IMG/VR virus record: IMGVR_UViG_2718218201_000002
Coordinates: 1 to 64,000 of that record
Direction: 5' to 3' (one strand)
Source: a virus
Lineage: Duplodnaviria; Heunggongvirae; Uroviricota; Caudoviricetes
DNA length: 64,000 nucleotides
Below the pieces are notes generated by a model. The model had not been told where the DNA came from. It did not search any database and saw only the letters and a program-made list of their open reading frames with translations. A program made the translations under genes and the position numbers. Positions 1 to 64,000 of the stretch are shown here, piece by piece (the first letter of the stretch is position 1; the number at the start of each line of letters is the position of its first letter).

Positions 1-115
1 TTAACAATATTGACTTATAACTTTCGCCATTTCAGCAATTTTTTCTCGCCTGATTTTAATTCTCCACTTAGCTGAAAAATCTTCTAAAATACATCTGCCC
101 ATAACAATTTTCATC

Positions 116-703
116 TTACTTCTTCTCCTTGAATTTAGAACAAGTGTACTGATTGTCTTCTTCAATGATATCTTCAATTAATTTATTTTCCAACGTTTTC
201 TTTAAGATTGAACAAACACCATTTCTGTATCTTGCGCACAGTTGACACTTACTTTCAAATTTATCTCTTTCTTGTTGATTGTTAAAAATACCATGCCAAC
301 CTGTTTGAGTGAATGTTAGTTCTAAACGTGGATTAGTAGCATCTATGTATACCCTGTTGAATCTCGGAACAACTTTCTTATCATTAATAAAAACCAATCC
401 GGACTCCTCAATTGAGTCATTGAGTGATTTTAAAGTATTGTCCAAGTCAACGTTTATTCTTGTTACGTAAGCATCAATATCCATAAAGATATAATTGTCA
501 CGTGTATATTCAATATCCCAATCAACATTCATTGGCAAGGACATTTGTTTCTCAACATTAATCATAATATCCATTCTATTCTCTTTACCGGCTTTAGACA
601 AAATCTTCTTGCCCGTTGGTCTACCACCTGAGAATTGTTGTATGTATAATTTGTTTAACGATGTTGGTAACGGCAACGATAGCTTACATGATTTTTTTGT
701 CAT
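116..703 (-). CDS. hypothetical protein, Cys-rich C-terminus (CQLCARYRNGVC)
   Basis: 195-aa ORF tightly packed with its co-directional neighbours. No recognisable catalytic motif. Confidence 0.4.
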   Translation of the reverse strand: MTKKSCKLSLPLPTSLNKLYIQQFSGGRPTGKKILSKAGKENRMDIMINVEKQMSLPMNVDWDIEYTRDNYIFMDIDAYVTRINVDLDNTLKSLNDSIEESGLVFINDKKVVPRFNRVYIDATNPRLELTFTQTGWHGIFNNQQERDKFESKCQLCARYRNGVCSILKKTLENKLIEDIIEEDNQYTCSKFKEKK

Positions 704-707
704 AAGG

Positions 708-1133
708 TTATTTCACCAATCCATCATTAACAAAAATTTTTTTCATACTATTATTAAAATATTTATGAAGTGTACTAGCTTTATCAGTATCACTTGGCTT
801 AAACTCTCGTTCTTTATACAACATGTCGCAATACTCTTTGTAGTCTTTTAATATTTGTTCTGCTCTGTCTTGAGACTGATGACTATTATCTACTTCATCT
901 TCGTCCACAAATGAATTAGCATGCTTGATTGTAATCATTAGTTGTAAAGTAATGTCATTGTTGTTCATGTTGAGTGAGTTGTAATAATTTTTACTGTCGT
1001 TATACTCTACTGAATCAATGATAAGGTCATCGTCACATAAAGCCAACTCTTCAATTTCATCTAAATACCCGTGTAGTTGGGTAACTAATTTTTCTTCTTT
1101 TTCTTGCGCTTCTCGTAATGTTAATTTGTCCAT
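708..1133 (-). CDS. hypothetical acidic protein
   Basis: 141-aa ORF lying 5 nt downstream of the previous gene on the same strand. Confidence 0.35.
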   Translation of the reverse strand: MDKLTLREAQEKEEKLVTQLHGYLDEIEELALCDDDLIIDSVEYNDSKNYYNSLNMNNNDITLQLMITIKHANSFVDEDEVDNSHQSQDRAEQILKDYKEYCDMLYKEREFKPSDTDKASTLHKYFNNSMKKIFVNDGLVK

Positions 1134-1138
1134 TCTTA

Positions 1139-1894
1139 TTATCCTCTCTTAGCTTTATTTAATTGTGATTCGATTTCTTTTTTAATAAGCGGTTCTGGTT
1201 TATACTTTTCTTCCCAACCATCTGGTTTCATAATTTTATTAGTTGTAGCATCAATAATAGGTTTGCCATTTTTGTCCAACTTTTTCATATTCGCTTGGTG
1301 AATTATATCAAATACAGGCTTTGGATTGACTCCTGTCTCCACAATTGAGCCATAGTTAATGTAATTAATATCATTAAGAGCATCAGTCTGGTGCAGCAAA
1401 ATTTCATTACTAGGGAATGAGCCTTTAGCGAAACATTTGTTCTTAGCTTTGTGTACTGAATGAATTAAATCATTAACCAGACTTTCTGTTTGTTGCTCAT
1501 CACCTGACACTGAAGCCCATAAGAATTCAACTAGCTCTTCAACTAAATAATCAGCACGTTGTTTAGCTCTTTCTGGTACAATTGGGGTTGGTTTAGTTGC
1601 TACTGGGTGCCCGAATGCCTTATGAAATTCCATAACGTCAAAGTATGGTTTATACACTTTATTATTTTGCTTTGGATTATATGGTCTAAGATTCACGTGA
1701 GGTACTTTGATTAATTGTGTTGTACGTGTTCCTTCTTCTTTATTTTGTTCAAGAATAACTTCTACTAATACGTACGCACCTTCTTGACCAATTACCTTTC
1801 CTGATTTCTTAGTTTTAATGTCAATAACAAAACTTCCATTTTTAAATTTTGTAAACATATTCTCTTTCTCCTTATTTGTATTGTTGTATTTCAC
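1139..1894 (-). CDS. hypothetical protein; C-terminal half weakly resembles all-alpha MazG/HisE-like NTP pyrophosphohydrolases
   Basis: 251-aa ORF. The segment FHKAFGHP...RADYLVEELVEFLWA resembles the EExxE helix pattern of MazG-type pyrophosphatases. This is weak. Confidence 0.3.
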   Translation of the reverse strand: MKYNNTNKEKENMFTKFKNGSFVIDIKTKKSGKVIGQEGAYVLVEVILEQNKEEGTRTTQLIKVPHVNLRPYNPKQNNKVYKPYFDVMEFHKAFGHPVATKPTPIVPERAKQRADYLVEELVEFLWASVSGDEQQTESLVNDLIHSVHKAKNKCFAKGSFPSNEILLHQTDALNDINYINYGSIVETGVNPKPVFDIIHQANMKKLDKNGKPIIDATTNKIMKPDGWEEKYKPEPLIKKEIESQLNKAKRG

Positions 1895-2108
1895 TTATTA
1901 ACTTTTGTAATTTACGTTTAGTCACAAACACATACCATAAATTAGATAAGCTAAAAGGGAGCTCTTTTAACTCCCTGATAACTTTAAAGACACGATATTC
2001 AAGTATAATAGTTGACATCTTGTCCATTTCTTGCGCATCTAATAAGTGTACGTATGTCATGTAAATCCCTTTAATTACTTTATCTAGCTCTCTCCTGTTA
2101 CTTGTCAT
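1872..2108 (-). CDS. hypothetical small protein
   Basis: 78-aa ORF overlapping the downstream gene by 23 nt. Confidence 0.25.
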   Translation of the reverse strand: MTSNRRELDKVIKGIYMTYVHLLDAQEMDKMSTIILEYRVFKVIRELKELPFSLSNLWYVFVTKRKLQKLISEIQQYK

Positions 2109-2127
2109 ACGTTACACACCTCATATA

Positions 2128-2364
2128 TTAAAACTGTTCAACAAATGCATTAATCTTCAATCCAACTTCTTTATTAACCATGATATTATCAACTAAGTGA
2201 ATCATAGTTGGAGTTGACATTACTCCATACTCACCTGCTAAGTCTGGACGTTCCATTACATCTACATATTCATATTTAAAATTGATTGAGTCTAAATGAC
2301 TTTTAACTGCTTTGCAAGGATTACATGTTGGTGAACCGAATAAAATAAATTTAGTTTCTTTCAT
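2128..2364 (-). CDS. thioredoxin/glutaredoxin-like redoxin (CxxC = CNPC), likely RNR hydrogen donor
   Basis: 78 aa. Has the motif GSPTCNPCK near the N-terminus with a thioredoxin-fold spacing, and sits immediately downstream of the nrd genes. Confidence 0.6.
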   Translation of the reverse strand: MKETKFILFGSPTCNPCKAVKSHLDSINFKYEYVDVMERPDLAGEYGVMSTPTMIHLVDNIMVNKEVGLKINAFVEQF

Positions 2365-3023
2365 TATTTATTTACCTCTTTATTTTTATTTTGTATTAAT
2401 TCTGTTAATTCTTTGACTCGATGATATAATTCATTTTTATTAATATGTGTGGTTGTAATTAAGTAATCATAATCAAATGAATCAATATATGTTTCTGTTT
2501 CGTGTTGTAAGTCTTTTTCGTCAAAATCATCATTTAACTCTTGTATACGTTTAAGACGCACAACATCATCACACTCAACTTTTATGATTGTAAAATCATT
2601 CTGCTTAGCAAACTCGTATTCGTTTGGTTGTCGCAAATCAGTAATAATGTTGACAATAGTATAACTGCCATAGTCAAAACCGATGTTTCTTAGATTGTCG
2701 TTAATCTTTTTTGCAACAAAATCAACCCAAATGTTCTCATTTCTCTGTCTTAAATTTTGACCTAACCATTGAATAAGTTGTCTAGGCTTTTGTCCTTCAT
2801 TAAATTCATGAGGATATAATTGTCTAGCTGCCTGCTTCAGCGAGTCTCCAAAACTAAACGTTCTAACATATACGTTTTTATGAGGATTACTCAAAGACTT
2901 CACGATAGCACCAGCTACTGAGTCTTTACCTGAGCGCATCTTTCCAGTTAACGCAATGTTAATTTGTTTAATATTAATTGGTTTGTATAATGTAGGAATT
3001 GGGGTTTTAGTCATATTGTTCAC
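2364..3023 (-). CDS. P-loop deoxynucleoside monophosphate kinase-like (T4 gp1-like)
   Basis: N-terminal Walker A LTGKMRSGKDS resembles T4 dNMP kinase GVKRSGKDT. Its ATG overlaps the stop of the next gene. Confidence 0.5.
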   Translation of the reverse strand: MNNMTKTPIPTLYKPINIKQINIALTGKMRSGKDSVAGAIVKSLSNPHKNVYVRTFSFGDSLKQAARQLYPHEFNEGQKPRQLIQWLGQNLRQRNENIWVDFVAKKINDNLRNIGFDYGSYTIVNIITDLRQPNEYEFAKQNDFTIIKVECDDVVRLKRIQELNDDFDEKDLQHETETYIDSFDYDYLITTTHINKNELYHRVKELTELIQNKNKEVNK

Positions 3024-3027
3024 TCCA

Positions 3028-4047
3028 TTAATGATTCAAGAATTTTTTAGAGATTTCATAAGATTCAACATTGTTAAAGTCAAAATCTTTATCTCGTAAA
3101 TCCTTGTTATTAAGTGATAAAACATATCCATCACCTTTTGTTGAGAAAAAGTCATGGTTTTTAGTTTCAGTATTTAAACCATTTTCTACAATTGGATTGA
3201 ATGGGTCTGGATTAAAAACAACGTCATGTCCTAAATTCATTAACGCTTTGTTACCGTTGTATTGAATATATCTAATAACGTCTTCAGTTAATCCAATAGA
3301 ATCATATAATGAAGCTGTATATTCACACTCATTAAAGTAAAGCGCATCAAATAACTCCATCATTTCTTTCTTCAAACGCTTTTTAGTTTCTTCGTCGAAT
3401 GTATTGTAAATATCTTGAGCAGCAATACCCACTCCTACGCCATGAATACTTTCGTCAAGAATAATCTTGCGAATGATTTCACCTGAGGCAATCATCTTAC
3501 CTTGTCCTGAAAGTAATAATGGATAGTAGAACCCTGAGTAAAACAAGAATGATTCAAGAAATACTGACGCTACCATTGCCATATATAATTCTTCATCTGA
3601 TACTTCCTCTTTAAGTAATGCTCGATAATATTTAGCAATAAGTGTTGTTTTCTTATTTAAATACTTATTAGCTGGTACCCATTCTTCTAAGTAGTATTCT
3701 GTTTCCTTACGGTCGATTAAAGTTGTAAAAATATGAGTGTATGACTTGTGATGAATGTTTTCCATCATACCCATAAAAGAGAAAACTGATGACCATAGTG
3801 GGTGAGGATAATGGAATTGAATCAAAGGCATACCCTCTGCGGCTTGAGTGGTATCAAGTCCCGCAAGACCTGATAACACTTTAATATAAACCTCTTGTTC
3901 ATCTTTAGATAAACTTTTCCATGACGTAATATCTTTTGACGGCTTGAATTCATCTTCTGTCCACATTTGTGCTACATTTTGTTTCCAGAATGTTAATGCA
4001 ATGTGCTCCTTATCCCAATTAGTAGCTTTAGCTTGGATTGTTGTCAT
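3028..4047 (-). CDS. nrdF: ribonucleotide reductase class Ib beta subunit
   Basis: 339 aa with diiron/tyrosyl-radical R2 family signature regions (EDEFKPS..., ...EQEVYIKVLSGLAGLDT..., ...ESFLFYSGF..., ...DESIHG...). Confidence 0.85.
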   Translation of the reverse strand: MTTIQAKATNWDKEHIALTFWKQNVAQMWTEDEFKPSKDITSWKSLSKDEQEVYIKVLSGLAGLDTTQAAEGMPLIQFHYPHPLWSSVFSFMGMMENIHHKSYTHIFTTLIDRKETEYYLEEWVPANKYLNKKTTLIAKYYRALLKEEVSDEELYMAMVASVFLESFLFYSGFYYPLLLSGQGKMIASGEIIRKIILDESIHGVGVGIAAQDIYNTFDEETKKRLKKEMMELFDALYFNECEYTASLYDSIGLTEDVIRYIQYNGNKALMNLGHDVVFNPDPFNPIVENGLNTETKNHDFFSTKGDGYVLSLNNKDLRDKDFDFNNVESYEISKKFLNH

Positions 4048-4084
4048 TTATGTATTATCCTTTCTGTCTTTTATTATTTTTAAA

Positions 4085-4450
4085 CTACACGGCACAACTT
4101 GTACATTCAGCGATACTTAATAGTTTGTTACGTGTGTAGTAGAGTGATTTTAATCCTCTATCATGTGCATATGCATATAATCTAGCCAGCTTGTTAGTTT
4201 CAATTTCACTGTTTACAAATAAAATTGTTGACACGCCTTGGTCAATCCATTTTTGCGCAACAGCAGCTACATTGATAATGTGTTCGTTTGGAATTTCAAA
4301 TGCTGTTGGTGAGTAATACCACATTGTTTGTGCTGATAAATATGGCATTGGGTAAAATGTTTCTGAGTTACCGTATGTACGGCGCTCAACAATATCAACT
4401 ACTGGAGTTAATGCTGAGCTACAATTTGTTATGTAACTGATAGACTGTGT
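4085..4450 (-). CDS. nrdE: ribonucleotide reductase alpha subunit, exon 3 (C-terminal, ends ...ECTSCAV)
   Basis: The ORF 4085..4348 extends upstream in frame to TQSISYITNCSSALTPVVDIVERRTYGNSETFYPMPYL. This aligns with the APTGSISY...TYGNSKTYYPMPGL region and the C-terminal CxxC tail of NrdE. The base before the exon (minus strand) is G. Confidence 0.75.
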   Translation of the reverse strand, partial: TQSISYITNCSSALTPVVDIVERRTYGNSETFYPMPYLSAQTMWYYSPTAFEIPNEHIINVAAVAQKWIDQGVSTILFVNSEIETNKLARLYAYAHDRGLKSLYYTRNKLLSIAECTSCAV

Positions 4451-5701
4451 CCTTTGTGTTCGACTAAGGTCGTTAATCTTAGCCCGTTCTCTTATGAACT
4501 GCTTTACGTTTCCGTAAATGAGCAGACTATATCACACCTTGTGAGCCACTAAGGTCTTCACAAGGCATCTCCCACTTCCACTCACTTGAGTGTACTTCCC
4601 GCAACGGAATAGTCGTTGAACTTTCCTTTTAAAATATGATGTTAATAATTTATTATATGTAAAGATAAATAATCTCCACTATTAATTCTTTCTATTGTAT
4701 GTATCTTGAATCTTTTAATTAAATGAGGTAGTTTTTCTATCAATATTCTATGTGCTTGAGAACGAGTAATCGAATTTTTAATAGCAAAGTCTTTTATGTT
4801 TTCATAGTAACGAGTTTCATCATTTTCATACTTCACTTTGAACGGATTAAGATATTGAAGGTGAATTTTATTTTTTAAAGCTACTCTGCCTACTATTTCC
4901 CCATTAGGAATAGCTTCGACTTCTTCTAATTTCAATATGTTCAAAAAATCCCCTTTTAATAAATCTTTTTCTATTCTTGTCCTACCTGTTTTAAACGATT
5001 TTGCCATTTTTGCACAAGATTGATAATAGCTGAATAACTTCCCGTTCGGATAACTTACTTTAATAAATTTACTAGCAGGGCTAATTGCATTACCTGAATG
5101 GTAGGCGTGAAGCGTATTATATGATATTGTCGCCCACTCCAAATTCGTTGCTTCATTATTGTCTTTAATACTGTTTTTATGATTAACAACTGGTAAATTT
5201 AAAGGGTTAGGTACAAATGCTTCAGCGACAAGTCTATGCACTCGTGCCGTTGTTAAAGTTCCGTCCGTATTTGTTATGCCAACTGTTAAATATCCGTCTT
5301 TGTCTTTTCTGGGCTTTTTGAATATCCAACGATTATGTCCACCATGCCAACCTTTTACTCTCCCTAAGTTGCTGACCATATATCTCGGATTGTTTTTACA
5401 TGTTAACCAAAGCTCATTTAATTTTAATTTATTTCCTTTATGTATAATACTTTCTGCTTTTATTTCCATTAACATCACCTCTAAATTATGTAAATAACAC
5501 ATATTTTAAAAGGCTTAGCTGCGCTGATTCCCTATTATTTAGCACTTAGGATTTAACCATATGCCATCTAACTAATTTTTTCTGATTTCTCAACATTCAC
5601 GTCCGCTTCACAGCCCCGTTGTAGTTTAGTTAGCTTTAAGGCAATTCCCGCAATTCAAGAGATTTATCAATAGCATTAATTTACTATCGCCCTAATCAAT
5701 A
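4451..5701 (-). mobile_element. group I intron 2 of nrdE, carrying an HNH homing endonuclease ORF
   Basis: It interrupts nrdE between LSIAP and TQSIS. The flanks are GC-richer and structured. The 5' exon ends in U and the intron ends in G. Confidence 0.7.
4642..5502 (-). CDS. intron-encoded HNH homing endonuclease (I-HmuI-like, NUMOD4/HNH_3)
   Basis: YMVSNLGRV (NUMOD4), then HRLVAEAF and VNHKNSIKDNNEATNLEW (HNH). The true start is probably the internal MEIKAES. Confidence 0.75.
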   Translation of the reverse strand: MCYLHNLEVMLMEIKAESIIHKGNKLKLNELWLTCKNNPRYMVSNLGRVKGWHGGHNRWIFKKPRKDKDGYLTVGITNTDGTLTTARVHRLVAEAFVPNPLNLPVVNHKNSIKDNNEATNLEWATISYNTLHAYHSGNAISPASKFIKVSYPNGKLFSYYQSCAKMAKSFKTGRTRIEKDLLKGDFLNILKLEEVEAIPNGEIVGRVALKNKIHLQYLNPFKVKYENDETRYYENIKDFAIKNSITRSQAHRILIEKLPHLIKRFKIHTIERINSGDYLSLHIINY

Positions 5702-6316
5702 AGGTGCAATTGACAATCTATATCCGTTGTATAAACCATGCTTACCAACATCTTTTGCTAAACGTTGCCAATCTTCTTTTGTTGGAATGTAAATATCTTT
5801 GAAGATTTCTTTTACTTTATCAGTTACAGGCTTAACATCTTCTGTCACACGATTATTTTTATAGAAATACTTACCATACTCTTTTTCTTTAATTGCATAA
5901 TCAGAGGTTTCAAAACCATAGAATTTATCGTTACGTTCTTTAGCGATTCTCATTGATTCATCTAATGAATAGTAATCCATCATCATACAGTAGACGTTGA
6001 TAAGGTCTAATGATTCTTCTGAACCATATCTAATTTGATTCTTAGCACACATTGAATGGAATGACATTACACCAAGACCAACAGCACGAATATTTTTGTT
6101 TGCTTTATGAACAGTTGGTAAATGTTCGATACGTGAATTGTTAGCTACAAATGTTAAAGCTCTCATGCCTGTTCTGATTGATTCTTCAACAGCGTTTTCT
6201 TCAATTGATTTAACCATGTTTAATGAAGCTAAATTACAAATAATATCTTGCCCTAAGTTATCTTCTTCGTAATAATCTTTGATTTCTGACACGTTCATGT
6301 ACTGGAAAATTTCTGT
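5702..6316 (-). CDS. nrdE: ribonucleotide reductase alpha subunit, exon 2
   Basis: Begins TEIFQ... immediately after the exon-1 SNLC, reconstituting the SNLCTEI active-site motif. Ends ...GYRLSIAP, the APTxS motif region. Confidence 0.75.
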
Positions 6317-6640
6317 CAAATTCTTCACTTAGATTCGTTACTTCTAAGCAGCTTTTGTAAGCATCTGTATGTCACCATACACGCTGAGACTATATCACCA
6401 CCATATCCCACAATGGGACTTAGGTGCTCTTCCGTTTCGATTTAAAAGGGGCTTACGGTACTTATTACGTCTTGCCCTTACCACTTGGCTCTACACTTAC
6501 TCCAATAAAATATTAATTTTATCTAGTTTCAGTTAGTCGTTTGGCATTATTTTTAGCACTGGATTCTCACAATGTTCGTGTTTTCCCCAGTTTAGAAAGA
6601 GTTTTCACTGTAAACTTTCGTGTTACAGGGTGCACAATTT
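6317..6640 (-). mobile_element. group I intron 1 of nrdE (ORF-less, about 324 nt)
   Basis: Lies between the SNLC Cys codon (6641-6643) and TEIFQ (6316). It is GC-rich and structured, ends in G, and has no ORF. Confidence 0.65.
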
Positions 6641-7768
6641 ACACAAGTTAGACATTTTCACTTCGCCATGTTCGTTCAAAGCATGATTCTTATTGGCATT
6701 ATCTTTATACATAATATAAGGGTATCCAGATTGTAATTGTGTCTGAGCAATCATGTTTAGCATGTCACGTGCATTCATCTTTTTCTTAACAATATTCTCA
6801 TTCTCAACTAATTTGTCATACCACTCGGTAATATTAATATCATCAAGAATTACACCGTATTCTTTTTCAATTGAGTATGGTTCAAACATGTACAAGTCTT
6901 TGTTGTCCTTAGCTAAATCAAAGAATAGTGAAGGAACAATTAAACCGATAGACAATGTAGCTAATCTAGCGCCTTCGTCAGCATTAATCTTCTTACTGTT
7001 TAACAATTCAATTACGTCTGAATGGAAGATATTGAGATAAGCTGCTCCTGCCCCGTCTCTTGCACCCATTTGGTCGGCATAACCAACTTCACCTTCAATT
7101 AATTTGGCTACTGGGAACACACCTTTAGCTGCATTTTTAATACCTTTAATAGGTGCGCCACGCCCACGTAAACGAGTTAAGTTTACTGCTACGCCACCGG
7201 CAATCTTGCTCGCTTGTGACACCTGTCCACGAATAAAGTTAATTGAGTTTAATGTATCGTCCATAGTAAATAAGTAACATGAAGCTAATTCTCCACGTTG
7301 CTTACGTCCAGCGTTTAAATATGTGGGTGTAGCTGTTTGAACAGTTTGCAATGTGTGAGCTTTAATGTATTTCTTAGCCTGTTCAACATCACCATTTGCT
7401 AAATATAACGCTACAATAACGTTGTGTTGTTCAAAATTTTCAAGCCACAACATCTTACTACGAGTTTTTAATGCATATGTTTCATAGAATTTACTTGCAG
7501 CCATGAAACTTTGGAATTCAAAATTAAATGAGTAAGCATATTCAGTAAGCTCAATTAAATCTGATTCACTATATTGTTCGAACACGTCAATGTAATAGCC
7601 TTCTTCAACTAAATAGCGTAGTCGATTAATCTCGTTTGTAAATTTCTTTGTTTTTGAATCAACATGTTGGAGATAAAGTTCAATTGCTTCTTTATCCTTA
7701 TGAAGGCTTAATTGTCCCATTGAGTCTCTTCTCATAATTTCGTTATTCTTTTCAATCCACTTGCTCAT
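6641..7768 (-). CDS. nrdE: ribonucleotide reductase alpha subunit, exon 1 (N-terminal)
   Basis: 376 codons. Contains ...GVAVNLTRLRGRGAPIKG... and ends exactly at the SNLC active-site Cys. The ORF then reads through into intron sequence (KLCTL*). Confidence 0.8.
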
Positions 7769-7781
7769 TAAATGACCTCCA

Positions 7782-8138
7782 TTAGTAATTTAATAATTTA
7801 TCTTTATAATCTTCTAATTCTTTATCATCAGCATTTCTAATGAAATCAATGTCGTTAATAATCTTTTGTGTTAATGCATCGTTCACCTTTTTGTACCATA
7901 TTAGCGAGTTGTCCATTGTTGCTTCATCTAAGGCGTCAACGCTCTTGTTATCACTATCGATAAACAAATGACCAACTCCAAATTCATCAAAATCGGAAAG
8001 TATATTGATTTCAATATCTTCTTCAAATTCAAACTGTATATCCTTTAGCTTCTTTAAACATTTGATAGCTTCGGGAATAAGTTTAAATTCTTTTCTGTTA
8101 ATTTGTAACTCATTTATCAAAGCAATTTGATTATCCAC
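7782..8138 (-). CDS. hypothetical acidic protein between nrdI and nrdE
   Basis: 118-aa ORF in an operon position. Confidence 0.4.
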   Translation of the reverse strand: MDNQIALINELQINRKEFKLIPEAIKCLKKLKDIQFEFEEDIEINILSDFDEFGVGHLFIDSDNKSVDALDEATMDNSLIWYKKVNDALTQKIINDIDFIRNADDKELEDYKDKLLNY

Positions 8139-8151
8139 TAATTTTTGAATT

Positions 8152-8532
8152 TCAATAATTATCCCCTCCTTTTATGTATGACACTAATTTTTCTACATCG
8201 TTTTTGTTTCCATTCATCTCAAACTTCCCTATTAAATGAACACCATATGTTTCTGATACAATGTCACCAGCAATAGCGAAATTACTTCCCCAATTTCTAT
8301 TACCTGAGGACATAACTGCTTTAAGATTATCACTATTGTTATCAAGAAACGCCAGAACTGTCTTCGGCACTTCTCCAAAACTATATGTTGGTGTGACAAG
8401 TATGAATGGTTCATTAACGACACTATCTTCATCAATATTAAGTGTTCGAATCCCATGAGCTCTTAACTCTTTTGCAAAGACTTCTGTTTTTCCTGTGTAA
8501 GTGTAGTAGACAACCAGAATATCTTTATCCAA
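8152..8532 (-). CDS. nrdI: NrdI flavodoxin-like RNR activator
   Basis: 126 aa. ILVVYYTYTGKTE...TPTYSFGEVP...SGNRNWG is typical of NrdI. TTG start preceded by GAGGAAGGTGA. Confidence 0.8.
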   Translation of the reverse strand: MDKDILVVYYTYTGKTEVFAKELRAHGIRTLNIDEDSVVNEPFILVTPTYSFGEVPKTVLAFLDNNSDNLKAVMSSGNRNWGSNFAIAGDIVSETYGVHLIGKFEMNGNKNDVEKLVSYIKGGDNY

Positions 8533-8739
8533 GAGAACTCACCTTCCTCTTTTTGTCAATTAATTTATTTTTGTTCATAAAAATTATATTGCAAATTAAC
8601 AAGAAAATCCTCGTATGTTTCTAATGACTCGGTAAAATCAGCAGTGTTTTCTGTTCCTTCAATGTAAACATAACCTTGGCTTGTTTCTGTAATCTCTGTA
8701 TTCATTTGTATGACCTCTCGTCTTTAATAATTTAGTCTG

Positions 8740-9429
8740 TTAGTCTATAATTTCAATCTTAATTTTCTTTTTATTCTCTGAGGCATAATCAAAGATATGG
8801 TTTAAACTCGTCTCACCAATTTTAAACTCATCACCATTGAACTCACCTTCAATAGTTTTCTTAAACATGCCCTCGATTAATTCTTTAATTAAATCAACAT
8901 CAATTCGATTCTCTTCAATTACTAAGTATGATTGCAATTGTTTACCTGTAATGGTATCTGTGATAGCAAAAATCATTCTACCTCCATATTTATCAATTTC
9001 TGCTACTACACGCAAAACTAAGTTTTTGAAATCAGTAATCAAATCATCATTCAAAGTTTCATCAGCTTTAATCTTGTCCTCAATTTTGCTAATCTCACCA
9101 TTAGCAACAATAGCCGCTACATCAACTGATTTTGAAACTTCTTTTAAGGTTTTGGCTAACTCTTCTTTAGTAATTTCGACAGGTTCATTGTAAGTATTAA
9201 TAGCAACACCTCGATAAACTTTTTCTTTGTGGTTAGCTGCATCTAGCGCAATATGAAACTCTTGCTCACTAATTCCTGATGCTTGAATACTATAATCTCC
9301 CCAATTTTGCTCATGAAGATACTCATAGAATGAACCGACTGGACTCTTGTCAGACAGAGTTGTAAGAAACCAATTAATCGCTTCTTCCTCATTCTCAAAC
9401 CTTAAACCATCTACCGTGTATAATGGCAT
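8740..9429 (-). CDS. hypothetical protein
   Basis: 229-aa acidic ORF. Confidence 0.4.
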   Translation of the reverse strand: MPLYTVDGLRFENEEEAINWFLTTLSDKSPVGSFYEYLHEQNWGDYSIQASGISEQEFHIALDAANHKEKVYRGVAINTYNEPVEITKEELAKTLKEVSKSVDVAAIVANGEISKIEDKIKADETLNDDLITDFKNLVLRVVAEIDKYGGRMIFAITDTITGKQLQSYLVIEENRIDVDLIKELIEGMFKKTIEGEFNGDEFKIGETSLNHIFDYASENKKKIKIEIID

Positions 9430-9441
9430 AATGTTTCCCTC

Positions 9442-9954
9442 CTATTTAATTGAAAGTGTTTGATTAGTAACCAACTTGGCATAATCAATCTTTTCTACTT
9501 CTTCCTCACTTAAACTTTTAAGATACTTTTTGAAGCCCTCTTTATCTGGTTTACTGATAAATTCTTCTTTAATAAACTCTTTAGGCATTTTAGACTCATC
9601 ATAGATATGTAACACTTTTGAATTTCTAGTTGATACAGTGATAGTAGGTGTTTCTACTTTCTTTTTGTTAAGCTCTTTCATGTTATGTAATAAATATTCT
9701 TTAAGTCTAATAATTTGTTTCTCTTTCTTTTTTCTTAGGTTATCAATCTCACCTTTACGATTTTTAATAACTAATAAATCGTCTTCTAACTTTTGGATAA
9801 CCTTGCCTGTGTTTGCAATTTTTTCCTCAGCACCATCAGCGATAGCATCTAAAGTATCTTTTAAATCTTCGTAAGTTAAATCCTCGTTCTCATCAATAAA
9901 TCTTAATACATTATGATAAGATTCTGTGTAATCATATAGTTTCATGTCTTCCAT
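9442..9954 (-). CDS. hypothetical coiled-coil protein
   Basis: 170-aa ORF, rich in K/E with heptad-like repeats. Confidence 0.4.
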   Translation of the reverse strand: MEDMKLYDYTESYHNVLRFIDENEDLTYEDLKDTLDAIADGAEEKIANTGKVIQKLEDDLLVIKNRKGEIDNLRKKKEKQIIRLKEYLLHNMKELNKKKVETPTITVSTRNSKVLHIYDESKMPKEFIKEEFISKPDKEGFKKYLKSLSEEEVEKIDYAKLVTNQTLSIK

Positions 9955-10002
9955 ATAAGTAGCCTCCTATGTTTTGACATGCAACTTTATATTACTTTTA
10001 AT

Positions 10003-10031
10003 ATGATAAAGTATATCAAGTCACATGTCAA
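10003..10031 (-). promoter_or_regulatory. sigma-A-like promoter (TTGACA-17-TATCAT), preceded by the AGAAATAAATTAA motif
   Basis: Minus strand reads TTGACATGTGACTTGATATACTTTATCAT. The motif copy at 10041-10055 abuts the -35. Confidence 0.4.
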
Positions 10032-10040
10032 GTATATTTA

Positions 10041-10646
10041 TTAATTTATTTCTTTAGGTCTGTAATACACTGCTACAACATAACAGATAAACAGTAGTGC
10101 GACATTAACACTTTCCGTAATTACAGTATGCGGACTAGCACCTGTTAATAATAATAACAAAATTAAGTCTAACAATCCTACTGCAAATAAGCCGTATAAA
10201 AGTGGATTAGTTCCTTCTGAAGTTTTGACTTTATAAAAATGTTTTAGTTGTGACAAGTACGCCAGTATAATTGCTAATGACGCAAGTGCTTGAGAATGGC
10301 TCACTCCTACATTGTTTGTAATGAATGGCACCACCACTAAATAAGTTAATATAAATAGTACATATTTCGTTTTATTATTTTTATTGTGTACATGATTAAA
10401 GTAAAGGAAAAACATACAAGCAAACGAAGTGTTTACAATCTGTCCCATATACATGTACCACTCTGCTTCCCCAGTTTCAATAATATTTCGCAAGGTAATT
10501 GATGTAGCGGTTGCGATATAAAACCAAAAGGAAGTTGATACACCTCTATTAGTCTTATATTTTAAAGTAGTGTAAATTTGCGGTAAGTAGCCAATAATAA
10601 AAATTAAAACTACTAAAATATTTAACATGTGTAAAAAGTTTTGCAT
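10041..10646 (-). CDS. polytopic membrane protein, PnuC/PQ-loop-like transporter (tentative)
   Basis: 201 aa with 6-7 predicted TM helices. The GYLPQIYTTLK motif resembles a PQ-loop. Confidence 0.35.
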   Translation of the reverse strand: MQNFLHMLNILVVLIFIIGYLPQIYTTLKYKTNRGVSTSFWFYIATATSITLRNIIETGEAEWYMYMGQIVNTSFACMFFLYFNHVHNKNNKTKYVLFILTYLVVVPFITNNVGVSHSQALASLAIILAYLSQLKHFYKVKTSEGTNPLLYGLFAVGLLDLILLLLLTGASPHTVITESVNVALLFICYVVAVYYRPKEIN

Positions 10647-11428
10647 TATTTTCCACCCACGATAACACCTTGAGAGTTAATTTCTAAAGGATTCTCGCCT
10701 TTCCATTTATCAATCTTTTGTTTTTCAATGAGTTCTGGCGTCAAAGAATCATTAAGAATCTTGTTTGCTTTTGCTTCACCCTCAGCTTCAATACGTCGCT
10801 TTTCAGCATTAGCACTAGCAATTTGCTTGTCTGTTTTTGCTCTTTCTAATTCTTGGTTAGCCTTAACTCGTTCGTCAATTGATGCTTGTGTTGCTTTATC
10901 AGCTTCTGGACTTGACACTGCTATGTCCTCAATAATAAATCCTTCTTTTTCTAATCGTTTTTGAAGAGCTTCAATAGTATCTTTTTTAATTTCTCCTGCT
11001 TTAACACCAAATGTCTCAATTACCGAATACTTTGATACTGATTGACGTAAGCCATCTTGAACTCTTGTACGTAAATAGCCATTCTCTAATTGTTCAATAT
11101 CAGCATTTCCAAACTTATTAAAAATAGGAACAACTTTTGTTGCATCTACATGATAGTTTACACTAATACTCATTGTTAAATTCTTACCATCTGACGTCGC
11201 TACATTCAATTTGTCGTACTCTTTTGTCTGTGTACGTACTGGATAGTCCGTAGTACGGGTCAGTGGTGAAACTAAATGCCAACCAGCGTTGAGTGTCTTA
11301 TCTTTTACTCCGGCTGTACTGTACATTACGGCTACGTTCCCTTGTGGTACTTTCTCAATACAAGCAGTTAATAAAAGCAATGCTGCTACTGTCAATACTC
11401 CAATTGCTGCAACTAATCCTTTTGACAT
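10646..11428 (-). CDS. SPFH/band-7 (prohibitin/HflC-like) membrane-anchored protein
   Basis: N-terminal TM helix, SPFH core (PQGNVAVMYS...), then a long A/E/K-rich coiled-coil tail. Confidence 0.55.
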   Translation of the reverse strand: MSKGLVAAIGVLTVAALLLLTACIEKVPQGNVAVMYSTAGVKDKTLNAGWHLVSPLTRTTDYPVRTQTKEYDKLNVATSDGKNLTMSISVNYHVDATKVVPIFNKFGNADIEQLENGYLRTRVQDGLRQSVSKYSVIETFGVKAGEIKKDTIEALQKRLEKEGFIIEDIAVSSPEADKATQASIDERVKANQELERAKTDKQIASANAEKRRIEAEGEAKANKILNDSLTPELIEKQKIDKWKGENPLEINSQGVIVGGK

Positions 11429-11739
11429 TAAATATTCCCTCCATTTTTAATCTCATCAAGTGTTTGATTTACTTGTTCTAATTCATTTTCAAGTCTACGT
11501 ATTTCGTCCATAGGATAGAACATACCAACTTTTGTTCTAATTTGTTGTTCTAAAATACGTTGACGTGTTTTTAACTCTGCTTCCATTAACTTTTGTTCTT
11601 TCTTACTCTCTTTAGCCTTGTTTAATATTTCATGTTTTTTCTCTAAATGACTGAACACATTCATCAAATATGAAAGTAATAAATATAAAACAACAGCAAT
11701 AATAATTATGATTATAGCTCCTAAGATAAATAGCTTCAT
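11428..11739 (-). CDS. small TM + coiled-coil protein
   Basis: 103 aa. Hydrophobic N-terminus followed by a charged helix. Likely partner of the SPFH protein. Confidence 0.35.
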   Translation of the reverse strand: MKLFILGAIIIIIIAVVLYLLLSYLMNVFSHLEKKHEILNKAKESKKEQKLMEAELKTRQRILEQQIRTKVGMFYPMDEIRRLENELEQVNQTLDEIKNGGNI

Positions 11740-12296
11740 TTTAATTTCAACAACTCTTTTAACTCTGGTTTGTCTTTTAGAATCTCATGCAACAAAGTAA
11801 TAAAACTTAACCGATATACATCTTCTCCTGAATACATATAAAGTGCCCAATCTTTAGCTAATGGTTTAATATCATGCCATTTCAAGTACTTATGTAATTC
11901 GTCAATAACAGCGGATAAGTCCTCTACTTCGTATAATTCTTCGTAGTCTTCTTCTTTTAATTGTATTGAGTAGATAGTATACCCTTCTATTTCAGAATTT
12001 CGAAATGGTGTTACCTCATATCCTGCGCTATAAAACACTTCTAACTCTTCACCACTTAGTTCTTTAAAAGTCTTAAATATTGGTATTTTCTTTAAAACTC
12101 TTTTTTCGTATTCTGTTACAATACTGTTAAACTCTCTTATGGTGTCCATAAATTCTCTTTGTTTTTCTCTTTTTTTTTGTAATTCGCCATTTAATTCGTC
12201 TCTTGAATAAATCAATCCTTCAAATCCAGCTAAACCATTCATTATATCTACACCTTTCATTAATTTATTTTTGTAAATTGTCAACAACTTTACCAA
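11736..12296 (-). CDS. hypothetical protein
   Basis: 186-aa ORF. Confidence 0.35.
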   Translation of the reverse strand: MVKLLTIYKNKLMKGVDIMNGLAGFEGLIYSRDELNGELQKKREKQREFMDTIREFNSIVTEYEKRVLKKIPIFKTFKELSGEELEVFYSAGYEVTPFRNSEIEGYTIYSIQLKEEDYEELYEVEDLSAVIDELHKYLKWHDIKPLAKDWALYMYSGEDVYRLSFITLLHEILKDKPELKELLKLK

Positions 12297-13146
12297 TAAA
12301 ACTCTCTAATACTTTTACATTAATTGAATTTCCTGCTTGTTTATATAATTGCGCATCTGCTTTAATTAGCTCACCATTCTTGTATGTATCAGCTAGTGCT
12401 TTTCGTGCCTTATAAAACTGCTCATCTGTAAAACCTTGAAGTCTCCAATACTCCAACGGAGTTAAACCTCTAATATGTATATTGCTATCAATCAAATGGT
12501 TAATATTTTTGGAATCAATTAACTTAGAATAATCTCCTGTATCAAATAATACAAAGTTATTAGTTCTAGCTGCCTTCCCGCCTTTAGCAACTAAACAATT
12601 AGCTAAGTCGTTGTGTCTTAGTACAGTCATTCTACCTTTAAAATTAGGGTTGCTGTTAGCTAAATTCAAAGCTGACTTCTTAGAAAGTGTGTATGACTCA
12701 CTTACTTTTGACTCTAAATAATCACCAATTGTACGTTGTTGCTGCTTCTTAATATTTGGGAACTCAAATTGCTTTCCCAACATACTTACAACGAAAACTC
12801 GTGGGCGGCTTTGAGCTTCTCCAACATCACGTGGGCTAATAATCTTGTAATTTGATTCATAACCCAACTTGCTCAACTCACTTAAGTAAGCGTCAAAATT
12901 GTGTTTATGATTCTTATTTAGTACAGATTTGACATTCTCCCAGATAACAATCTTAGGTTTACATTCTGATACAATTCTAACTGTTTCCCACATTAAAGAT
13001 GATTTTGTTCCACTGTTTTTATCTCCTCCTTCTTGCTTACCAGCAATACTAAAGGACTGACATGGTGAGCCGTGGAACAATAAATCAACATCTTTAATTG
13101 TTGTGCCATCTACCAATCTTACGTCGGATAAATTTTTACTTTTATC
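12265..13146 (-). CDS. C5 cytosine DNA methyltransferase body (motifs IV-X), lacking motif I and an ATG in this orientation
   Basis: Carries GSPCQSFS (PCQ, motif IV), ENVKSV (ENV, motif VI), QSRPRVFVVS (motif VIII) and GNSINVKV (motif X). The upstream in-frame extension NLSDVRLVDG is the GDI region. Motif I is encoded on the opposite strand at 13188..13352. Confidence 0.7.
   Translation of the reverse strand, partial: DKSKNLSDVRLVDGTTIKDVDLLFHGSPCQSFSIAGKQEGGDKNSGTKSSLMWETVRIVSECKPKIVIWENVKSVLNKNHKHNFDAYLSELSKLGYESNYKIISPRDVGEAQSRPRVFVVSMLGKQFEFPNIKKQQQRTIGDYLESKVSESYTLSKKSALNLANSNPNFKGRMTVLRHNDLANCLVAKGGKAARTNNFVLFDTGDYSKLIDSKNINHLIDSNIHIRGLTPLEYWRLQGFTDEQFYKARKALADTYKNGELIKADAQLYKQAGNSINVKVLESFIGKVVDNLQK
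13127..13145. repeat. left inverted repeat bounding the invertible MTase 5' segment
   Basis: gataaatttttacttttat matches the reverse complement of 13336..13354 at 17 of 19 positions. Confidence 0.5.
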
Positions 13147-13187
13147 ACAATCACCTTAAACTTACATAAGAACAAGGAGACAGAACA

Positions 13188-13352
13188 ATGAAAAAGATTA
13201 GAATGTTAAGTTTGTTTTCTGGTATTGGTGCACCAGAAACAGCGATTAAAAATTTAGGATATGACCTTGAGCTCTTAAATTTTTGTGAGATAGATAAGTA
13301 TGCTTCTACCTCATACGAAGCAATTCACAAAGAAAATAAAAGTAAAATTTAA
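13188..13352 (+). CDS. C5-MTase N-terminal fragment (motif I FxGxG and EIDKYA..Y), 54 aa with its own RBS
   Basis: MKKIRMLSLFSGIGAPETAIKNLGYDLELLNFCEIDKYASTSYEAIHKENKSKI*. RBS AAGGAGA lies 8 nt upstream. It is inverted relative to the gene body. Confidence 0.65.
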   Translation: MKKIRMLSLFSGIGAPETAIKNLGYDLELLNFCEIDKYASTSYEAIHKENKSKI

Positions 13353-13354
13353 TC
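13336..13354. repeat. right inverted repeat bounding the invertible MTase 5' segment
   Basis: ataaaagtaaaatttaatc. It covers the last codons and the stop of the N-terminal fragment. Confidence 0.5.
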
Positions 13355-13525
13355 TTCATCAAACCATGCTTCAAGTATGTTTAATGTGCTCGTGTCTATG
13401 TATAAGTTCAAATCATGGTAAGAATAATATCCAACAACATCTACATCGTCGTATCCTACTTCATCGCCATTCCAGTCTGAATGCCATCGCAACTTATTGA
13501 AATCAAACGTTTCAAAATCGAACAT
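13352..13525 (-). CDS. small hypothetical acidic protein (57 aa)
   Basis: MFDFETFDFNKLRWHSDWNG.... Below the 60-aa track cutoff. Its stop is convergent with the MTase N-fragment stop. Confidence 0.3.
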
Positions 13526-13539
13526 GACAACATCACCTT

Positions 13540-13652
13540 ATTCAATTAAATTATTTTTGTTCTTTAGCTAACTCAATGCGTTCAATTGCAACATCGTAAT
13601 ATTCTTCATACCTTCTAAACAGTCTTCATTATAAATTTTGTTAAGTTCAATC
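13540..13652 (-). pseudogene. remnant of an N6A/N4C DNA methyltransferase (start and C-terminus only; core deleted)
   Basis: The ATG overlaps the Ndt stop (ATGA). It reads MIELNKIYNEDCLEGMKNI, a canonical N6_N4 MTase N-terminus, and then after a frame change YDVAIERIELAKEQK*, a typical C-terminus. Confidence 0.45.
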
Positions 13653-14271
13653 ATTTTGAAGCACCTAGCTTTTCTAATTCCTCTAGCACTTTCTCCCAAG
13701 AAATGAATCCTACGCCATTAGTGAGTTCCAATACAGCGCCGAACACAAACTGATTAGTGCTAAATTCAGCTCTATCAGGGTCATTATAGGGCTTGCCATG
13801 CCCTTGTCTAATATCTGAGCAGTAAATTAAAACGGGTTTGTTTACAACAGTATAGGCTTCTAAAACATCGTCTTGTGTTTTAGTATCTAACTTTCTAAAA
13901 TCTACAGAATCGTATTTATCTATAATTTTCTGTGCTTGATATTTCATACCAAGAATGATTCCAAGTTCTGTAATTGTTCCTAAGCCCTCGTTTAAGATAT
14001 CTAACACATAAATATCAGATGCTTTTATTGCTTTAAAATCATTGCGTAAAATACGTTCAGCAAGTCCTTCTTGTATTGCGTTTTCTTTATCATTAATTGA
14101 TTCGTCTTTGTGTGGTGAATAAGGTGTCACTCCTACAATACCTTCTACTAAGTTGTGTTGTTTTTCACGATAATCAACCATAGCTTCATTTAGTATATGA
14201 CCACCCATATAAACTACTTTGTCTTTAATAAGATTTGCCATCATTCTCCCCCTAAAATAAGTCTTTATCAA
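13651..14271 (-). CDS. nucleoside 2-deoxyribosyltransferase-like protein
   Basis: VVYMGGHIL...DIYVLDILNEGLGTITELGIILG matches the Ndt/Rossmann-like fold signature. Confidence 0.55.
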   Translation of the reverse strand: MIKTYFRGRMMANLIKDKVVYMGGHILNEAMVDYREKQHNLVEGIVGVTPYSPHKDESINDKENAIQEGLAERILRNDFKAIKASDIYVLDILNEGLGTITELGIILGMKYQAQKIIDKYDSVDFRKLDTKTQDDVLEAYTVVNKPVLIYCSDIRQGHGKPYNDPDRAEFSTNQFVFGAVLELTNGVGFISWEKVLEELEKLGASK

Positions 14272-14492
14272 AACATTAAGTCATAAATTTCATTCTTATC
14301 AAATAATTCAAAGTCATCTTTATGTAGCCACTCTATGTCGCTTAACAAATAATTTAACTTGTCATATCTTTTATGTTCGATAATTTTTGCTAACTCCTCA
14401 ACTATATCTTCAAGAGTATTTGGTCTAATATATGTATACTTTGTCATATTTTCACCTTTTGTATAATAATTTATTTTTAATAACCTTTCCAT
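14268..14492 (-). CDS. hypothetical small protein
   Basis: 74 aa, overlaps its neighbours. Confidence 0.35.
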   Translation of the reverse strand: MERLLKINYYTKGENMTKYTYIRPNTLEDIVEELAKIIEHKRYDKLNYLLSDIEWLHKDDFELFDKNEIYDLMF

Positions 14493-14791
14493 GTAAGCTG
14501 TTCGTAACTAATATCACCATTCTTAAACTTGATGAAACCATATCTTAAAAAATCATGAATACATACTTCAAAGATAGTCGCATCGTTTTTCTTGCTAAAG
14601 TACCTTTTTTCAATTTTAATATCTCTGGGCTTAATTACTTCTAGTTTAGTCATTAAGTCTTTCAGCTCATTTTCTGGTAACTTCCATTTATCCTCTGGAA
14701 GTCTAGCAAACAATTTCTTGGAGTCATTAAGTTCAATAATAAACTTTTTAATGTCTAAATACTCATGAAATGGTATCACATTACTCAACAT
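14477..14791 (-). CDS. hypothetical small protein
   Basis: 104 aa. Confidence 0.35.
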   Translation of the reverse strand: MLSNVIPFHEYLDIKKFIIELNDSKKLFARLPEDKWKLPENELKDLMTKLEVIKPRDIKIEKRYFSKKNDATIFEVCIHDFLRYGFIKFKNGDISYEQLTWKGY

Positions 14792-15113
14792 CTTTCACTC
14801 CATCTCTAATCTCATCTAAAGACGATTCGAGTGTGTTAATTTTATCCAACAAATACTCATTTTCATTCCTTAATTGCTCGCTTTCGCTTACTGTATCACT
14901 AATCACTTTTTCGGCAGCAAGTCTTGACTCAATTAACTGAGAAAGAACAATTCCTGTGTCATCAGAGTCTAATGATTTATCTAACAAATTATTACCGCTA
15001 TCGTTCATTACAATATTCTTGAGAGTATAATCTTCCTCGTCTTTTTTCAATAATACATAAAAGCTAGGCATTGTAATTTTGTAAACATTTTTGTCTTCCA
15101 TATGTATATCCAC
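14781..15113 (-). CDS. hypothetical acidic protein
   Basis: 110 aa. Confidence 0.35.
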   Translation of the reverse strand: MDIHMEDKNVYKITMPSFYVLLKKDEEDYTLKNIVMNDSGNNLLDKSLDSDDTGIVLSQLIESRLAAEKVISDTVSESEQLRNENEYLLDKINTLESSLDEIRDGVKDVE

Positions 15114-15126
15114 CTTTTAAATTTTA

Positions 15127-15375
15127 TTATTCATAACCAATGAATTGTAAATTAGAATCATTTAAAATGATATTCACAATATCAATATCGTATTCATCAA
15201 TTTCTGGCTCTTTTGTAAGTAAAATATTTTTCACATTAATTTGTTTGGCTATATTAATAATAAAGGTAATCCAAGTGTCACCCAAATCACTTTTCGTGAA
15301 TCTAAAACTCCCTGTAACCTTACCATCAGCGCTTTTACATTTATAGCTCTTGTCGTAAATAATCTCCTCAATCAC
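15127..15375 (-). CDS. hypothetical small protein
   Basis: 82 aa. Confidence 0.3.
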   Translation of the reverse strand: MIEEIIYDKSYKCKSADGKVTGSFRFTKSDLGDTWITFIINIAKQINVKNILLTKEPEIDEYDIDIVNIILNDSNLQFIGYE

Positions 15376-15534
15376 AAAGTTCCCTCCTACATTTTTTGTA
15401 GTAACTCATCACATTTTAAACCAATATGCTCAAGAGTGCTTTCAAGATTCTCTCCACTAAACAATGCTTCTTCACATTTGTCAAAAAACTCTGTTAACGT
15501 CACTGCGATTTCTCTATGTAATAGATAAAGATTC

Positions 15535-15906
15535 TTAGTCTTTTCCGTATTCATCACTTGCCTCCTTGTTCCATTTTGAATTGTCTTTCAGTAATTTTTC
15601 CTCGTGTAATAAATCGTTCAGGCATTTAAGCTCGCCGTCATCATAGAAAAATACTTTTGCTAAGTACCTTCCAAAGTTATCTGATTTATAGGTTTGTACA
15701 TAAATATCCATTTCAAAGACTTTTTCAATAACAAATTGTTTAGCTTCAGCATATAACGGCTGCCCACGTTCTGGTGTGTCAACGTCTAACAAGCGAAGTC
15801 TTTTGTCTGCATAAGTTTTGAAGCCGTAATCTAGTTGTACATCGATAGTGTCACCATCAACCACATTGACACACTTACCTTTAAAAATATACAATTTATC
15901 TTTCAT
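15535..15906 (-). CDS. thermonuclease (SNase)-like nuclease
   Basis: VVDGDTIDV...RLLDVDTPE matches the staphylococcal nuclease fold signature. Confidence 0.6.
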   Translation of the reverse strand: MKDKLYIFKGKCVNVVDGDTIDVQLDYGFKTYADKRLRLLDVDTPERGQPLYAEAKQFVIEKVFEMDIYVQTYKSDNFGRYLAKVFFYDDGELKCLNDLLHEEKLLKDNSKWNKEASDEYGKD

Positions 15907-15934
15907 TTCATTTACCTTTCAATTAATTTATTTA

Positions 15935-17260
15935 CTAATGATAAGACACATCATAAACTGTTTTATCTTCTCTAATTTGTTTAAAAGTTGGGAAACGTAA
16001 ACTTAAATTACCGTCTTTATCACTAGACTCTTCAAAATAGCCAACTTCAACAATTTTGTTGATAATTAGTTCTGGCTCTTGCCAATACTTCATTCTCTGT
16101 TTTTCTGTAAATCCTGAGCCTACTTGTAATTCATTTCCTTTATACTCAACAACAATACTTCCTAACTTACCACCACGTGTGTGTTCAACTAGCTGTAACA
16201 CTCTCAAATCAGCGCTATAAAAAGTCTTAAATTTTAGCAGCGTTTTTGTTCGTGTAGTTGTATAGTAAGCATTAATATCATCTAGCATAGTTCCCTCGTA
16301 TCCTAATTCTTCCATTTTCTTTTGAACACGTTGAATTTCTGCTAGGTCATTGCCTTGGTATAAAGATTTAACATTTGTAAAATACTTTCGACCTTGTTTA
16401 TTTCCATCTGTATATGTATTAAGAATTTCAGTATATTCGGCAACTTGTTCACGTCGTTTAGTAAATTTAAGTTTTGACTTACCGTCCTTGAATTCTTCTA
16501 ATGGCATACAATCAAACATAATATACTGTATATCTGACTTAATACCATCTTTTCTCAATCGACTTGAAGTAACTTTGAACAATTTATCACTACTTAAGTC
16601 ATTGTCATTAAATGCTAAAAGTTCGCCATCAAACATCATTGGCTGTTTGTGTTCCTCATAAAACGCTTCAAGAGCTTTTTCAAATGTAATTAAACCTTTG
16701 TATTCTTTACCGCTTCGTGCGAATAGTTTTACACCATCTTTATCTACTAAAGCTACACAACGATGTCCATCAATCTTTACACTTTGCGAATAAATTGCGT
16801 TCGCTTTCAACTCACCTTCAAACTTACTACCTTTACGCACATCAAATTTAAAGATGAAGTTTTTACCAAAGACTTTATTTAGTGTAATTTTACTTATGCC
16901 TGCTGGGTAATCTTTAATAACGATATTCTTAACAAGATTGGCAATATTTTCTCCATACTCATTTTTAAATGCTTGAATGTATCCTCTAACTAAAGCTATA
17001 TCTCTATCTTTACCAGAATTATTTTTTTTCAAGTAATCCATTAATACTTGTAAATTTGGATTATCGACCTCTACTGGATTAACTGGTTTGGCAATCTTTT
17101 TATTAGATAAGCCCGTTGTGATTAAGTCGTCGTATAAAAACTTTAAAACATTTTGCAATAACTCATCTTTCTTGCCACTTCTCAAAATACTTTCTTTTTC
17201 AATTCTGCTAGAAGTTTTTTTCAAACTTTCAAGCACTTCGTACAACTTCTGAATTTCCAT
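15935..17260 (-). CDS. ATP-dependent DNA (or RNA) ligase
   Basis: Motif I KIDGHR, motif IV-like EGTML and motif V LLKFK. 441 aa. Confidence 0.6.
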   Translation of the reverse strand: MEIQKLYEVLESLKKTSSRIEKESILRSGKKDELLQNVLKFLYDDLITTGLSNKKIAKPVNPVEVDNPNLQVLMDYLKKNNSGKDRDIALVRGYIQAFKNEYGENIANLVKNIVIKDYPAGISKITLNKVFGKNFIFKFDVRKGSKFEGELKANAIYSQSVKIDGHRCVALVDKDGVKLFARSGKEYKGLITFEKALEAFYEEHKQPMMFDGELLAFNDNDLSSDKLFKVTSSRLRKDGIKSDIQYIMFDCMPLEEFKDGKSKLKFTKRREQVAEYTEILNTYTDGNKQGRKYFTNVKSLYQGNDLAEIQRVQKKMEELGYEGTMLDDINAYYTTTRTKTLLKFKTFYSADLRVLQLVEHTRGGKLGSIVVEYKGNELQVGSGFTEKQRMKYWQEPELIINKIVEVGYFEESSDKDGNLSLRFPTFKQIREDKTVYDVSYH

Positions 17261-17648
17261 GATAACCTCCTTGTGCCACTAAACTCGCTTTTGTATTTAT
17301 AGCATGTTTCTTTAATTCAGGAATAAGGCGATGAAGCTCACGTGATTTATAATTATAAAATAATAATTCTTTTTCAGTTTCTCCACAATATTTATCATTT
17401 AATTTATTTTCTAAAGCATTAATAGTTGAATCAACCATTTGTAAGTATGGTTCTAACGATTCAATAAACTTATTGATTAATTCTAAATCATCTTTATCTA
17501 ACGCCTTATATCCTAATTTTTCAATATCATCTACCAATGATTGTGTTTCTTTCACTTCATTATGTAATTTGCTCATATATTGTTCTCCTCTATGTCTATG
17601 TGTTTTCTTTATATTGATATTATACCACATAACCACAAAGATAAGCAA
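17229..17648 (-). CDS. hypothetical protein
   Basis: 139 aa. Confidence 0.35.
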   Translation of the reverse strand: MLIFVVMWYNINIKKTHRHRGEQYMSKLHNEVKETQSLVDDIEKLGYKALDKDDLELINKFIESLEPYLQMVDSTINALENKLNDKYCGETEKELLFYNYKSRELHRLIPELKKHAINTKASLVAQGGYHGNSEVVRSA

Positions 17649-17657
17649 TAAAATATT

Positions 17658-18101
17658 TTATTTTTGTTTAACTAAAGTGTCATTGTGTTTAGCTTTGATT
17701 GCTGTATTACCAGCCATGATTTCTTTCGCTTCATCTGAAAAATGGTCAAACCAAGAGTTTAATTTCATAAACTTATTAACTCTATTCTTCTGTCGTCTTT
17801 TAAGTTGGTTTAATTTTTTCTTCCCACCTAAATCATTAAACGATTCTTTTGCTTCAAGACATCTTTGTTTCCAAGCACGTCTTTCTTGCAAGACATTTTG
17901 TAGTTCTTTACATAGTACCCATGCTTCATATGCGTTGAAGTTTCTTGTTTCAATGTCATGGTACAATTCGTTCACCTTAGCAGTAGTCTCGCTAACCATT
18001 TGCTTAGCATATGTAGCTTCTCTTTCTAATTCCTCTAAATACTGTTGTGTATTATTCACAATAATTGTCCCTCTCATTTTTAACCTCCTGAAATATGTCA
18101 A
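17658..18101 (-). CDS. hypothetical basic coiled-coil protein
   Basis: 147 aa with a K/R-rich C-terminal half. Confidence 0.35.
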   Translation of the reverse strand: MTYFRRLKMRGTIIVNNTQQYLEELEREATYAKQMVSETTAKVNELYHDIETRNFNAYEAWVLCKELQNVLQERRAWKQRCLEAKESFNDLGGKKKLNQLKRRQKNRVNKFMKLNSWFDHFSDEAKEIMAGNTAIKAKHNDTLVKQK

Positions 18102-18158
18102 TTAATTTATTTCTTATTATAGTATATATCGACCTTTACAATAAGTCAAGAATATATT

Positions 18159-21100
18159 TTAAACAAATTCTCTTTCTAGTTTATAAGTGACTTCACCGTT
18201 TGTGCCTACATAATCAATTAGCTTTGTTGTAGTTGAAGTATTTGAATCTGCGTACTTTTTAGCAACAAATTGATTACCTCTTCTATATCCGCTGACAATC
18301 AACAAATTCCCTTTGCTAAACCAGCTATCTTCAGCTATCTTGCCATTTCTTTTTACTGCTTTGTTATAGTAAGAAAAATTTCCTTGATATTTAATTGGCA
18401 CCACTGAACCATCAGTAGATATAATAGTAACCATATTCTTTGATGCATTCTTTGAGATTACAACACCAGCGATTGAATCGATTTTATACTTAGGAAACTC
18501 TCTTCCTTTAAACGCAAACGTGTCAACTACTTGAGGTTCTTCTGGTAACTCACTATAACTACTCAAGTTATACATTTCTTTATTTACTCTTGATAGTTCA
18601 TGCTCATGGTAATAAAAAGACAATGTTTCCATTTCCCATTTAGAATAACTACCTAAAGCATATTTAATCCATTGTTTGTTTAACTCATAACTTTGTACCT
18701 TTTTCAGTTGTTCCTCAGATTTCAACCATTCTTTCAAGTCTTTAATTTTCTTTTCGAACGCTTTTTTAAATTGTTTTTCATCAATTTCATAATAACTGCT
18801 TGTAACATTTACAATACCCACGTCGCCAATCAATTTGTCATATAATTCCATGTCTTCAACCTTGAATATCTTAACATTAGACTTGCCTTGCTTCTCTTTT
18901 CTAATCACTTTGTTTTTAAATGATTCTTTAAACAATATAATTTCTTCTTCTGGTCTATCTTCAAGAATACCAGACTCAATTAACGTCTTAATATTTTGCA
19001 TAGTCAAAGTTTCAGGAACATTAGTGATATGTTTAATAACTTCCATCATTGCTACTTTACGTGACTCGCAAATGTTATCTAACATACCAGACTTAACCAT
19101 ATTGACTAATTGTGTATTTGTAACCAGTTTTTTGTCATACAATTTAGTAAATACATCTTCAATAGAGTTGTATGGTCTGTTTTCAATGATGTGATGAGTT
19201 GTCTTTGAGTTCAATGATTTAACAGGTTTTAATCCATAAATGATTACATTATGGTCTGCGTCAGGTGTAAATGCGAAATCAGATTTGTTTATATCAGGTA
19301 ATTTAACCTCTACACCGAACTCTTTAATCTTACCAATACCGTTAGCAATTTTTTCATGGTCTACAAGAAATTCACTATCTTCTGATGTAGCACCACTATC
19401 AACATTTAAACACGCTGTTTGCCAATAGATTGGGTTGTAAAATAGATTGAGATGCAAGTTTTGAATACCAATGATTGAGTATAAATTTGAGTGAATAGAA
19501 CTGAACGCATAGCTAAACATTGGTGTAAATTGAGTTTCCCATACATAATCAAGGAGGTTTTTACTTGTTCCTTGTTCTTCTCCCTTGCGATAAAACAGCA
19601 ATTTTATTTCATCTAAAGCTGCCCCTTTTGGCTTTGCAATAGCCTTTCTGAGCTTATTCTGCTCTTCTACGGTGAAGTTTGCGATTCTAGGGTCTCCAGA
19701 TAGCCCCATAGCTTGTTCTTGCACAGGAGAAACGCCTAGCGTGTGACCTATATGCTCTTCCATAACTTTAATTTCACTATCTGTTAATCCCCAATCATTC
19801 ATTTCATCATACCAAGTTTGGATATTCTCTTTATGTTTAATAAAAATGTCCATTGGTGGTTCTTTGCCTTCTTGTGATTGTAATCGCATTAAAGAGTTAG
19901 CGGCACTAAATTGTTCAAAGTTTTCAGGCTTAATTCTTTTTAATGTTTCAATACCAATATTAGTGTTGAACTGAAATGTATCGTTCACAACACCTTTTGA
20001 AGCCAATTCATAGTATCGTTTATCCTCATGATTAAGCGCACGTGGGTGTAAATACTCGTTAAAAGTATCTTTTAAACTTCCTTTTGATTCAATCACACCG
20101 TCTTTTTCCATTAGTTCTAATGTACTTCTAATTCTATCTAAATTATCAATCGATAATAAGTCAAACTTTACTAGACCCATATACTCACTGTCTTTAAGCG
20201 ACCATTGAGTAATACTTGCTTCACCTTTAGCAGCTTTCATCATAGCGCTGTGTTTATGAATCTCATCATTAAAGATGATTACTCCACCAGCGTGTTGTGA
20301 TTTAGCAACAACAATACTTTCTAATCCTAAAGCAGTTTTTAATAATTCTGGATACTTTTCCATCTCATTAATAAATTGCTGTTGTTTCTTTCTACCTTTT
20401 TCTTCATTACCATATAAACAATCACTAAGTGTATATTGTTGACCTCGCTCAGTCGGAATTAAGCTAGCAATATATTGCGCCTCTGTATCTTCAATTCCTA
20501 ACCCTCTTGCTGCTATTTTGATACAAGATTTAGTCCCTGCTGTTGTGAAAGTGGCAACATTTAACACTTTATCTTCACCATATTTATTTTTTAATGCTCT
20601 GATGACTTCTTGTCTGCGTTTACTTTCTATATCTACATCTACATCTGGAAAATCGCCTCGACTCTTATGTAAATGTCTAAAGTGTGGCATATTTTTATGT
20701 TCTAATGGATTAACTTGAGTAATTCCAAGTAAAAATAGTGATAAGAAGCCGCCAGATGAGCCACGCCCACTGCCTACTAATGAGCCAGAATAACCACTGC
20801 AAGTGTCTTCTTCCCAAATAGTATTAATAATATCCCTCACAGTAATATAATATGAGCTTACTGTTTGGTTAATCTTATCTCCTACACCTAATATTTCTTC
20901 CATTTCAATGTCCAGTCTTGCTAAAATTTGATGAAACTCTTCTTTAGTTATATCTTCTTTATGTAGCTCCCTCAAATAACCTTCCTCTAATAAATGAAGC
21001 ATATATCTTTCATCTTTCTTATCAGAATATGCTAATCTTTCAAGACTCTTATATTTGTCATAAGCGGGTTTAAACAAGTGTTTTAACTCAAATTCAGGAA

Positions 21101-22088
21101 TCTCGGCTCGTGGAATAATTGGTGAATGAGCTAAGTCATAATCCTCTGACTTATTGTATAATTCAGTTGTAGTTTCTAATGCTTGCTTTACTACATCGTC
21201 ACCTAAATAATAAGCCATTTGTTTATAAATATCGTCTACACTATGCATATATGTATACTTATAGAACTCTTCTACTTCACGCTCCTCATTTTTAGAGTTG
21301 AGAAACGCTGCATGAATTGTAGCATGAGACTTGTTGGCGTAATGTGTATCGCATGCGACTATGTATTTTAAATCGAATTCTTTAGCAAACTCTAATAAAT
21401 TCTCGTTAAGATAACGTTGCATAGGCGAGTCAGCAGGTTGTAACTCGATGTAAAAATCGTCTTTACCAAACGTATCAATACACCATTGAACTTCATTTCT
21501 GGCTTTGTTATGCGCTTCTTGAATCTTTTCTTTATCAAAAGTTTGTTCCATTAGCATTTTTTCTTGTAAATAAATGTTGACCGGCGACCCTGCACATGCT
21601 GTCGATGCCATCAATGTTCCTTTATACTCATCAGACTGCGCCACTTCTCTTAAATATGCTTTTTCAGTAGGTACACGTTCCATAATAGAACTACTAAAAA
21701 ATGAATTCTTCCACGCTTGCGTGCTTAATTTGCTTAATGCTTCAAAACCTTTTCTATTTTTAGCAATTAAACAAAAATGTGGGAACTTTGTTTTTCCACT
21801 TTCGTAATTATCTCTTACTTCTTCTAAACTATCGACGAGATAGATTTCATTACCCAACAACATTCTAAAATCTTCTCGCAATTCTCCACTAGCTTTCATT
21901 TCTTTCACTGTTTTAATCATATCTACAGCACTAGAAAGTGATTCATGCTCGGTGATACTCATACCTTTATAACCATATTGTTTAGCTGTCTCGATTAATT
22001 GTCTTGGTGAAGTAATCGCATCTGTTAGACGCAAGTTTGAGTAATATGAATGGTTGTGATGTAGTACATATTCGTTTCTTTCTGTCAT
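18159..22088 (-). CDS. DNA polymerase III alpha subunit (DnaE/PolC family) with N-terminal PHP domain
   Basis: 1309 aa. HHNHSYYS (PHP HxH), GSGRGSSGGFLSLFLLGITQVNPLE (pol III alpha core), and C-terminal OB-like and tail regions. Confidence 0.85.
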   Translation of the reverse strand: MTERNEYVLHHNHSYYSNLRLTDAITSPRQLIETAKQYGYKGMSITEHESLSSAVDMIKTVKEMKASGELREDFRMLLGNEIYLVDSLEEVRDNYESGKTKFPHFCLIAKNRKGFEALSKLSTQAWKNSFFSSSIMERVPTEKAYLREVAQSDEYKGTLMASTACAGSPVNIYLQEKMLMEQTFDKEKIQEAHNKARNEVQWCIDTFGKDDFYIELQPADSPMQRYLNENLLEFAKEFDLKYIVACDTHYANKSHATIHAAFLNSKNEEREVEEFYKYTYMHSVDDIYKQMAYYLGDDVVKQALETTTELYNKSEDYDLAHSPIIPRAEIPEFELKHLFKPAYDKYKSLERLAYSDKKDERYMLHLLEEGYLRELHKEDITKEEFHQILARLDIEMEEILGVGDKINQTVSSYYITVRDIINTIWEEDTCSGYSGSLVGSGRGSSGGFLSLFLLGITQVNPLEHKNMPHFRHLHKSRGDFPDVDVDIESKRRQEVIRALKNKYGEDKVLNVATFTTAGTKSCIKIAARGLGIEDTEAQYIASLIPTERGQQYTLSDCLYGNEEKGRKKQQQFINEMEKYPELLKTALGLESIVVAKSQHAGGVIIFNDEIHKHSAMMKAAKGEASITQWSLKDSEYMGLVKFDLLSIDNLDRIRSTLELMEKDGVIESKGSLKDTFNEYLHPRALNHEDKRYYELASKGVVNDTFQFNTNIGIETLKRIKPENFEQFSAANSLMRLQSQEGKEPPMDIFIKHKENIQTWYDEMNDWGLTDSEIKVMEEHIGHTLGVSPVQEQAMGLSGDPRIANFTVEEQNKLRKAIAKPKGAALDEIKLLFYRKGEEQGTSKNLLDYVWETQFTPMFSYAFSSIHSNLYSIIGIQNLHLNLFYNPIYWQTACLNVDSGATSEDSEFLVDHEKIANGIGKIKEFGVEVKLPDINKSDFAFTPDADHNVIIYGLKPVKSLNSKTTHHIIENRPYNSIEDVFTKLYDKKLVTNTQLVNMVKSGMLDNICESRKVAMMEVIKHITNVPETLTMQNIKTLIESGILEDRPEEEIILFKESFKNKVIRKEKQGKSNVKIFKVEDMELYDKLIGDVGIVNVTSSYYEIDEKQFKKAFEKKIKDLKEWLKSEEQLKKVQSYELNKQWIKYALGSYSKWEMETLSFYYHEHELSRVNKEMYNLSSYSELPEEPQVVDTFAFKGREFPKYKIDSIAGVVISKNASKNMVTIISTDGSVVPIKYQGNFSYYNKAVKRNGKIAEDSWFSKGNLLIVSGYRRGNQFVAKKYADSNTSTTTKLIDYVGTNGEVTYKLEREFV

Positions 22089-22095
22089 ATAATCA

Positions 22096-22263
22096 CCTTA
22101 GTAATTTATTTTATTTCTTTTTGTTCTATAATATTTAGCTTTTCGAACCCTGTTCAACTTCTTCTCTTCTGTAGTGTACTTGGGTTTGGGAATAATCTCC
22201 CCTCTAATAAACTTTGTTAGTAATTCTATGTACTCAAAAGTTTCATCTGTTTTTATCATCATC
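22096..22263 (-). CDS. small basic ORF (about 54 aa) upstream of the polymerase gene
   Basis: MIKTDETFEY...KAKYYRTKRNKINY*. Its start overlaps the stop of the upstream gene. Confidence 0.2.
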
Positions 22264-22726
22264 TCTCCTCCAAGATTTTGTAACTATAATTTGACTCTTC
22301 GCCATTATGTGTAAATTCTTTAGACAATTCATCATGTTTAATAACATGTTCTATTAATGAATCAATATCAGTAAAACTAAGAGTTGATAGATAATCACGC
22401 CAGTTTTTATACGTGAAGCTGTCATCAGCTCGTTTTATAATTCTTAAACACCATTTTTCATCAACAGTAGTTGTTTCATCAACCTCAATATCAAATGTCT
22501 TTGCTTCCTCTATCATCTTATAAAAGTAATTAGTATTCAGTACACCGTCTTCATCTTCATATAATGTGAAATAGTCCCCTTGTTCTGATTCTACTCGTAA
22601 TTCTTCACCAAGCCACGATACAGATGACTTTACCTTTAACTCAATGCTATCTGTTTTATACTTATCTCTCAATTTTTCCTCAAATTCAATTATTTTATCT
22701 GCGTACTTAACAAGCAATCTTTCCAT
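22259..22726 (-). CDS. hypothetical protein
   Basis: 155 aa. Confidence 0.4.
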   Translation of the reverse strand: MERLLVKYADKIIEFEEKLRDKYKTDSIELKVKSSVSWLGEELRVESEQGDYFTLYEDEDGVLNTNYFYKMIEEAKTFDIEVDETTTVDEKWCLRIIKRADDSFTYKNWRDYLSTLSFTDIDSLIEHVIKHDELSKEFTHNGEESNYSYKILEER

Positions 22727-22747
22727 AACAATTCCTCCATTTATATT

Positions 22748-23083
22748 CTAAACCTCAATTTGCCTAATGATAGTATTTTTGATTTCATTAGGATAACCTA
22801 AAGCGTTACAATAGTGTTTTGTGTCGACTACTCGATACATCACATTGCCTTCATGGACGTGCCCGAAAAAGTTAATCGGTGCAATTAATTCTCCTACTTC
22901 ACATTTATATGAGCCAATAGAACCATCGTTTAAATGTTTTCTATGAGATAAAGTAGTAATTAACGGATAATGTGAAATGAATACATCTGGCTTAACCTTC
23001 TCACTTAAAATGTTCTCATAAATTACTTTGTCATAAGTATTATACAGCTCAGGCTCTTCCGTGATGTACTTACTATCATTCAT
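22748..23083 (-). CDS. calcineurin-like metallophosphoesterase, C-terminal part (motifs V-VI, GHVHEG)
   Basis: ISHYPL and GHVHEG. The ATG overlaps the TGA of 23080..23547. Confidence 0.5.
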   Translation of the reverse strand: MNDSKYITEEPELYNTYDKVIYENILSEKVKPDVFISHYPLITTLSHRKHLNDGSIGSYKCEVGELIAPINFFGHVHEGNVMYRVVDTKHYCNALGYPNEIKNTIIRQIEV

Positions 23084-23547
23084 GAAACCACGATAGAAGC
23101 TAATCTCTTCTTCTGTTGCTGGTAGCTAGTCATAGTAGCACCTGCAAATGTAACCTCTTTATACACTTCGGAATTATCACTATACATGCTATTAAAGAAT
23201 GTTACATTATCTAGTTTTTCTACTAATTCAGCCAACTCTTTAGCTCGCAATTTACTTTCATTTTTATATTTTTTCGTTTGTTGTTGAGATACTAAATAAT
23301 AGTCATGATTACCACTCACAAAGAATACTTTATCAAATTGCTTAGAGAACTCCTCTAGCACCCACATTGTGATTTTGTTGTAATGTGAAATATCTCCAGC
23401 AATAACTAATGCTTCCTTGATTTTTAAATTACTTTTTTCAATCAAATTATTAATAAACTCTTTAACTTGCTTCTCATGCTTAATTTGATTGTTATTGTGT
23501 TTAACCCAGTGGTCAATATGCAAATCACTAATGTATGAAATGTTCAT
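23080..23547 (-). CDS. calcineurin-like metallophosphoesterase, N-terminal part (motifs I-III)
   Basis: DLHIDHW, AGDISH and SGNHDYY. Confidence 0.5.
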   Translation of the reverse strand: MNISYISDLHIDHWVKHNNNQIKHEKQVKEFINNLIEKSNLKIKEALVIAGDISHYNKITMWVLEEFSKQFDKVFFVSGNHDYYLVSQQQTKKYKNESKLRAKELAELVEKLDNVTFFNSMYSDNSEVYKEVTFAGATMTSYQQQKKRLASIVVS

Positions 23548-23610
23548 TTTGAAACCTCTTTCTTTTGTTATATTTAATTATTTTATCTTCAAAACCTTTG
23601 ATTTTATAGC

Positions 23611-23793
23611 TTAATAAAAATTTTTTGCGATTAAATTCATACCTGCAGTCAACATAAAAAACAATCCAACTACAACAAATCCCATAAGTGATGTAATTAT
23701 TGCACTAATCATTATGGAGAGTGATAAGTATGTAAGAAATACTCCCGACCATAATTTTGCTTTCCTGTTTTTCATATTATTCCTCCTTTTCAA
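23611..23793 (-). CDS. small membrane protein (2 TM helices)
   Basis: 60 aa, hydrophobic. Confidence 0.3.
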   Translation of the reverse strand: MKRRNNMKNRKAKLWSGVFLTYLSLSIMISAIITSLMGFVVVGLFFMLTAGMNLIAKNFY

Positions 23794-23942
23794 TCATTTC
23801 CATTCTGTCATGCAACATTCTGAAAAATTGATATCTATATCTATCTGTTAAAGCGTATTTCCCCATACGCTCTAGCACTTCGTTGAATAGCTGTTTCCAC
23901 ATTTTTTCATAGTTCATTATTGCCTCTCCTTTCATAATTAAA

Positions 23943-24149
23943 TTATTTAAACTTAGCTAACAGAATTATATTAGCTCTAACACCAAAAATTTCACCTTTT
24001 TTATAAGTGTTATGTTGTTCCCACTCAAAACCCTCATTTTTTAAGTATTCAACTGCTTTTTCTTTCTCAGTAAAGAAGTAGTCATCTAAATAATGGTTTT
24101 CGTCATTTGGACTGTAATACGTATACTCAATGATAAACATTTTATTCAC
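23943..24149 (-). CDS. small early protein, paralog family B
   Basis: 68 aa. Resembles 24460..24675 (IIEY..Y...D....FF...E.A...LK.EG). Confidence 0.35.
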   Translation of the reverse strand: MNKMFIIEYTYYSPNDENHYLDDYFFTEKEKAVEYLKNEGFEWEQHNTYKKGEIFGVRANIILLAKFK

Positions 24150-24459
24150 TTCTCCCTTTCTACATATATCTCATTATCATTCTCTCTAAAGCAAAATCAA
24201 ACTCTTCTTTGCTTCTTACGTCAACACTTTTCATATTTAGCTTTTATAGTAATATAATCACTACAATACATCTGATATATTTCAAAAATTTCAAATGTAT
24301 CCTTATATTTTAAAGCTAATAAAAAACGGTTTCATCATCGGTAGCAAAATCATTGGAAACTTTCATCTCCACTTTTTTTATCATTAAATACAAATATTTT
24401 ATTTTTATTGTCTAGATACTTTGGGTACACATCAATAATTATATCTATATCTTTACCTA

Positions 24460-24675
24460 CTAAAGTTCAACATAAGGTGTCAACATTTTAATAGTGGCTA
24501 CTACCTTATCTACGTCATCACCAAAAATGTACTGGTCATCTTCGTAATGTTTGTATCCTTCTTTTAACAAGTGATACTCTGCTTCGTCTAGGCTGTGGAA
24601 AAATGAATCATCTGTCGTATTATCTTTCTCGCCACCCCAGTCATAAACTCTATACTCAATAATATAAAATCGCAT
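24460..24675 (-). CDS. small early protein, paralog family B
   Basis: 71 aa. Confidence 0.35.
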   Translation of the reverse strand: MRFYIIEYRVYDWGGEKDNTTDDSFFHSLDEAEYHLLKEGYKHYEDDQYIFGDDVDKVVATIKMLTPYVEL

Positions 24676-24700
24676 AATAATTTCTCCTTTTTGTCTTAGG

Positions 24701-25084
24701 TTATCGTATTACTTCATAACTATATATCAAATTATCGGAATCATCAATACTATACAAATCATTTACTAGCTTCTTCATGCCTATTTCGTCTGAGATGTAG
24801 GCTTGAAGAAATCTTTCTGTGTCATCTTCATCTGCTCTTACATACACTGCAAAACATTCTATATTATCTTTAGAAATGCTTGTTAAATATCTTCTATTCA
24901 CAACACATTGTTTAATTACAGCATGCTTTTCATCTGCGACATTCGTATAATAATCTTCCACATCGCTCAATTGGTATCCGTTTTCTTCAAGTTTTACTAC
25001 TGCATCTTCATACGAATCAAAAAGAATAGCTCCTAAACTTTTATAAGTATTAGAGCTGTGAAATGCCACTACATGTCTACTCAT
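24701..25084 (-). CDS. hypothetical protein
   Basis: 127 aa. Confidence 0.35.
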   Translation of the reverse strand: MSRHVVAFHSSNTYKSLGAILFDSYEDAVVKLEENGYQLSDVEDYYTNVADEKHAVIKQCVVNRRYLTSISKDNIECFAVYVRADEDDTERFLQAYISDEIGMKKLVNDLYSIDDSDNLIYSYEVIR

Positions 25085-25113
25085 TTATACATCACCTTGT
25101 TAATTATTTTATT

Positions 25114-25329
25114 TTAATTAGAATTATAAAAGTCTTGTTTTATGTAGTAATCTTTACTATTTACCACAATATAGTAATCATCATTATCTTGTAGCAAATT
25201 GTCATCATTTAGTCTATCAACAACTTCTTTAGCATTTTCTTCACTACAACAAACCTCGAATAATGCTTCATATTCGTGACCAAAATCATCTTTTGATATT
25301 TCAATTACGTAAAATCTTTCATTGTTCAA
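25114..25329 (-). CDS. small early protein, paralog family A (EVSKDDFGHEYEAL)
   Basis: 71 aa. Paralog of 41388..41612. Confidence 0.4.
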   Translation of the reverse strand: MNNERFYVIEISKDDFGHEYEALFEVCCSEENAKEVVDRLNDDNLLQDNDDYYIVVNSKDYYIKQDFYNSN

Positions 25330-25359
25330 TATTCTTCATTTCCCAATAAAAGTATAGTT

Positions 25360-25587
25360 TTATTCAATATCTGCGGCAAAATTGGTTCTAATTGCCAATC
25401 TATCTAATGAGTATGAAACTGCAACATTGACAATAAAATTAACTTCTTCCCAATTTTCTTCCGCAAAATTTACAATCTCTTCAAACTCACCTACATCAAT
25501 ATCTGACAAAACATCATGAGTAGATAGGTCAATCTTACTTCTTTCAATCACTTCTTTTAATGTTTCTAAGTTAATTCCTTTTTTCAT
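25360..25587 (-). CDS. hypothetical small protein
   Basis: 75 aa. Confidence 0.3.
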   Translation of the reverse strand: MKKGINLETLKEVIERSKIDLSTHDVLSDIDVGEFEEIVNFAEENWEEVNFIVNVAVSYSLDRLAIRTNFAADIE

Positions 25588-25614
25588 AAAAATCTCTCCT
25601 ATAAATGTTTACTG

Positions 25615-25851
25615 TTATTTGACAATCTCAAAATTACCATCGCAAAATTCATCAATATTTCTTGCCCATGTATTATCCCAATTTTCATCACTGTAAATTA
25701 CTAATACTTCGCCATATCTTTCGTTAGTTGTGTTTTTAACAAACATTTCAATACGATATTCAGTGCCACGCTTTTTATGTTTGACATATACATATTCATC
25801 TAATCCTCCTTTACGTTTATCAAGTTCAATTAATTTATTTTTATCAATCAT
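25615..25851 (-). CDS. hypothetical small protein
   Basis: 78 aa. Confidence 0.3.
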   Translation of the reverse strand: MIDKNKLIELDKRKGGLDEYVYVKHKKRGTEYRIEMFVKNTTNERYGEVLVIYSDENWDNTWARNIDEFCDGNFEIVK

Positions 25852-25893
25852 CTCTTTCTTCCTCCTGTTTAATTTTGTTGATAATGTTTAATT

Positions 25894-26124
25894 TTATTTC
25901 ATAATTCCGTCATATTTGATAGCTTCTTCTACCACTTCAGCTATATACTCTTTGTTATAACCCTCACTTGACAGTAGTTTTCTTAACTCTGTAGCTGACG
26001 ACACTGTACCTAAATAAGTATCTGTATCTCCACATTGACCACATCTTTTTCTATCTAATCCCGCTGTACTAGATAAGTACACACTACCTACACAATTGCT
26101 GTAAACGTATTTTTCTTTACTCAT
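25894..26124 (-). CDS. hypothetical small Cys-containing protein
   Basis: 76 aa with a CGQCGD motif. Confidence 0.3.
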   Translation of the reverse strand: MSKEKYVYSNCVGSVYLSSTAGLDRKRCGQCGDTDTYLGTVSSATELRKLLSSEGYNKEYIAEVVEEAIKYDGIMK

Positions 26125-26157
26125 ATTATCCTCCTAATAAAGTTTAATTTTATTCGA

Positions 26158-26391
26158 TTAATACACAATTCTAACAATCGCATGGACATGAGAAATATTT
26201 GTTTCTTTCATAAACTCCATTTCATCTCGTTCTTTAAAACCTTGCGACTCTAAATATTTTATTAACACATTATACGAGTTCCAATAACATTCGGAATTCC
26301 ATTCTCTGTTACCACTATGCTTCATTTCAATAAATTTTACTGTGTATAATACATTACTAAGTTCTATCGGGTCTATTACTTTTCGTTCCAT
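26158..26391 (-). CDS. hypothetical small protein
   Basis: 77 aa. Confidence 0.3.
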   Translation of the reverse strand: MERKVIDPIELSNVLYTVKFIEMKHSGNREWNSECYWNSYNVLIKYLESQGFKERDEMEFMKETNISHVHAIVRIVY

Positions 26392-26424
26392 TCTATCTTC
26401 TCCTTTTCTAATAAAACTTTTATT

Positions 26425-26712
26425 TTATTTCCAATAATCATATCTATGCGTTTCATCATAATTTTTCATTTTTATAATTAATTCTTCTGTATCACTGTTA
26501 CCGCCATGTCTTTCATATGCATAATGACTAAATTGTGATACAAATAAATTCATATGATGCTTACACAAGTCGATAGGACAATACATCTCTGCATATACTT
26601 CACCATTTAAATATGTTACTTCGTAAAACTCTCCATCTGCTTTATTTCCGCAAATATCACATACTACCTCTTGTACTTCTTTGGTTAATCTAGCCAAGAC
26701 AATCGCCTCCAT
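26425..26712 (-). CDS. hypothetical small Zn-ribbon-like protein
   Basis: 95 aa with CDICGN...CPIDLCKHH. RBS GGAGG. Confidence 0.35.
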   Translation of the reverse strand: MEAIVLARLTKEVQEVVCDICGNKADGEFYEVTYLNGEVYAEMYCPIDLCKHHMNLFVSQFSHYAYERHGGNSDTEELIIKMKNYDETHRYDYWK

Positions 26713-26795
26713 ATATTTTCTTTTAATATCGCTTAAATTTTATAACTATCTTTATATTTGCTGACTTGTCGCTCTATTGAAACAACTGAGCCTCT

Positions 26796-26889
26796 ACCAT
26801 GTTAATTCGTATAGAACTAAAACTATAACCACGTATAAGCGTGTTAATCCTCAGTATCACCACTATGTTAATTCGTATAGAACTAAAAC
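26796..26889 (-). repeat. CRISPR-like mini-array: two 28-nt direct repeats flanking a 38-nt spacer, downstream of tnpB on the same strand
   Basis: The repeat read on the minus strand is GTTTTAGTTCTATACGAATTAACAT(G/A)GT, at 26796-26823 and 26862-26889. The spacer is GGTGATACTGAGGATTAACACGCTTATACGTGGTTATA, about 39% GC against a local figure of about 30%. Confidence 0.45.
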
Positions 26890-27118
26890 CTCAAACCAAT
26901 CTAACATCAGACATTGGTGAGTAGCCTAACTCGGTTTTTGTGAGTTAGATTTCAAGTTGAATATTCAACTTACCTTTCGAGTGTGTTTCGTTTTTATTAT
27001 ATCGTTAAAAATTATGTATTTGCCTCTTAAAACGACACTTTCTCGATTTTGTGACATGATACTGCCACAATGCTATGACGTTTAGCACCTTGCGATATTT
27101 TTATTTATTAATTTATTT

Positions 27119-28471
27119 TTAATGCTTAATCTTTTGTGCCTTACATTGTGCTTTTATTACTTTTTCAATATCCAGCATTGAAAGGTTTCTTGCAGCATTT
27201 AAATCAGCGTTTGTTTTATGTCCACAATTCACACATTCAAACTTCTCTTGACTTTTTCGACTCTCTTTATCAATATAGCCGCATTTGTTGCATCTTTGAG
27301 AGGTAAATTTAGGAGAAACTTTTTTTACCTCAATACCTTTTGTTTTTGCTTTATTCTCAATCTTTTCTTGTAAGTTAGAATAGCTCCATCGCTTTAAAAA
27401 TGTGTCAGTTTTTGAGATTCCTGATAAATCTTCCATTTGAATAATTGTACAACGATTCTTTAGTGCTGTGTCGACAATAAATTTTGCATAACGATGATTA
27501 GTTAATTCTTTAAAATTATTAACTTTTGCTCTAAGTTTTTCCAATGGTATCAGTTTTGTACTTCTGCCGTGTCCACTTCTGTTACTAGAATGATACTTTA
27601 ATTGATTTCTCATACTGTTTCTTCTAGCTTCGATTCCGTTTCTGAACTGTTCGATTTCGCCACCATTTATATATTCTGAAACTGGAGAATCACTAACTGC
27701 CATATATGCCGCTTTTGAAATTCCTAAATCAACACCTAAAATTTTATTCGGAATTAAATCTTTGTCGTCTTTTACTTTAAGTCTATAAGCAACGATTAAA
27801 TAGTTATTTAACTTACTCCCTCTCTTTTTAACGTGAATATGACTATCTCTTAAATCATATTCACCACTTGTCAATCTGTCTAATATAACTTTTTCCTGTC
27901 CTTTAGAGCTAAGTAAAAACTTAATTCTTGTTCCCTTTCTACCTTTTCTATCAAGTTCTTTTGCTTTCTCAGGACTTAGCAAAGTCAACTCAGCATAATA
28001 TTTTCCACTTTCTTTTGTGATAAAAATCATTCTTGAGCGAATAGGAATAGGTTGATTTCTTTTGAAAGTAATGTTGCTTGCACTCCCATTTAATATTTTT
28101 TTCATGTTATTTTTTACAACTTTTTCTCCCTCACGAGCCATCGAATCAAAATGTTCTCTTAAAAAACTACCGTTGTTTAGCTCTTTATCTTCTTTAGCTT
28201 GTTCCATATTATAAGCTGAAAACGTTTTACCATATCTCGTTTTAAAATATTTATCATATGTCCCTTTACCATGAACGTTTTCATATTCTAATTTCTCAAT
28301 TACATTCATATAAGTTCTAGTAGCCGCTTTATTTTTAACTCTGAAACAAATGTAATCTAAATCTCTTAACACTTTACCAGCAAAGTCCCAATCTCCTTCA
28401 TCAACACCTACTGGTTTAATTAGCTTAATCCCGTACGATTGCACGACATATTTTTCTTTTTCACCTTCCAC
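27119..28471 (-). CDS. tnpB: TnpB (IS200/IS605 OrfB / IS1341-like) RuvC-type RNA-guided nuclease family protein
   Basis: 450 aa. RuvC-I ILGVDLGISKAAY, RuvC-II IQMEDLSG, zinc finger CNKCGY...CVNCGH, RuvC-III NADLNAARN. GTG start after a GAGGTGA RBS. No tnpA is present. Confidence 0.8.
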   Translation of the reverse strand: MEGEKEKYVVQSYGIKLIKPVGVDEGDWDFAGKVLRDLDYICFRVKNKAATRTYMNVIEKLEYENVHGKGTYDKYFKTRYGKTFSAYNMEQAKEDKELNNGSFLREHFDSMAREGEKVVKNNMKKILNGSASNITFKRNQPIPIRSRMIFITKESGKYYAELTLLSPEKAKELDRKGRKGTRIKFLLSSKGQEKVILDRLTSGEYDLRDSHIHVKKRGSKLNNYLIVAYRLKVKDDKDLIPNKILGVDLGISKAAYMAVSDSPVSEYINGGEIEQFRNGIEARRNSMRNQLKYHSSNRSGHGRSTKLIPLEKLRAKVNNFKELTNHRYAKFIVDTALKNRCTIIQMEDLSGISKTDTFLKRWSYSNLQEKIENKAKTKGIEVKKVSPKFTSQRCNKCGYIDKESRKSQEKFECVNCGHKTNADLNAARNLSMLDIEKVIKAQCKAQKIKH

Positions 28472-28512
28472 TCATCTCACCTCATTTAATTTATTTCTTT
28501 GTTACACTTAAT

Positions 28513-28541
28513 ACTATACAACCTCGTCCCCTACATGTCAA
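28513..28541 (-). promoter_or_regulatory. sigma-A-like promoter TTGACA-17-TATAGT driving tnpB
   Basis: Minus strand reads TTGACATGTAGGGGACGAGGTTGTATAGT. It is flanked by motif copies at 28551-28563 (upstream) and 28486-28500 (in the leader). Confidence 0.55.
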
Positions 28542-35822: not shown

Positions 35823-38135
35823 CTATGACTTCTGTTCGTAGAACTCATCTCTCAATCTAATTAAATCGCTATCTCTATCTGTTTTCTTTCCATTTTTCTT
35901 ATACCAGTAATAAAAATCTCTTACTTCATGATTACTTTGTAAAATAAATTGTTTTGGTGAGTTGCCAGCATCAATCTTACCAACGAATTTTCTAATATAT
36001 TTCCAATCTTTATACCATTTAGTTTTTATCTTGAGCATAAAGCCTTTACTATCTTCTAGTACCCAGCCTTCATGTTTTACATCTAAATTCTTAATCTGTG
36101 TCTTATACCATTGAAAAAATTCTTGCCAGTTATCGAAAGTAAACTCTAATTCCTTATGTTCTAACCCAATCATACCGGCTAACTCTCGACTATAATCTTC
36201 ATTTACTCTTTCAAATTGCAACTGGTTCTTTACAACATCTAAAAGTACAACTTTGCTTCTTTCATATTTAACAACATGTGGGTCATTCTCAACATCAATT
36301 ACTTCAAACACTGCTGATGCGTCATACTCTTTAAGTTCATTTTTTAATAGCTTTAATTTATCAGCGCTTAGAGTATTCTCAACAATATCTTTAAACCACA
36401 ACGCATATTGATTATCACTAGATGCTTTATGGGTTTTACTTTTTGAAGCATAAACTATCTCATTAACATCATTATCATAAAACATGATTCCTAAGTAGCC
36501 ATTTTCTTTACGATATGCTTTTACAGGAAACTTTAATTTATCAATAAGTTTATCTAACTTGTTTTCTTTGTTTTCATCGATGTTAAAGAATTTATTGTAA
36601 GCTCGCCCCTTAACTACGCTACCTATTCCATCATCTTTAACAAATAATCCTCTTGCGTGCACCGCTAACTGATTCCACTTACCGCTACTAAATAGTTTCG
36701 GTGTGAAATTAACAGAGTAAACGTTATCGTATTGATTTTGAACTTTAATATATTTTCTATCACTTTTTGCTGCATCAATAAATTGTTCTACTGTTAGTTC
36801 AACGTCCAACTTTTCTGTGTAATCATCTGAAATTAACCATTTTGAATCAAAAACATCGTTTTTAATTTCATGAGTTTCTATTTTATTCTTGACAAACGGA
36901 TTTCCTTTAGTGATAGTAATGGCTCTCAAATGACCTCCTTTCTCAACTCTACCTTCCAAGTTGATTGAGCTTGCATCTGCGTCCAATGGAATGCGATAAA
37001 GATTTCTATGACCATGTATTTGAGTAATATAGTTTTGAATCATGTAAAAATCATTTTCTGTCCATTCGTCATCAATTTCAAATTCATATCCACCAATTCC
37101 ATTGATTAATTGATTAGTAGAGACAAGATTTAAATGTGGTACCATATTCGGTAAAATACCACCATGAGTCACAATGTATTGAGCGCCATTTAACTCAAAA
37201 TATAAGCATTGTAACAATTTTTTCAGAATCGGTTTCACTCGGTCTTTTGTAATTTCAGCGTCTAAAAATTCCTTTAATGTCGTTTGAATGAATCCACGAG
37301 CTTTAAAATGCTTATATATCTTGTTGTATACATCTTTCTTAACATTGCCTAAACTATAACCAAGTTCATCAATTAATTCATCATATACTTTTACATAATT
37401 TCTCAAATGTCTTTCATGATTACCTTCAATTAAAAACACGTTTGGAAGGTTGTAAATAGATTCAATAAGCTCAAACACTTTCACATTTTCTAAGCCTCTA
37501 TCGAACAAGTCCCCTACAAAAACATAAGCCGTGTTTTGATTATCTGCAACTTCTTCATAAGTTATGAGCTTACTGAGAGCTGTGTAACAACCATGAATAT
37601 CCCCTATTACTTTAACCTTGTCAAACTGGTTGAAATCTTGTACTTTCCATTCAATTTCTTCTAATAGTTCTTCTGGTTTTAACACTTTGGCAAAACTGGG
37701 GATATTCTCGTGTTTTAATCGCTTATGAATATTCTCAATAGCTTCTTCAGGAACAAACTCATATTCTTTTCTTTGCTTATTTCTTTCCAAACATGTTTCT
37801 AAAGGCGTATCAAAGTTAACCACATATGTACGATAACCATAACTAGCTCTTAATTGCTTATACTTGTTAATTAATTTAGCTGTTGAATGAGTGGCGTCAA
37901 CAATAATAAAATCACCATTTTTCATACGCTCTTCAAGAATCTCAAACAATAATTTCCACACCTTACCGTCGTTTTCTTGAGACGTCACGAGTTGACCTAA
38001 CTCATTAACTACTGGTGCTGAACATTGTCTACGTAACACGTCAGGTGATAACGCAAACGGTTCTAATCCATTTTCTTTTAAAAAGGTTGACTTACCACTA
38101 GCTGGTGCGCCTCTAAGTAATACTAACTGTTTCAT
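35823..38135 (-). CDS. trifunctional polynucleotide kinase / metallophosphoesterase / ligase-like RNA repair enzyme (Pnkp-like)
   Basis: N-terminal P-loop GAPASGKST (Pnk kinase-like). Central calcineurin-type phosphoesterase (GDIHGCY, GDLFDRG, GNHE). C-terminal nucleotidyltransferase-like with KENG (motif I KxNG). This domain order matches bacterial Pnkp. Confidence 0.6.
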   Translation of the reverse strand: MKQLVLLRGAPASGKSTFLKENGLEPFALSPDVLRRQCSAPVVNELGQLVTSQENDGKVWKLLFEILEERMKNGDFIIVDATHSTAKLINKYKQLRASYGYRTYVVNFDTPLETCLERNKQRKEYEFVPEEAIENIHKRLKHENIPSFAKVLKPEELLEEIEWKVQDFNQFDKVKVIGDIHGCYTALSKLITYEEVADNQNTAYVFVGDLFDRGLENVKVFELIESIYNLPNVFLIEGNHERHLRNYVKVYDELIDELGYSLGNVKKDVYNKIYKHFKARGFIQTTLKEFLDAEITKDRVKPILKKLLQCLYFELNGAQYIVTHGGILPNMVPHLNLVSTNQLINGIGGYEFEIDDEWTENDFYMIQNYITQIHGHRNLYRIPLDADASSINLEGRVEKGGHLRAITITKGNPFVKNKIETHEIKNDVFDSKWLISDDYTEKLDVELTVEQFIDAAKSDRKYIKVQNQYDNVYSVNFTPKLFSSGKWNQLAVHARGLFVKDDGIGSVVKGRAYNKFFNIDENKENKLDKLIDKLKFPVKAYRKENGYLGIMFYDNDVNEIVYASKSKTHKASSDNQYALWFKDIVENTLSADKLKLLKNELKEYDASAVFEVIDVENDPHVVKYERSKVVLLDVVKNQLQFERVNEDYSRELAGMIGLEHKELEFTFDNWQEFFQWYKTQIKNLDVKHEGWVLEDSKGFMLKIKTKWYKDWKYIRKFVGKIDAGNSPKQFILQSNHEVRDFYYWYKKNGKKTDRDSDLIRLRDEFYEQKS

Positions 38136-38537
38136 TTACCATACCTCATTCCTTTTTTTAGATTTTAATTTTAGTGACCAAATCAACAGGGATACATTGG
38201 CTTTAATTATCGCTAAAAGTTTATTAGTTTTGTTTTTTTCTATGAATTCTTGAGTTAAATATATTGATGCTCTTTTTCTCTGCTCAGTAAAAACTTCAGG
38301 TGTAATTGGGTTAACTACTTCACTTGGTAAGTCCACAATATTCCGAAAATATTTTGGTAAAGAGTTAGGTTCGTTGTAATCCTCAAAGAGTATATAAGTA
38401 TGACGCCACTGTTTATTCTTTAGATGACCAGAACAACTAAATTTAGTTTTATATCCTTTTGAATTGAGAATATGAATTGTCGGTGCTATTAAAAAGTCTA
38501 AGCGTTGTTTTCCTTTAAATCTTGCGTTAGCTCCCAT
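38136..38537 (-). CDS. hypothetical basic protein
   Basis: 133 aa. Confidence 0.35.
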   Translation of the reverse strand: MGANARFKGKQRLDFLIAPTIHILNSKGYKTKFSCSGHLKNKQWRHTYILFEDYNEPNSLPKYFRNIVDLPSEVVNPITPEVFTEQRKRASIYLTQEFIEKNKTNKLLAIIKANVSLLIWSLKLKSKKRNEVW

Positions 38538-38808
38538 TTTTCAAACTCCTTGTTTTCTTTTCAATAATATTGTGTTCAGCCAGTTTGTCCATAATATAAA
38601 TTAAGCTGTCATATTCTTTTTTCGCTTTTTCATAACTTATAGAATTCATTGTTGCTACTCCGTTTATACCAGCAATACTATACTCGTTCCATCGCTGCAA
38701 AACGTCAATTAAAAACGAACCAAGTTTTTTAATTTCATTAAAGATACAATCATCATTTTCTTTAATATAATGTTTACTATTCATTAAATCTGAATTTATT
38801 TCACTCAT
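38527..38808 (-). CDS. hypothetical small protein
   Basis: 93 aa. Confidence 0.3.
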   Translation of the reverse strand: MSEINSDLMNSKHYIKENDDCIFNEIKKLGSFLIDVLQRWNEYSIAGINGVATMNSISYEKAKKEYDSLIYIMDKLAEHNIIEKKTRSLKNGS

Positions 38809-38817
38809 AATAATCCC

Positions 38818-39228
38818 CTACCATTTTACATTTTTAAATGCTTCTTTAATCTCTTTAAACGTGTAATACTCATTTTTTGCCTTGTGTTCTTGACTTATAT
38901 CAACGAGTACCATAGTGTTTATAGCAATGAGTTTATCTATGATATGATTGATAAAATTAAATGACTTATGTTTCACCCCTTCTTCGAATACCGGTGTAGC
39001 TTTATAGAAAGAATAATTGTCTTGAATGTATGGCAATACTGCTCCCCATACCCCTTCTCTAATATTGCTGTTATTGTATACCTTTAAAGCTAAATCTAAG
39101 TCGTGGTAGATTAAGTAACCTAAGGAGAAATACCATACTTTGTTTAAATGCATATGACTAACTGGTCGCTCGTTGACGTAAGACCTGTATAAAATGTGCT
39201 CAATTAACTTCTTGCTGTAATCGCACAT
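38818..39228 (-). CDS. hypothetical protein
   Basis: 136 aa. RBS TAAGGAG. Confidence 0.4.
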   Translation of the reverse strand: MCDYSKKLIEHILYRSYVNERPVSHMHLNKVWYFSLGYLIYHDLDLALKVYNNSNIREGVWGAVLPYIQDNYSFYKATPVFEEGVKHKSFNFINHIIDKLIAINTMVLVDISQEHKAKNEYYTFKEIKEAFKNVKW

Positions 39229-39400
39229 AGTAACACTCCTTATCTAAGCCCATTAACTCGTCCTCCTCAATTAGATTGGGGCAATATTTTTGTGTTTAAA
39301 AAACTCCTTTAGCGCATCAATTTTTTCTACTTCGCCCTCGTCATTTATATAATAGAATCCTGATTCGGTTTCACTTTCCGTTATCTGTACACCCTGCTCT

Positions 39401-39826
39401 TTAGCTATTTTTATTACTTTCTGTAGGTCGAACATACACAAGATTATTCTCCTTTTTTTCTTCTGTGAATCTGGCCAATCTTTCTAAACCAGTATCATCT
39501 TCCAATTCTATTAACTTATTTTCAAATTTCTTTCTAGTATTTCTAACAAAAAGTGGGTCTGTACTTAAAAATTTAAAAATACGGTATTCTATATTTCTTA
39601 CTAAATCATTTAGATTTTCTAAAAGGGAGCTCAACCCATCAAAAACTAATTCGTTAATAGGTATTAAACCAATTTTAATTTTTGCTAAAGGTGTTACCAG
39701 TTTATATCTCCACACATAAGGTTTTACAACTTTTCTTTGTTCCTTATTAAGTAAATATTCTTTATTATGAATCGCATAATTAATAAAACTATCCATGAGC
39801 TGTCTTTTGTTTCTTTTACTCATCAA
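39401..39826 (-). CDS. hypothetical protein
   Basis: 141 aa. Confidence 0.35.
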   Translation of the reverse strand: MMSKRNKRQLMDSFINYAIHNKEYLLNKEQRKVVKPYVWRYKLVTPLAKIKIGLIPINELVFDGLSSLLENLNDLVRNIEYRIFKFLSTDPLFVRNTRKKFENKLIELEDDTGLERLARFTEEKKENNLVYVRPTESNKNS

Positions 39827-40227
39827 ACTAATTCACCGTCTTTCCAAATTAAGACTAACTCTCTGTCCTCATTCTCAACATAGAAATGTGTTGTTAATGT
39901 ACCTGCAAAGCGTGATAAGTATTCGTTTATACTCATATATTCAATTGTGTACAAAGCATCACTATTAATTCGTCCGAGGAATCGAACAATTAGTTCGAGT
40001 TTTGTGTCCTTAGAGATTTCTTCTTCTCTCCACACAATAAAGTTGTCAAGGTGTCCTACGTTAGTACAATTAGCATTTCCATTTTCATCAAAACTAACGG
40101 TAATAAACTCACTGCTAGAAAATATTCTATTTTTTATATTGTTTTGCTTTGCCCAATGTAACAATTCAGAAAAATTCATTCTCTTTTTAACTTTTAATTT
40201 CATTCCACCATCTCCCCATCTTCCCAA
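39823..40227 (-). CDS. paralog family C protein (MKxKVKKxMN...LIWxDGE)
   Basis: The real start is probably the internal MKLKVKKRMNF. Confidence 0.4.
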   Translation of the reverse strand: MGRWGDGGMKLKVKKRMNFSELLHWAKQNNIKNRIFSSSEFITVSFDENGNANCTNVGHLDNFIVWREEEISKDTKLELIVRFLGRINSDALYTIEYMSINEYLSRFAGTLTTHFYVENEDRELVLIWKDGELV

Positions 40228-40631
40228 ATAAGCGTCATTGTGTAGTCGTCGTTTAATATATAAAAGGCTTTTGGTAACGTATCTACGCCTTTTACAACTT
40301 CTCCCATAGCCTCTCCAATCGACGTTCTATGGTATGTGTGTATAATTTCCCCCAATCCACTCATAAACAACTCGACAAGGACTGGTATTTCTGTTTCTTC
40401 CGTAATTACTTCTTCTACTTCGACGGTGAAAGTGTCAAAATGATAGATGGGTTCCATGGTGTTGAACGAGTCGTCGCTATAAAACTTCACTTCCCTTCCA
40501 TAATATGATGTGAAAGTTTCACCTTTCACATTATTCTCTCGAGCCCATTGAATTAACTGATGTAGGTTCATTTCCTTCTTAACTTTAATTTTCATCATCG
40601 TTCCTCCCCAAAGCTTTCTCTCCAGTTGCAT
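40200..40631 (-). CDS. paralog family C protein
   Basis: MMKIKVKKEMNLHQLIQWAREN...LIWEDGEMVE. Confidence 0.4.
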   Translation of the reverse strand: MQLERKLWGGTMMKIKVKKEMNLHQLIQWARENNVKGETFTSYYGREVKFYSDDSFNTMEPIYHFDTFTVEVEEVITEETEIPVLVELFMSGLGEIIHTYHRTSIGEAMGEVVKGVDTLPKAFYILNDDYTMTLIWEDGEMVE

Positions 40632-40846
40632 ACAGAAGCAATGTGGTACATTACATCTTGTAAATTATCCAATATTTCACCATCTTCATCGATATAACTT
40701 TCGAATTCTCGATACTCTGTTGAATTGCTCCCCTTAAAAGTAGCGCCAAAACCATTTTTAATACATTGAAATTTAAAGTCATATCCTGCATAATTTACGT
40801 GACATTCCAATTCGTCATTCTCATTTTTATAGATTTTAATCATCAT
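40595..40846 (-). CDS. hypothetical small protein
   Basis: 83 aa. Confidence 0.3.
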   Translation of the reverse strand: MMIKIYKNENDELECHVNYAGYDFKFQCIKNGFGATFKGSNSTEYREFESYIDEDGEILDNLQDVMYHIASVCNWRESFGEER

Positions 40847-41304
40847 CGTTCCTCCTTGGAATTACTTTCCGTAATAGTTACTTCTAGCATATTATTGTAA
40901 TACTCATTCTTTTGATTAATATTATAGTTGTCATTGTGTTCATTGAAGTCTACATAAATGTATTCATTTGTTCCATCTTCATAAATAATATCTATGGCTG
41001 TAATATTTGAGTACGCTGTAATCATTTCATAAGCATTCGTATTATCAGGGTATGCAAAACTAACTTGAGGTATTTCAGTAGGCTTGTCAATAAGAATACC
41101 GAAATAAGTACAATGACGTGTTCGACTTATATCTGAAATTCCTTTATATGTGCCATAGTAATTTATTTCTTTTGTAATACCTTCTATGTCAAACCTGATT
41201 ACTTCCTTAGGTTCTAATCTTACTACATCACAATTTTCTAATACTAAGTCTATATATTTGATTAATTCATGGTGATTCATTCTCTTCTCCGTTTTAATTT
41301 TCAT
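40843..41304 (-). CDS. paralog family C protein (divergent)
   Basis: MKIKTEKRMNHHELIKY.... Confidence 0.4.
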   Translation of the reverse strand: MKIKTEKRMNHHELIKYIDLVLENCDVVRLEPKEVIRFDIEGITKEINYYGTYKGISDISRTRHCTYFGILIDKPTEIPQVSFAYPDNTNAYEMITAYSNITAIDIIYEDGTNEYIYVDFNEHNDNYNINQKNEYYNNMLEVTITESNSKEER

Positions 41305-41387
41305 TATTGTCCCTCTTTTACTTTATCCTTATCAGAGTTTTATCGCTTTAAGAGCATACATGTTAAACAAAGTTGTATGCTCTTAAT

Positions 41388-41612
41388 TTAAGAATCATTA
41401 CAATTTCCTTTGAACTCTTTGCTTTTAACTACTATGTAATAATCTTCATTGTTTTGTATTTCGTTGTTTTTGTTCAGCTTATCAACAGTACGTATAGCTT
41501 CTTTCTTGTTGTCGAACCCTTCGTATAACGCCTCATACTCATGTCCAAAGTCATCTTTACTAACTTCAATTATTAAAAAACTTTCATTATTGTTTTTATA
41601 TTGCACTCCCAT
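41388..41612 (-). CDS. small early protein, paralog family A
   Basis: IIEVSKDDFGHEYEALYEG. Paralog of 25114..25329. Confidence 0.4.
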   Translation of the reverse strand: MGVQYKNNNESFLIIEVSKDDFGHEYEALYEGFDNKKEAIRTVDKLNKNNEIQNNEDYYIVVKSKEFKGNCNDS

Positions 41613-41817
41613 ACTCCTCTTTAAATTTAAAATAATTCTTAGCAGTCATTACTACAAAGTGTGTGTCACCCAAATTGAGACCACTATTGTTTATTCTATT
41701 AGCGACGTCTTCCGCCACTCCCTTTTTTGAATATAAACCATATATCCCCATGTTTTCTCTACCAAGAATGTCGCAACTAATTTTAATTACATAGTAAGTT
41801 TCTTTGTTATCTAACAT
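41596..41817 (-). CDS. hypothetical small protein
   Basis: 73 aa. Confidence 0.3.
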   Translation of the reverse strand: MLDNKETYYVIKISCDILGRENMGIYGLYSKKGVAEDVANRINNSGLNLGDTHFVVMTAKNYFKFKEEYGSAI

Positions 41818-41822
41818 TTTCT

Positions 41823-42177
41823 TTACTCCTCAAATTTTTGTACAGACCAATGGCTGGTCGTCATAGTGTCAAAATTAATTTTTAAAAAGTCTCTTAAAAC
41901 CATATCTGCTTCTTCGACATGAAATTTAGCATCTCGTGGTATATGAGATATTCTTCTAAAATGAAAATCTTTCACAAATTCATCATGTGTAACAATTCTA
42001 CTTAGCACACTCTCTCAATTTTTCAGGTAGATTCTTGCATAAAGGTTCGTATATTTTTTTCTTCGGGACTCCTCTGTATTGGTTAGGTATGATACACCAT
42101 AATTTTTCGTCTCTTACCAACATACGCACTGTTTCAGTCGATTTTCCGGTACCTCGACCTGTCATAACTTGTTTCAT
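41823..42177 (-). pseudogene. P-loop protein gene interrupted by a single in-frame TGA (55-aa and 61-aa pieces in the same frame)
   Basis: MKQVMTGRGTGKSTETV...ARIYLKN-TGA-ESVLSRIVTHDEF.... Opal codon at 42016-42018. RBS GGGGAG. Confidence 0.4.
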
Positions 42178-42182
42178 ATTAT

Positions 42183-42737
42183 CTACTCCCCTAACTTTTC
42201 GATAGCCTTCATAATTTCTTTTTTACTACGTATATCTGCTTTAACACTGTACTTTAAGAGAAATTGAATCTTTTGTACTAAATTATCTCTTTTTTGTTGC
42301 ACAAATGCTTCCTCTTTATCATTCAACAGACATAACTCAACAAAAACACAAATCCTATTCTTTTCATAATAAGCAATGTCTGACACATGTAAATTAAGTT
42401 CGTTGAAGTTAATGTCTCTTTTATCATTGTTGAAAATTTCTTTCCTCTCAACATCACTCACTTCATTTACACTGAAATGGCCATGATTTCTCTTCAATTC
42501 AATATTAAACCAGTATTTATAGTATCGTTGTTCTTCAATAAGTATTTCTTTATTCATATATGGATATTCATTTATAACGATTTCATATTCAGTGCCGTAA
42601 TTATCTTTAACAAATTGGGCTTCTTCCAAAGAATCGGTGTATCCGATAACATTACTATACGGAACCGTTTCAAATCCTTCCCACTCATCGAACTCATATT
42701 CCATTTTTTGTTCTTCGATAATATAAATCTTTTCCAT
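42183..42737 (-). CDS. hypothetical protein
   Basis: 184 aa. Confidence 0.4.
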   Translation of the reverse strand: MEKIYIIEEQKMEYEFDEWEGFETVPYSNVIGYTDSLEEAQFVKDNYGTEYEIVINEYPYMNKEILIEEQRYYKYWFNIELKRNHGHFSVNEVSDVERKEIFNNDKRDINFNELNLHVSDIAYYEKNRICVFVELCLLNDKEEAFVQQKRDNLVQKIQFLLKYSVKADIRSKKEIMKAIEKLGE

Positions 42738-42753
42738 AGTTATTTTCCTTTGC

Positions 42754-42984
42754 TTACTTAATATACATTAACTCAATATCACTGCTGAATTGTAAGCTAG
42801 TTAAACTGTCTTTAAAGTGGTCTAAAAAGATTATTTGGGTGTCGCCATCTCTATGTGTAATAAAAAGTCTAAGTAAAGTGGTACTCATTTCAACTTTTTG
42901 CACATCTCCGATTGACGACATAAATTCTTCGTTTTTATTATCTAAAAATGTAAAAATAATTGTATTCTTGTTAGAATTACTCAT
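42754..42984 (-). CDS. hypothetical small protein
   Basis: 76 aa. Confidence 0.3.
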   Translation of the reverse strand: MSNSNKNTIIFTFLDNKNEEFMSSIGDVQKVEMSTTLLRLFITHRDGDTQIIFLDHFKDSLTSLQFSSDIELMYIK

Positions 42985-43067
42985 CGTCCTAACACCTCTT
43001 TTACACGTTCTAAAATATCTTTCTTTTCCAAAAACTGATTTTTACTCATATTACCTCTCCTAATAAA

Positions 43068-43499
43068 TTAATTTATTTCTTTTACTTCTTCGAAACTCCA
43101 AATCGTTGTAGCAATTCCTCTGTCATCAGTGTAAATAATTGACGTCACATTAGGATTGTTATTCAGCACACCGTTAATAGATACATTGTTTTGTGTTATT
43201 GTAATTAATTTTCCTAATGATTCTGCTTTGTTTCCTACACCGCTATTGTTAATCACAATATCAACTCGATTAAGAATTGTATCTTTATCAACTGATTTAC
43301 TTGTTGTTACATCAAACTCTTCCTCAGACGTAAACTTTTGACTTACAGTAACATAGCCGTCCGAATCAAAATAAACCTTTGTTTTCTTGTCTCCTAAGAA
43401 TGTACGTTCTCTAAAATCTTCTTCCCAAGCAATTTGCAACAACTCTGATAAGTTTACCTTCTTATTAATATTAATATCCATTGTCTTCCTCCTTCTCAA
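43068..43499 (-). CDS. paralog family C-like protein
   Basis: ...MDININKKVNLSELLQIAWEE...TTIWSFEEV. Confidence 0.35.
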   Translation of the reverse strand: MRRRKTMDININKKVNLSELLQIAWEEDFRERTFLGDKKTKVYFDSDGYVTVSQKFTSEEEFDVTTSKSVDKDTILNRVDIVINNSGVGNKAESLGKLITITQNNVSINGVLNNNPNVTSIIYTDDRGIATTIWSFEEVKEIN

Positions 43500-43884
43500 T
43501 CCCTTGTCGAATATAATATTCTGTCTCGCTCATTTTAATGCCATCTAGCGAAGAATATAGATGGCTCTTATTCTCACGTGCTCTCCTATTCCAGTAACTC
43601 TCGTACAGTTTTTTTGCTTCCCTAAGTGAAATTAACCAAATACCCACGCTCTTCCTAACTCTATTCGGATTGACTAACCCTCGACTGTAGTCTCTAGTTA
43701 TGGTGTTAGGCGGAAGTTTAAAAATAATCTCCGCTTCTTTGAAAGTGACTGAATCTCTTAATTCGGGAGCAAATGCTTTTCTATTCTGGTTATGTAATTT
43801 ACTCAACTTCACTAATCTTTCAAAATGTTCGTTTCTTAAATTGAATGAGTTATGGGTTTTGTAGAACTTTGTATCCTTGTCCAT
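43471..43884 (-). CDS. hypothetical basic protein
   Basis: 137 aa, first gene after a 350-nt intergenic leader. Confidence 0.4.
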   Translation of the reverse strand: MDKDTKFYKTHNSFNLRNEHFERLVKLSKLHNQNRKAFAPELRDSVTFKEAEIIFKLPPNTITRDYSRGLVNPNRVRKSVGIWLISLREAKKLYESYWNRRARENKSHLYSSLDGIKMSETEYYIRQGIEKEEDNGY

Positions 43885-44184
43885 ATTTTTACCTCTTTAT
43901 ATAAATTAATTTATTTCTTTTATTTAGAAATTGGCGCTTAGTATAAGGTTAGAAATACTAAACGCCTGACTACATTTACTATGTGTTTTGGGCTCACATA
44001 CAGGAATCGCACCTGTGTATAAATAATACCACAAACTATGTGTATGAGCATATAGGGAATTAATCCCTATTAGACTAATTTTAATTATTAAAGACTAATC
44101 ATTCGAAAATATTGATAAGGTGAGATTATCAACACAAGCCAATGATTACTCGTTGATTATTTACTGTTTTTACCTTATGACTAA

Positions 44185-44213
44185 ATTATATACCAAGTCT
44201 TTTTTCTTGTCAA
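44185..44213 (-). promoter_or_regulatory. consensus sigma-A promoter TTGACA-17-TATAAT
   Basis: Minus strand reads TTGACAAGAAAAAAGACTTGGTATATAAT, preceded by the AAAAATAAATTAATTAAT motif copy. Confidence 0.6.
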
Positions 44214-44232
44214 CATATTAATTAATTTATTT

Positions 44233-45987
44233 TTAAAACGGTAAATCATCTAAACATAGTGCATTGTCTACTTTCTCTTGCGCCGACTTAATTGTGAAAT
44301 CTTGAATCAATAACTGTGGTGTGTTTCTACCCTTGTAGCTGTTTACACTAGCTGTACACACCATGTCAATATACACAGTATCTTCCGCAAGGGCGATTTC
44401 ACTCTTTTCATCTTCTGAGATTCTAAACTTAATACAGTCCACACCTTGAACTTGTATTTTTAACGTGCTGCCAGTTTTGCCTATGAAATTGAAATCACTT
44501 TTCTTCATATAAATATTTTTCAAGTAAATAAGTGGCTCATCAATACCATTACACCACATATCTTTTTGTTCAGCTAAATCAAGAATAGCGTTCATATCCA
44601 CAAAGTTTGACCAGATGAAATCAACTTCGTATTCTACATCATCAAAATCAACATTAATCAATTCAGATTCAATTAATGACTGTATCTCTAGCGCATCGTC
44701 TAGTTTAAATTCAACGCCAAACGCATTTGCATGCCCTCTACAAACAAACTTCCCTGTGTCAGTTAAAAACTTGTTTAAGTCTTTAATTGGTGAGTTAGAT
44801 AAATTACGTGCTGAACCTCTAAACAATTCTCCTTTTTGTTTAACTAATAACACTGGTTTATTGTACTCTCTTACTAATTTCATTGCTACTAAACCAGTTA
44901 ATCCGTTATCTTCAATAATGCCACTTGCATTAACAATTAAGATTTTGAATTTATCAGAACCTTTTTCATTGATACGCTCCTTAATCTTTTCCATGACCTC
45001 ATCTTCTTGTTTCTTTTGACGACGTTTTACTGACATGGCTCTGAGATATGCTTCTTCAATAATACTTTGATTTATCTTCTTTCTTGAGTTGTATATCTCG
45101 TAATCAAATTCACACATTCCATGAATAACTTGCTCTACTTCTTCTGGTTTACCCAAGCGGAAAACTGAATTAAAGATTGGTGCAACATTAAAACCAATAT
45201 CAGTAGCATTTAAATCAGTATCTTCCTCCATATTGCCATTTTTTTCAACAACCTTTTTCAATAACTTACTATGAATATTTTGTTTCTTTAATCCACTTCT
45301 CATCATATAATAAGCACCTAAATCAACAGAAAAGTCGGCTCTATCAGCAACTAAACCAATAGCGGCTAAATCAAGTAATTCTTTTGGTTCCTTTAATTCA
45401 TATTTATCACTATATGCTTTACAAAAAAGATAAGTCATAGCTGAACCAGTTAGCCCTTTATTTTCAAATTCTGGTGATAATTGATTGTTTACGATTATAG
45501 CTGGCGTTTCTTCTTCTGACGCTAAATGATGGTCAACCACAATACAATTAATCCCATTATCGTGTAACTGTTTATGTTCATTGAAATCACTTGAACCAGC
45601 GTCTGTAACTATTAATAAATCACCTGATTCAACCTCGGCTAACACTCTGTCAATAAGTATCCCATGTATTTTTCCCTTAGGCATAATTAATTTGATTAAC
45701 TCTTTATCGTATTTAACGTAATTCACTAAATATTTATAAATGATTCCAGCACTTGTTAAACCGTCCATATCAACATCGATAGTCAATGCAATTTTACTTT
45801 TATTTTTAACGTGTTTGTTCAATAGTTCGATAGCTGTTTCAATATTTTTCAGCTTGCTATAATCCGGCATTAAATGACTTTGGGGACTAAGATAACTCTT
45901 TATTAAGTTACTCTTAATCCCCCTGTTCATTAACACCTGTTCGACGCTATTGTCAACACTAACATCACTTTTTAATTTTACTTTCAT
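44233..45987 (-). CDS. RecJ-like DHH/DHHA1 single-strand DNA exonuclease
   Basis: DVDMDGLTSAG (motif I), VVDHH (motif III), CRGHANAFG (DHHA1 GGGH-like). The C-terminus ends DDLPF. Confidence 0.65.
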   Translation of the reverse strand: MKVKLKSDVSVDNSVEQVLMNRGIKSNLIKSYLSPQSHLMPDYSKLKNIETAIELLNKHVKNKSKIALTIDVDMDGLTSAGIIYKYLVNYVKYDKELIKLIMPKGKIHGILIDRVLAEVESGDLLIVTDAGSSDFNEHKQLHDNGINCIVVDHHLASEEETPAIIVNNQLSPEFENKGLTGSAMTYLFCKAYSDKYELKEPKELLDLAAIGLVADRADFSVDLGAYYMMRSGLKKQNIHSKLLKKVVEKNGNMEEDTDLNATDIGFNVAPIFNSVFRLGKPEEVEQVIHGMCEFDYEIYNSRKKINQSIIEEAYLRAMSVKRRQKKQEDEVMEKIKERINEKGSDKFKILIVNASGIIEDNGLTGLVAMKLVREYNKPVLLVKQKGELFRGSARNLSNSPIKDLNKFLTDTGKFVCRGHANAFGVEFKLDDALEIQSLIESELINVDFDDVEYEVDFIWSNFVDMNAILDLAEQKDMWCNGIDEPLIYLKNIYMKKSDFNFIGKTGSTLKIQVQGVDCIKFRISEDEKSEIALAEDTVYIDMVCTASVNSYKGRNTPQLLIQDFTIKSAQEKVDNALCLDDLPF

Positions 45988-47099
45988 GTTTGTGTCTCCT
46001 CTAAGTCTTTCAGTGTTATTAAATGTTTATCTTCTTTCATCATTAATTCTAATTCTTCTTTGTTTAAATCTAATGGGCTCTCTTTAAGCCACAATCTATT
46101 TTTAGTATCGGTTAAATGATACGTTGTGCAATAAGGAGCAAACAGTTTTGCTATTTTTCTAATTTTTTTCATATATTCATCATAGTCAGGAGAATCAACA
46201 ATCATGTATTCTTTATCCATCGCTATAATTACTTCTTCAACTTGTAAATCTAATAGCAAATTAGCTTGATACTTGCTCATATTAGAACCACAAATTGCTA
46301 CTACGAAATTATTGTCGCCATAAAAAGTGTCAGAAAATAGGCATGATTTTTCTCCCTCAACAATCATGACTTTCTTCTTCTTTTTAATAGCTTCTTTGTT
46401 TTGAAATAAACCGTATAAAGAGTATCCTAATGGGTGATTAAATCCTCTATTACCAATGAATGTGGGGATATACTTAGCTTTTTTCACTAAGTCTTTGCGC
46501 CAGTTACGACTACGTATACCAATCAGATTTCCCTCACCATCGAGATGAGGGATAATAGTTTGATTCATTTCAGGATAGAATCTAATCCCGTACTTTTCCA
46601 TAGTTTCAAGGCTTATACCCTCTTCTACCCAAGCACTCGGATACATTTCATCAAAATACTTCATTATACTTTTGTTAATCACATCTAAATCAGGAATGAT
46701 TTGAGATTTAGGTTTGAGTCTATTTAACCAAGCCCAATCGTCAATAAGTTTGACTTCAAGTTGGACACCCTTGACTTTTCTACTAAAGTCAATCTTTCTT
46801 CCTAATATCTCACCTAAAATTTTTATTGCTTGATGAAAGTCAATTTTACTTCCTCGAACTTTATTGACTTTAATAATTAAATCATATATATCAAATGCAC
46901 CACAGTGTGTGTAGCAATAAAAAGTATGTGTATCTGGATAATAGTATAGCTTATGTGAACCACCAGACTTGTTGTGGCAAATTGTTTCTGAAACTATCTC
47001 ACCTTTAGAATTAATATAGTGATTAGCCCCATAGTATGTAAGCACTTTCTGAATTTCTTCTATGTTTAATGTTTCTTTAAATTTATCTTTGTTGAACAT
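45984..47099 (-). CDS. DnaG-like DNA primase (zinc-binding plus TOPRIM)
   Basis: CHNKSGGSH...FYCYTHCG zinc finger. TOPRIM MIVEGEKS...AMDKE. Confidence 0.65.
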   Translation of the reverse strand: MFNKDKFKETLNIEEIQKVLTYYGANHYINSKGEIVSETICHNKSGGSHKLYYYPDTHTFYCYTHCGAFDIYDLIIKVNKVRGSKIDFHQAIKILGEILGRKIDFSRKVKGVQLEVKLIDDWAWLNRLKPKSQIIPDLDVINKSIMKYFDEMYPSAWVEEGISLETMEKYGIRFYPEMNQTIIPHLDGEGNLIGIRSRNWRKDLVKKAKYIPTFIGNRGFNHPLGYSLYGLFQNKEAIKKKKKVMIVEGEKSCLFSDTFYGDNNFVVAICGSNMSKYQANLLLDLQVEEVIIAMDKEYMIVDSPDYDEYMKKIRKIAKLFAPYCTTYHLTDTKNRLWLKESPLDLNKEELELMMKEDKHLITLKDLEETQT

Positions 47100-47114
47100 T
47101 TTTATGTCACCACT

Positions 47115-48674
47115 TTAAAATGGTAATGTTTCTTCTTCTTTTTCTTCCTCTTGAACTAATAATTCAAGCGGTGTAACTTCCATAAGCTCATCTCTATCGT
47201 TAGTCATAAACAAATCTTCCATTCGCATAGTATCAAAATCAACGTAAAGATATAATTTACCTTTATATTTTGAATGACGATTTTTATATATGTGCCAAAT
47301 CATATTAGGTTTCTTGTTTACACCCTTTAAATTAGCCATTACTGCTTCAATTATCTTGTCGTCTTCACTTGTCGGTCTGGTCATAACAATACCTTTTGTA
47401 AATTTATCCGCCATATTCTTTGCACCACGAAGTACATTTTGGTCTAACTTTTTACTATGTATTGCTTCCCCATTTACCTGAGTAGATGTCGAAAGATGAA
47501 TGTTATGCTCTTTAGCAATTTCGGCTAAACCAGCAGCAAAAATACCTAAAATCATATCCTCACGTGTAGTCATACCACGAGTTTTACTTGCCATTTCCAT
47601 CATTACTTGAAAATTTAAATGAATATAATCAAAAAATACGTACTCAACATTATATTGTGTTACATACTTTTTTATGATAGCGTTAATTGTCGTTGGCTCA
47701 AATTGCGGAATGTATTCAATATAAAACGAATTACAATCATTTAATTCTTGAATTGATTCTTCAATGACTCTTACTTCTTCTGTTGATAAATTGTAATCTT
47801 TGATTCGTTCTTCTGGAACACCACTGATATAAGCCCAAATGGTTGGTTCCAACTCCTCTTGTTCCATCTCAGTAGTTATGTATAATACTTTCTCAGATAG
47901 TCCTTTACTTTCCCACTTTCCTGTTTTCCAATTATACCACTTTGTGATTGCTAAATCGGTTGCCTCTCCTAAAGATGTACGTGATTTAAAGGTGTTAGTG
48001 GAAGCTGAACGTAACATGGAAGCACCTAATAACTGACCTCTAAATATTTTATTTTGTAATTTTCCACAAGTTGAGACACCATATTGTGGCTCTTCTTTAA
48101 AACTGTTGAATAGTTGTAAACCATTTTCACCAGCAACTCCACCTTCAGTTTCATAACCAATTTTAAATTTACTAGCAAACTCGTTCACAATTTTTTCATA
48201 ATGCTCTATAATATCATCAACACTTAAATGTTCAAATCTGTTTTGTAACTCTGTATTTTCTTCATCATCATCTGACGATTCATAAACATCTTCAAGTCCA
48301 AATCCTAAGCTCACTGCTTCTCTTAAAATAGTAAATTTACGAATTCGTGTTGCATGACGGTGATATGAATCTGGACTCCCTAAAGTCGAAATAATATTAT
48401 ACAAGAATTCAACACCGTCATTTTGGGTGAATATTTTATATGGCTCGTCATAATGACTTAAAAATTCATCGACGGCAGCTGGAGTAATTTCTTCTCTCAT
48501 GCCGTCCATAAACAGATTAGCTATCGCTGAGTAAATAATGTAATAAAACTTACTTTCTCCTCTAGCCATAAAATCATTCTTATCTAGCTTAATTTTACTT
48601 TCCTCAATCAATGTGGGCTTTTTCATTAAACAAGCTAAAGCACTACACATGTTTGAGTTAGGGAACAAGTCCAT
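47115..48674 (-). CDS. DnaB-family replicative helicase (Walker A degenerate)
   Basis: DnaB N-terminal domain-like start. RecA-like core with FFDYIHLNF...TTREDMILGIFAAGLAEIAKEHNIHLSTSTQVN. The C-terminus ends ETLPF. Confidence 0.5.
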   Translation of the reverse strand: MDLFPNSNMCSALACLMKKPTLIEESKIKLDKNDFMARGESKFYYIIYSAIANLFMDGMREEITPAAVDEFLSHYDEPYKIFTQNDGVEFLYNIISTLGSPDSYHRHATRIRKFTILREAVSLGFGLEDVYESSDDDEENTELQNRFEHLSVDDIIEHYEKIVNEFASKFKIGYETEGGVAGENGLQLFNSFKEEPQYGVSTCGKLQNKIFRGQLLGASMLRSASTNTFKSRTSLGEATDLAITKWYNWKTGKWESKGLSEKVLYITTEMEQEELEPTIWAYISGVPEERIKDYNLSTEEVRVIEESIQELNDCNSFYIEYIPQFEPTTINAIIKKYVTQYNVEYVFFDYIHLNFQVMMEMASKTRGMTTREDMILGIFAAGLAEIAKEHNIHLSTSTQVNGEAIHSKKLDQNVLRGAKNMADKFTKGIVMTRPTSEDDKIIEAVMANLKGVNKKPNMIWHIYKNRHSKYKGKLYLYVDFDTMRMEDLFMTNDRDELMEVTPLELLVQEEEKEEETLPF

Positions 48675-48687
48675 CTATCCACTTCCT

Positions 48688-49197
48688 CTACAATTCATTT
48701 AAATCAAATTTTCGCTTTTTATTCTTTTTTACTTTTTTAACAACAACTTCTTTTACTTCTTCTTTTTCTTTCACTTCTGTGTTTTGTATTCGAACTAGGT
48801 TGCGGTAAAAGTTAGCCGCTTCGTCATAAATGTATGGAAGAATCCCAATACCTTTTGAATTTCTAGTAGAATTATTTTTTATAACATAGAAATATTGCAA
48901 AGCCATATGAATTGCTTTATATCTATAATTGTATGGTGCGTTATGATAAGTTTGAATTTGTTTTAAAACAAGTCCAGAGGGCTTATCAGTATTAAATAAA
49001 GTGCATATATACTCGATTAATTCTTTATATTCTTCTTTTTCTTGTAATTTGCGTTTTTCTTCTTCGTTCTGCTTGTTAATAAATTGTTCTCTACACGATT
49101 CATGCCAGTATCTTCTACCAACTTTAATCATGTTTTCTTTATTGTCTTGCTGCTCACAAAACGGGCATTTAACAGTGTTAGCCATATAGTTCACCAA
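48688..49197 (-). CDS. hypothetical Zn-ribbon protein (possible helicase loader)
   Basis: CPFCEQQ...HESC, then a K/E-rich tail. Confidence 0.35.
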   Translation of the reverse strand: MVNYMANTVKCPFCEQQDNKENMIKVGRRYWHESCREQFINKQNEEEKRKLQEKEEYKELIEYICTLFNTDKPSGLVLKQIQTYHNAPYNYRYKAIHMALQYFYVIKNNSTRNSKGIGILPYIYDEAANFYRNLVRIQNTEVKEKEEVKEVVVKKVKKNKKRKFDLNEL

Positions 49198-49253
49198 CTT
49201 ACTTTAGAGTAAGTCTCAGCGGTGTAGCGATTCCACTGAGACCTTTGTGAGTT

Positions 49254-50228
49254 TTATTCAGACTTTAGCTTATCTGTTAAGTCATCAACAATAACAGTCA
49301 TTGCTTCTGTTTGTTTCTCCCTTAATTCATTTACCTTAGTACCTTCACCAAAAGTATCGTCCATTACCTCAGTAAATTCATCTAGGCGTCCAGCTTCCAT
49401 ATATGCTTTACCTAAACCAATTAATTTCTCCTGTAATTCACCAAAGTTAAGTTTCTCTGAGCTAGTATTCTCAACAAATTCTTCATACGTAACTGCCTTA
49501 CCACCCGCTTGTTCTGCACGTTCTACGCCTATACGCACAGCTTCTTCAAGATTTTCAGCAGTAAATGGTTCAATCACATTAGGCATTAAGTCAAAGCGTG
49601 AACGTGCAAAGTATTCATCTGTTTCACGAACATAACCGGTAGACAAGATTACATTTCCCTCGTCATCTACGCCATTCGTTTTCAAATATACGATAACATC
49701 GGCTAAATCACGTACAGTTCCCATTGAACGAATATCTCCCGCTGGCTGAACTTTACCGTTTTCGTCCATCTTCTCGTGTCCGATAAATACAACTGTGTAT
49801 CCTACAGAAGTTAATTTATCAATTTCTCCCCAGAACTCTTCCTTATATTGTTGCCACAATCCGTAACCGCCGTTCCCGCTAGCCACATCGGCTGCACCAT
49901 GTTGATTAGCTACATATCTTTGACAATAAATAGCGGCAATATCGACTGTATCAAAAATAATTGTATCGTATGTTGCACGTGCTTTTTCAACTTCTTTACC
50001 AGTCAATTGCTTATTAATCTTTTTAAAATCTGACCATTTAGTTACATAATGAAAAGGAATACCAGAAATCGCATTCAAACCTTTTTCAAAACCTAAGTAG
50101 AATGGCTTACTCATTGCAGCCGCTTGTTTAGTTTTACCTGATGAGTTTTGACCGTATAATAAAAACGATTTACCTTCTAAACCTTTCGGAATTACTGAAA
50201 TAGTTGGGTTAAAAATATCTAATGACAT
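49254..50228 (-). CDS. Sak4-like RecA-fold ATPase (AAA_24 family)
   Basis: Walker A YGQNSSGKT. Walker B IIFDTVD. 324 aa. Confidence 0.6.
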   Translation of the reverse strand: MSLDIFNPTISVIPKGLEGKSFLLYGQNSSGKTKQAAAMSKPFYLGFEKGLNAISGIPFHYVTKWSDFKKINKQLTGKEVEKARATYDTIIFDTVDIAAIYCQRYVANQHGAADVASGNGGYGLWQQYKEEFWGEIDKLTSVGYTVVFIGHEKMDENGKVQPAGDIRSMGTVRDLADVIVYLKTNGVDDEGNVILSTGYVRETDEYFARSRFDLMPNVIEPFTAENLEEAVRIGVERAEQAGGKAVTYEEFVENTSSEKLNFGELQEKLIGLGKAYMEAGRLDEFTEVMDDTFGEGTKVNELREKQTEAMTVIVDDLTDKLKSE

Positions 50229-50252
50229 GTATAAATCTCTCCTAATTAAAAA

Positions 50253-50447
50253 TTATTTTTTTGTTTTATTATTAATTCGTTTACTCCAATGCTTTGGTCG
50301 ATATGCATATAGTATGTCAATTAAATTATTTTCTTCATAATAATTTAAAAACTCTTTAATTCTCTTATTCTTTCTATATAAATAAATTGTTGCATCTTGG
50401 TACATCAAATTATATATGGTATACTCTATGATTACCACCGCATTCAA
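50253..50447 (-). CDS. hypothetical small protein
   Basis: 64 aa. Confidence 0.25.
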   Translation of the reverse strand: MNAVVIIEYTIYNLMYQDATIYLYRKNKRIKEFLNYYEENNLIDILYAYRPKHWSKRINNKTKK

Positions 50448-50582
50448 AAGTATGTATGTATTTCTTATCTTTCAACTTATAAATATTGGATACACTTTCT
50501 TTATATCCTTAATTTTAGCAAGGCAAGAATTATCCCGCCTCGCTATTTCTCTATATTCTATCAATTAATTTATTTCTTTTGA

Positions 50583-51533
50583 TTAGAAAGGTAAATCTTC
50601 ATCAGTTAAAGTTGAAGTATTTGTTGTTGTCGATTTCTTAACAATATTAACTCCTTTTTTAACCTCTTGCTTTTTCTTCTCTTGAGAAGCTGATTGACGC
50701 TCTACTTTATAGTCTTCATACTTCTTCATAGCATCTTTCATTTCTTCAGTAGTGATGTATCCAACTGATTCTTCATCTTCTGCCGGAGAGGCACCTTCAA
50801 CTAGAATACGATTCTCAATTTCACGTTTAGTATCCACAATTGGTTTACCAATACCAGCTGGGTTAGGACGTTCTACTTGTTTAAGAATATATTTGTTAAT
50901 CCACTGCCCGTTAATAGTTAAGGTCATACCTTTTTCAAGATTATCTTCTAACCATTCAGCGACACCATATTCGTCAGTCGCTTCAACTTCAAAAGGTTGA
51001 GCCATACCACGTTGAATAGCTGCTACTTTGAATCTTACGCTGTCTGTTTCATCTCCATCTTTATTGGTAACACGAGTAGCACTTGATAAAGCAAATGTTT
51101 GGAAAACAAATTCAACACCGTAATCTTCTTTTTTAGCGTTACGTCGAGACACAAAATTAGCTTGAATTGTTGGCATCTCTACTAATTTACCATCACGTCC
51201 TTGATACACATTGTTTTCAATATGTCCATTAATACCAATAACAGTTGGACTAACGTCTTGTAAGTTTTTCTCTGCAATGTCTTTGAGGCTTACATACTCA
51301 TCTTGCATAGTCTCAATAGCTTTATAAGCCTTATTCTCTTCTTTTTTGCCATCGTTCTCAAAGTATTCCATAGCTGACATTCTAGCTCTATGTACTTCTC
51401 CTTCTCCTGTTTGTACAGAGATATTTGCCATTTTCATTGGAACGCCTTTTTTAGTTGTAATTTCTCGTACCTCTAATTCTTTAAGCTCTCCTAAAACCGT
51501 CACTTTGTTTTCATATCGTTTGTTTTCAGCCAT
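50583..51533 (-). CDS. putative single-stranded DNA-binding protein with an SSB-type acidic C-terminal tail (DEDLPF)
   Basis: 316 aa. The C-terminal ...TDEDLPF resembles the SSB-Ct (D-D-D-I/L-P-F). It is positioned next to Sak4. Confidence 0.4.
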   Translation of the reverse strand: MAENKRYENKVTVLGELKELEVREITTKKGVPMKMANISVQTGEGEVHRARMSAMEYFENDGKKEENKAYKAIETMQDEYVSLKDIAEKNLQDVSPTVIGINGHIENNVYQGRDGKLVEMPTIQANFVSRRNAKKEDYGVEFVFQTFALSSATRVTNKDGDETDSVRFKVAAIQRGMAQPFEVEATDEYGVAEWLEDNLEKGMTLTINGQWINKYILKQVERPNPAGIGKPIVDTKREIENRILVEGASPAEDEESVGYITTEEMKDAMKKYEDYKVERQSASQEKKKQEVKKGVNIVKKSTTTNTSTLTDEDLPF

Positions 51534-51587
51534 ATTATTATTCTCTCCTATGTAATGTAATTTAATTTATTTTTATTAATTTTAAAC

Positions 51588-52223
51588 TTATAATTTCTTC
51601 AATTTCTCTTGTAGTTTTTCGTTATTTAAAGAATTTTTTAAGTATTCATTTGTATCCGTTGGAACAAATTTCTGCTCAAATAATTCATCACTATAACGCT
51701 CTTTGTGCTCAAATGAATCTGACAATTCTTTCTCTTTTTCATACCCTAAACTATCAATAACTGGTTCATCGTAATAATCTAATGTGATTCCATTAGGTGC
51801 TAAAAAAGCATCGTTCAAACAATCAATTGTAACTTGTGAGCCTTTGAAGTCAACTAATGTTGAGTTTGAATTTAACAACGCATTCATTACATTAGCAATG
51901 TCCTGTTCGTTCAAACCAGAATATTTGTTAGAAGTCACTTTATAATTAGATGTAATAACTACGTTACCATAAGCAACTTCAAATTCGTTAATTAGCATAT
52001 TAGGTGTAACATTAGATAACCTCGTACCTTTAAATGCTAATCCCTCTTCATCTAACACAACTTCTTGTGGGTCAGCAATCCAAACGGTATAGTCACCAAC
52101 TTGTCTTGCTAATGCTGGTGCACCAATCTCTTGTTGAATAAAAGTGTCAGGATTACTAACTGATTTAACCGAAACTTCAATAAATCTGTTTGATTGCTTA
52201 GGTTTAATAATTAAATATTTCAA
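51588..52223 (-). CDS. hypothetical protein
   Basis: 211 aa. Confidence 0.4.
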   Translation of the reverse strand: MKYLIIKPKQSNRFIEVSVKSVSNPDTFIQQEIGAPALARQVGDYTVWIADPQEVVLDEEGLAFKGTRLSNVTPNMLINEFEVAYGNVVITSNYKVTSNKYSGLNEQDIANVMNALLNSNSTLVDFKGSQVTIDCLNDAFLAPNGITLDYYDEPVIDSLGYEKEKELSDSFEHKERYSDELFEQKFVPTDTNEYLKNSLNNEKLQEKLKKL

Positions 52224-52236
52224 CTCTACCCTCTCC

Positions 52237-52710
52237 TTATTTTTTCAACACAGTATAAGTGCCGTAATCAACTGATGTAATCTTCTTAAACTCGTTGATA
52301 ATTTCGTTTACTGGGTCATTAGTTGTAAAACTATGCACACCATTCTTACTAATAATAGAGTCAGCATATGAGACAAAATTTTTAAACTTCTCAATCTTAG
52401 AAGCAATGGTTGTATCATAACGAGTGTGGTTAGATACATCAACGGCTTCTTCAACGTCGGCTATTTCCTCAATGTCGCTGTCAATTAAATCTGTTTCTGT
52501 TTCGTCTTCACCGGCAATGTCATAAATGTCGTCCTCTAAGAGGTATAATTCCTCAGAATCTTTAACATTTTCAATCGCTAACTCTTTTTCGAGCAATAGC
52601 TTTAACTCGTTTAATGCTTTTTCTCGCATTTCTAACAAGAAGTCAAAAACATCACCAGCAAAATCAAATGTTTCACTTTCTACGAAAACGTTTAATGTTT
52701 TTAAATCCAT
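52237..52710 (-). CDS. hypothetical highly acidic protein
   Basis: 157 aa, D/E-rich. Confidence 0.4.
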   Translation of the reverse strand: MDLKTLNVFVESETFDFAGDVFDFLLEMREKALNELKLLLEKELAIENVKDSEELYLLEDDIYDIAGEDETETDLIDSDIEEIADVEEAVDVSNHTRYDTTIASKIEKFKNFVSYADSIISKNGVHSFTTNDPVNEIINEFKKITSVDYGTYTVLKK

Positions 52711-52739
52711 ATTTTCTCTTTCCTTTCATCATAATAGAA

Positions 52740-53045
52740 TCAAAGTAATTCAATAGTAGTTGTATACTCTTTATCTCGTGTAACTGGAGGAGTATTAACA
52801 TCAATATCAAACTCAATAACAGTTGAATTTCCTCCATCTTTACTCAAGTTATGAGCAATAATATGCTTCTTAATCAACTCGTATACACTTTCTATTGCTT
52901 CTTCCTTAATTGCTTCAAGCTCTTTATCTTTCAATTTCTTAAAAGATTTGTCTCGTGTAATTCTGACACTGTAATGAGCCAAAACATTTCCCCTTTCATT
53001 TAATTTATTTCTTGTAATTTGAGTAATTACAATTTCATAATACAA
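52740..53045 (-). CDS. hypothetical small protein; annotated start probably too far upstream
   Basis: The motif and RBS (AAGAAATAAATTAAATGAAAGGGGAAAT) lie inside the predicted ORF. An in-frame TTG near 52990 is more plausible. Confidence 0.3.
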   Translation of the reverse strand: MYYEIVITQITRNKLNERGNVLAHYSVRITRDKSFKKLKDKELEAIKEEAIESVYELIKKHIIAHNLSKDGGNSTVIEFDIDVNTPPVTRDKEYTTTIELL

Positions 53046-53056
53046 TCACAAATATG

Positions 53057-53085
53057 ATTATACTATCAAATTGGAATTACGTCAA
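53057..53085 (-). promoter_or_regulatory. sigma-A-like promoter TTGACG-17-TATAAT
   Basis: Minus strand reads TTGACGTAATTCCAATTTGATAGTATAAT, preceded by the GGAAATAAATTAATAAAAATCA motif copy. Confidence 0.55.
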
Positions 53086-53129
53086 TGATTTTTATTAATT
53101 TATTTCCTTTAATTTGCCCTAATAACTTT

Positions 53130-54143
53130 TTAGGGCTTATTCACTATTACTACTCCATATAATTCTTGCAAAGCATCTGTATACTGTTCACTAAACCTAG
53201 CAACCGTATAAGATAAGGAATTTTTAAAAATATGCCTATTATATCTTCTCATTACTTTTTCTATTTTTATGAAATCTAATTTTCCTTTTTCTGATAGCAA
53301 GTACATATAATGTAATATACCAGAATCAATGACGTTAGTGACGCTTGAGATATAATTATTAGTTAAATCTTGTAACACCCTTATTCGTCTGTATACTACT
53401 TGCTTATCAATTTGTTCTGTTGTGGTATCAGTAAACTCGACATTTCTAAAAATATGGTTTCCACTTATCACTTCTTTTGCAGGTGTTCTAGAACTAGGGT
53501 CACCATTCTTGGTATAATAGATTGTGGCTTTATACGAGCTCTCCATGTCGTCTAACAATAGTTCAGGCACTTCGACATAGCGTTCAATTGTTTCACTTTT
53601 TTTGTCATTTAAAAGTTTTAATTTATAATATTGCTCATTATTAGCAACATGCGTTGGATTATTTCTGGCTTCTTTAACATCTTCAATGGTTAAATTGATT
53701 AACTCACTATAAGCTGTTCCAGAAATACCATGAAAAATTGCTGAAATTAATGCTCTATCACTAGCATTATAGAAACTACTAACATGCAATAAGAATTTTT
53801 CGTACGTGAAAAATTTTTGTTTATGTTTGTACACAAACTTATCAATCTTGTCGTACGTAAACATTCTAAATAAGTTAATGTTAGACAGCCTATCCCCTCT
53901 TTCAATTGCATAGTCAGTATATTTTTTAGCAAATGTTAAATAAGTTAATAAAGTGTTCTTACTGGACGAATAGATGTTGTAAAGCAAAATTTCTATTTCC
54001 GTAGTAGTAAAATTATACAAATCAGTATCGAACTGTTGCTCTACTTTACTACTATTGTTGAACAACGCAGTATATACTCTTACTTCATTTTCACGCTCTA
54101 AAGATTGCAAGAACTGCTTTTTATACAAGCTATTATAAAACAT
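53130..54143 (-). CDS. hypothetical protein
   Basis: 337 aa. Its ATG overlaps the stop of the upstream ParB-like gene. Confidence 0.45.
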   Translation of the reverse strand: MFYNSLYKKQFLQSLERENEVRVYTALFNNSSKVEQQFDTDLYNFTTTEIEILLYNIYSSSKNTLLTYLTFAKKYTDYAIERGDRLSNINLFRMFTYDKIDKFVYKHKQKFFTYEKFLLHVSSFYNASDRALISAIFHGISGTAYSELINLTIEDVKEARNNPTHVANNEQYYKLKLLNDKKSETIERYVEVPELLLDDMESSYKATIYYTKNGDPSSRTPAKEVISGNHIFRNVEFTDTTTEQIDKQVVYRRIRVLQDLTNNYISSVTNVIDSGILHYMYLLSEKGKLDFIKIEKVMRRYNRHIFKNSLSYTVARFSEQYTDALQELYGVVIVNKP

Positions 54144-55456
54144 TACTTCACTCTCGCTTTCTCAAACAAGATTTTAATATTTTTGATTGCTTCGCTTTGT
54201 ACTTTCTTAATACTTTGATTTGCCATTTCAATTCTGAAGTTGACCTCGTTGTTTTTTAGATAATCAACTGCTTTATGAGCTTCATCTATAAATTCTTTAA
54301 TCGTTAAACCACTTTCGACATAATATTTAAGAAAGGCATAGATGTAAATACGAGTATTAAAAGTATTATTAATTTCCCGTAAGTCTATATAAGCTAAAAT
54401 TACTTCTGAAACTTCTTGAACAGTGCTTACTTGGTCTCTTCTAGTCTCAACTTTAAATAATTCATCAATGTACTTACTTAATTCAGAAAATGCTATTGAA
54501 CCCCCACCAGCTGTACTATTTGTGGTTTTAATAACATCTTCAAAAATAGCATCTTTATCTTTTATTGCCTTAACAACTTTGGCGCCTCCAGATTCTTGTT
54601 GTAGCTCTGCTACTCTATTTTTTGACCACGGTGTCGCTTTACTATGTTGTGCTTGCCATTTGATTGCTTCAGCTGTAGTAAAGTTACTAAAAACTACATT
54701 GAATTCAAAATTGATAGTTGGGTTTTCACGATAAGCGTTTTGCGCTGCTAATACACGGTGAAAACCATCGATAACATCTAATCTTGTTCCCTCAGTAATC
54801 GTTAATGTATAGCTCTCAGGGTCATAAATTAATTCATCACCATTCACGCTCGTCATAGGAGCGGCGTTAAAGAAAAGTGTACTTTCTTTTAAACCATCTT
54901 CTAAAAGCAACTTTTCCATTTCTCGAATATTCTTTTGATTCAACGTTGGCTTTCTAATAATTTTTCCAATTCGTTTTTCCAATTTTGATTCCCGTTGAAT
55001 ATCAAAGTTATAATTGATTACTTTAGAATCAACAAACTCTGCAATTTGCTTAACACTTATTTTTGTACTGTATACATTGTTTACTTTAACAACTGGTTGA
55101 AAATCATATGGGAAAGTAATTTTATCTTGTTCTAAGAATGCATGAAAATCAAATTGTTTTGCCTCATTAATTTCCCCAGCTGTTAGATACTCTTGTATAC
55201 CGTCTTCGTACCCCAATACTTTAAAACTTTCCAAAATGAATAACGAGATTAGGCGAATATCAGTGGTGTCAAAAAAGTTATCATCTAGTTCACGATTCAA
55301 GAAAGAATGTGTGATGCCGCTAGGAACTCTATATTTTCTTTCCATTTCATTAGCAATTTTATTAATCAATTTACTGGTATCTTGATTTTTTAGAAGTGTG
55401 ATAACTTCTCTAAAAGCCTTGAATTTATTATTCATGCTTTCCCTCCTTTTTATCAT
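54143..55456 (-). CDS. ParB/Srx-superfamily (DGxHR motif, DndB-like) nuclease-domain protein
   Basis: 437 aa with DVIDGFHRVLAAQ in the central region. Confidence 0.4.
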   Translation of the reverse strand: MIKRRESMNNKFKAFREVITLLKNQDTSKLINKIANEMERKYRVPSGITHSFLNRELDDNFFDTTDIRLISLFILESFKVLGYEDGIQEYLTAGEINEAKQFDFHAFLEQDKITFPYDFQPVVKVNNVYSTKISVKQIAEFVDSKVINYNFDIQRESKLEKRIGKIIRKPTLNQKNIREMEKLLLEDGLKESTLFFNAAPMTSVNGDELIYDPESYTLTITEGTRLDVIDGFHRVLAAQNAYRENPTINFEFNVVFSNFTTAEAIKWQAQHSKATPWSKNRVAELQQESGGAKVVKAIKDKDAIFEDVIKTTNSTAGGGSIAFSELSKYIDELFKVETRRDQVSTVQEVSEVILAYIDLREINNTFNTRIYIYAFLKYYVESGLTIKEFIDEAHKAVDYLKNNEVNFRIEMANQSIKKVQSEAIKNIKILFEKARVK

Positions 55457-55692
55457 TTTTACTTTTTGATTTATCGATTTTTATATTTTGGTTTCTCTGA
55501 TTTTTGTTTAATTTGTTTTTTGATTTCCAGAAACTGTTTATAACCATCATTTGAATGAGATTATAGCTTCACAACTCATGTTTTTAATAGTTAAGAGTTA
55601 ATTCAAATTAATAGTCATACTATGCATAGCTTAGTCACTATTTACATTTAACCACAAAATATAATTATTGTCTATGCAATTATCAGTATAAT

Positions 55693-56790
55693 TTATTTTA
55701 TTTTCGTTAATAAAGCTAACTCTTTTTTTAACATAAATTGCATTGCTTCTGGTAAATTGCTTAATACCTCAATTAGCTCAGTTTTACTATATTCAGAAAA
55801 TCTAATATCAGCAGTGTCAATTTTCTGTTTGTTCGATATAGCACCTTGAAATGCTTGTTTATTATCCTCAAGATAAATTTGAGTAGTGTTAATATTCGCA
55901 TGATTTCCTACTTGTTTAGCTATTTGAATATCTTTGGTAGCTTCATAGGCGTAGTTTACTGCTCCTTTTTTGAAACTATGAAAAGTGATATTTCTATTTT
56001 CATACCCTAAAGCCTTTTTAGCCCGCTTCATCATTTTATACCTAAGTTCACTAGAAAAATTGAAAATCGGCTCATTTGAATTCTTATCAAGTTGCAATTC
56101 ATCAAACATTGCTGATGCGAATTCTAATGATAAACTTTTAATAAATTGTTTCTTCCCTTTGTCTATACCTTTTAATATAACCTCTCCTTTCTTCCATATA
56201 AATGATTGAGGAGTGATATTGTTTAATGCTTCAGCACGAATACCGGTATCAAACGCTAAGGCAGTATAATAGTATTTATCGATTGCTTTTTCTTTCTCAT
56301 TCTCTTTAAACCAATTGATAAACTCAAGTGCTTCGTCATAGCTCAACACTTCATATGAATTTTTAGATGTTTTTAACTTTGCTATATTGTTGATACCCAC
56401 AAGGTCAATTTCATACCCGCTGTTATATAGGAATTTTGCGAATTCGATTATAGCTGACATCTTACGATTAATAGTGCTTGGTTTTAATTCACTTTTAATT
56501 AAGACACTTCTATATTGAATCAACTGTTTTCTATTCATAGTGTGTACGACCAAATCGACTTTAACATTCTCAGTTCCATATATTTTATTAAGGAATTGTT
56601 TTAAGTCATTTAAATATGCTGATTTAGTGCTTTGTGAATTAGCTCCTGCTTCATCAGCGAATTCATTAACTAAACTCAAAATGCTATTTGTGACACTATT
56701 ATTACTCATAATATGATTTTCTAGTCTTATAACGTTTGCTGTCATTTTTCCTTCTCTCCATTCTTTTAATCTTGCATTCGTACGTTTCAT
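55693..56790 (-). CDS. tyrosine recombinase / phage integrase
   Basis: Box I TGIRAEAL and box II FHSFKKGAVNYA...GNHANINTTQIYL (catalytic Tyr). The N-terminus has a SAM-like core-binding domain. The second conserved Arg appears as Lys. Confidence 0.6.
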   Translation of the reverse strand: MKRTNARLKEWREGKMTANVIRLENHIMSNNSVTNSILSLVNEFADEAGANSQSTKSAYLNDLKQFLNKIYGTENVKVDLVVHTMNRKQLIQYRSVLIKSELKPSTINRKMSAIIEFAKFLYNSGYEIDLVGINNIAKLKTSKNSYEVLSYDEALEFINWFKENEKEKAIDKYYYTALAFDTGIRAEALNNITPQSFIWKKGEVILKGIDKGKKQFIKSLSLEFASAMFDELQLDKNSNEPIFNFSSELRYKMMKRAKKALGYENRNITFHSFKKGAVNYAYEATKDIQIAKQVGNHANINTTQIYLEDNKQAFQGAISNKQKIDTADIRFSEYSKTELIEVLSNLPEAMQFMLKKELALLTKIK

Positions 56791-57374
56791 TTATCTTATC
56801 TATATTATAATTTATTTCCTTTAAAATAACAAGTCTTTTTGACAAATCCCATGTGGAAGTTTTACACCCTGTTATATAGGGATTTCTCGACGGAAAATTC
56901 GACGGAAAAAATCCCCGTGGAATTTAAAATCGCCTGTTATATAGCGTTTTTTGTTTATTCATGTTGAGTCTCAAAGTATTTGTCTTTCTATTTTTTCACA
57001 TCTTCCATAATGCGAAAATGTTATTTGTCAGTTATCTTGATTGTCATTTATCGACTAATAAGATTGAACAGTTTCGGATAAAATAAAAAATGCACACACG
57101 ACGTCTATATAACGCCTCTTAGCGCCTTTTATATTTTACGTGGGTAAGTACTATGTGCTACAAATGGCTCTATGACGGGCTTTATAAGGGGCTGTAATTA
57201 CGATAAAATCAGTATTTTATTGTTAAATTTTTCCACTGTTTCGCCACATTTTCAGCAATTTAATACCTTTTTGTCAACAAAATCAATTCACAATATTATT
57301 CTGTCGTGTAGTTATTAGCACAATGATGTATAATCAGATTAATCACATTTCTATTTGAAAAGGAGGTATAAACC

Positions 57375-57731
57375 ATGAAAGTAATAATAAACATTGATGA
57401 TGACAATTTTAATTTTTTGAATCAACTTACTGAACAAGATAATACAACAATAGACAACATTATCAATGAGTTGATAAAATTTAATATTACTGATGTTAAT
57501 AAGGCGTACCAGCAAGCCGATAAACAAGCGATAAATGATTTTGCCAAAATTGCTGGAAAATATTTTCATGAAGATATAGCAAGCCTTTACGACGTTATAA
57601 ACACAACCGAGGAAATGGACACAGACAGAAGAATGTTGAATGTATACAAAAAGTTGTACCAAGACGTATTTTTGCGTGATGGTGTGTTGCTTGAATTATT
57701 TAAAGAATATGAAAAAGACGGTCGCAATTGA
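57375..57731 (+). CDS. hypothetical protein (plus strand), divergent from the integrase
   Basis: 118 aa with strong RBS AAAGGAGGT. A TATAAT lies 30 nt upstream. Confidence 0.45.
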   Translation: MKVIINIDDDNFNFLNQLTEQDNTTIDNIINELIKFNITDVNKAYQQADKQAINDFAKIAGKYFHEDIASLYDVINTTEEMDTDRRMLNVYKKLYQDVFLRDGVLLELFKEYEKDGRN

Positions 57732-57765
57732 CCGCCTTTTTAAATTTATTTATTTAATATTATAT

Positions 57766-58059
57766 TTAATTTTTTAAATGGTATTTCAAAGTTGATTCAA
57801 TTTCTTCAAATGTATAATGTTCAATATTGTTTGGTGCTTCTTCCTCCTCTCCTATAAATTTGAAATTTAAATCTTTGTCGTGAATATAAGACATCAAACT
57901 TTCAACATCATTTTTATCTTTTAGATATTCTTTCGGTATGTCATAACTAAAAAACATGTTACTCTCTTGTGTAGTAATATTTACGCTTTCTTCTGTTTTA
58001 TACATTTCAATCACATATGATTTATTTTTATTTGTCGTTTTAATACCCTCCATTTTCAA
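57766..58059 (-). CDS. hypothetical small protein
   Basis: 97 aa. Confidence 0.35.
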   Translation of the reverse strand: MKMEGIKTTNKNKSYVIEMYKTEESVNITTQESNMFFSYDIPKEYLKDKNDVESLMSYIHDKDLNFKFIGEEEEAPNNIEHYTFEEIESTLKYHLKN

Positions 58060-58567
58060 TAATTTTTGCTAAGTCTTTATACGATTTTACTTCATTTACG
58101 TTTAAAACTTTGATAAGCTCTCCGTCAATATAACTAATAACAAAAAATGGTTTGTTATAATTAACGTTTGGAAATTCTGATTCAAAACTTTCTTCGTCCT
58201 CAAGTTCTTTCTTACTTTCGAAAAATTGCACATCATATTTATCAACATCGCTATGTTGCCGTATTTCGTTATTAATTATTTCGTTTGCTTTTAACATCAT
58301 GTCAAAATATGTTTGCGGTTCTTTTTCAAACATTCCCGCATTATTAATTAAGTCATACAATGTATATGTTTTATATGTTTCGTTTTCGTCAAAATCGGTA
58401 CTTTCAGCATAGCAAGCGTTAAGTTCATTTTCAAAACTTTCTAATCGTGTTGGTGTCAATACGTCTTTAAAAACAAAACAACTTTTTTCGATTTCGTCGT
58501 TCTCCAAATAAAATACCTCATAATAAAATTCATCTTTTATAACTTTAATATATTTTTTATCTTCCAT
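58040..58567 (-). CDS. hypothetical acidic protein
   Basis: 175 aa. Confidence 0.4.
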   Translation of the reverse strand: MEDKKYIKVIKDEFYYEVFYLENDEIEKSCFVFKDVLTPTRLESFENELNACYAESTDFDENETYKTYTLYDLINNAGMFEKEPQTYFDMMLKANEIINNEIRQHSDVDKYDVQFFESKKELEDEESFESEFPNVNYNKPFFVISYIDGELIKVLNVNEVKSYKDLAKIIENGGY

Positions 58568-58586
58568 TTTATACTCTCCTTTTAAC

Positions 58587-59177
58587 TTAATAAAAAGTTA
58601 TTTTATAATCTTCTTCGTGCACATACTCTTCGTAAATTCGATACGTACACAAGTCGCCATATCGTTTTTTAATTTCATAAACTAACTTATCTTTCAAATC
58701 TTTTTCATGTTCAAAATAATAAAAAGGATAAGGCAAACCAACATTTAGAGCGCTCACGATGTCAATTAATATTCTGTTTATTCTTTCTGATTCATCAAAA
58801 AGATGCAAAAAACTATTTTTATAATTCAATGAGTCCATTTCTAGCATGTATAACTTGTTTTTCAACCATGACCGCAACCTATAAAAATCTTTAAATTCTT
58901 TTGTTTCAAACACTATCGCATCAGCTTCAAGGAAATTATACATAATATACTTGATTTCTAAAGGGCTATAAAAATTTTTGCATTTTATTGATAATTTATA
59001 GGTACCATTTTTTAATTTTTCAATCTCGGCAAATTCGATAACATGGCTATCTTTTTTATTAAAGCTGTCTGTGTAATAGTCCCACTTTAAAAAATAGCGG
59101 TTTTCTGCTTCTATTTGTTCTAGCAAATCAAGATTATGCCTTTCCATTCTTTTCATCTTTTTGTCGCTCCTTAACAC
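58587..59177 (-). CDS. hypothetical protein
   Basis: 196 aa. Confidence 0.4.
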   Translation of the reverse strand: MLRSDKKMKRMERHNLDLLEQIEAENRYFLKWDYYTDSFNKKDSHVIEFAEIEKLKNGTYKLSIKCKNFYSPLEIKYIMYNFLEADAIVFETKEFKDFYRLRSWLKNKLYMLEMDSLNYKNSFLHLFDESERINRILIDIVSALNVGLPYPFYYFEHEKDLKDKLVYEIKKRYGDLCTYRIYEEYVHEEDYKITFY

Positions 59178-59268
59178 ATAGTAATTTTTTAATTATTCCT
59201 TATGCGCTTATTTTTAGGATAAACACATAAGGAATAACCTAACCTTTAAATTTGTAACCTTTTAATTT

Positions 59269-59541
59269 TTAAATCTCGACGCTTAAAATGTCCACAAGTA
59301 AATAGTTTTGATAACCAGTTTTTTGTGTGACAATATAAGCCCATTTACCACCATTAACTTTTTCTTTTTCGTCAAGCTGGCGAATTTCTTCAAAGTCGTG
59401 AAGTTTGAAAAAATCGTCTATCATTCTTTCAATTTCAACATCATCATATTTTATGATGTCATGAGCATATATTAAATTTTTTTGAATGTATCCCATTTCT
59501 GTTAATAGCTCATAAACTACAAATTTTAATTGTTGCCCCAT
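59269..59541 (-). CDS. hypothetical small protein
   Basis: 90 aa. Confidence 0.35.
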   Translation of the reverse strand: MGQQLKFVVYELLTEMGYIQKNLIYAHDIIKYDDVEIERMIDDFFKLHDFEEIRQLDEKEKVNGGKWAYIVTQKTGYQNYLLVDILSVEI

Positions 59542-59583
59542 TTTGGTCTGCTCCTTTGTTTTAAACTGCCCTAATCGGCATAA

Positions 59584-60207
59584 TTACATAAACAAAAGTG
59601 TTGCTTTTGTCAGTAATTTTAATTGGTTGAATTCTACCATAAGATTTAAGCAATAAGAATCTTTATTATTAACTTTATTAAAATCTTTTAGAAACTCAAA
59701 AGCATTTAACAAGTATTCTGTATTCAAAACAATCTTTTTCACATCATTATTATCTATTTTTTTGTTATAGAAAGTATATGACAATTCTAAACGTTGCGCT
59801 TCTTCATCATTCTCCGAGTAAGTAGTCAATAAATAATTATCATTATCATTTTCATTCAATTCTAATTGTACTAATTTAACTTTTAAATTTTTAAATAATT
59901 TCAATACATTTAAAATTATATTGATTTCATCACTGCTAAAAACAATAATATTTTTTGTATTGTCATCTTTCGGAATTACATTTTTAAAATCAGGAAAGTT
60001 ATAAGGGTATTCACTTCTATTCTTATCACTTTCGTTTTTGGGATTAATTAACATATTATTATATTCGTGCTGGTGGTTTAATCTTACAAGTCTATGACCG
60101 TCTGTAAAATCAATATGATTATCATTAAGATACATATATTTTAAAATTTGATTTTCAGTGTTTTTAGTTACCTTTTTAGCGTGTTTTGTAATTGACTTTA
60201 ATTCCAT
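59584..60207 (-). CDS. hypothetical N-rich protein
   Basis: 207 aa. Confidence 0.4.
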   Translation of the reverse strand: MELKSITKHAKKVTKNTENQILKYMYLNDNHIDFTDGHRLVRLNHQHEYNNMLINPKNESDKNRSEYPYNFPDFKNVIPKDDNTKNIIVFSSDEINIILNVLKLFKNLKVKLVQLELNENDNDNYLLTTYSENDEEAQRLELSYTFYNKKIDNNDVKKIVLNTEYLLNAFEFLKDFNKVNNKDSYCLNLMVEFNQLKLLTKATLLFM

Positions 60208-60557
60208 TATAAAAACTCCTTTACTAATTTTTCGATTGTATTTTCTGTGTTATTTAAATAGTCGTTTAAATCAATGTATACAATAGGTTCATAAAACGCT
60301 AAATAGAATTTACCATTTTCAAACGCAAAGTAATTAAAAATGATTTCATCTCTTACAACTTCGCCAAATTGATTTTTGATATTTTGTAATACTGGCTTTA
60401 CAAGCTCGTTAAACAGGTCGCAATACAAATTAAATTCCGTTTCAGTATTTGTTAATTCTGTCTCTATTGTGTCAAAACTAGAAATATCAAGATATGTTAA
60501 ATTCATTTTGTTAAATTTGTTCACTAACTCTTTTATTTTATTTTTATTTAATCCCAT
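60207..60557 (-). CDS. hypothetical protein
   Basis: 116 aa. Confidence 0.35.
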   Translation of the reverse strand: MGLNKNKIKELVNKFNKMNLTYLDISSFDTIETELTNTETEFNLYCDLFNELVKPVLQNIKNQFGEVVRDEIIFNYFAFENGKFYLAFYEPIVYIDLNDYLNNTENTIEKLVKEFL

Positions 60558-60840
60558 TTTTCATTTCCTCCTCAGCTTCAACAAGCGCCCAATCGTCTAA
60601 CATTAACGCTAATTTGTAACCTTTGTCGTCCATTAACTCAAATTGTTTAACGTCAAATGGTTCATCGCTTGCGTCAAATTCTTTATATATCACTTCTTCA
60701 TCAATGATTATAAAAACTGTATTTTTTAAATATTCTTCACTCAAACGAGGTACATTATAATGTTCAACAAATTCAAGATAGTTATTAATATCTAGTATTT
60801 CGACCTTATCACCGATTTTAAATTCTTTCATTTTTAACAC
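60544..60840 (-). CDS. small acidic protein, paralog family D
   Basis: KIGDKVEILDINNY...NTVFIIIDEEV is similar to 61478..61819. Confidence 0.4.
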   Translation of the reverse strand: MLKMKEFKIGDKVEILDINNYLEFVEHYNVPRLSEEYLKNTVFIIIDEEVIYKEFDASDEPFDVKQFELMDDKGYKLALMLDDWALVEAEEEMKNGIK

Positions 60841-60877
60841 TCTCCGATTTTAATTTATTAATATTTTGAATGCCAAT

Positions 60878-61183
60878 CTAAAAATTTTGTAAATAATCAT
60901 CTTCATTAAGACCAACACTTAAATTATAATCTTTTAAATTTTGATACGTTGGATTATTCCAAATGCCATTGACGTAATTTTCGCCATATTTTTGCATATC
61001 TTCGATAGTGTCAAAGTTTTCTATCAAATCACTTATTTCTTCCAACACATCAGATGTTATGTCGCCTAAATAATTAGATTCTACAATTAAATTTTTTGAT
61101 AATTCTTTAAAGCTATCTGCTAATAACTTCGGTTCTGAAAAGCCAGTGTAGTTGTAGAATTTTAACTCTTGCTTATTAATCAT
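60878..61183 (-). CDS. hypothetical acidic protein
   Basis: 101 aa. Confidence 0.35.
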   Translation of the reverse strand: MINKQELKFYNYTGFSEPKLLADSFKELSKNLIVESNYLGDITSDVLEEISDLIENFDTIEDMQKYGENYVNGIWNNPTYQNLKDYNLSVGLNEDDYLQNF

Positions 61184-61185
61184 TT

Positions 61186-61491
61186 TTATTCCTCCAATTT
61201 TAAAATATTATTGTTAGACAAAAGTATGTGTATGTTGTTGTCCCAACTGTTTATTAATTCGTCGCCGAATTCATCATAATCAATAAAATCTAAGGGGTTA
61301 GGCGCACCGTTATAATCTGATTTAAATAAGTCACAATACCAGCCGTCAGATAATTCATATTCGGCGAATTCTTGTTTGTCGATAAACAATGTAATAGGCG
61401 TTTCAATGTTTAAATCAAAATTGTCAATTTCTTTTTGCATTTCCTCATTCAATTCTTCTTTAAGCTCTAGTATACTGTTATAATATTTCAT
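61186..61491 (-). CDS. hypothetical acidic protein
   Basis: 101 aa. Confidence 0.35.
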   Translation of the reverse strand: MKYYNSILELKEELNEEMQKEIDNFDLNIETPITLFIDKQEFAEYELSDGWYCDLFKSDYNGAPNPLDFIDYDEFGDELINSWDNNIHILLSNNNILKLEE

Positions 61492-61819
61492 TTTTCATGT
61501 ACTCCTTATTTAATTTATTTTTATTAAACATTTTCGTTTTCTCAAGAGCATAACTATCAATCATTAAATCAAGTGTGTGCCCTTTATCGTCTACTAACTC
61601 ATACTGATATACGTCCTCGCTTGCGTCCTCTAATTCTTCTGGTGAATCGACTAAGTCTCTTATTTCAGCATCAGTGATTGTAAAAACTGTATTGCTTAAA
61701 TACTCGTCTTGTAGCTCTGGTACGTCATAATAGCCCGTATAGCCCTTGTAATTGTCAATGTCCGTAATTTTAACTTTTTCACCGATTGTAAATTTTTGAT
61801 TAAATTTCATTTTAATCAC
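61478..61819 (-). CDS. small acidic protein, paralog family D
   Basis: TIGEKVKITDIDNY...NTVFTITDAEI. Confidence 0.4.
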   Translation of the reverse strand: MIKMKFNQKFTIGEKVKITDIDNYKGYTGYYDVPELQDEYLSNTVFTITDAEIRDLVDSPEELEDASEDVYQYELVDDKGHTLDLMIDSYALEKTKMFNKNKLNKEYMKNEIL

Positions 61820-61840
61820 TCCTTTTTTATTATTTGTTTT

Positions 61841-62170
61841 TTACACACATACTTCAGCTTCAATAACTGGTACAACCTCGATTTTTTGAACTACAATAAA
61901 GTAGTCTGTTAAATATTCGCCATTTGTGTCGGGCAATCCGTCTGCATCTTCCACGATGGAAAATGTCAATTGTCCATCGTCTGTTATATTAATGTCGCTT
62001 TCTCCAACATCATAATATTTTTGAACGACGTCAAGCACATCATAAAAATTATTGCTCTCTGATTTGCCGAGATTGAAGCCGTCCGTAATGATTACGTCCC
62101 CGCTCCAGTCTTGCAATTTTTGATTAAATTTAGTGAATTGTTTTCTTTCTACTTTTACGTTAAATTTCAT
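61841..62170 (-). CDS. hypothetical acidic protein
   Basis: 109 aa. Confidence 0.35.
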   Translation of the reverse strand: MKFNVKVERKQFTKFNQKLQDWSGDVIITDGFNLGKSESNNFYDVLDVVQKYYDVGESDINITDDGQLTFSIVEDADGLPDTNGEYLTDYFIVVQKIEVVPVIEAEVCV

Positions 62171-62211
62171 TTTTTTGATTCCTCCATGTTTATAATTTAT
62201 TTTTTAATTTT

Positions 62212-62514
62212 TTAGTTTAAATCAATTGATTTAACGTAATCACCTTTGTAAGTGATTTTGTAAATAGTGCCTTTGATAAGGTTGTCACTGTAAATTGTGT
62301 ACTGTTCTTTTTCACTCAACATTTTTGAATCTTCAGCGTGCTTGAACACCCTTAATGATTGAGCGTCCTCAGCGATTGCGTATGACAGAAACGTGTTTTG
62401 TGTTTGTTCAATTTGGTTTTTTGTGTTGCTGTTTAAACTGTCAAAATCGGTTTGTGGTGTTTGTGCAAATGGCAAGAGTAACAATGTGCTTGCTGTTATA
62501 AGTGTTTTTAACAT
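62212..62514 (-). CDS. secreted small protein (signal peptide)
   Basis: MLKTLITASTLLLLPFAQT has a hydrophobic h-region. Confidence 0.35.
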   Translation of the reverse strand: MLKTLITASTLLLLPFAQTPQTDFDSLNSNTKNQIEQTQNTFLSYAIAEDAQSLRVFKHAEDSKMLSEKEQYTIYSDNLIKGTIYKITYKGDYVKSIDLN

Positions 62515-62527
62515 TGTAATTTCTCCT

Positions 62528-63124
62528 TTAAAAACTCATAGTAAAAATGTGTGCATTTTTTTGATTAAGCCCGATATATCTATATTCAGCATTTAACAAA
62601 AGGTCATGCCCTTTTGCCTCAGCGTCAAAGTATATTGTTAATTCTTCAACATAAGGCGGTTCAATGCTCGTTGCCTTTAATTCGGGCTCTAAAATGTTTT
62701 CAAAATACCATAATCCGAGCGCTTTTTTATAGTTATCAGAATAAAATTTTGAGCTTAAAGTGACTGAGTAAAAACATGCGTTGATTCTTTCGTTTTCGTC
62801 ATCAAACATGTCTTTGATTTCTTTTGCAATTTCAACGTCAATGCCAGTGTGGTTATTTACATAACTTACACGATTAGCCATTGTTTGCAATTCCTCGATT
62901 GAATGAAACTCACTAATGTTAAACAAATCGCTTTCATAATCAGAAATAAACCATTCATTCCCCTTGCTAGCAATTGCGTCAATATATGCGCTCATTGCTT
63001 CAAATTCAGTTAAAGCGTTAAACCATTTACCAACTAAATTACCGGCGTTGTATTCAGCTAAATCGCTGATGAAAAGATTAAGCTGAATGTTGTTCTGTGT
63101 GTTGTTTGTATTTTGATTTTCCAT
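62528..63124 (-). CDS. ardA: ArdA-family anti-restriction protein (DNA mimic)
   Basis: LFISDLAEYNAGNLVGKWF...ISDYESDLFNISEFHSIEEL aligns with Tn916 ArdA (VYIANLGKYNEGELVGAWF...IHDYELPFTVDEYTSIGEL). Acidic. Confidence 0.55.
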   Translation of the reverse strand: MENQNTNNTQNNIQLNLFISDLAEYNAGNLVGKWFNALTEFEAMSAYIDAIASKGNEWFISDYESDLFNISEFHSIEELQTMANRVSYVNNHTGIDVEIAKEIKDMFDDENERINACFYSVTLSSKFYSDNYKKALGLWYFENILEPELKATSIEPPYVEELTIYFDAEAKGHDLLLNAEYRYIGLNQKNAHIFTMSF

Positions 63125-63198
63125 TTTTGTTACCTACCTTTTTATTTGTTTATTTTAATTTATTTCTTATGGCTAAGTTACTAAAACAATTTTTTAAG

Positions 63199-63297
63199 TA
63201 AGTCTTTTTGACTTACTAGGACGCCTAAAGTAAAGCTACATAGTAGAGCCCCGATAATTTCGGCAAATTCGAATACCATTTTTAATAACCTCCAGTC
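63199..63297 (-). CDS. small hydrophobic peptide (32 aa) with strong RBS GGAGG
   Basis: MVFEFAEIIGALLCSFTLGVLVSQKDLLKKLF*. Confidence 0.2.
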
Positions 63298-63382
63298 ATT
63301 TTATATTGTCGCTGTTAAATGCGACTTTTTAATAATTCTATTGAGCGCCCATATTTTTAGGTTATGGACACTCTAACAATTA

Positions 63383-63622
63383 TTAAAGCGTTTGTGTAAT
63401 TTTTGTAGGAGGGAACTCGAACCAAAAAGTTTGATAAGAGTCACCCTTTTTGATGACGGCTTTTGTCGGGCGCATTCCATAAACCGTTTGCTCCCAATCA
63501 AACAATTTGTCACGAAATTCGTTATTGTGCTCGTATAACGTTTCAAACTGCTTGAAAGTGTAAAGAATTTTAATATGCTGACCGTACGGAGTAACTGTTT
63601 TCACTTTTACGCCTGTTATCAT
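63383..63622 (-). CDS. hypothetical small protein
   Basis: 79 aa. The motif copy at 63653-63666 lies upstream of its RBS. Confidence 0.35.
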   Translation of the reverse strand: MITGVKVKTVTPYGQHIKILYTFKQFETLYEHNNEFRDKLFDWEQTVYGMRPTKAVIKKGDSYQTFWFEFPPTKITQTL

Positions 63623-63704
63623 TTTTTAATCCCCCTAAATAATACATGTATTTTAATTTATTTCTTCTAAGTTTTAAAAGGTGGGCTCAATTACGAACCC
63701 CTTG

Positions 63705-63971
63705 TTAAATTTCTAATTTCTCGTACAAGTCTGATTTATCGGTATATGTTACTATTGTACCGTCTCCATATTCCACCTTAAAATTTTCGTGTTCTCGGTA
63801 GACGGTCAAATTAAGTTGAGGTACGTTAATATGGTTTTGATATAACACTTTATTAATTAACGTGTAACCATATTCAATTTTGTGCTCTGTGTTCTTTACC
63901 AACTTTTCGATTAGTTGGTTAAGCTCATCACTCATGATGATTTCTGGAGCGTCCTCAGCTTTAACCTCCAA
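63705..63971 (-). CDS. hypothetical small acidic protein
   Basis: 88 aa. Confidence 0.35.
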   Translation of the reverse strand: MEVKAEDAPEIIMSDELNQLIEKLVKNTEHKIEYGYTLINKVLYQNHINVPQLNLTVYREHENFKVEYGDGTIVTYTDKSDLYEKLEI

Positions 63972-64000
63972 TGTATATTTTACATTATTGGTATTATTTT

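Follow-up and report, generated by a model that had tools for sequence, protein, structure and literature searches.

SSB-type Leu-Pro-Phe tails on an SSB-like protein, a DnaB-like helicase and a RecJ-like nuclease of a Staphylococcus SPbeta-type prophage: candidate docking motifs for a co-evolving partner

The tips of bacterial SSBs are nearly invariant (D-D-D-[IL]-P-F), a rule that we verified in S. aureus and that a cited source supports for Gram-positives. In S. aureus, SsbA ends in ...DISDDDLPF (PMC5531588). DnaE and RecJ are members of the SSB-Cter interactome of B. subtilis, and the localisation of DnaE at replication forks is SSB-Cter-dependent (PMC3000357). In D. radiodurans RecJ (drRecJ), the C-terminal domain reads SSB-Ct, with the Phe placed in a hydrophobic pocket and an Asp paired with Lys629 (PMC4846377). 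Among phages, HK620 Sak4 depends on the six C-terminal residues of the cognate SSB (PMC5928155), while phi11 Sak4 and Ssb form a functional pair that is needed for phage replication (PMC5499656). In T7, acidic tails of gp4 bind basic patches on gp5 (PMC12593628), so that the T7 analogy drawn in an earlier, sequence-only reading of the locus described here is valid in principle.

We analysed a stretch of 64,000 nucleotides (IMG/VR record IMGVR_UViG_2718218201_000002, positions 1 to 64,000; the window), an SPbeta-type prophage carried by Staphylococcus pseudintermedius. It encodes a YorF-G-H-I-J-K module and a Pol III alpha, the latter named as a possible docking site in the sequence-only reading and indeed present at 18159-22088. 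A search of the literature library found no paper naming two or more of the yorF-yorL genes. The features of the locus are:

18159..22088, minus strand: YorL-like DNA polymerase III alpha, 1309 aa, without aromatic tail (Pfam PHP, DNA_pol3_alpha, DNA_pol3_finger, HHH_6)
44233..45987, minus strand: YorK, RecJ-like 5'-3' ssDNA exonuclease, 584 aa (Pfam DHH and RecJ_OB; phrog_2484, 4e-162)
44236..44259, minus strand: tail of the RecJ-like nuclease, LCLDDLPF, SSB-Ct-like (translation)
45984..47099, minus strand: YorJ-like DNA primase, without aromatic tail (phrog_47 DNA primase, 1.5e-45)
47115..48674, minus strand: YorI, DnaB-like replicative helicase, 519 aa (Pfam DnaB_C, 1.4e-10; phrog_19, 2.7e-54)
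47118..47153, minus strand: tail of the helicase, QEEEKEEETLPF, acidic and aromatic-ended (translation)
48688..49197, minus strand: YorH-like protein, 169 aa, function unassigned (phrog_4680)
49254..50228, minus strand: YorG, Sak4-like AAA_24 ATPase / ssDNA annealase (Pfam AAA_24, 3e-40; phrog_124, Sak4-like)
50583..51533, minus strand: YorF-family SSB-like protein, 316 aa (PF27337 precomputed annotation, fold model)
50586..50606, minus strand: tail of the YorF-like protein, TDEDLPF, SSB-Ct-like (translation)

No clamp, clamp loader or canonical SSB was found among the strong Pfam matches of the window, and host factors are therefore probably needed. At its C-terminus, YorH has a conserved stretch of basic residues and then FDLNEL, a motif that recurs across related loci, where its homologues are annotated as PF26927 (Phage_SPbeta_YorH).

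Translation of the three minus-strand genes yielded the LPF endings that had been claimed for them, namely ...NALCLDDLPF* for the RecJ-like nuclease, ...QEEEKEEETLPF for the helicase and ...TLTDEDLPF for the SSB-like protein. When all ORFs of at least 40 aa in the six frames of the window were searched, these were the only ones ending in PF (3/287), and all three end in LPF. With amino-acid frequencies taken from the window itself, LPF ends on three or more of 105 genes have a probability of 1.3e-7, and three genes drawn at random would all come from the seven replication genes with a probability of 1.9e-4. The tail codons are unlike (TTA CCG TTT, TTA CCA TTT and TTA CCT TTC) and the DNA around the tails is unrelated, which indicates a likeness at the protein level and not a recent DNA copy. 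In the complete, 127.7 kb genome of the SPbeta-like Staphylococcus phage NC_029119, three of 441 ORFs end in LPF, and these are again yorK, the helicase and the YorF homologue. In a set of 3,147 ORFs taken from 86 related loci, the ending [LIVMF]PF was present on YorF (39), YorI (4), YorK (5) and one distant YorF-like protein, and on no others. The tails thus exist and are specific to these proteins. The proposed parallel with bacterial SSB-Ct also held, as the phage tails match the S. aureus SsbA tip DISDDDLPF (PMC5531588) over 5-8 residues (ISDDDLPF compared to LCLDDLPF and TDEDLPF, with NISDDDLPF in relatives).

The SSB-like protein had zero matches in a local copy of Pfam-A, the SSB family included, and matched phrog_2367, which is of unknown function. 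Precomputed annotations assign it to PF27337, named YorF. In its AF2 model (pLDDT 81.7), OB folds are predicted at residues about 9-130 and 139-250, followed by a helix (262-289), a disordered linker and the D-LPF tip, with residues 287-316 disordered. The best Foldseek matches of this model were two-OB SSBs of Thermus/Deinococcus (E about 3e-10). The YorF-family protein can be described as a tandem-OB SSB, which is SSB-like only by its predicted fold. Its D-LPF tip shows no exception among homologues (19/19 distinct tails, with identity down to 46%), and the linker drifts among homologues whose tip is kept, a pattern of purifying selection on the tip.

YorK combines a DHH/DHHA1 core with an OB domain, and the DHH catalytic motifs are invariant in the family. 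Foldseek searches with its model returned S. aureus RecJ at the top (8y30, E = 5e-32) and also drRecJ in complex with SSB-Ct (5f56, E = 1e-30). The YorK family profile covers only residues 27-563 of the 757-residue SaRecJ, and the phage enzyme stops about 20 residues past the OB domain. The C-terminal region of cellular RecJ, which is the SSB-Ct binder in Deinococcus RecJ, is therefore absent from YorK. The tail consensus is [LIMF]-[SC]-[LIV]-D-x-L-P-F. In the AF2 model of YorK (pLDDT 92.1), the last 14 residues have values of about 61-67, which would allow for a partly ordered tail or for one that docks in cis.

In the alignment, YorI has a non-canonical Walker A (STNTFKSR). Among 35 distinct helicase tails with at least 47% identity, 29 end in F and two in Y, with LPF in 11 and PLF in eight, and the mean net charge over the last 12 residues is -4. 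The helicase tail is more acidic and more variable than those of YorF and the nuclease, and in several lineages, SPbeta-proper-type loci included, the helicase has no such tail. The sequence-only reading had expected LPF to recur in orthologs. This was the case for all full-length YorF proteins and for the RecJ-like nuclease (26/27 distinct tails, down to 39% identity), while the helicase follows a looser rule, being acidic and aromatic-ended.

We extended the comparison to about 250 related loci, in which the SSB-like protein, the helicase and the nuclease have aromatic endings, and counted terminal residues in 30 clade representatives. A terminal F was found in 19/26 YorF, 14/30 YorI and 26/27 nuclease proteins. 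The other proteins of the module and the polymerase on the other hand gave 0/27 (YorG), 0/29 (YorH), 1/29 (YorJ) and 0/20 (YorL), or 1/105 together, and background ORFs 12/317. Fisher tests of this contrast in the 30 representatives gave p = 1e-10 to 1e-28. PD-(D/E)XK nucleases that stand in for RecJ also carry an aromatic tail, and because of this we conclude that the tail tracks role and not fold.

The tails of YorF and the nuclease are more alike within than between genomes (p = 1e-4 by permutation, n = 25 and n = 41, with phylogenetic non-independence partly remaining). When seven deep clades were used, the permutation still gave p = 0.003, and the co-variation persisted without the terminal residue. 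The tail charges of the two proteins are correlated as well (r = 0.73, p = 3e-5), and they switch between basic and acidic from lineage to lineage, jointly in the SSB and the nuclease. YorF and YorI co-vary weakly (p about 0.04), and the significance is lost when the terminal residue is left out.

Charge also bears on the idea that the acidic tails fold onto the DNA-binding surface of their own protein as autoinhibitory DNA mimics, in which case their likeness would be compositional only. The E. coli SSB tail weakly binds its own DNA-binding site, according to a passage of PMC5928155 that cites this result, and the helicase tail is strongly acidic. However, conservation concerns the terminal aromatic residue with the two residues next to it and not the charge, tails of Bacillus-type lineages are basic (KKKLDLPF, KSKKFDF, KKKEFVF), and the YorF tail is modelled free (pLDDT <50). 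We therefore regard this explanation as improbable.

The motif shared by the three proteins differs between lineages. D-x-LPF is found on all three in the window and in NC_029119, whereas Lysinibacillus isolates have DDLFGED / GDLFGG / DDLFNW, and two other loci carry DFADF / FGGLDF / FGGFDF (L095) and DLAW / LDWF / DFWF (L093). Only a part of the Staphylococcaceae lineage has an identical LPF on all three. Several Bacillus-type lineages have three unlike motifs on these proteins (DDLPF / KKFDF / KKEFVF), which would fit separate pockets as well as one pocket. YorF could then be an ordinary SSB-Ct bearer, the helicase tail a polymerase contact like that of T7 gp4, and the nuclease could bind, for instance, the annealase, with three receptors in total. 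Such a division agrees with the helicase tail, which exceeds the other two by far in acidity (net -4) and is also more variable, and with its weak co-variation with YorF. On the other hand, it does not account for the strong YorF-nuclease co-variation in sequence and charge, nor for the single motif on all three proteins in the window, NC_029119, Lysinibacillus, L095 and L093, and we consider it unlikely. The common docking site of the sequence-only reading is supported in part: within-genome co-variation across lineages speaks for it, but the helicase co-varies weakly and some lineages have three motifs.

The same diversity of endings bears on two further explanations. C-terminal LPF could be a ClpXP tag that limits the lifetime of the three proteins, since in some Streptococcus mutans strains LPF on SsbA, SsbB or GFP suffices for degradation by ClpXP, with LPY being tolerated (PMC5143411). 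This recognition is strain-dependent, however, being absent in E. coli and other streptococci, and it requires all three positions (PMC5143411), while the phages tolerate PLF, YDF, FNF, YYF, DLF-x-x and W-type ends. Lineage-specific co-variation is also unexpected of a host protease tag, which makes a degron very improbable. Alternatively, the aromatic C-termini could be motifs for the host beta clamp or for a phage clamp. The beta-clamp motif is QL[SD]LF, and the polymerases of T4 and RB69 have a C-terminal clamp-binding peptide. SLDWF, KKFDF and DLFG resemble these sequences, and since the window encodes no clamp, the phage probably uses that of the host. D-D-L-P-F nevertheless fits SSB-Ct exactly and clamp motifs poorly, and an SSB, a hexameric helicase and an ssDNA exonuclease would be atypical clamp clients. 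We give this explanation very little weight.

A different explanation places the target in the host. The LPF tails could engage host SSB clients (such as DnaE, PriA, RecG, RecQ, RecO, RarA), through which the three phage proteins would draw in host factors or keep them from host SSB, with no phage receptor. In favour of this, the phage tails agree with the SsbA tip of the host, convergence of all three proteins on the host-type motif is limited to the Staphylococcaceae lineage, and YorF retains the host-like D-x-LPF in many Bacillus-type lineages too. In addition, the Firmicutes SSB-Cter interactome is large (PMC3000357), and the replication factors missing from the strong Pfam matches of the window would probably have to come from the host. 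However, sister lineages in ordinary Firmicutes, including Lysinibacillus, share non-host motifs (DLF-x-x, FGG-x-DF, FNF/YYF, W-type). Joint charge switching of SSB and nuclease would be unneeded for a conserved host pocket, and no in vitro binding to SaPriA was seen for a SaSsbA-Ct peptide (PMC5531588). Competitive mimicry of host SSB, which the sequence-only reading had also proposed, is therefore supported by the tip match but, because of the sister lineages, unlikely to be the whole story. As an alternative to a phage receptor we find host hijack possible but doubtful, though somewhat less so than three separate receptors; it is compatible with the explanation that we prefer and does not exclude it.

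We think it probable, although far from certain, that the tails are shared docking motifs for a co-evolving and probably phage-encoded partner. They would be short linear motifs of the SSB-Ct type, with acidic residues before Leu-Pro-Phe-COOH as in the tip of host SSB. Solved SSB-Ct complexes suggest, by analogy, that the C-terminal Phe with its carboxylate would enter a hydrophobic, basic-rimmed pocket of the partner. Since the tails change together between phage lineages, those of the SSB and the nuclease, and less strictly that of the helicase, most likely address the same co-evolving receptor, which they may occupy in turn or competitively. As YorK lost the region in which Deinococcus RecJ has its SSB-Ct pocket and itself bears the ligand, the phage RecJ would be recruited like an SSB and not by an SSB. 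In the Staphylococcaceae lineage, where the motif equals the host SsbA tip, the phage proteins may also reach host SSB clients.

The best candidates for the receptor would be YorG, which is the neighbouring Sak4-like ATPase, and the polymerase YorL (Pol III alpha). In a charge-complementarity scan, no protein stood out as the receptor; the best patches gave p = 0.048 for YorG, 0.051 for the YorF body, 0.068 for the YorI body and 0.29 for YorL, all before correction for six tests; the YorG value is family-wise and belongs to a weak anti-correlation of charge near residues 267-273. The precedent of HK620 Sak4 is, by analogy, as good for YorG as that for Pol III alpha, and both remain candidates. 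Such a hub would gather the helicase, the resecting nuclease and ssDNA coated with SSB, and would serve replication as well as recombination-dependent replication. If this reading is true, the replication and recombination machinery of the phage is organised around one common docking site.

With yorF-yorL of Bacillus phage SPbeta, the locus has gene order and families in common (PF27337 YorF, AAA_24, PF26927 YorH, DnaB_C, primase, DHH/RecJ_OB, Pol III alpha). In SPbeta-proper-type loci, however, DDDLPF is present on YorF only, YorK ends in the basic KKKELVF and YorI has no aromatic tail. Compared to the bacterial SSB-Ct hub, the phage tails are alike in being acidic, extreme C-terminal motifs with an L-P-F end after a flexible linker, and the clients DnaE and RecJ both have homologues in the phage module. 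They differ in that the tip is also found on the helicase and the RecJ-like nuclease, whose cellular relatives are clients, and in that the tip-bearing SSB is a 316-aa tandem-OB protein without Pfam-A match. With drRecJ bound to SSB-Ct (PDB 5F56), where the tip read is ...DDLPF, YorK has the nuclease fold in common, but the pocket of drRecJ lies in its C-terminal domain (residues about 532-705), and YorK carries the ligand and not the receptor domain. As in the HK620 and phi11 Sak4 systems, the SSB gene lies beside a Sak4-like AAA_24 gene. The SSBs of those phages are canonical single-OB proteins, unlike the tandem-OB YorF, and a same-tailed nuclease or helicase is undescribed for them; a receptor role of YorG would be by analogy. 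The T7 replisome likewise has similar acidic, aromatic-ended tails on the helicase (gp4) and SSB (gp2.5) of one phage for replisome coupling (PMC12593628). The candidate receptor polymerase is, however, a C-family Pol III alpha in the SPbeta-type phage and an A-family enzyme with thioredoxin in T7, and helicase and primase are separate proteins, whereas T7 gp4 is a helicase-primase. Unlike T7, the SPbeta-type phage has a third tail bearer, the nuclease, and its SSB co-varies most strongly with the nuclease and not with the helicase.

Translation confirmed what the sequence-only reading had claimed, that three proteins share LPF ends, namely ...LCLDDLPF in the RecJ-like nuclease, ...EEEKEEETLPF in the DnaB-like helicase and ...TLTDEDLPF in the YorF-like protein. 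In all three L-P-F is followed directly by the stop codon, as is the [IL]-P-F at the extreme C-terminus of bacterial SSB (SSB-Ct), and acidic residues stand directly before the tip (DD-LPF, EEEKEEET-LPF and DED-LPF, respectively). These are the only PF-ending ORFs among the 287 six-frame ORFs of the window, and the chance of at least three of 105 genes ending in LPF is about 1.3e-7 under the window's own amino-acid composition. Gene conversion was ruled out as the source of the shared tails, because the three genes are unlike in their tail codons and in the DNA around them; the similarity therefore lies at the protein level and is not copied DNA. Helicase and YorF-like protein both have acidic tails with an aromatic end, an arrangement of the T7 type.

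Judged by its sequence, the window comes from a Staphylococcus pseudintermedius prophage of the SPbeta-like kind. Its proteins have 99-100% identical counterparts in many S. pseudintermedius genomes, and the closest deposited phages are SPbeta-like phages of Staphylococcus and Mammaliicoccus. The G+C content is about 31%, and the minus strand carries almost every gene. The gene order around the tails is the yorF to yorK order of Bacillus phage SPbeta:

50583-51533, minus strand, YorF-family protein
49254-50228, minus strand, Sak4-like AAA_24 ATPase (YorG)
48688-49197, minus strand, YorH-like protein
47115-48674, minus strand, DnaB-like helicase (YorI)
45984-47099, minus strand, primase (YorJ)
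44233-45987, minus strand, RecJ-like nuclease (YorK)
18159-22088, minus strand, YorL-like Pol III alpha, 22 kb downstream of the module

The Pol III alpha is a C-family enzyme and unrelated to T7 polymerase. Among the best 25 of the 54 Pfam families of the window there was none for a clamp, a clamp loader or a canonical SSB. The YorH-like protein ends in KRKFDLNEL (48691-48717), and its family motif is a basic run followed by a terminal [IVF]-[DN]-[IL]-[SN]-x-[LI] (IDISTL, IDISSL or INMLEI in other loci), which is similar to the 'IDIS' stretch in IDISDDDLPF, the SSB tail of Gram-positives.

The same endings were found in related phages. In the complete genome of Staphylococcus phage SPbeta-like (NC_029119, 127.7 kb) only three of 441 ORFs end in LPF, and these are yorK, the helicase and the YorF homologue, the last being about 51% identical to the YorF-like protein of the window. 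Mammaliicoccus phage phi36 has ...NEDDLPF on YorF and ...MDFSDLPF on the RecJ-like protein, with ...VVEEYDF on the helicase. Absence of the endings from orthologues, which the sequence-only reading had named as the result that would speak against it, was thus not borne out, as LPF is kept in YorF and RecJ-like homologues.

Further features were observed in the window and its relatives. A tyrosine integrase, a DndB-like protein and an MrpR-like recombinase/repressor are encoded upstream of the replication module (53130-56790), and the same trio precedes YorF in two relatives of the staphylococcal clade (L090 and L091), where LAGLIDADG-type ORFs also lie between the YorF and YorG genes (L090 7258-8355, L091 7709-8380). 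The large-subunit ribonucleotide reductase gene is split (4642-7768), with three ORFs matching Ribonuc_red_lgC and an HNH/NUMOD4 homing-endonuclease ORF (4642-5502) adjoining a 381-aa N-terminal reductase piece (6623-7768), which suggests intron or intein insertions. The early region contains a TnpB/Cas12f-like ORF of 450 aa (27119-28471; Cas12f1-like_TNB and a weak OrfB_IS605 match), and a similar insertion is found between the helicase and primase genes of L091. Paralogous proteins of about 135-155 aa, encoded at 39823-41304 and 43068-43499, start with MK(I/L)KVKK.MN...L..WA..NN; the relationship is clear for those at 39823-40227 and 40200-40631 (local alignment score 215) and weaker for those at 43068-43499 and 40843-41304. 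A 770-aa fusion of kinase (AAA_33), metallophosphatase and T4-type RNA ligase 1 domains (35823-38135), conserved in L090, looks from its domain content like a Pnkp/Rnl-type RNA repair enzyme. In NC_029119, a published phage of S. epidermidis (locus L089, about 22688-30669 in locus coordinates), aacA-aphD, dfrA and thyA lie between IS257 copies, and the Pol III alpha gene is annotated as two pieces, dnaE_1 and dnaE_2.

The label "SSB-like" given to the YorF-like protein in that reading was upheld by its fold but not by its sequence. It had no match in the local Pfam-A copy, including the SSB family PF00436, and its PHROG family is of unknown function; precomputed annotations assign it to PF27337 YorF, and in 8/8 deposited phage genomes the homologue is annotated as a hypothetical protein. 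The AlphaFold model (pLDDT 82) contains a tandem pair of OB folds, a helix and a C-terminal segment that is disordered. In Foldseek it comes closest to two-OB SSBs, those of Thermus aquaticus, T. thermophilus and D. radiodurans (E 3e-10 to 3e-9, probability 1.0). On the strength of its model, YorF therefore appears to be an SSB of the tandem-OB type whose tip is host-like. The LPF tip is conserved across 19 distinct YorF tails down to 46% identity, with D at position -4 in 18 of them, while the preceding linker drifts (in the window protein it has pLDDT below 50 over residues 287-312). In Sporosarcina globispora DSM 4 a distant YorF-like protein of 446 aa (L036 4141-5481 / L196 4186-5526) ends in ...SSVNISDDDLPF, which reproduces the SSB tip of Gram-positives almost exactly, and the adjoining RecJ-like protein ends in ...VTETLLF.

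The RecJ-like nuclease matches Pfam DHH at 2.4e-15, and the DHH/DHHA1 motifs are invariant across 65 homologues (D71, D73, D75, D129, D152-H153-H154, D215 and G418-H419). RecJ_OB follows the nuclease core at residues 477-563, as in the ring-like RecJ fold. By its AlphaFold model (pLDDT 92) the protein resembles S. aureus RecJ (E = 5e-32, Foldseek TM 0.75) and the Deinococcus RecJ/SSB-Ct complex. The family profile covers only residues 27-563 of the 757-residue S. aureus RecJ, and the phage protein stops at residue 584, about 20 residues past the OB domain, with a tail of pLDDT 61-67. In the profile alignment to S. aureus RecJ, the C-terminal domain seen in Deinococcus-Thermus and S. aureus enzymes is absent from the phage protein. 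In D. radiodurans RecJ this domain spans residues 532-705, and it is this extra domain that binds the SSB tip ...DDLPF, whose Phe occupies a hydrophobic pocket while an Asp pairs with Lys629 (PMC4846377). Thus D. radiodurans RecJ has the receptor domain for the SSB tip, whereas the phage protein is without the domain and carries the tail. Phage RecJ appears to have swapped the receptor domain for the ligand and would be recruited in SSB's way, not by SSB. LPF was found in 26 of 27 distinct RecJ-like tails, down to 39% identity. Their consensus [LIMF]-[SC]-[LIV]-D-x-L-P-F, with D at -5 in 19/27, parallels the host SSB tip I-S-D-D-D-L-P-F.

The helicase has a RecA-like DnaB_C domain (PF03796 at 1.4e-10; phrog_19 at 2.7e-54). 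Its tails are looser than the other two and strongly acidic, with a mean net charge of -4 over the last 12 residues, and the ends of 35 homologues comprise 29 with terminal F, among them 11 LPF and 8 PLF; a few are without a tail. In the alignment the canonical Walker A G-K-[ST] is absent from the window helicase, which reads STNTFKSR at residues 225-232 (47979-48002). Phe thus stands in place of the P-loop Gly, and this is kept as T-N-T-F-K-S in the Staphylococcaceae-clade homologues (P0110-P0126), whereas more distant relatives of other clades retain N-[LV]-G-K-[TS].

To place the tails in a wider context, about 250 related loci were gathered from viral, metagenomic and genomic collections and their module proteins were annotated with HMMs. 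Loci were searched with the RecJ-like and helicase alignments (the genomic collection with the RecJ-like alignment); the YorF alignment on viral contigs gave only 2 loci. Clustering at 60% helicase identity yielded 30 clade representatives. Host statements lean mainly on isolates, as the host assignments of metagenome-assembled genomes are unreliable. Among the representatives, terminal Phe was found on YorF in 19/26, on the helicase in 14/30 and on the nuclease in 26/27, as against 0/27 for YorG, 0/29 for YorH, 1/29 for the primase, 0/20 for the polymerase and 12/317 for other ORFs. The aromatic hook is also borne by a PD-(D/E)XK nuclease that occupies the position of RecJ in some loci.

The motif before the terminal aromatic residue varies by lineage (LPF, Phi-V-F, FDF, FNF, YYF, acidic-W or DLF-x-x). 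Two Lysinibacillus isolate prophages (L217 and L226; 3976-11731) with complete YorF-YorL modules have the triad ...DDLFGED, ...GDLFGG and ...DDLFNW, in which a shared D-L-F is followed by 2-3 residues, so that the hook lies near and not at the extreme C-terminus. Other triads are ...DFADF, ...FGGLDF and ...FGGFDF in L095, and ...DLAW, ...LDWF and ...DFWF in L093. In a gut-phage clade (L044-L079, e.g. L071 4253-5389 and L044 4311-5390) a distant YorF-like protein of about 358 aa ends in ...DEDEAWD and the RecJ-like protein in ...NDEDDDW, and the helicase is without an aromatic tail. In loci of the SPbeta-proper type, by contrast, the host-like tip is found only on YorF (...EISDDDLPF), while the RecJ-like protein ends in ...KKKELVF and the helicase has no hook.

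The tails of YorF and the nuclease resemble each other more within a genome than from one genome to another (p = 1e-4 for sets of 25 and of 41 representatives; p = 0.003 with only 7 deep clades), and this holds without the terminal residue; in these permutation tests phylogenetic non-independence is reduced and not fully removed. In addition, the net charges of the two tails correlate (Spearman r = 0.73, p = 3e-5). Likeness of helicase and nuclease tails is marginal (p = 0.008-0.06) and that of YorF and helicase weak. A simple three-way co-variation, which two loci (L001 and L003) had suggested, was weakened accordingly. The common docking site proposed in the sequence-only reading is consistent with the YorF-nuclease co-variation and the same-motif triads, but less so with the weak YorF-helicase co-variation. 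Three unrelated functions of the tails, with a receptor of its own for each, are made less probable by the co-variation and the convergent triads.

Several lineages in ordinary Firmicutes hosts carry tail motifs unlike any host SSB tip; the bacterial SSB tip is, to our knowledge, near-universal. This bears on competitive mimicry of host SSB, which had also been proposed. In the staphylococcal lineage the shared motif is the tip of host SsbA (the S. aureus tail, ...DISDDDLPF, was taken from the literature, as the crystallised constructs in PDB are truncated), so that the tails may plausibly serve, in addition, to reach host SSB clients or to compete with host SSB. Pure host mimicry, on the other hand, is weakened by the dialects of the sister lineages, which are not host-like. 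LPF might also serve as a degron, since it acts as such for ClpXP in some S. mutans strains, though not in other species tested (PMC5143411); this would leave the diversity of the dialects and their co-variation unexplained. Autoinhibitory DNA mimicry by acidic tails does not fit with lineages in which the tails are basic. Finally, some of the tails resemble clamp-binding motifs, but a clamp-binding role would be a remote possibility.

Taken together, the tails have the character of short linear motifs for docking that purifying selection maintains. Solved SSB-Ct complexes suggest by analogy that the terminal aromatic residue, with its carboxylate, would lie in a hydrophobic pocket whose rim is charged. 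As the motifs of SSB and nuclease, and often helicase, change together and some are unlike host tips, they are most simply explained by one receptor that they share and that co-evolves with them; it is probably phage-encoded. One candidate, by analogy, is the adjacent Sak4-like ATPase YorG: HK620 Sak4 requires the last six residues of its SSB (PMC5928155), and in phi11 Sak4 works as a pair with its Ssb, which replication requires (PMC5499656). A second candidate on similar grounds is the Pol III alpha YorL, given that T7 gp5 binds the tails of gp4 (PMC12593628) and that localisation of B. subtilis DnaE at the fork depends on the SSB C-terminus (PMC3000357). A recombination hub of exonuclease, annealase and SSB would fit slightly better than a polymerase hub, because the SSB-nuclease link is the strongest. 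We also scanned patches of YorG, YorH, YorJ, YorL, the YorI body and the YorF body for charge complementarity to the tails. No receptor was singled out by charge anti-correlation, as nothing survives correction for the six tests; a borderline patch was seen in YorG only, and YorL gave p = 0.29 (n = 13).

As a tentative and still rather doubtful synthesis, the YorF-YorL replisome might use a lineage-specific tail code, in which SSB, a resecting nuclease of any fold and often the helicase share an aromatic hook that co-evolves with one phage-encoded hub, most plausibly the Sak4-like ATPase. RecJ would have traded its receptor domain for an SSB tail, and the staphylococcal code would have converged on the host tip so that these proteins could join the SSB interactome of the host as well.

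This offers a concrete proposal for how the Pol III alpha-based replisome of SPbeta-like phages, itself uncharacterised, is wired; such phages carry resistance genes in staphylococci (e.g. aacA-aphD and dfrA in NC_029119). It also gives a predicted function to YorF, a widespread family of "hypothetical" phage proteins. The co-variation of the tails could serve to predict cognate partners, and the tails are simple experimental handles. They may also bear on the portability of Sak4/SSB recombineering tools, a portability that is known to depend on SSB-tail compatibility. A literature search, with most subscription journals outside its scope, found no paper naming at least two yor genes. Four points appear to be new: the presence of the tail on a RecJ-like nuclease and a DnaB-like helicase in a phage module of the Pol III alpha type, the model-based identification of YorF as an SSB with tandem OB folds, a RecJ that has gained a tail and lost its C-terminal domain, and the lineage-specific co-variation even across a swap of nuclease fold. 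The principle itself is already known from SSB-Ct hubs, the acidic tails of T7 and Sak4 with its SSB tail; here the tail docking of bacterial SSB and T7 would be extended to a nuclease, and the tail is retained when the fold of that nuclease is swapped.
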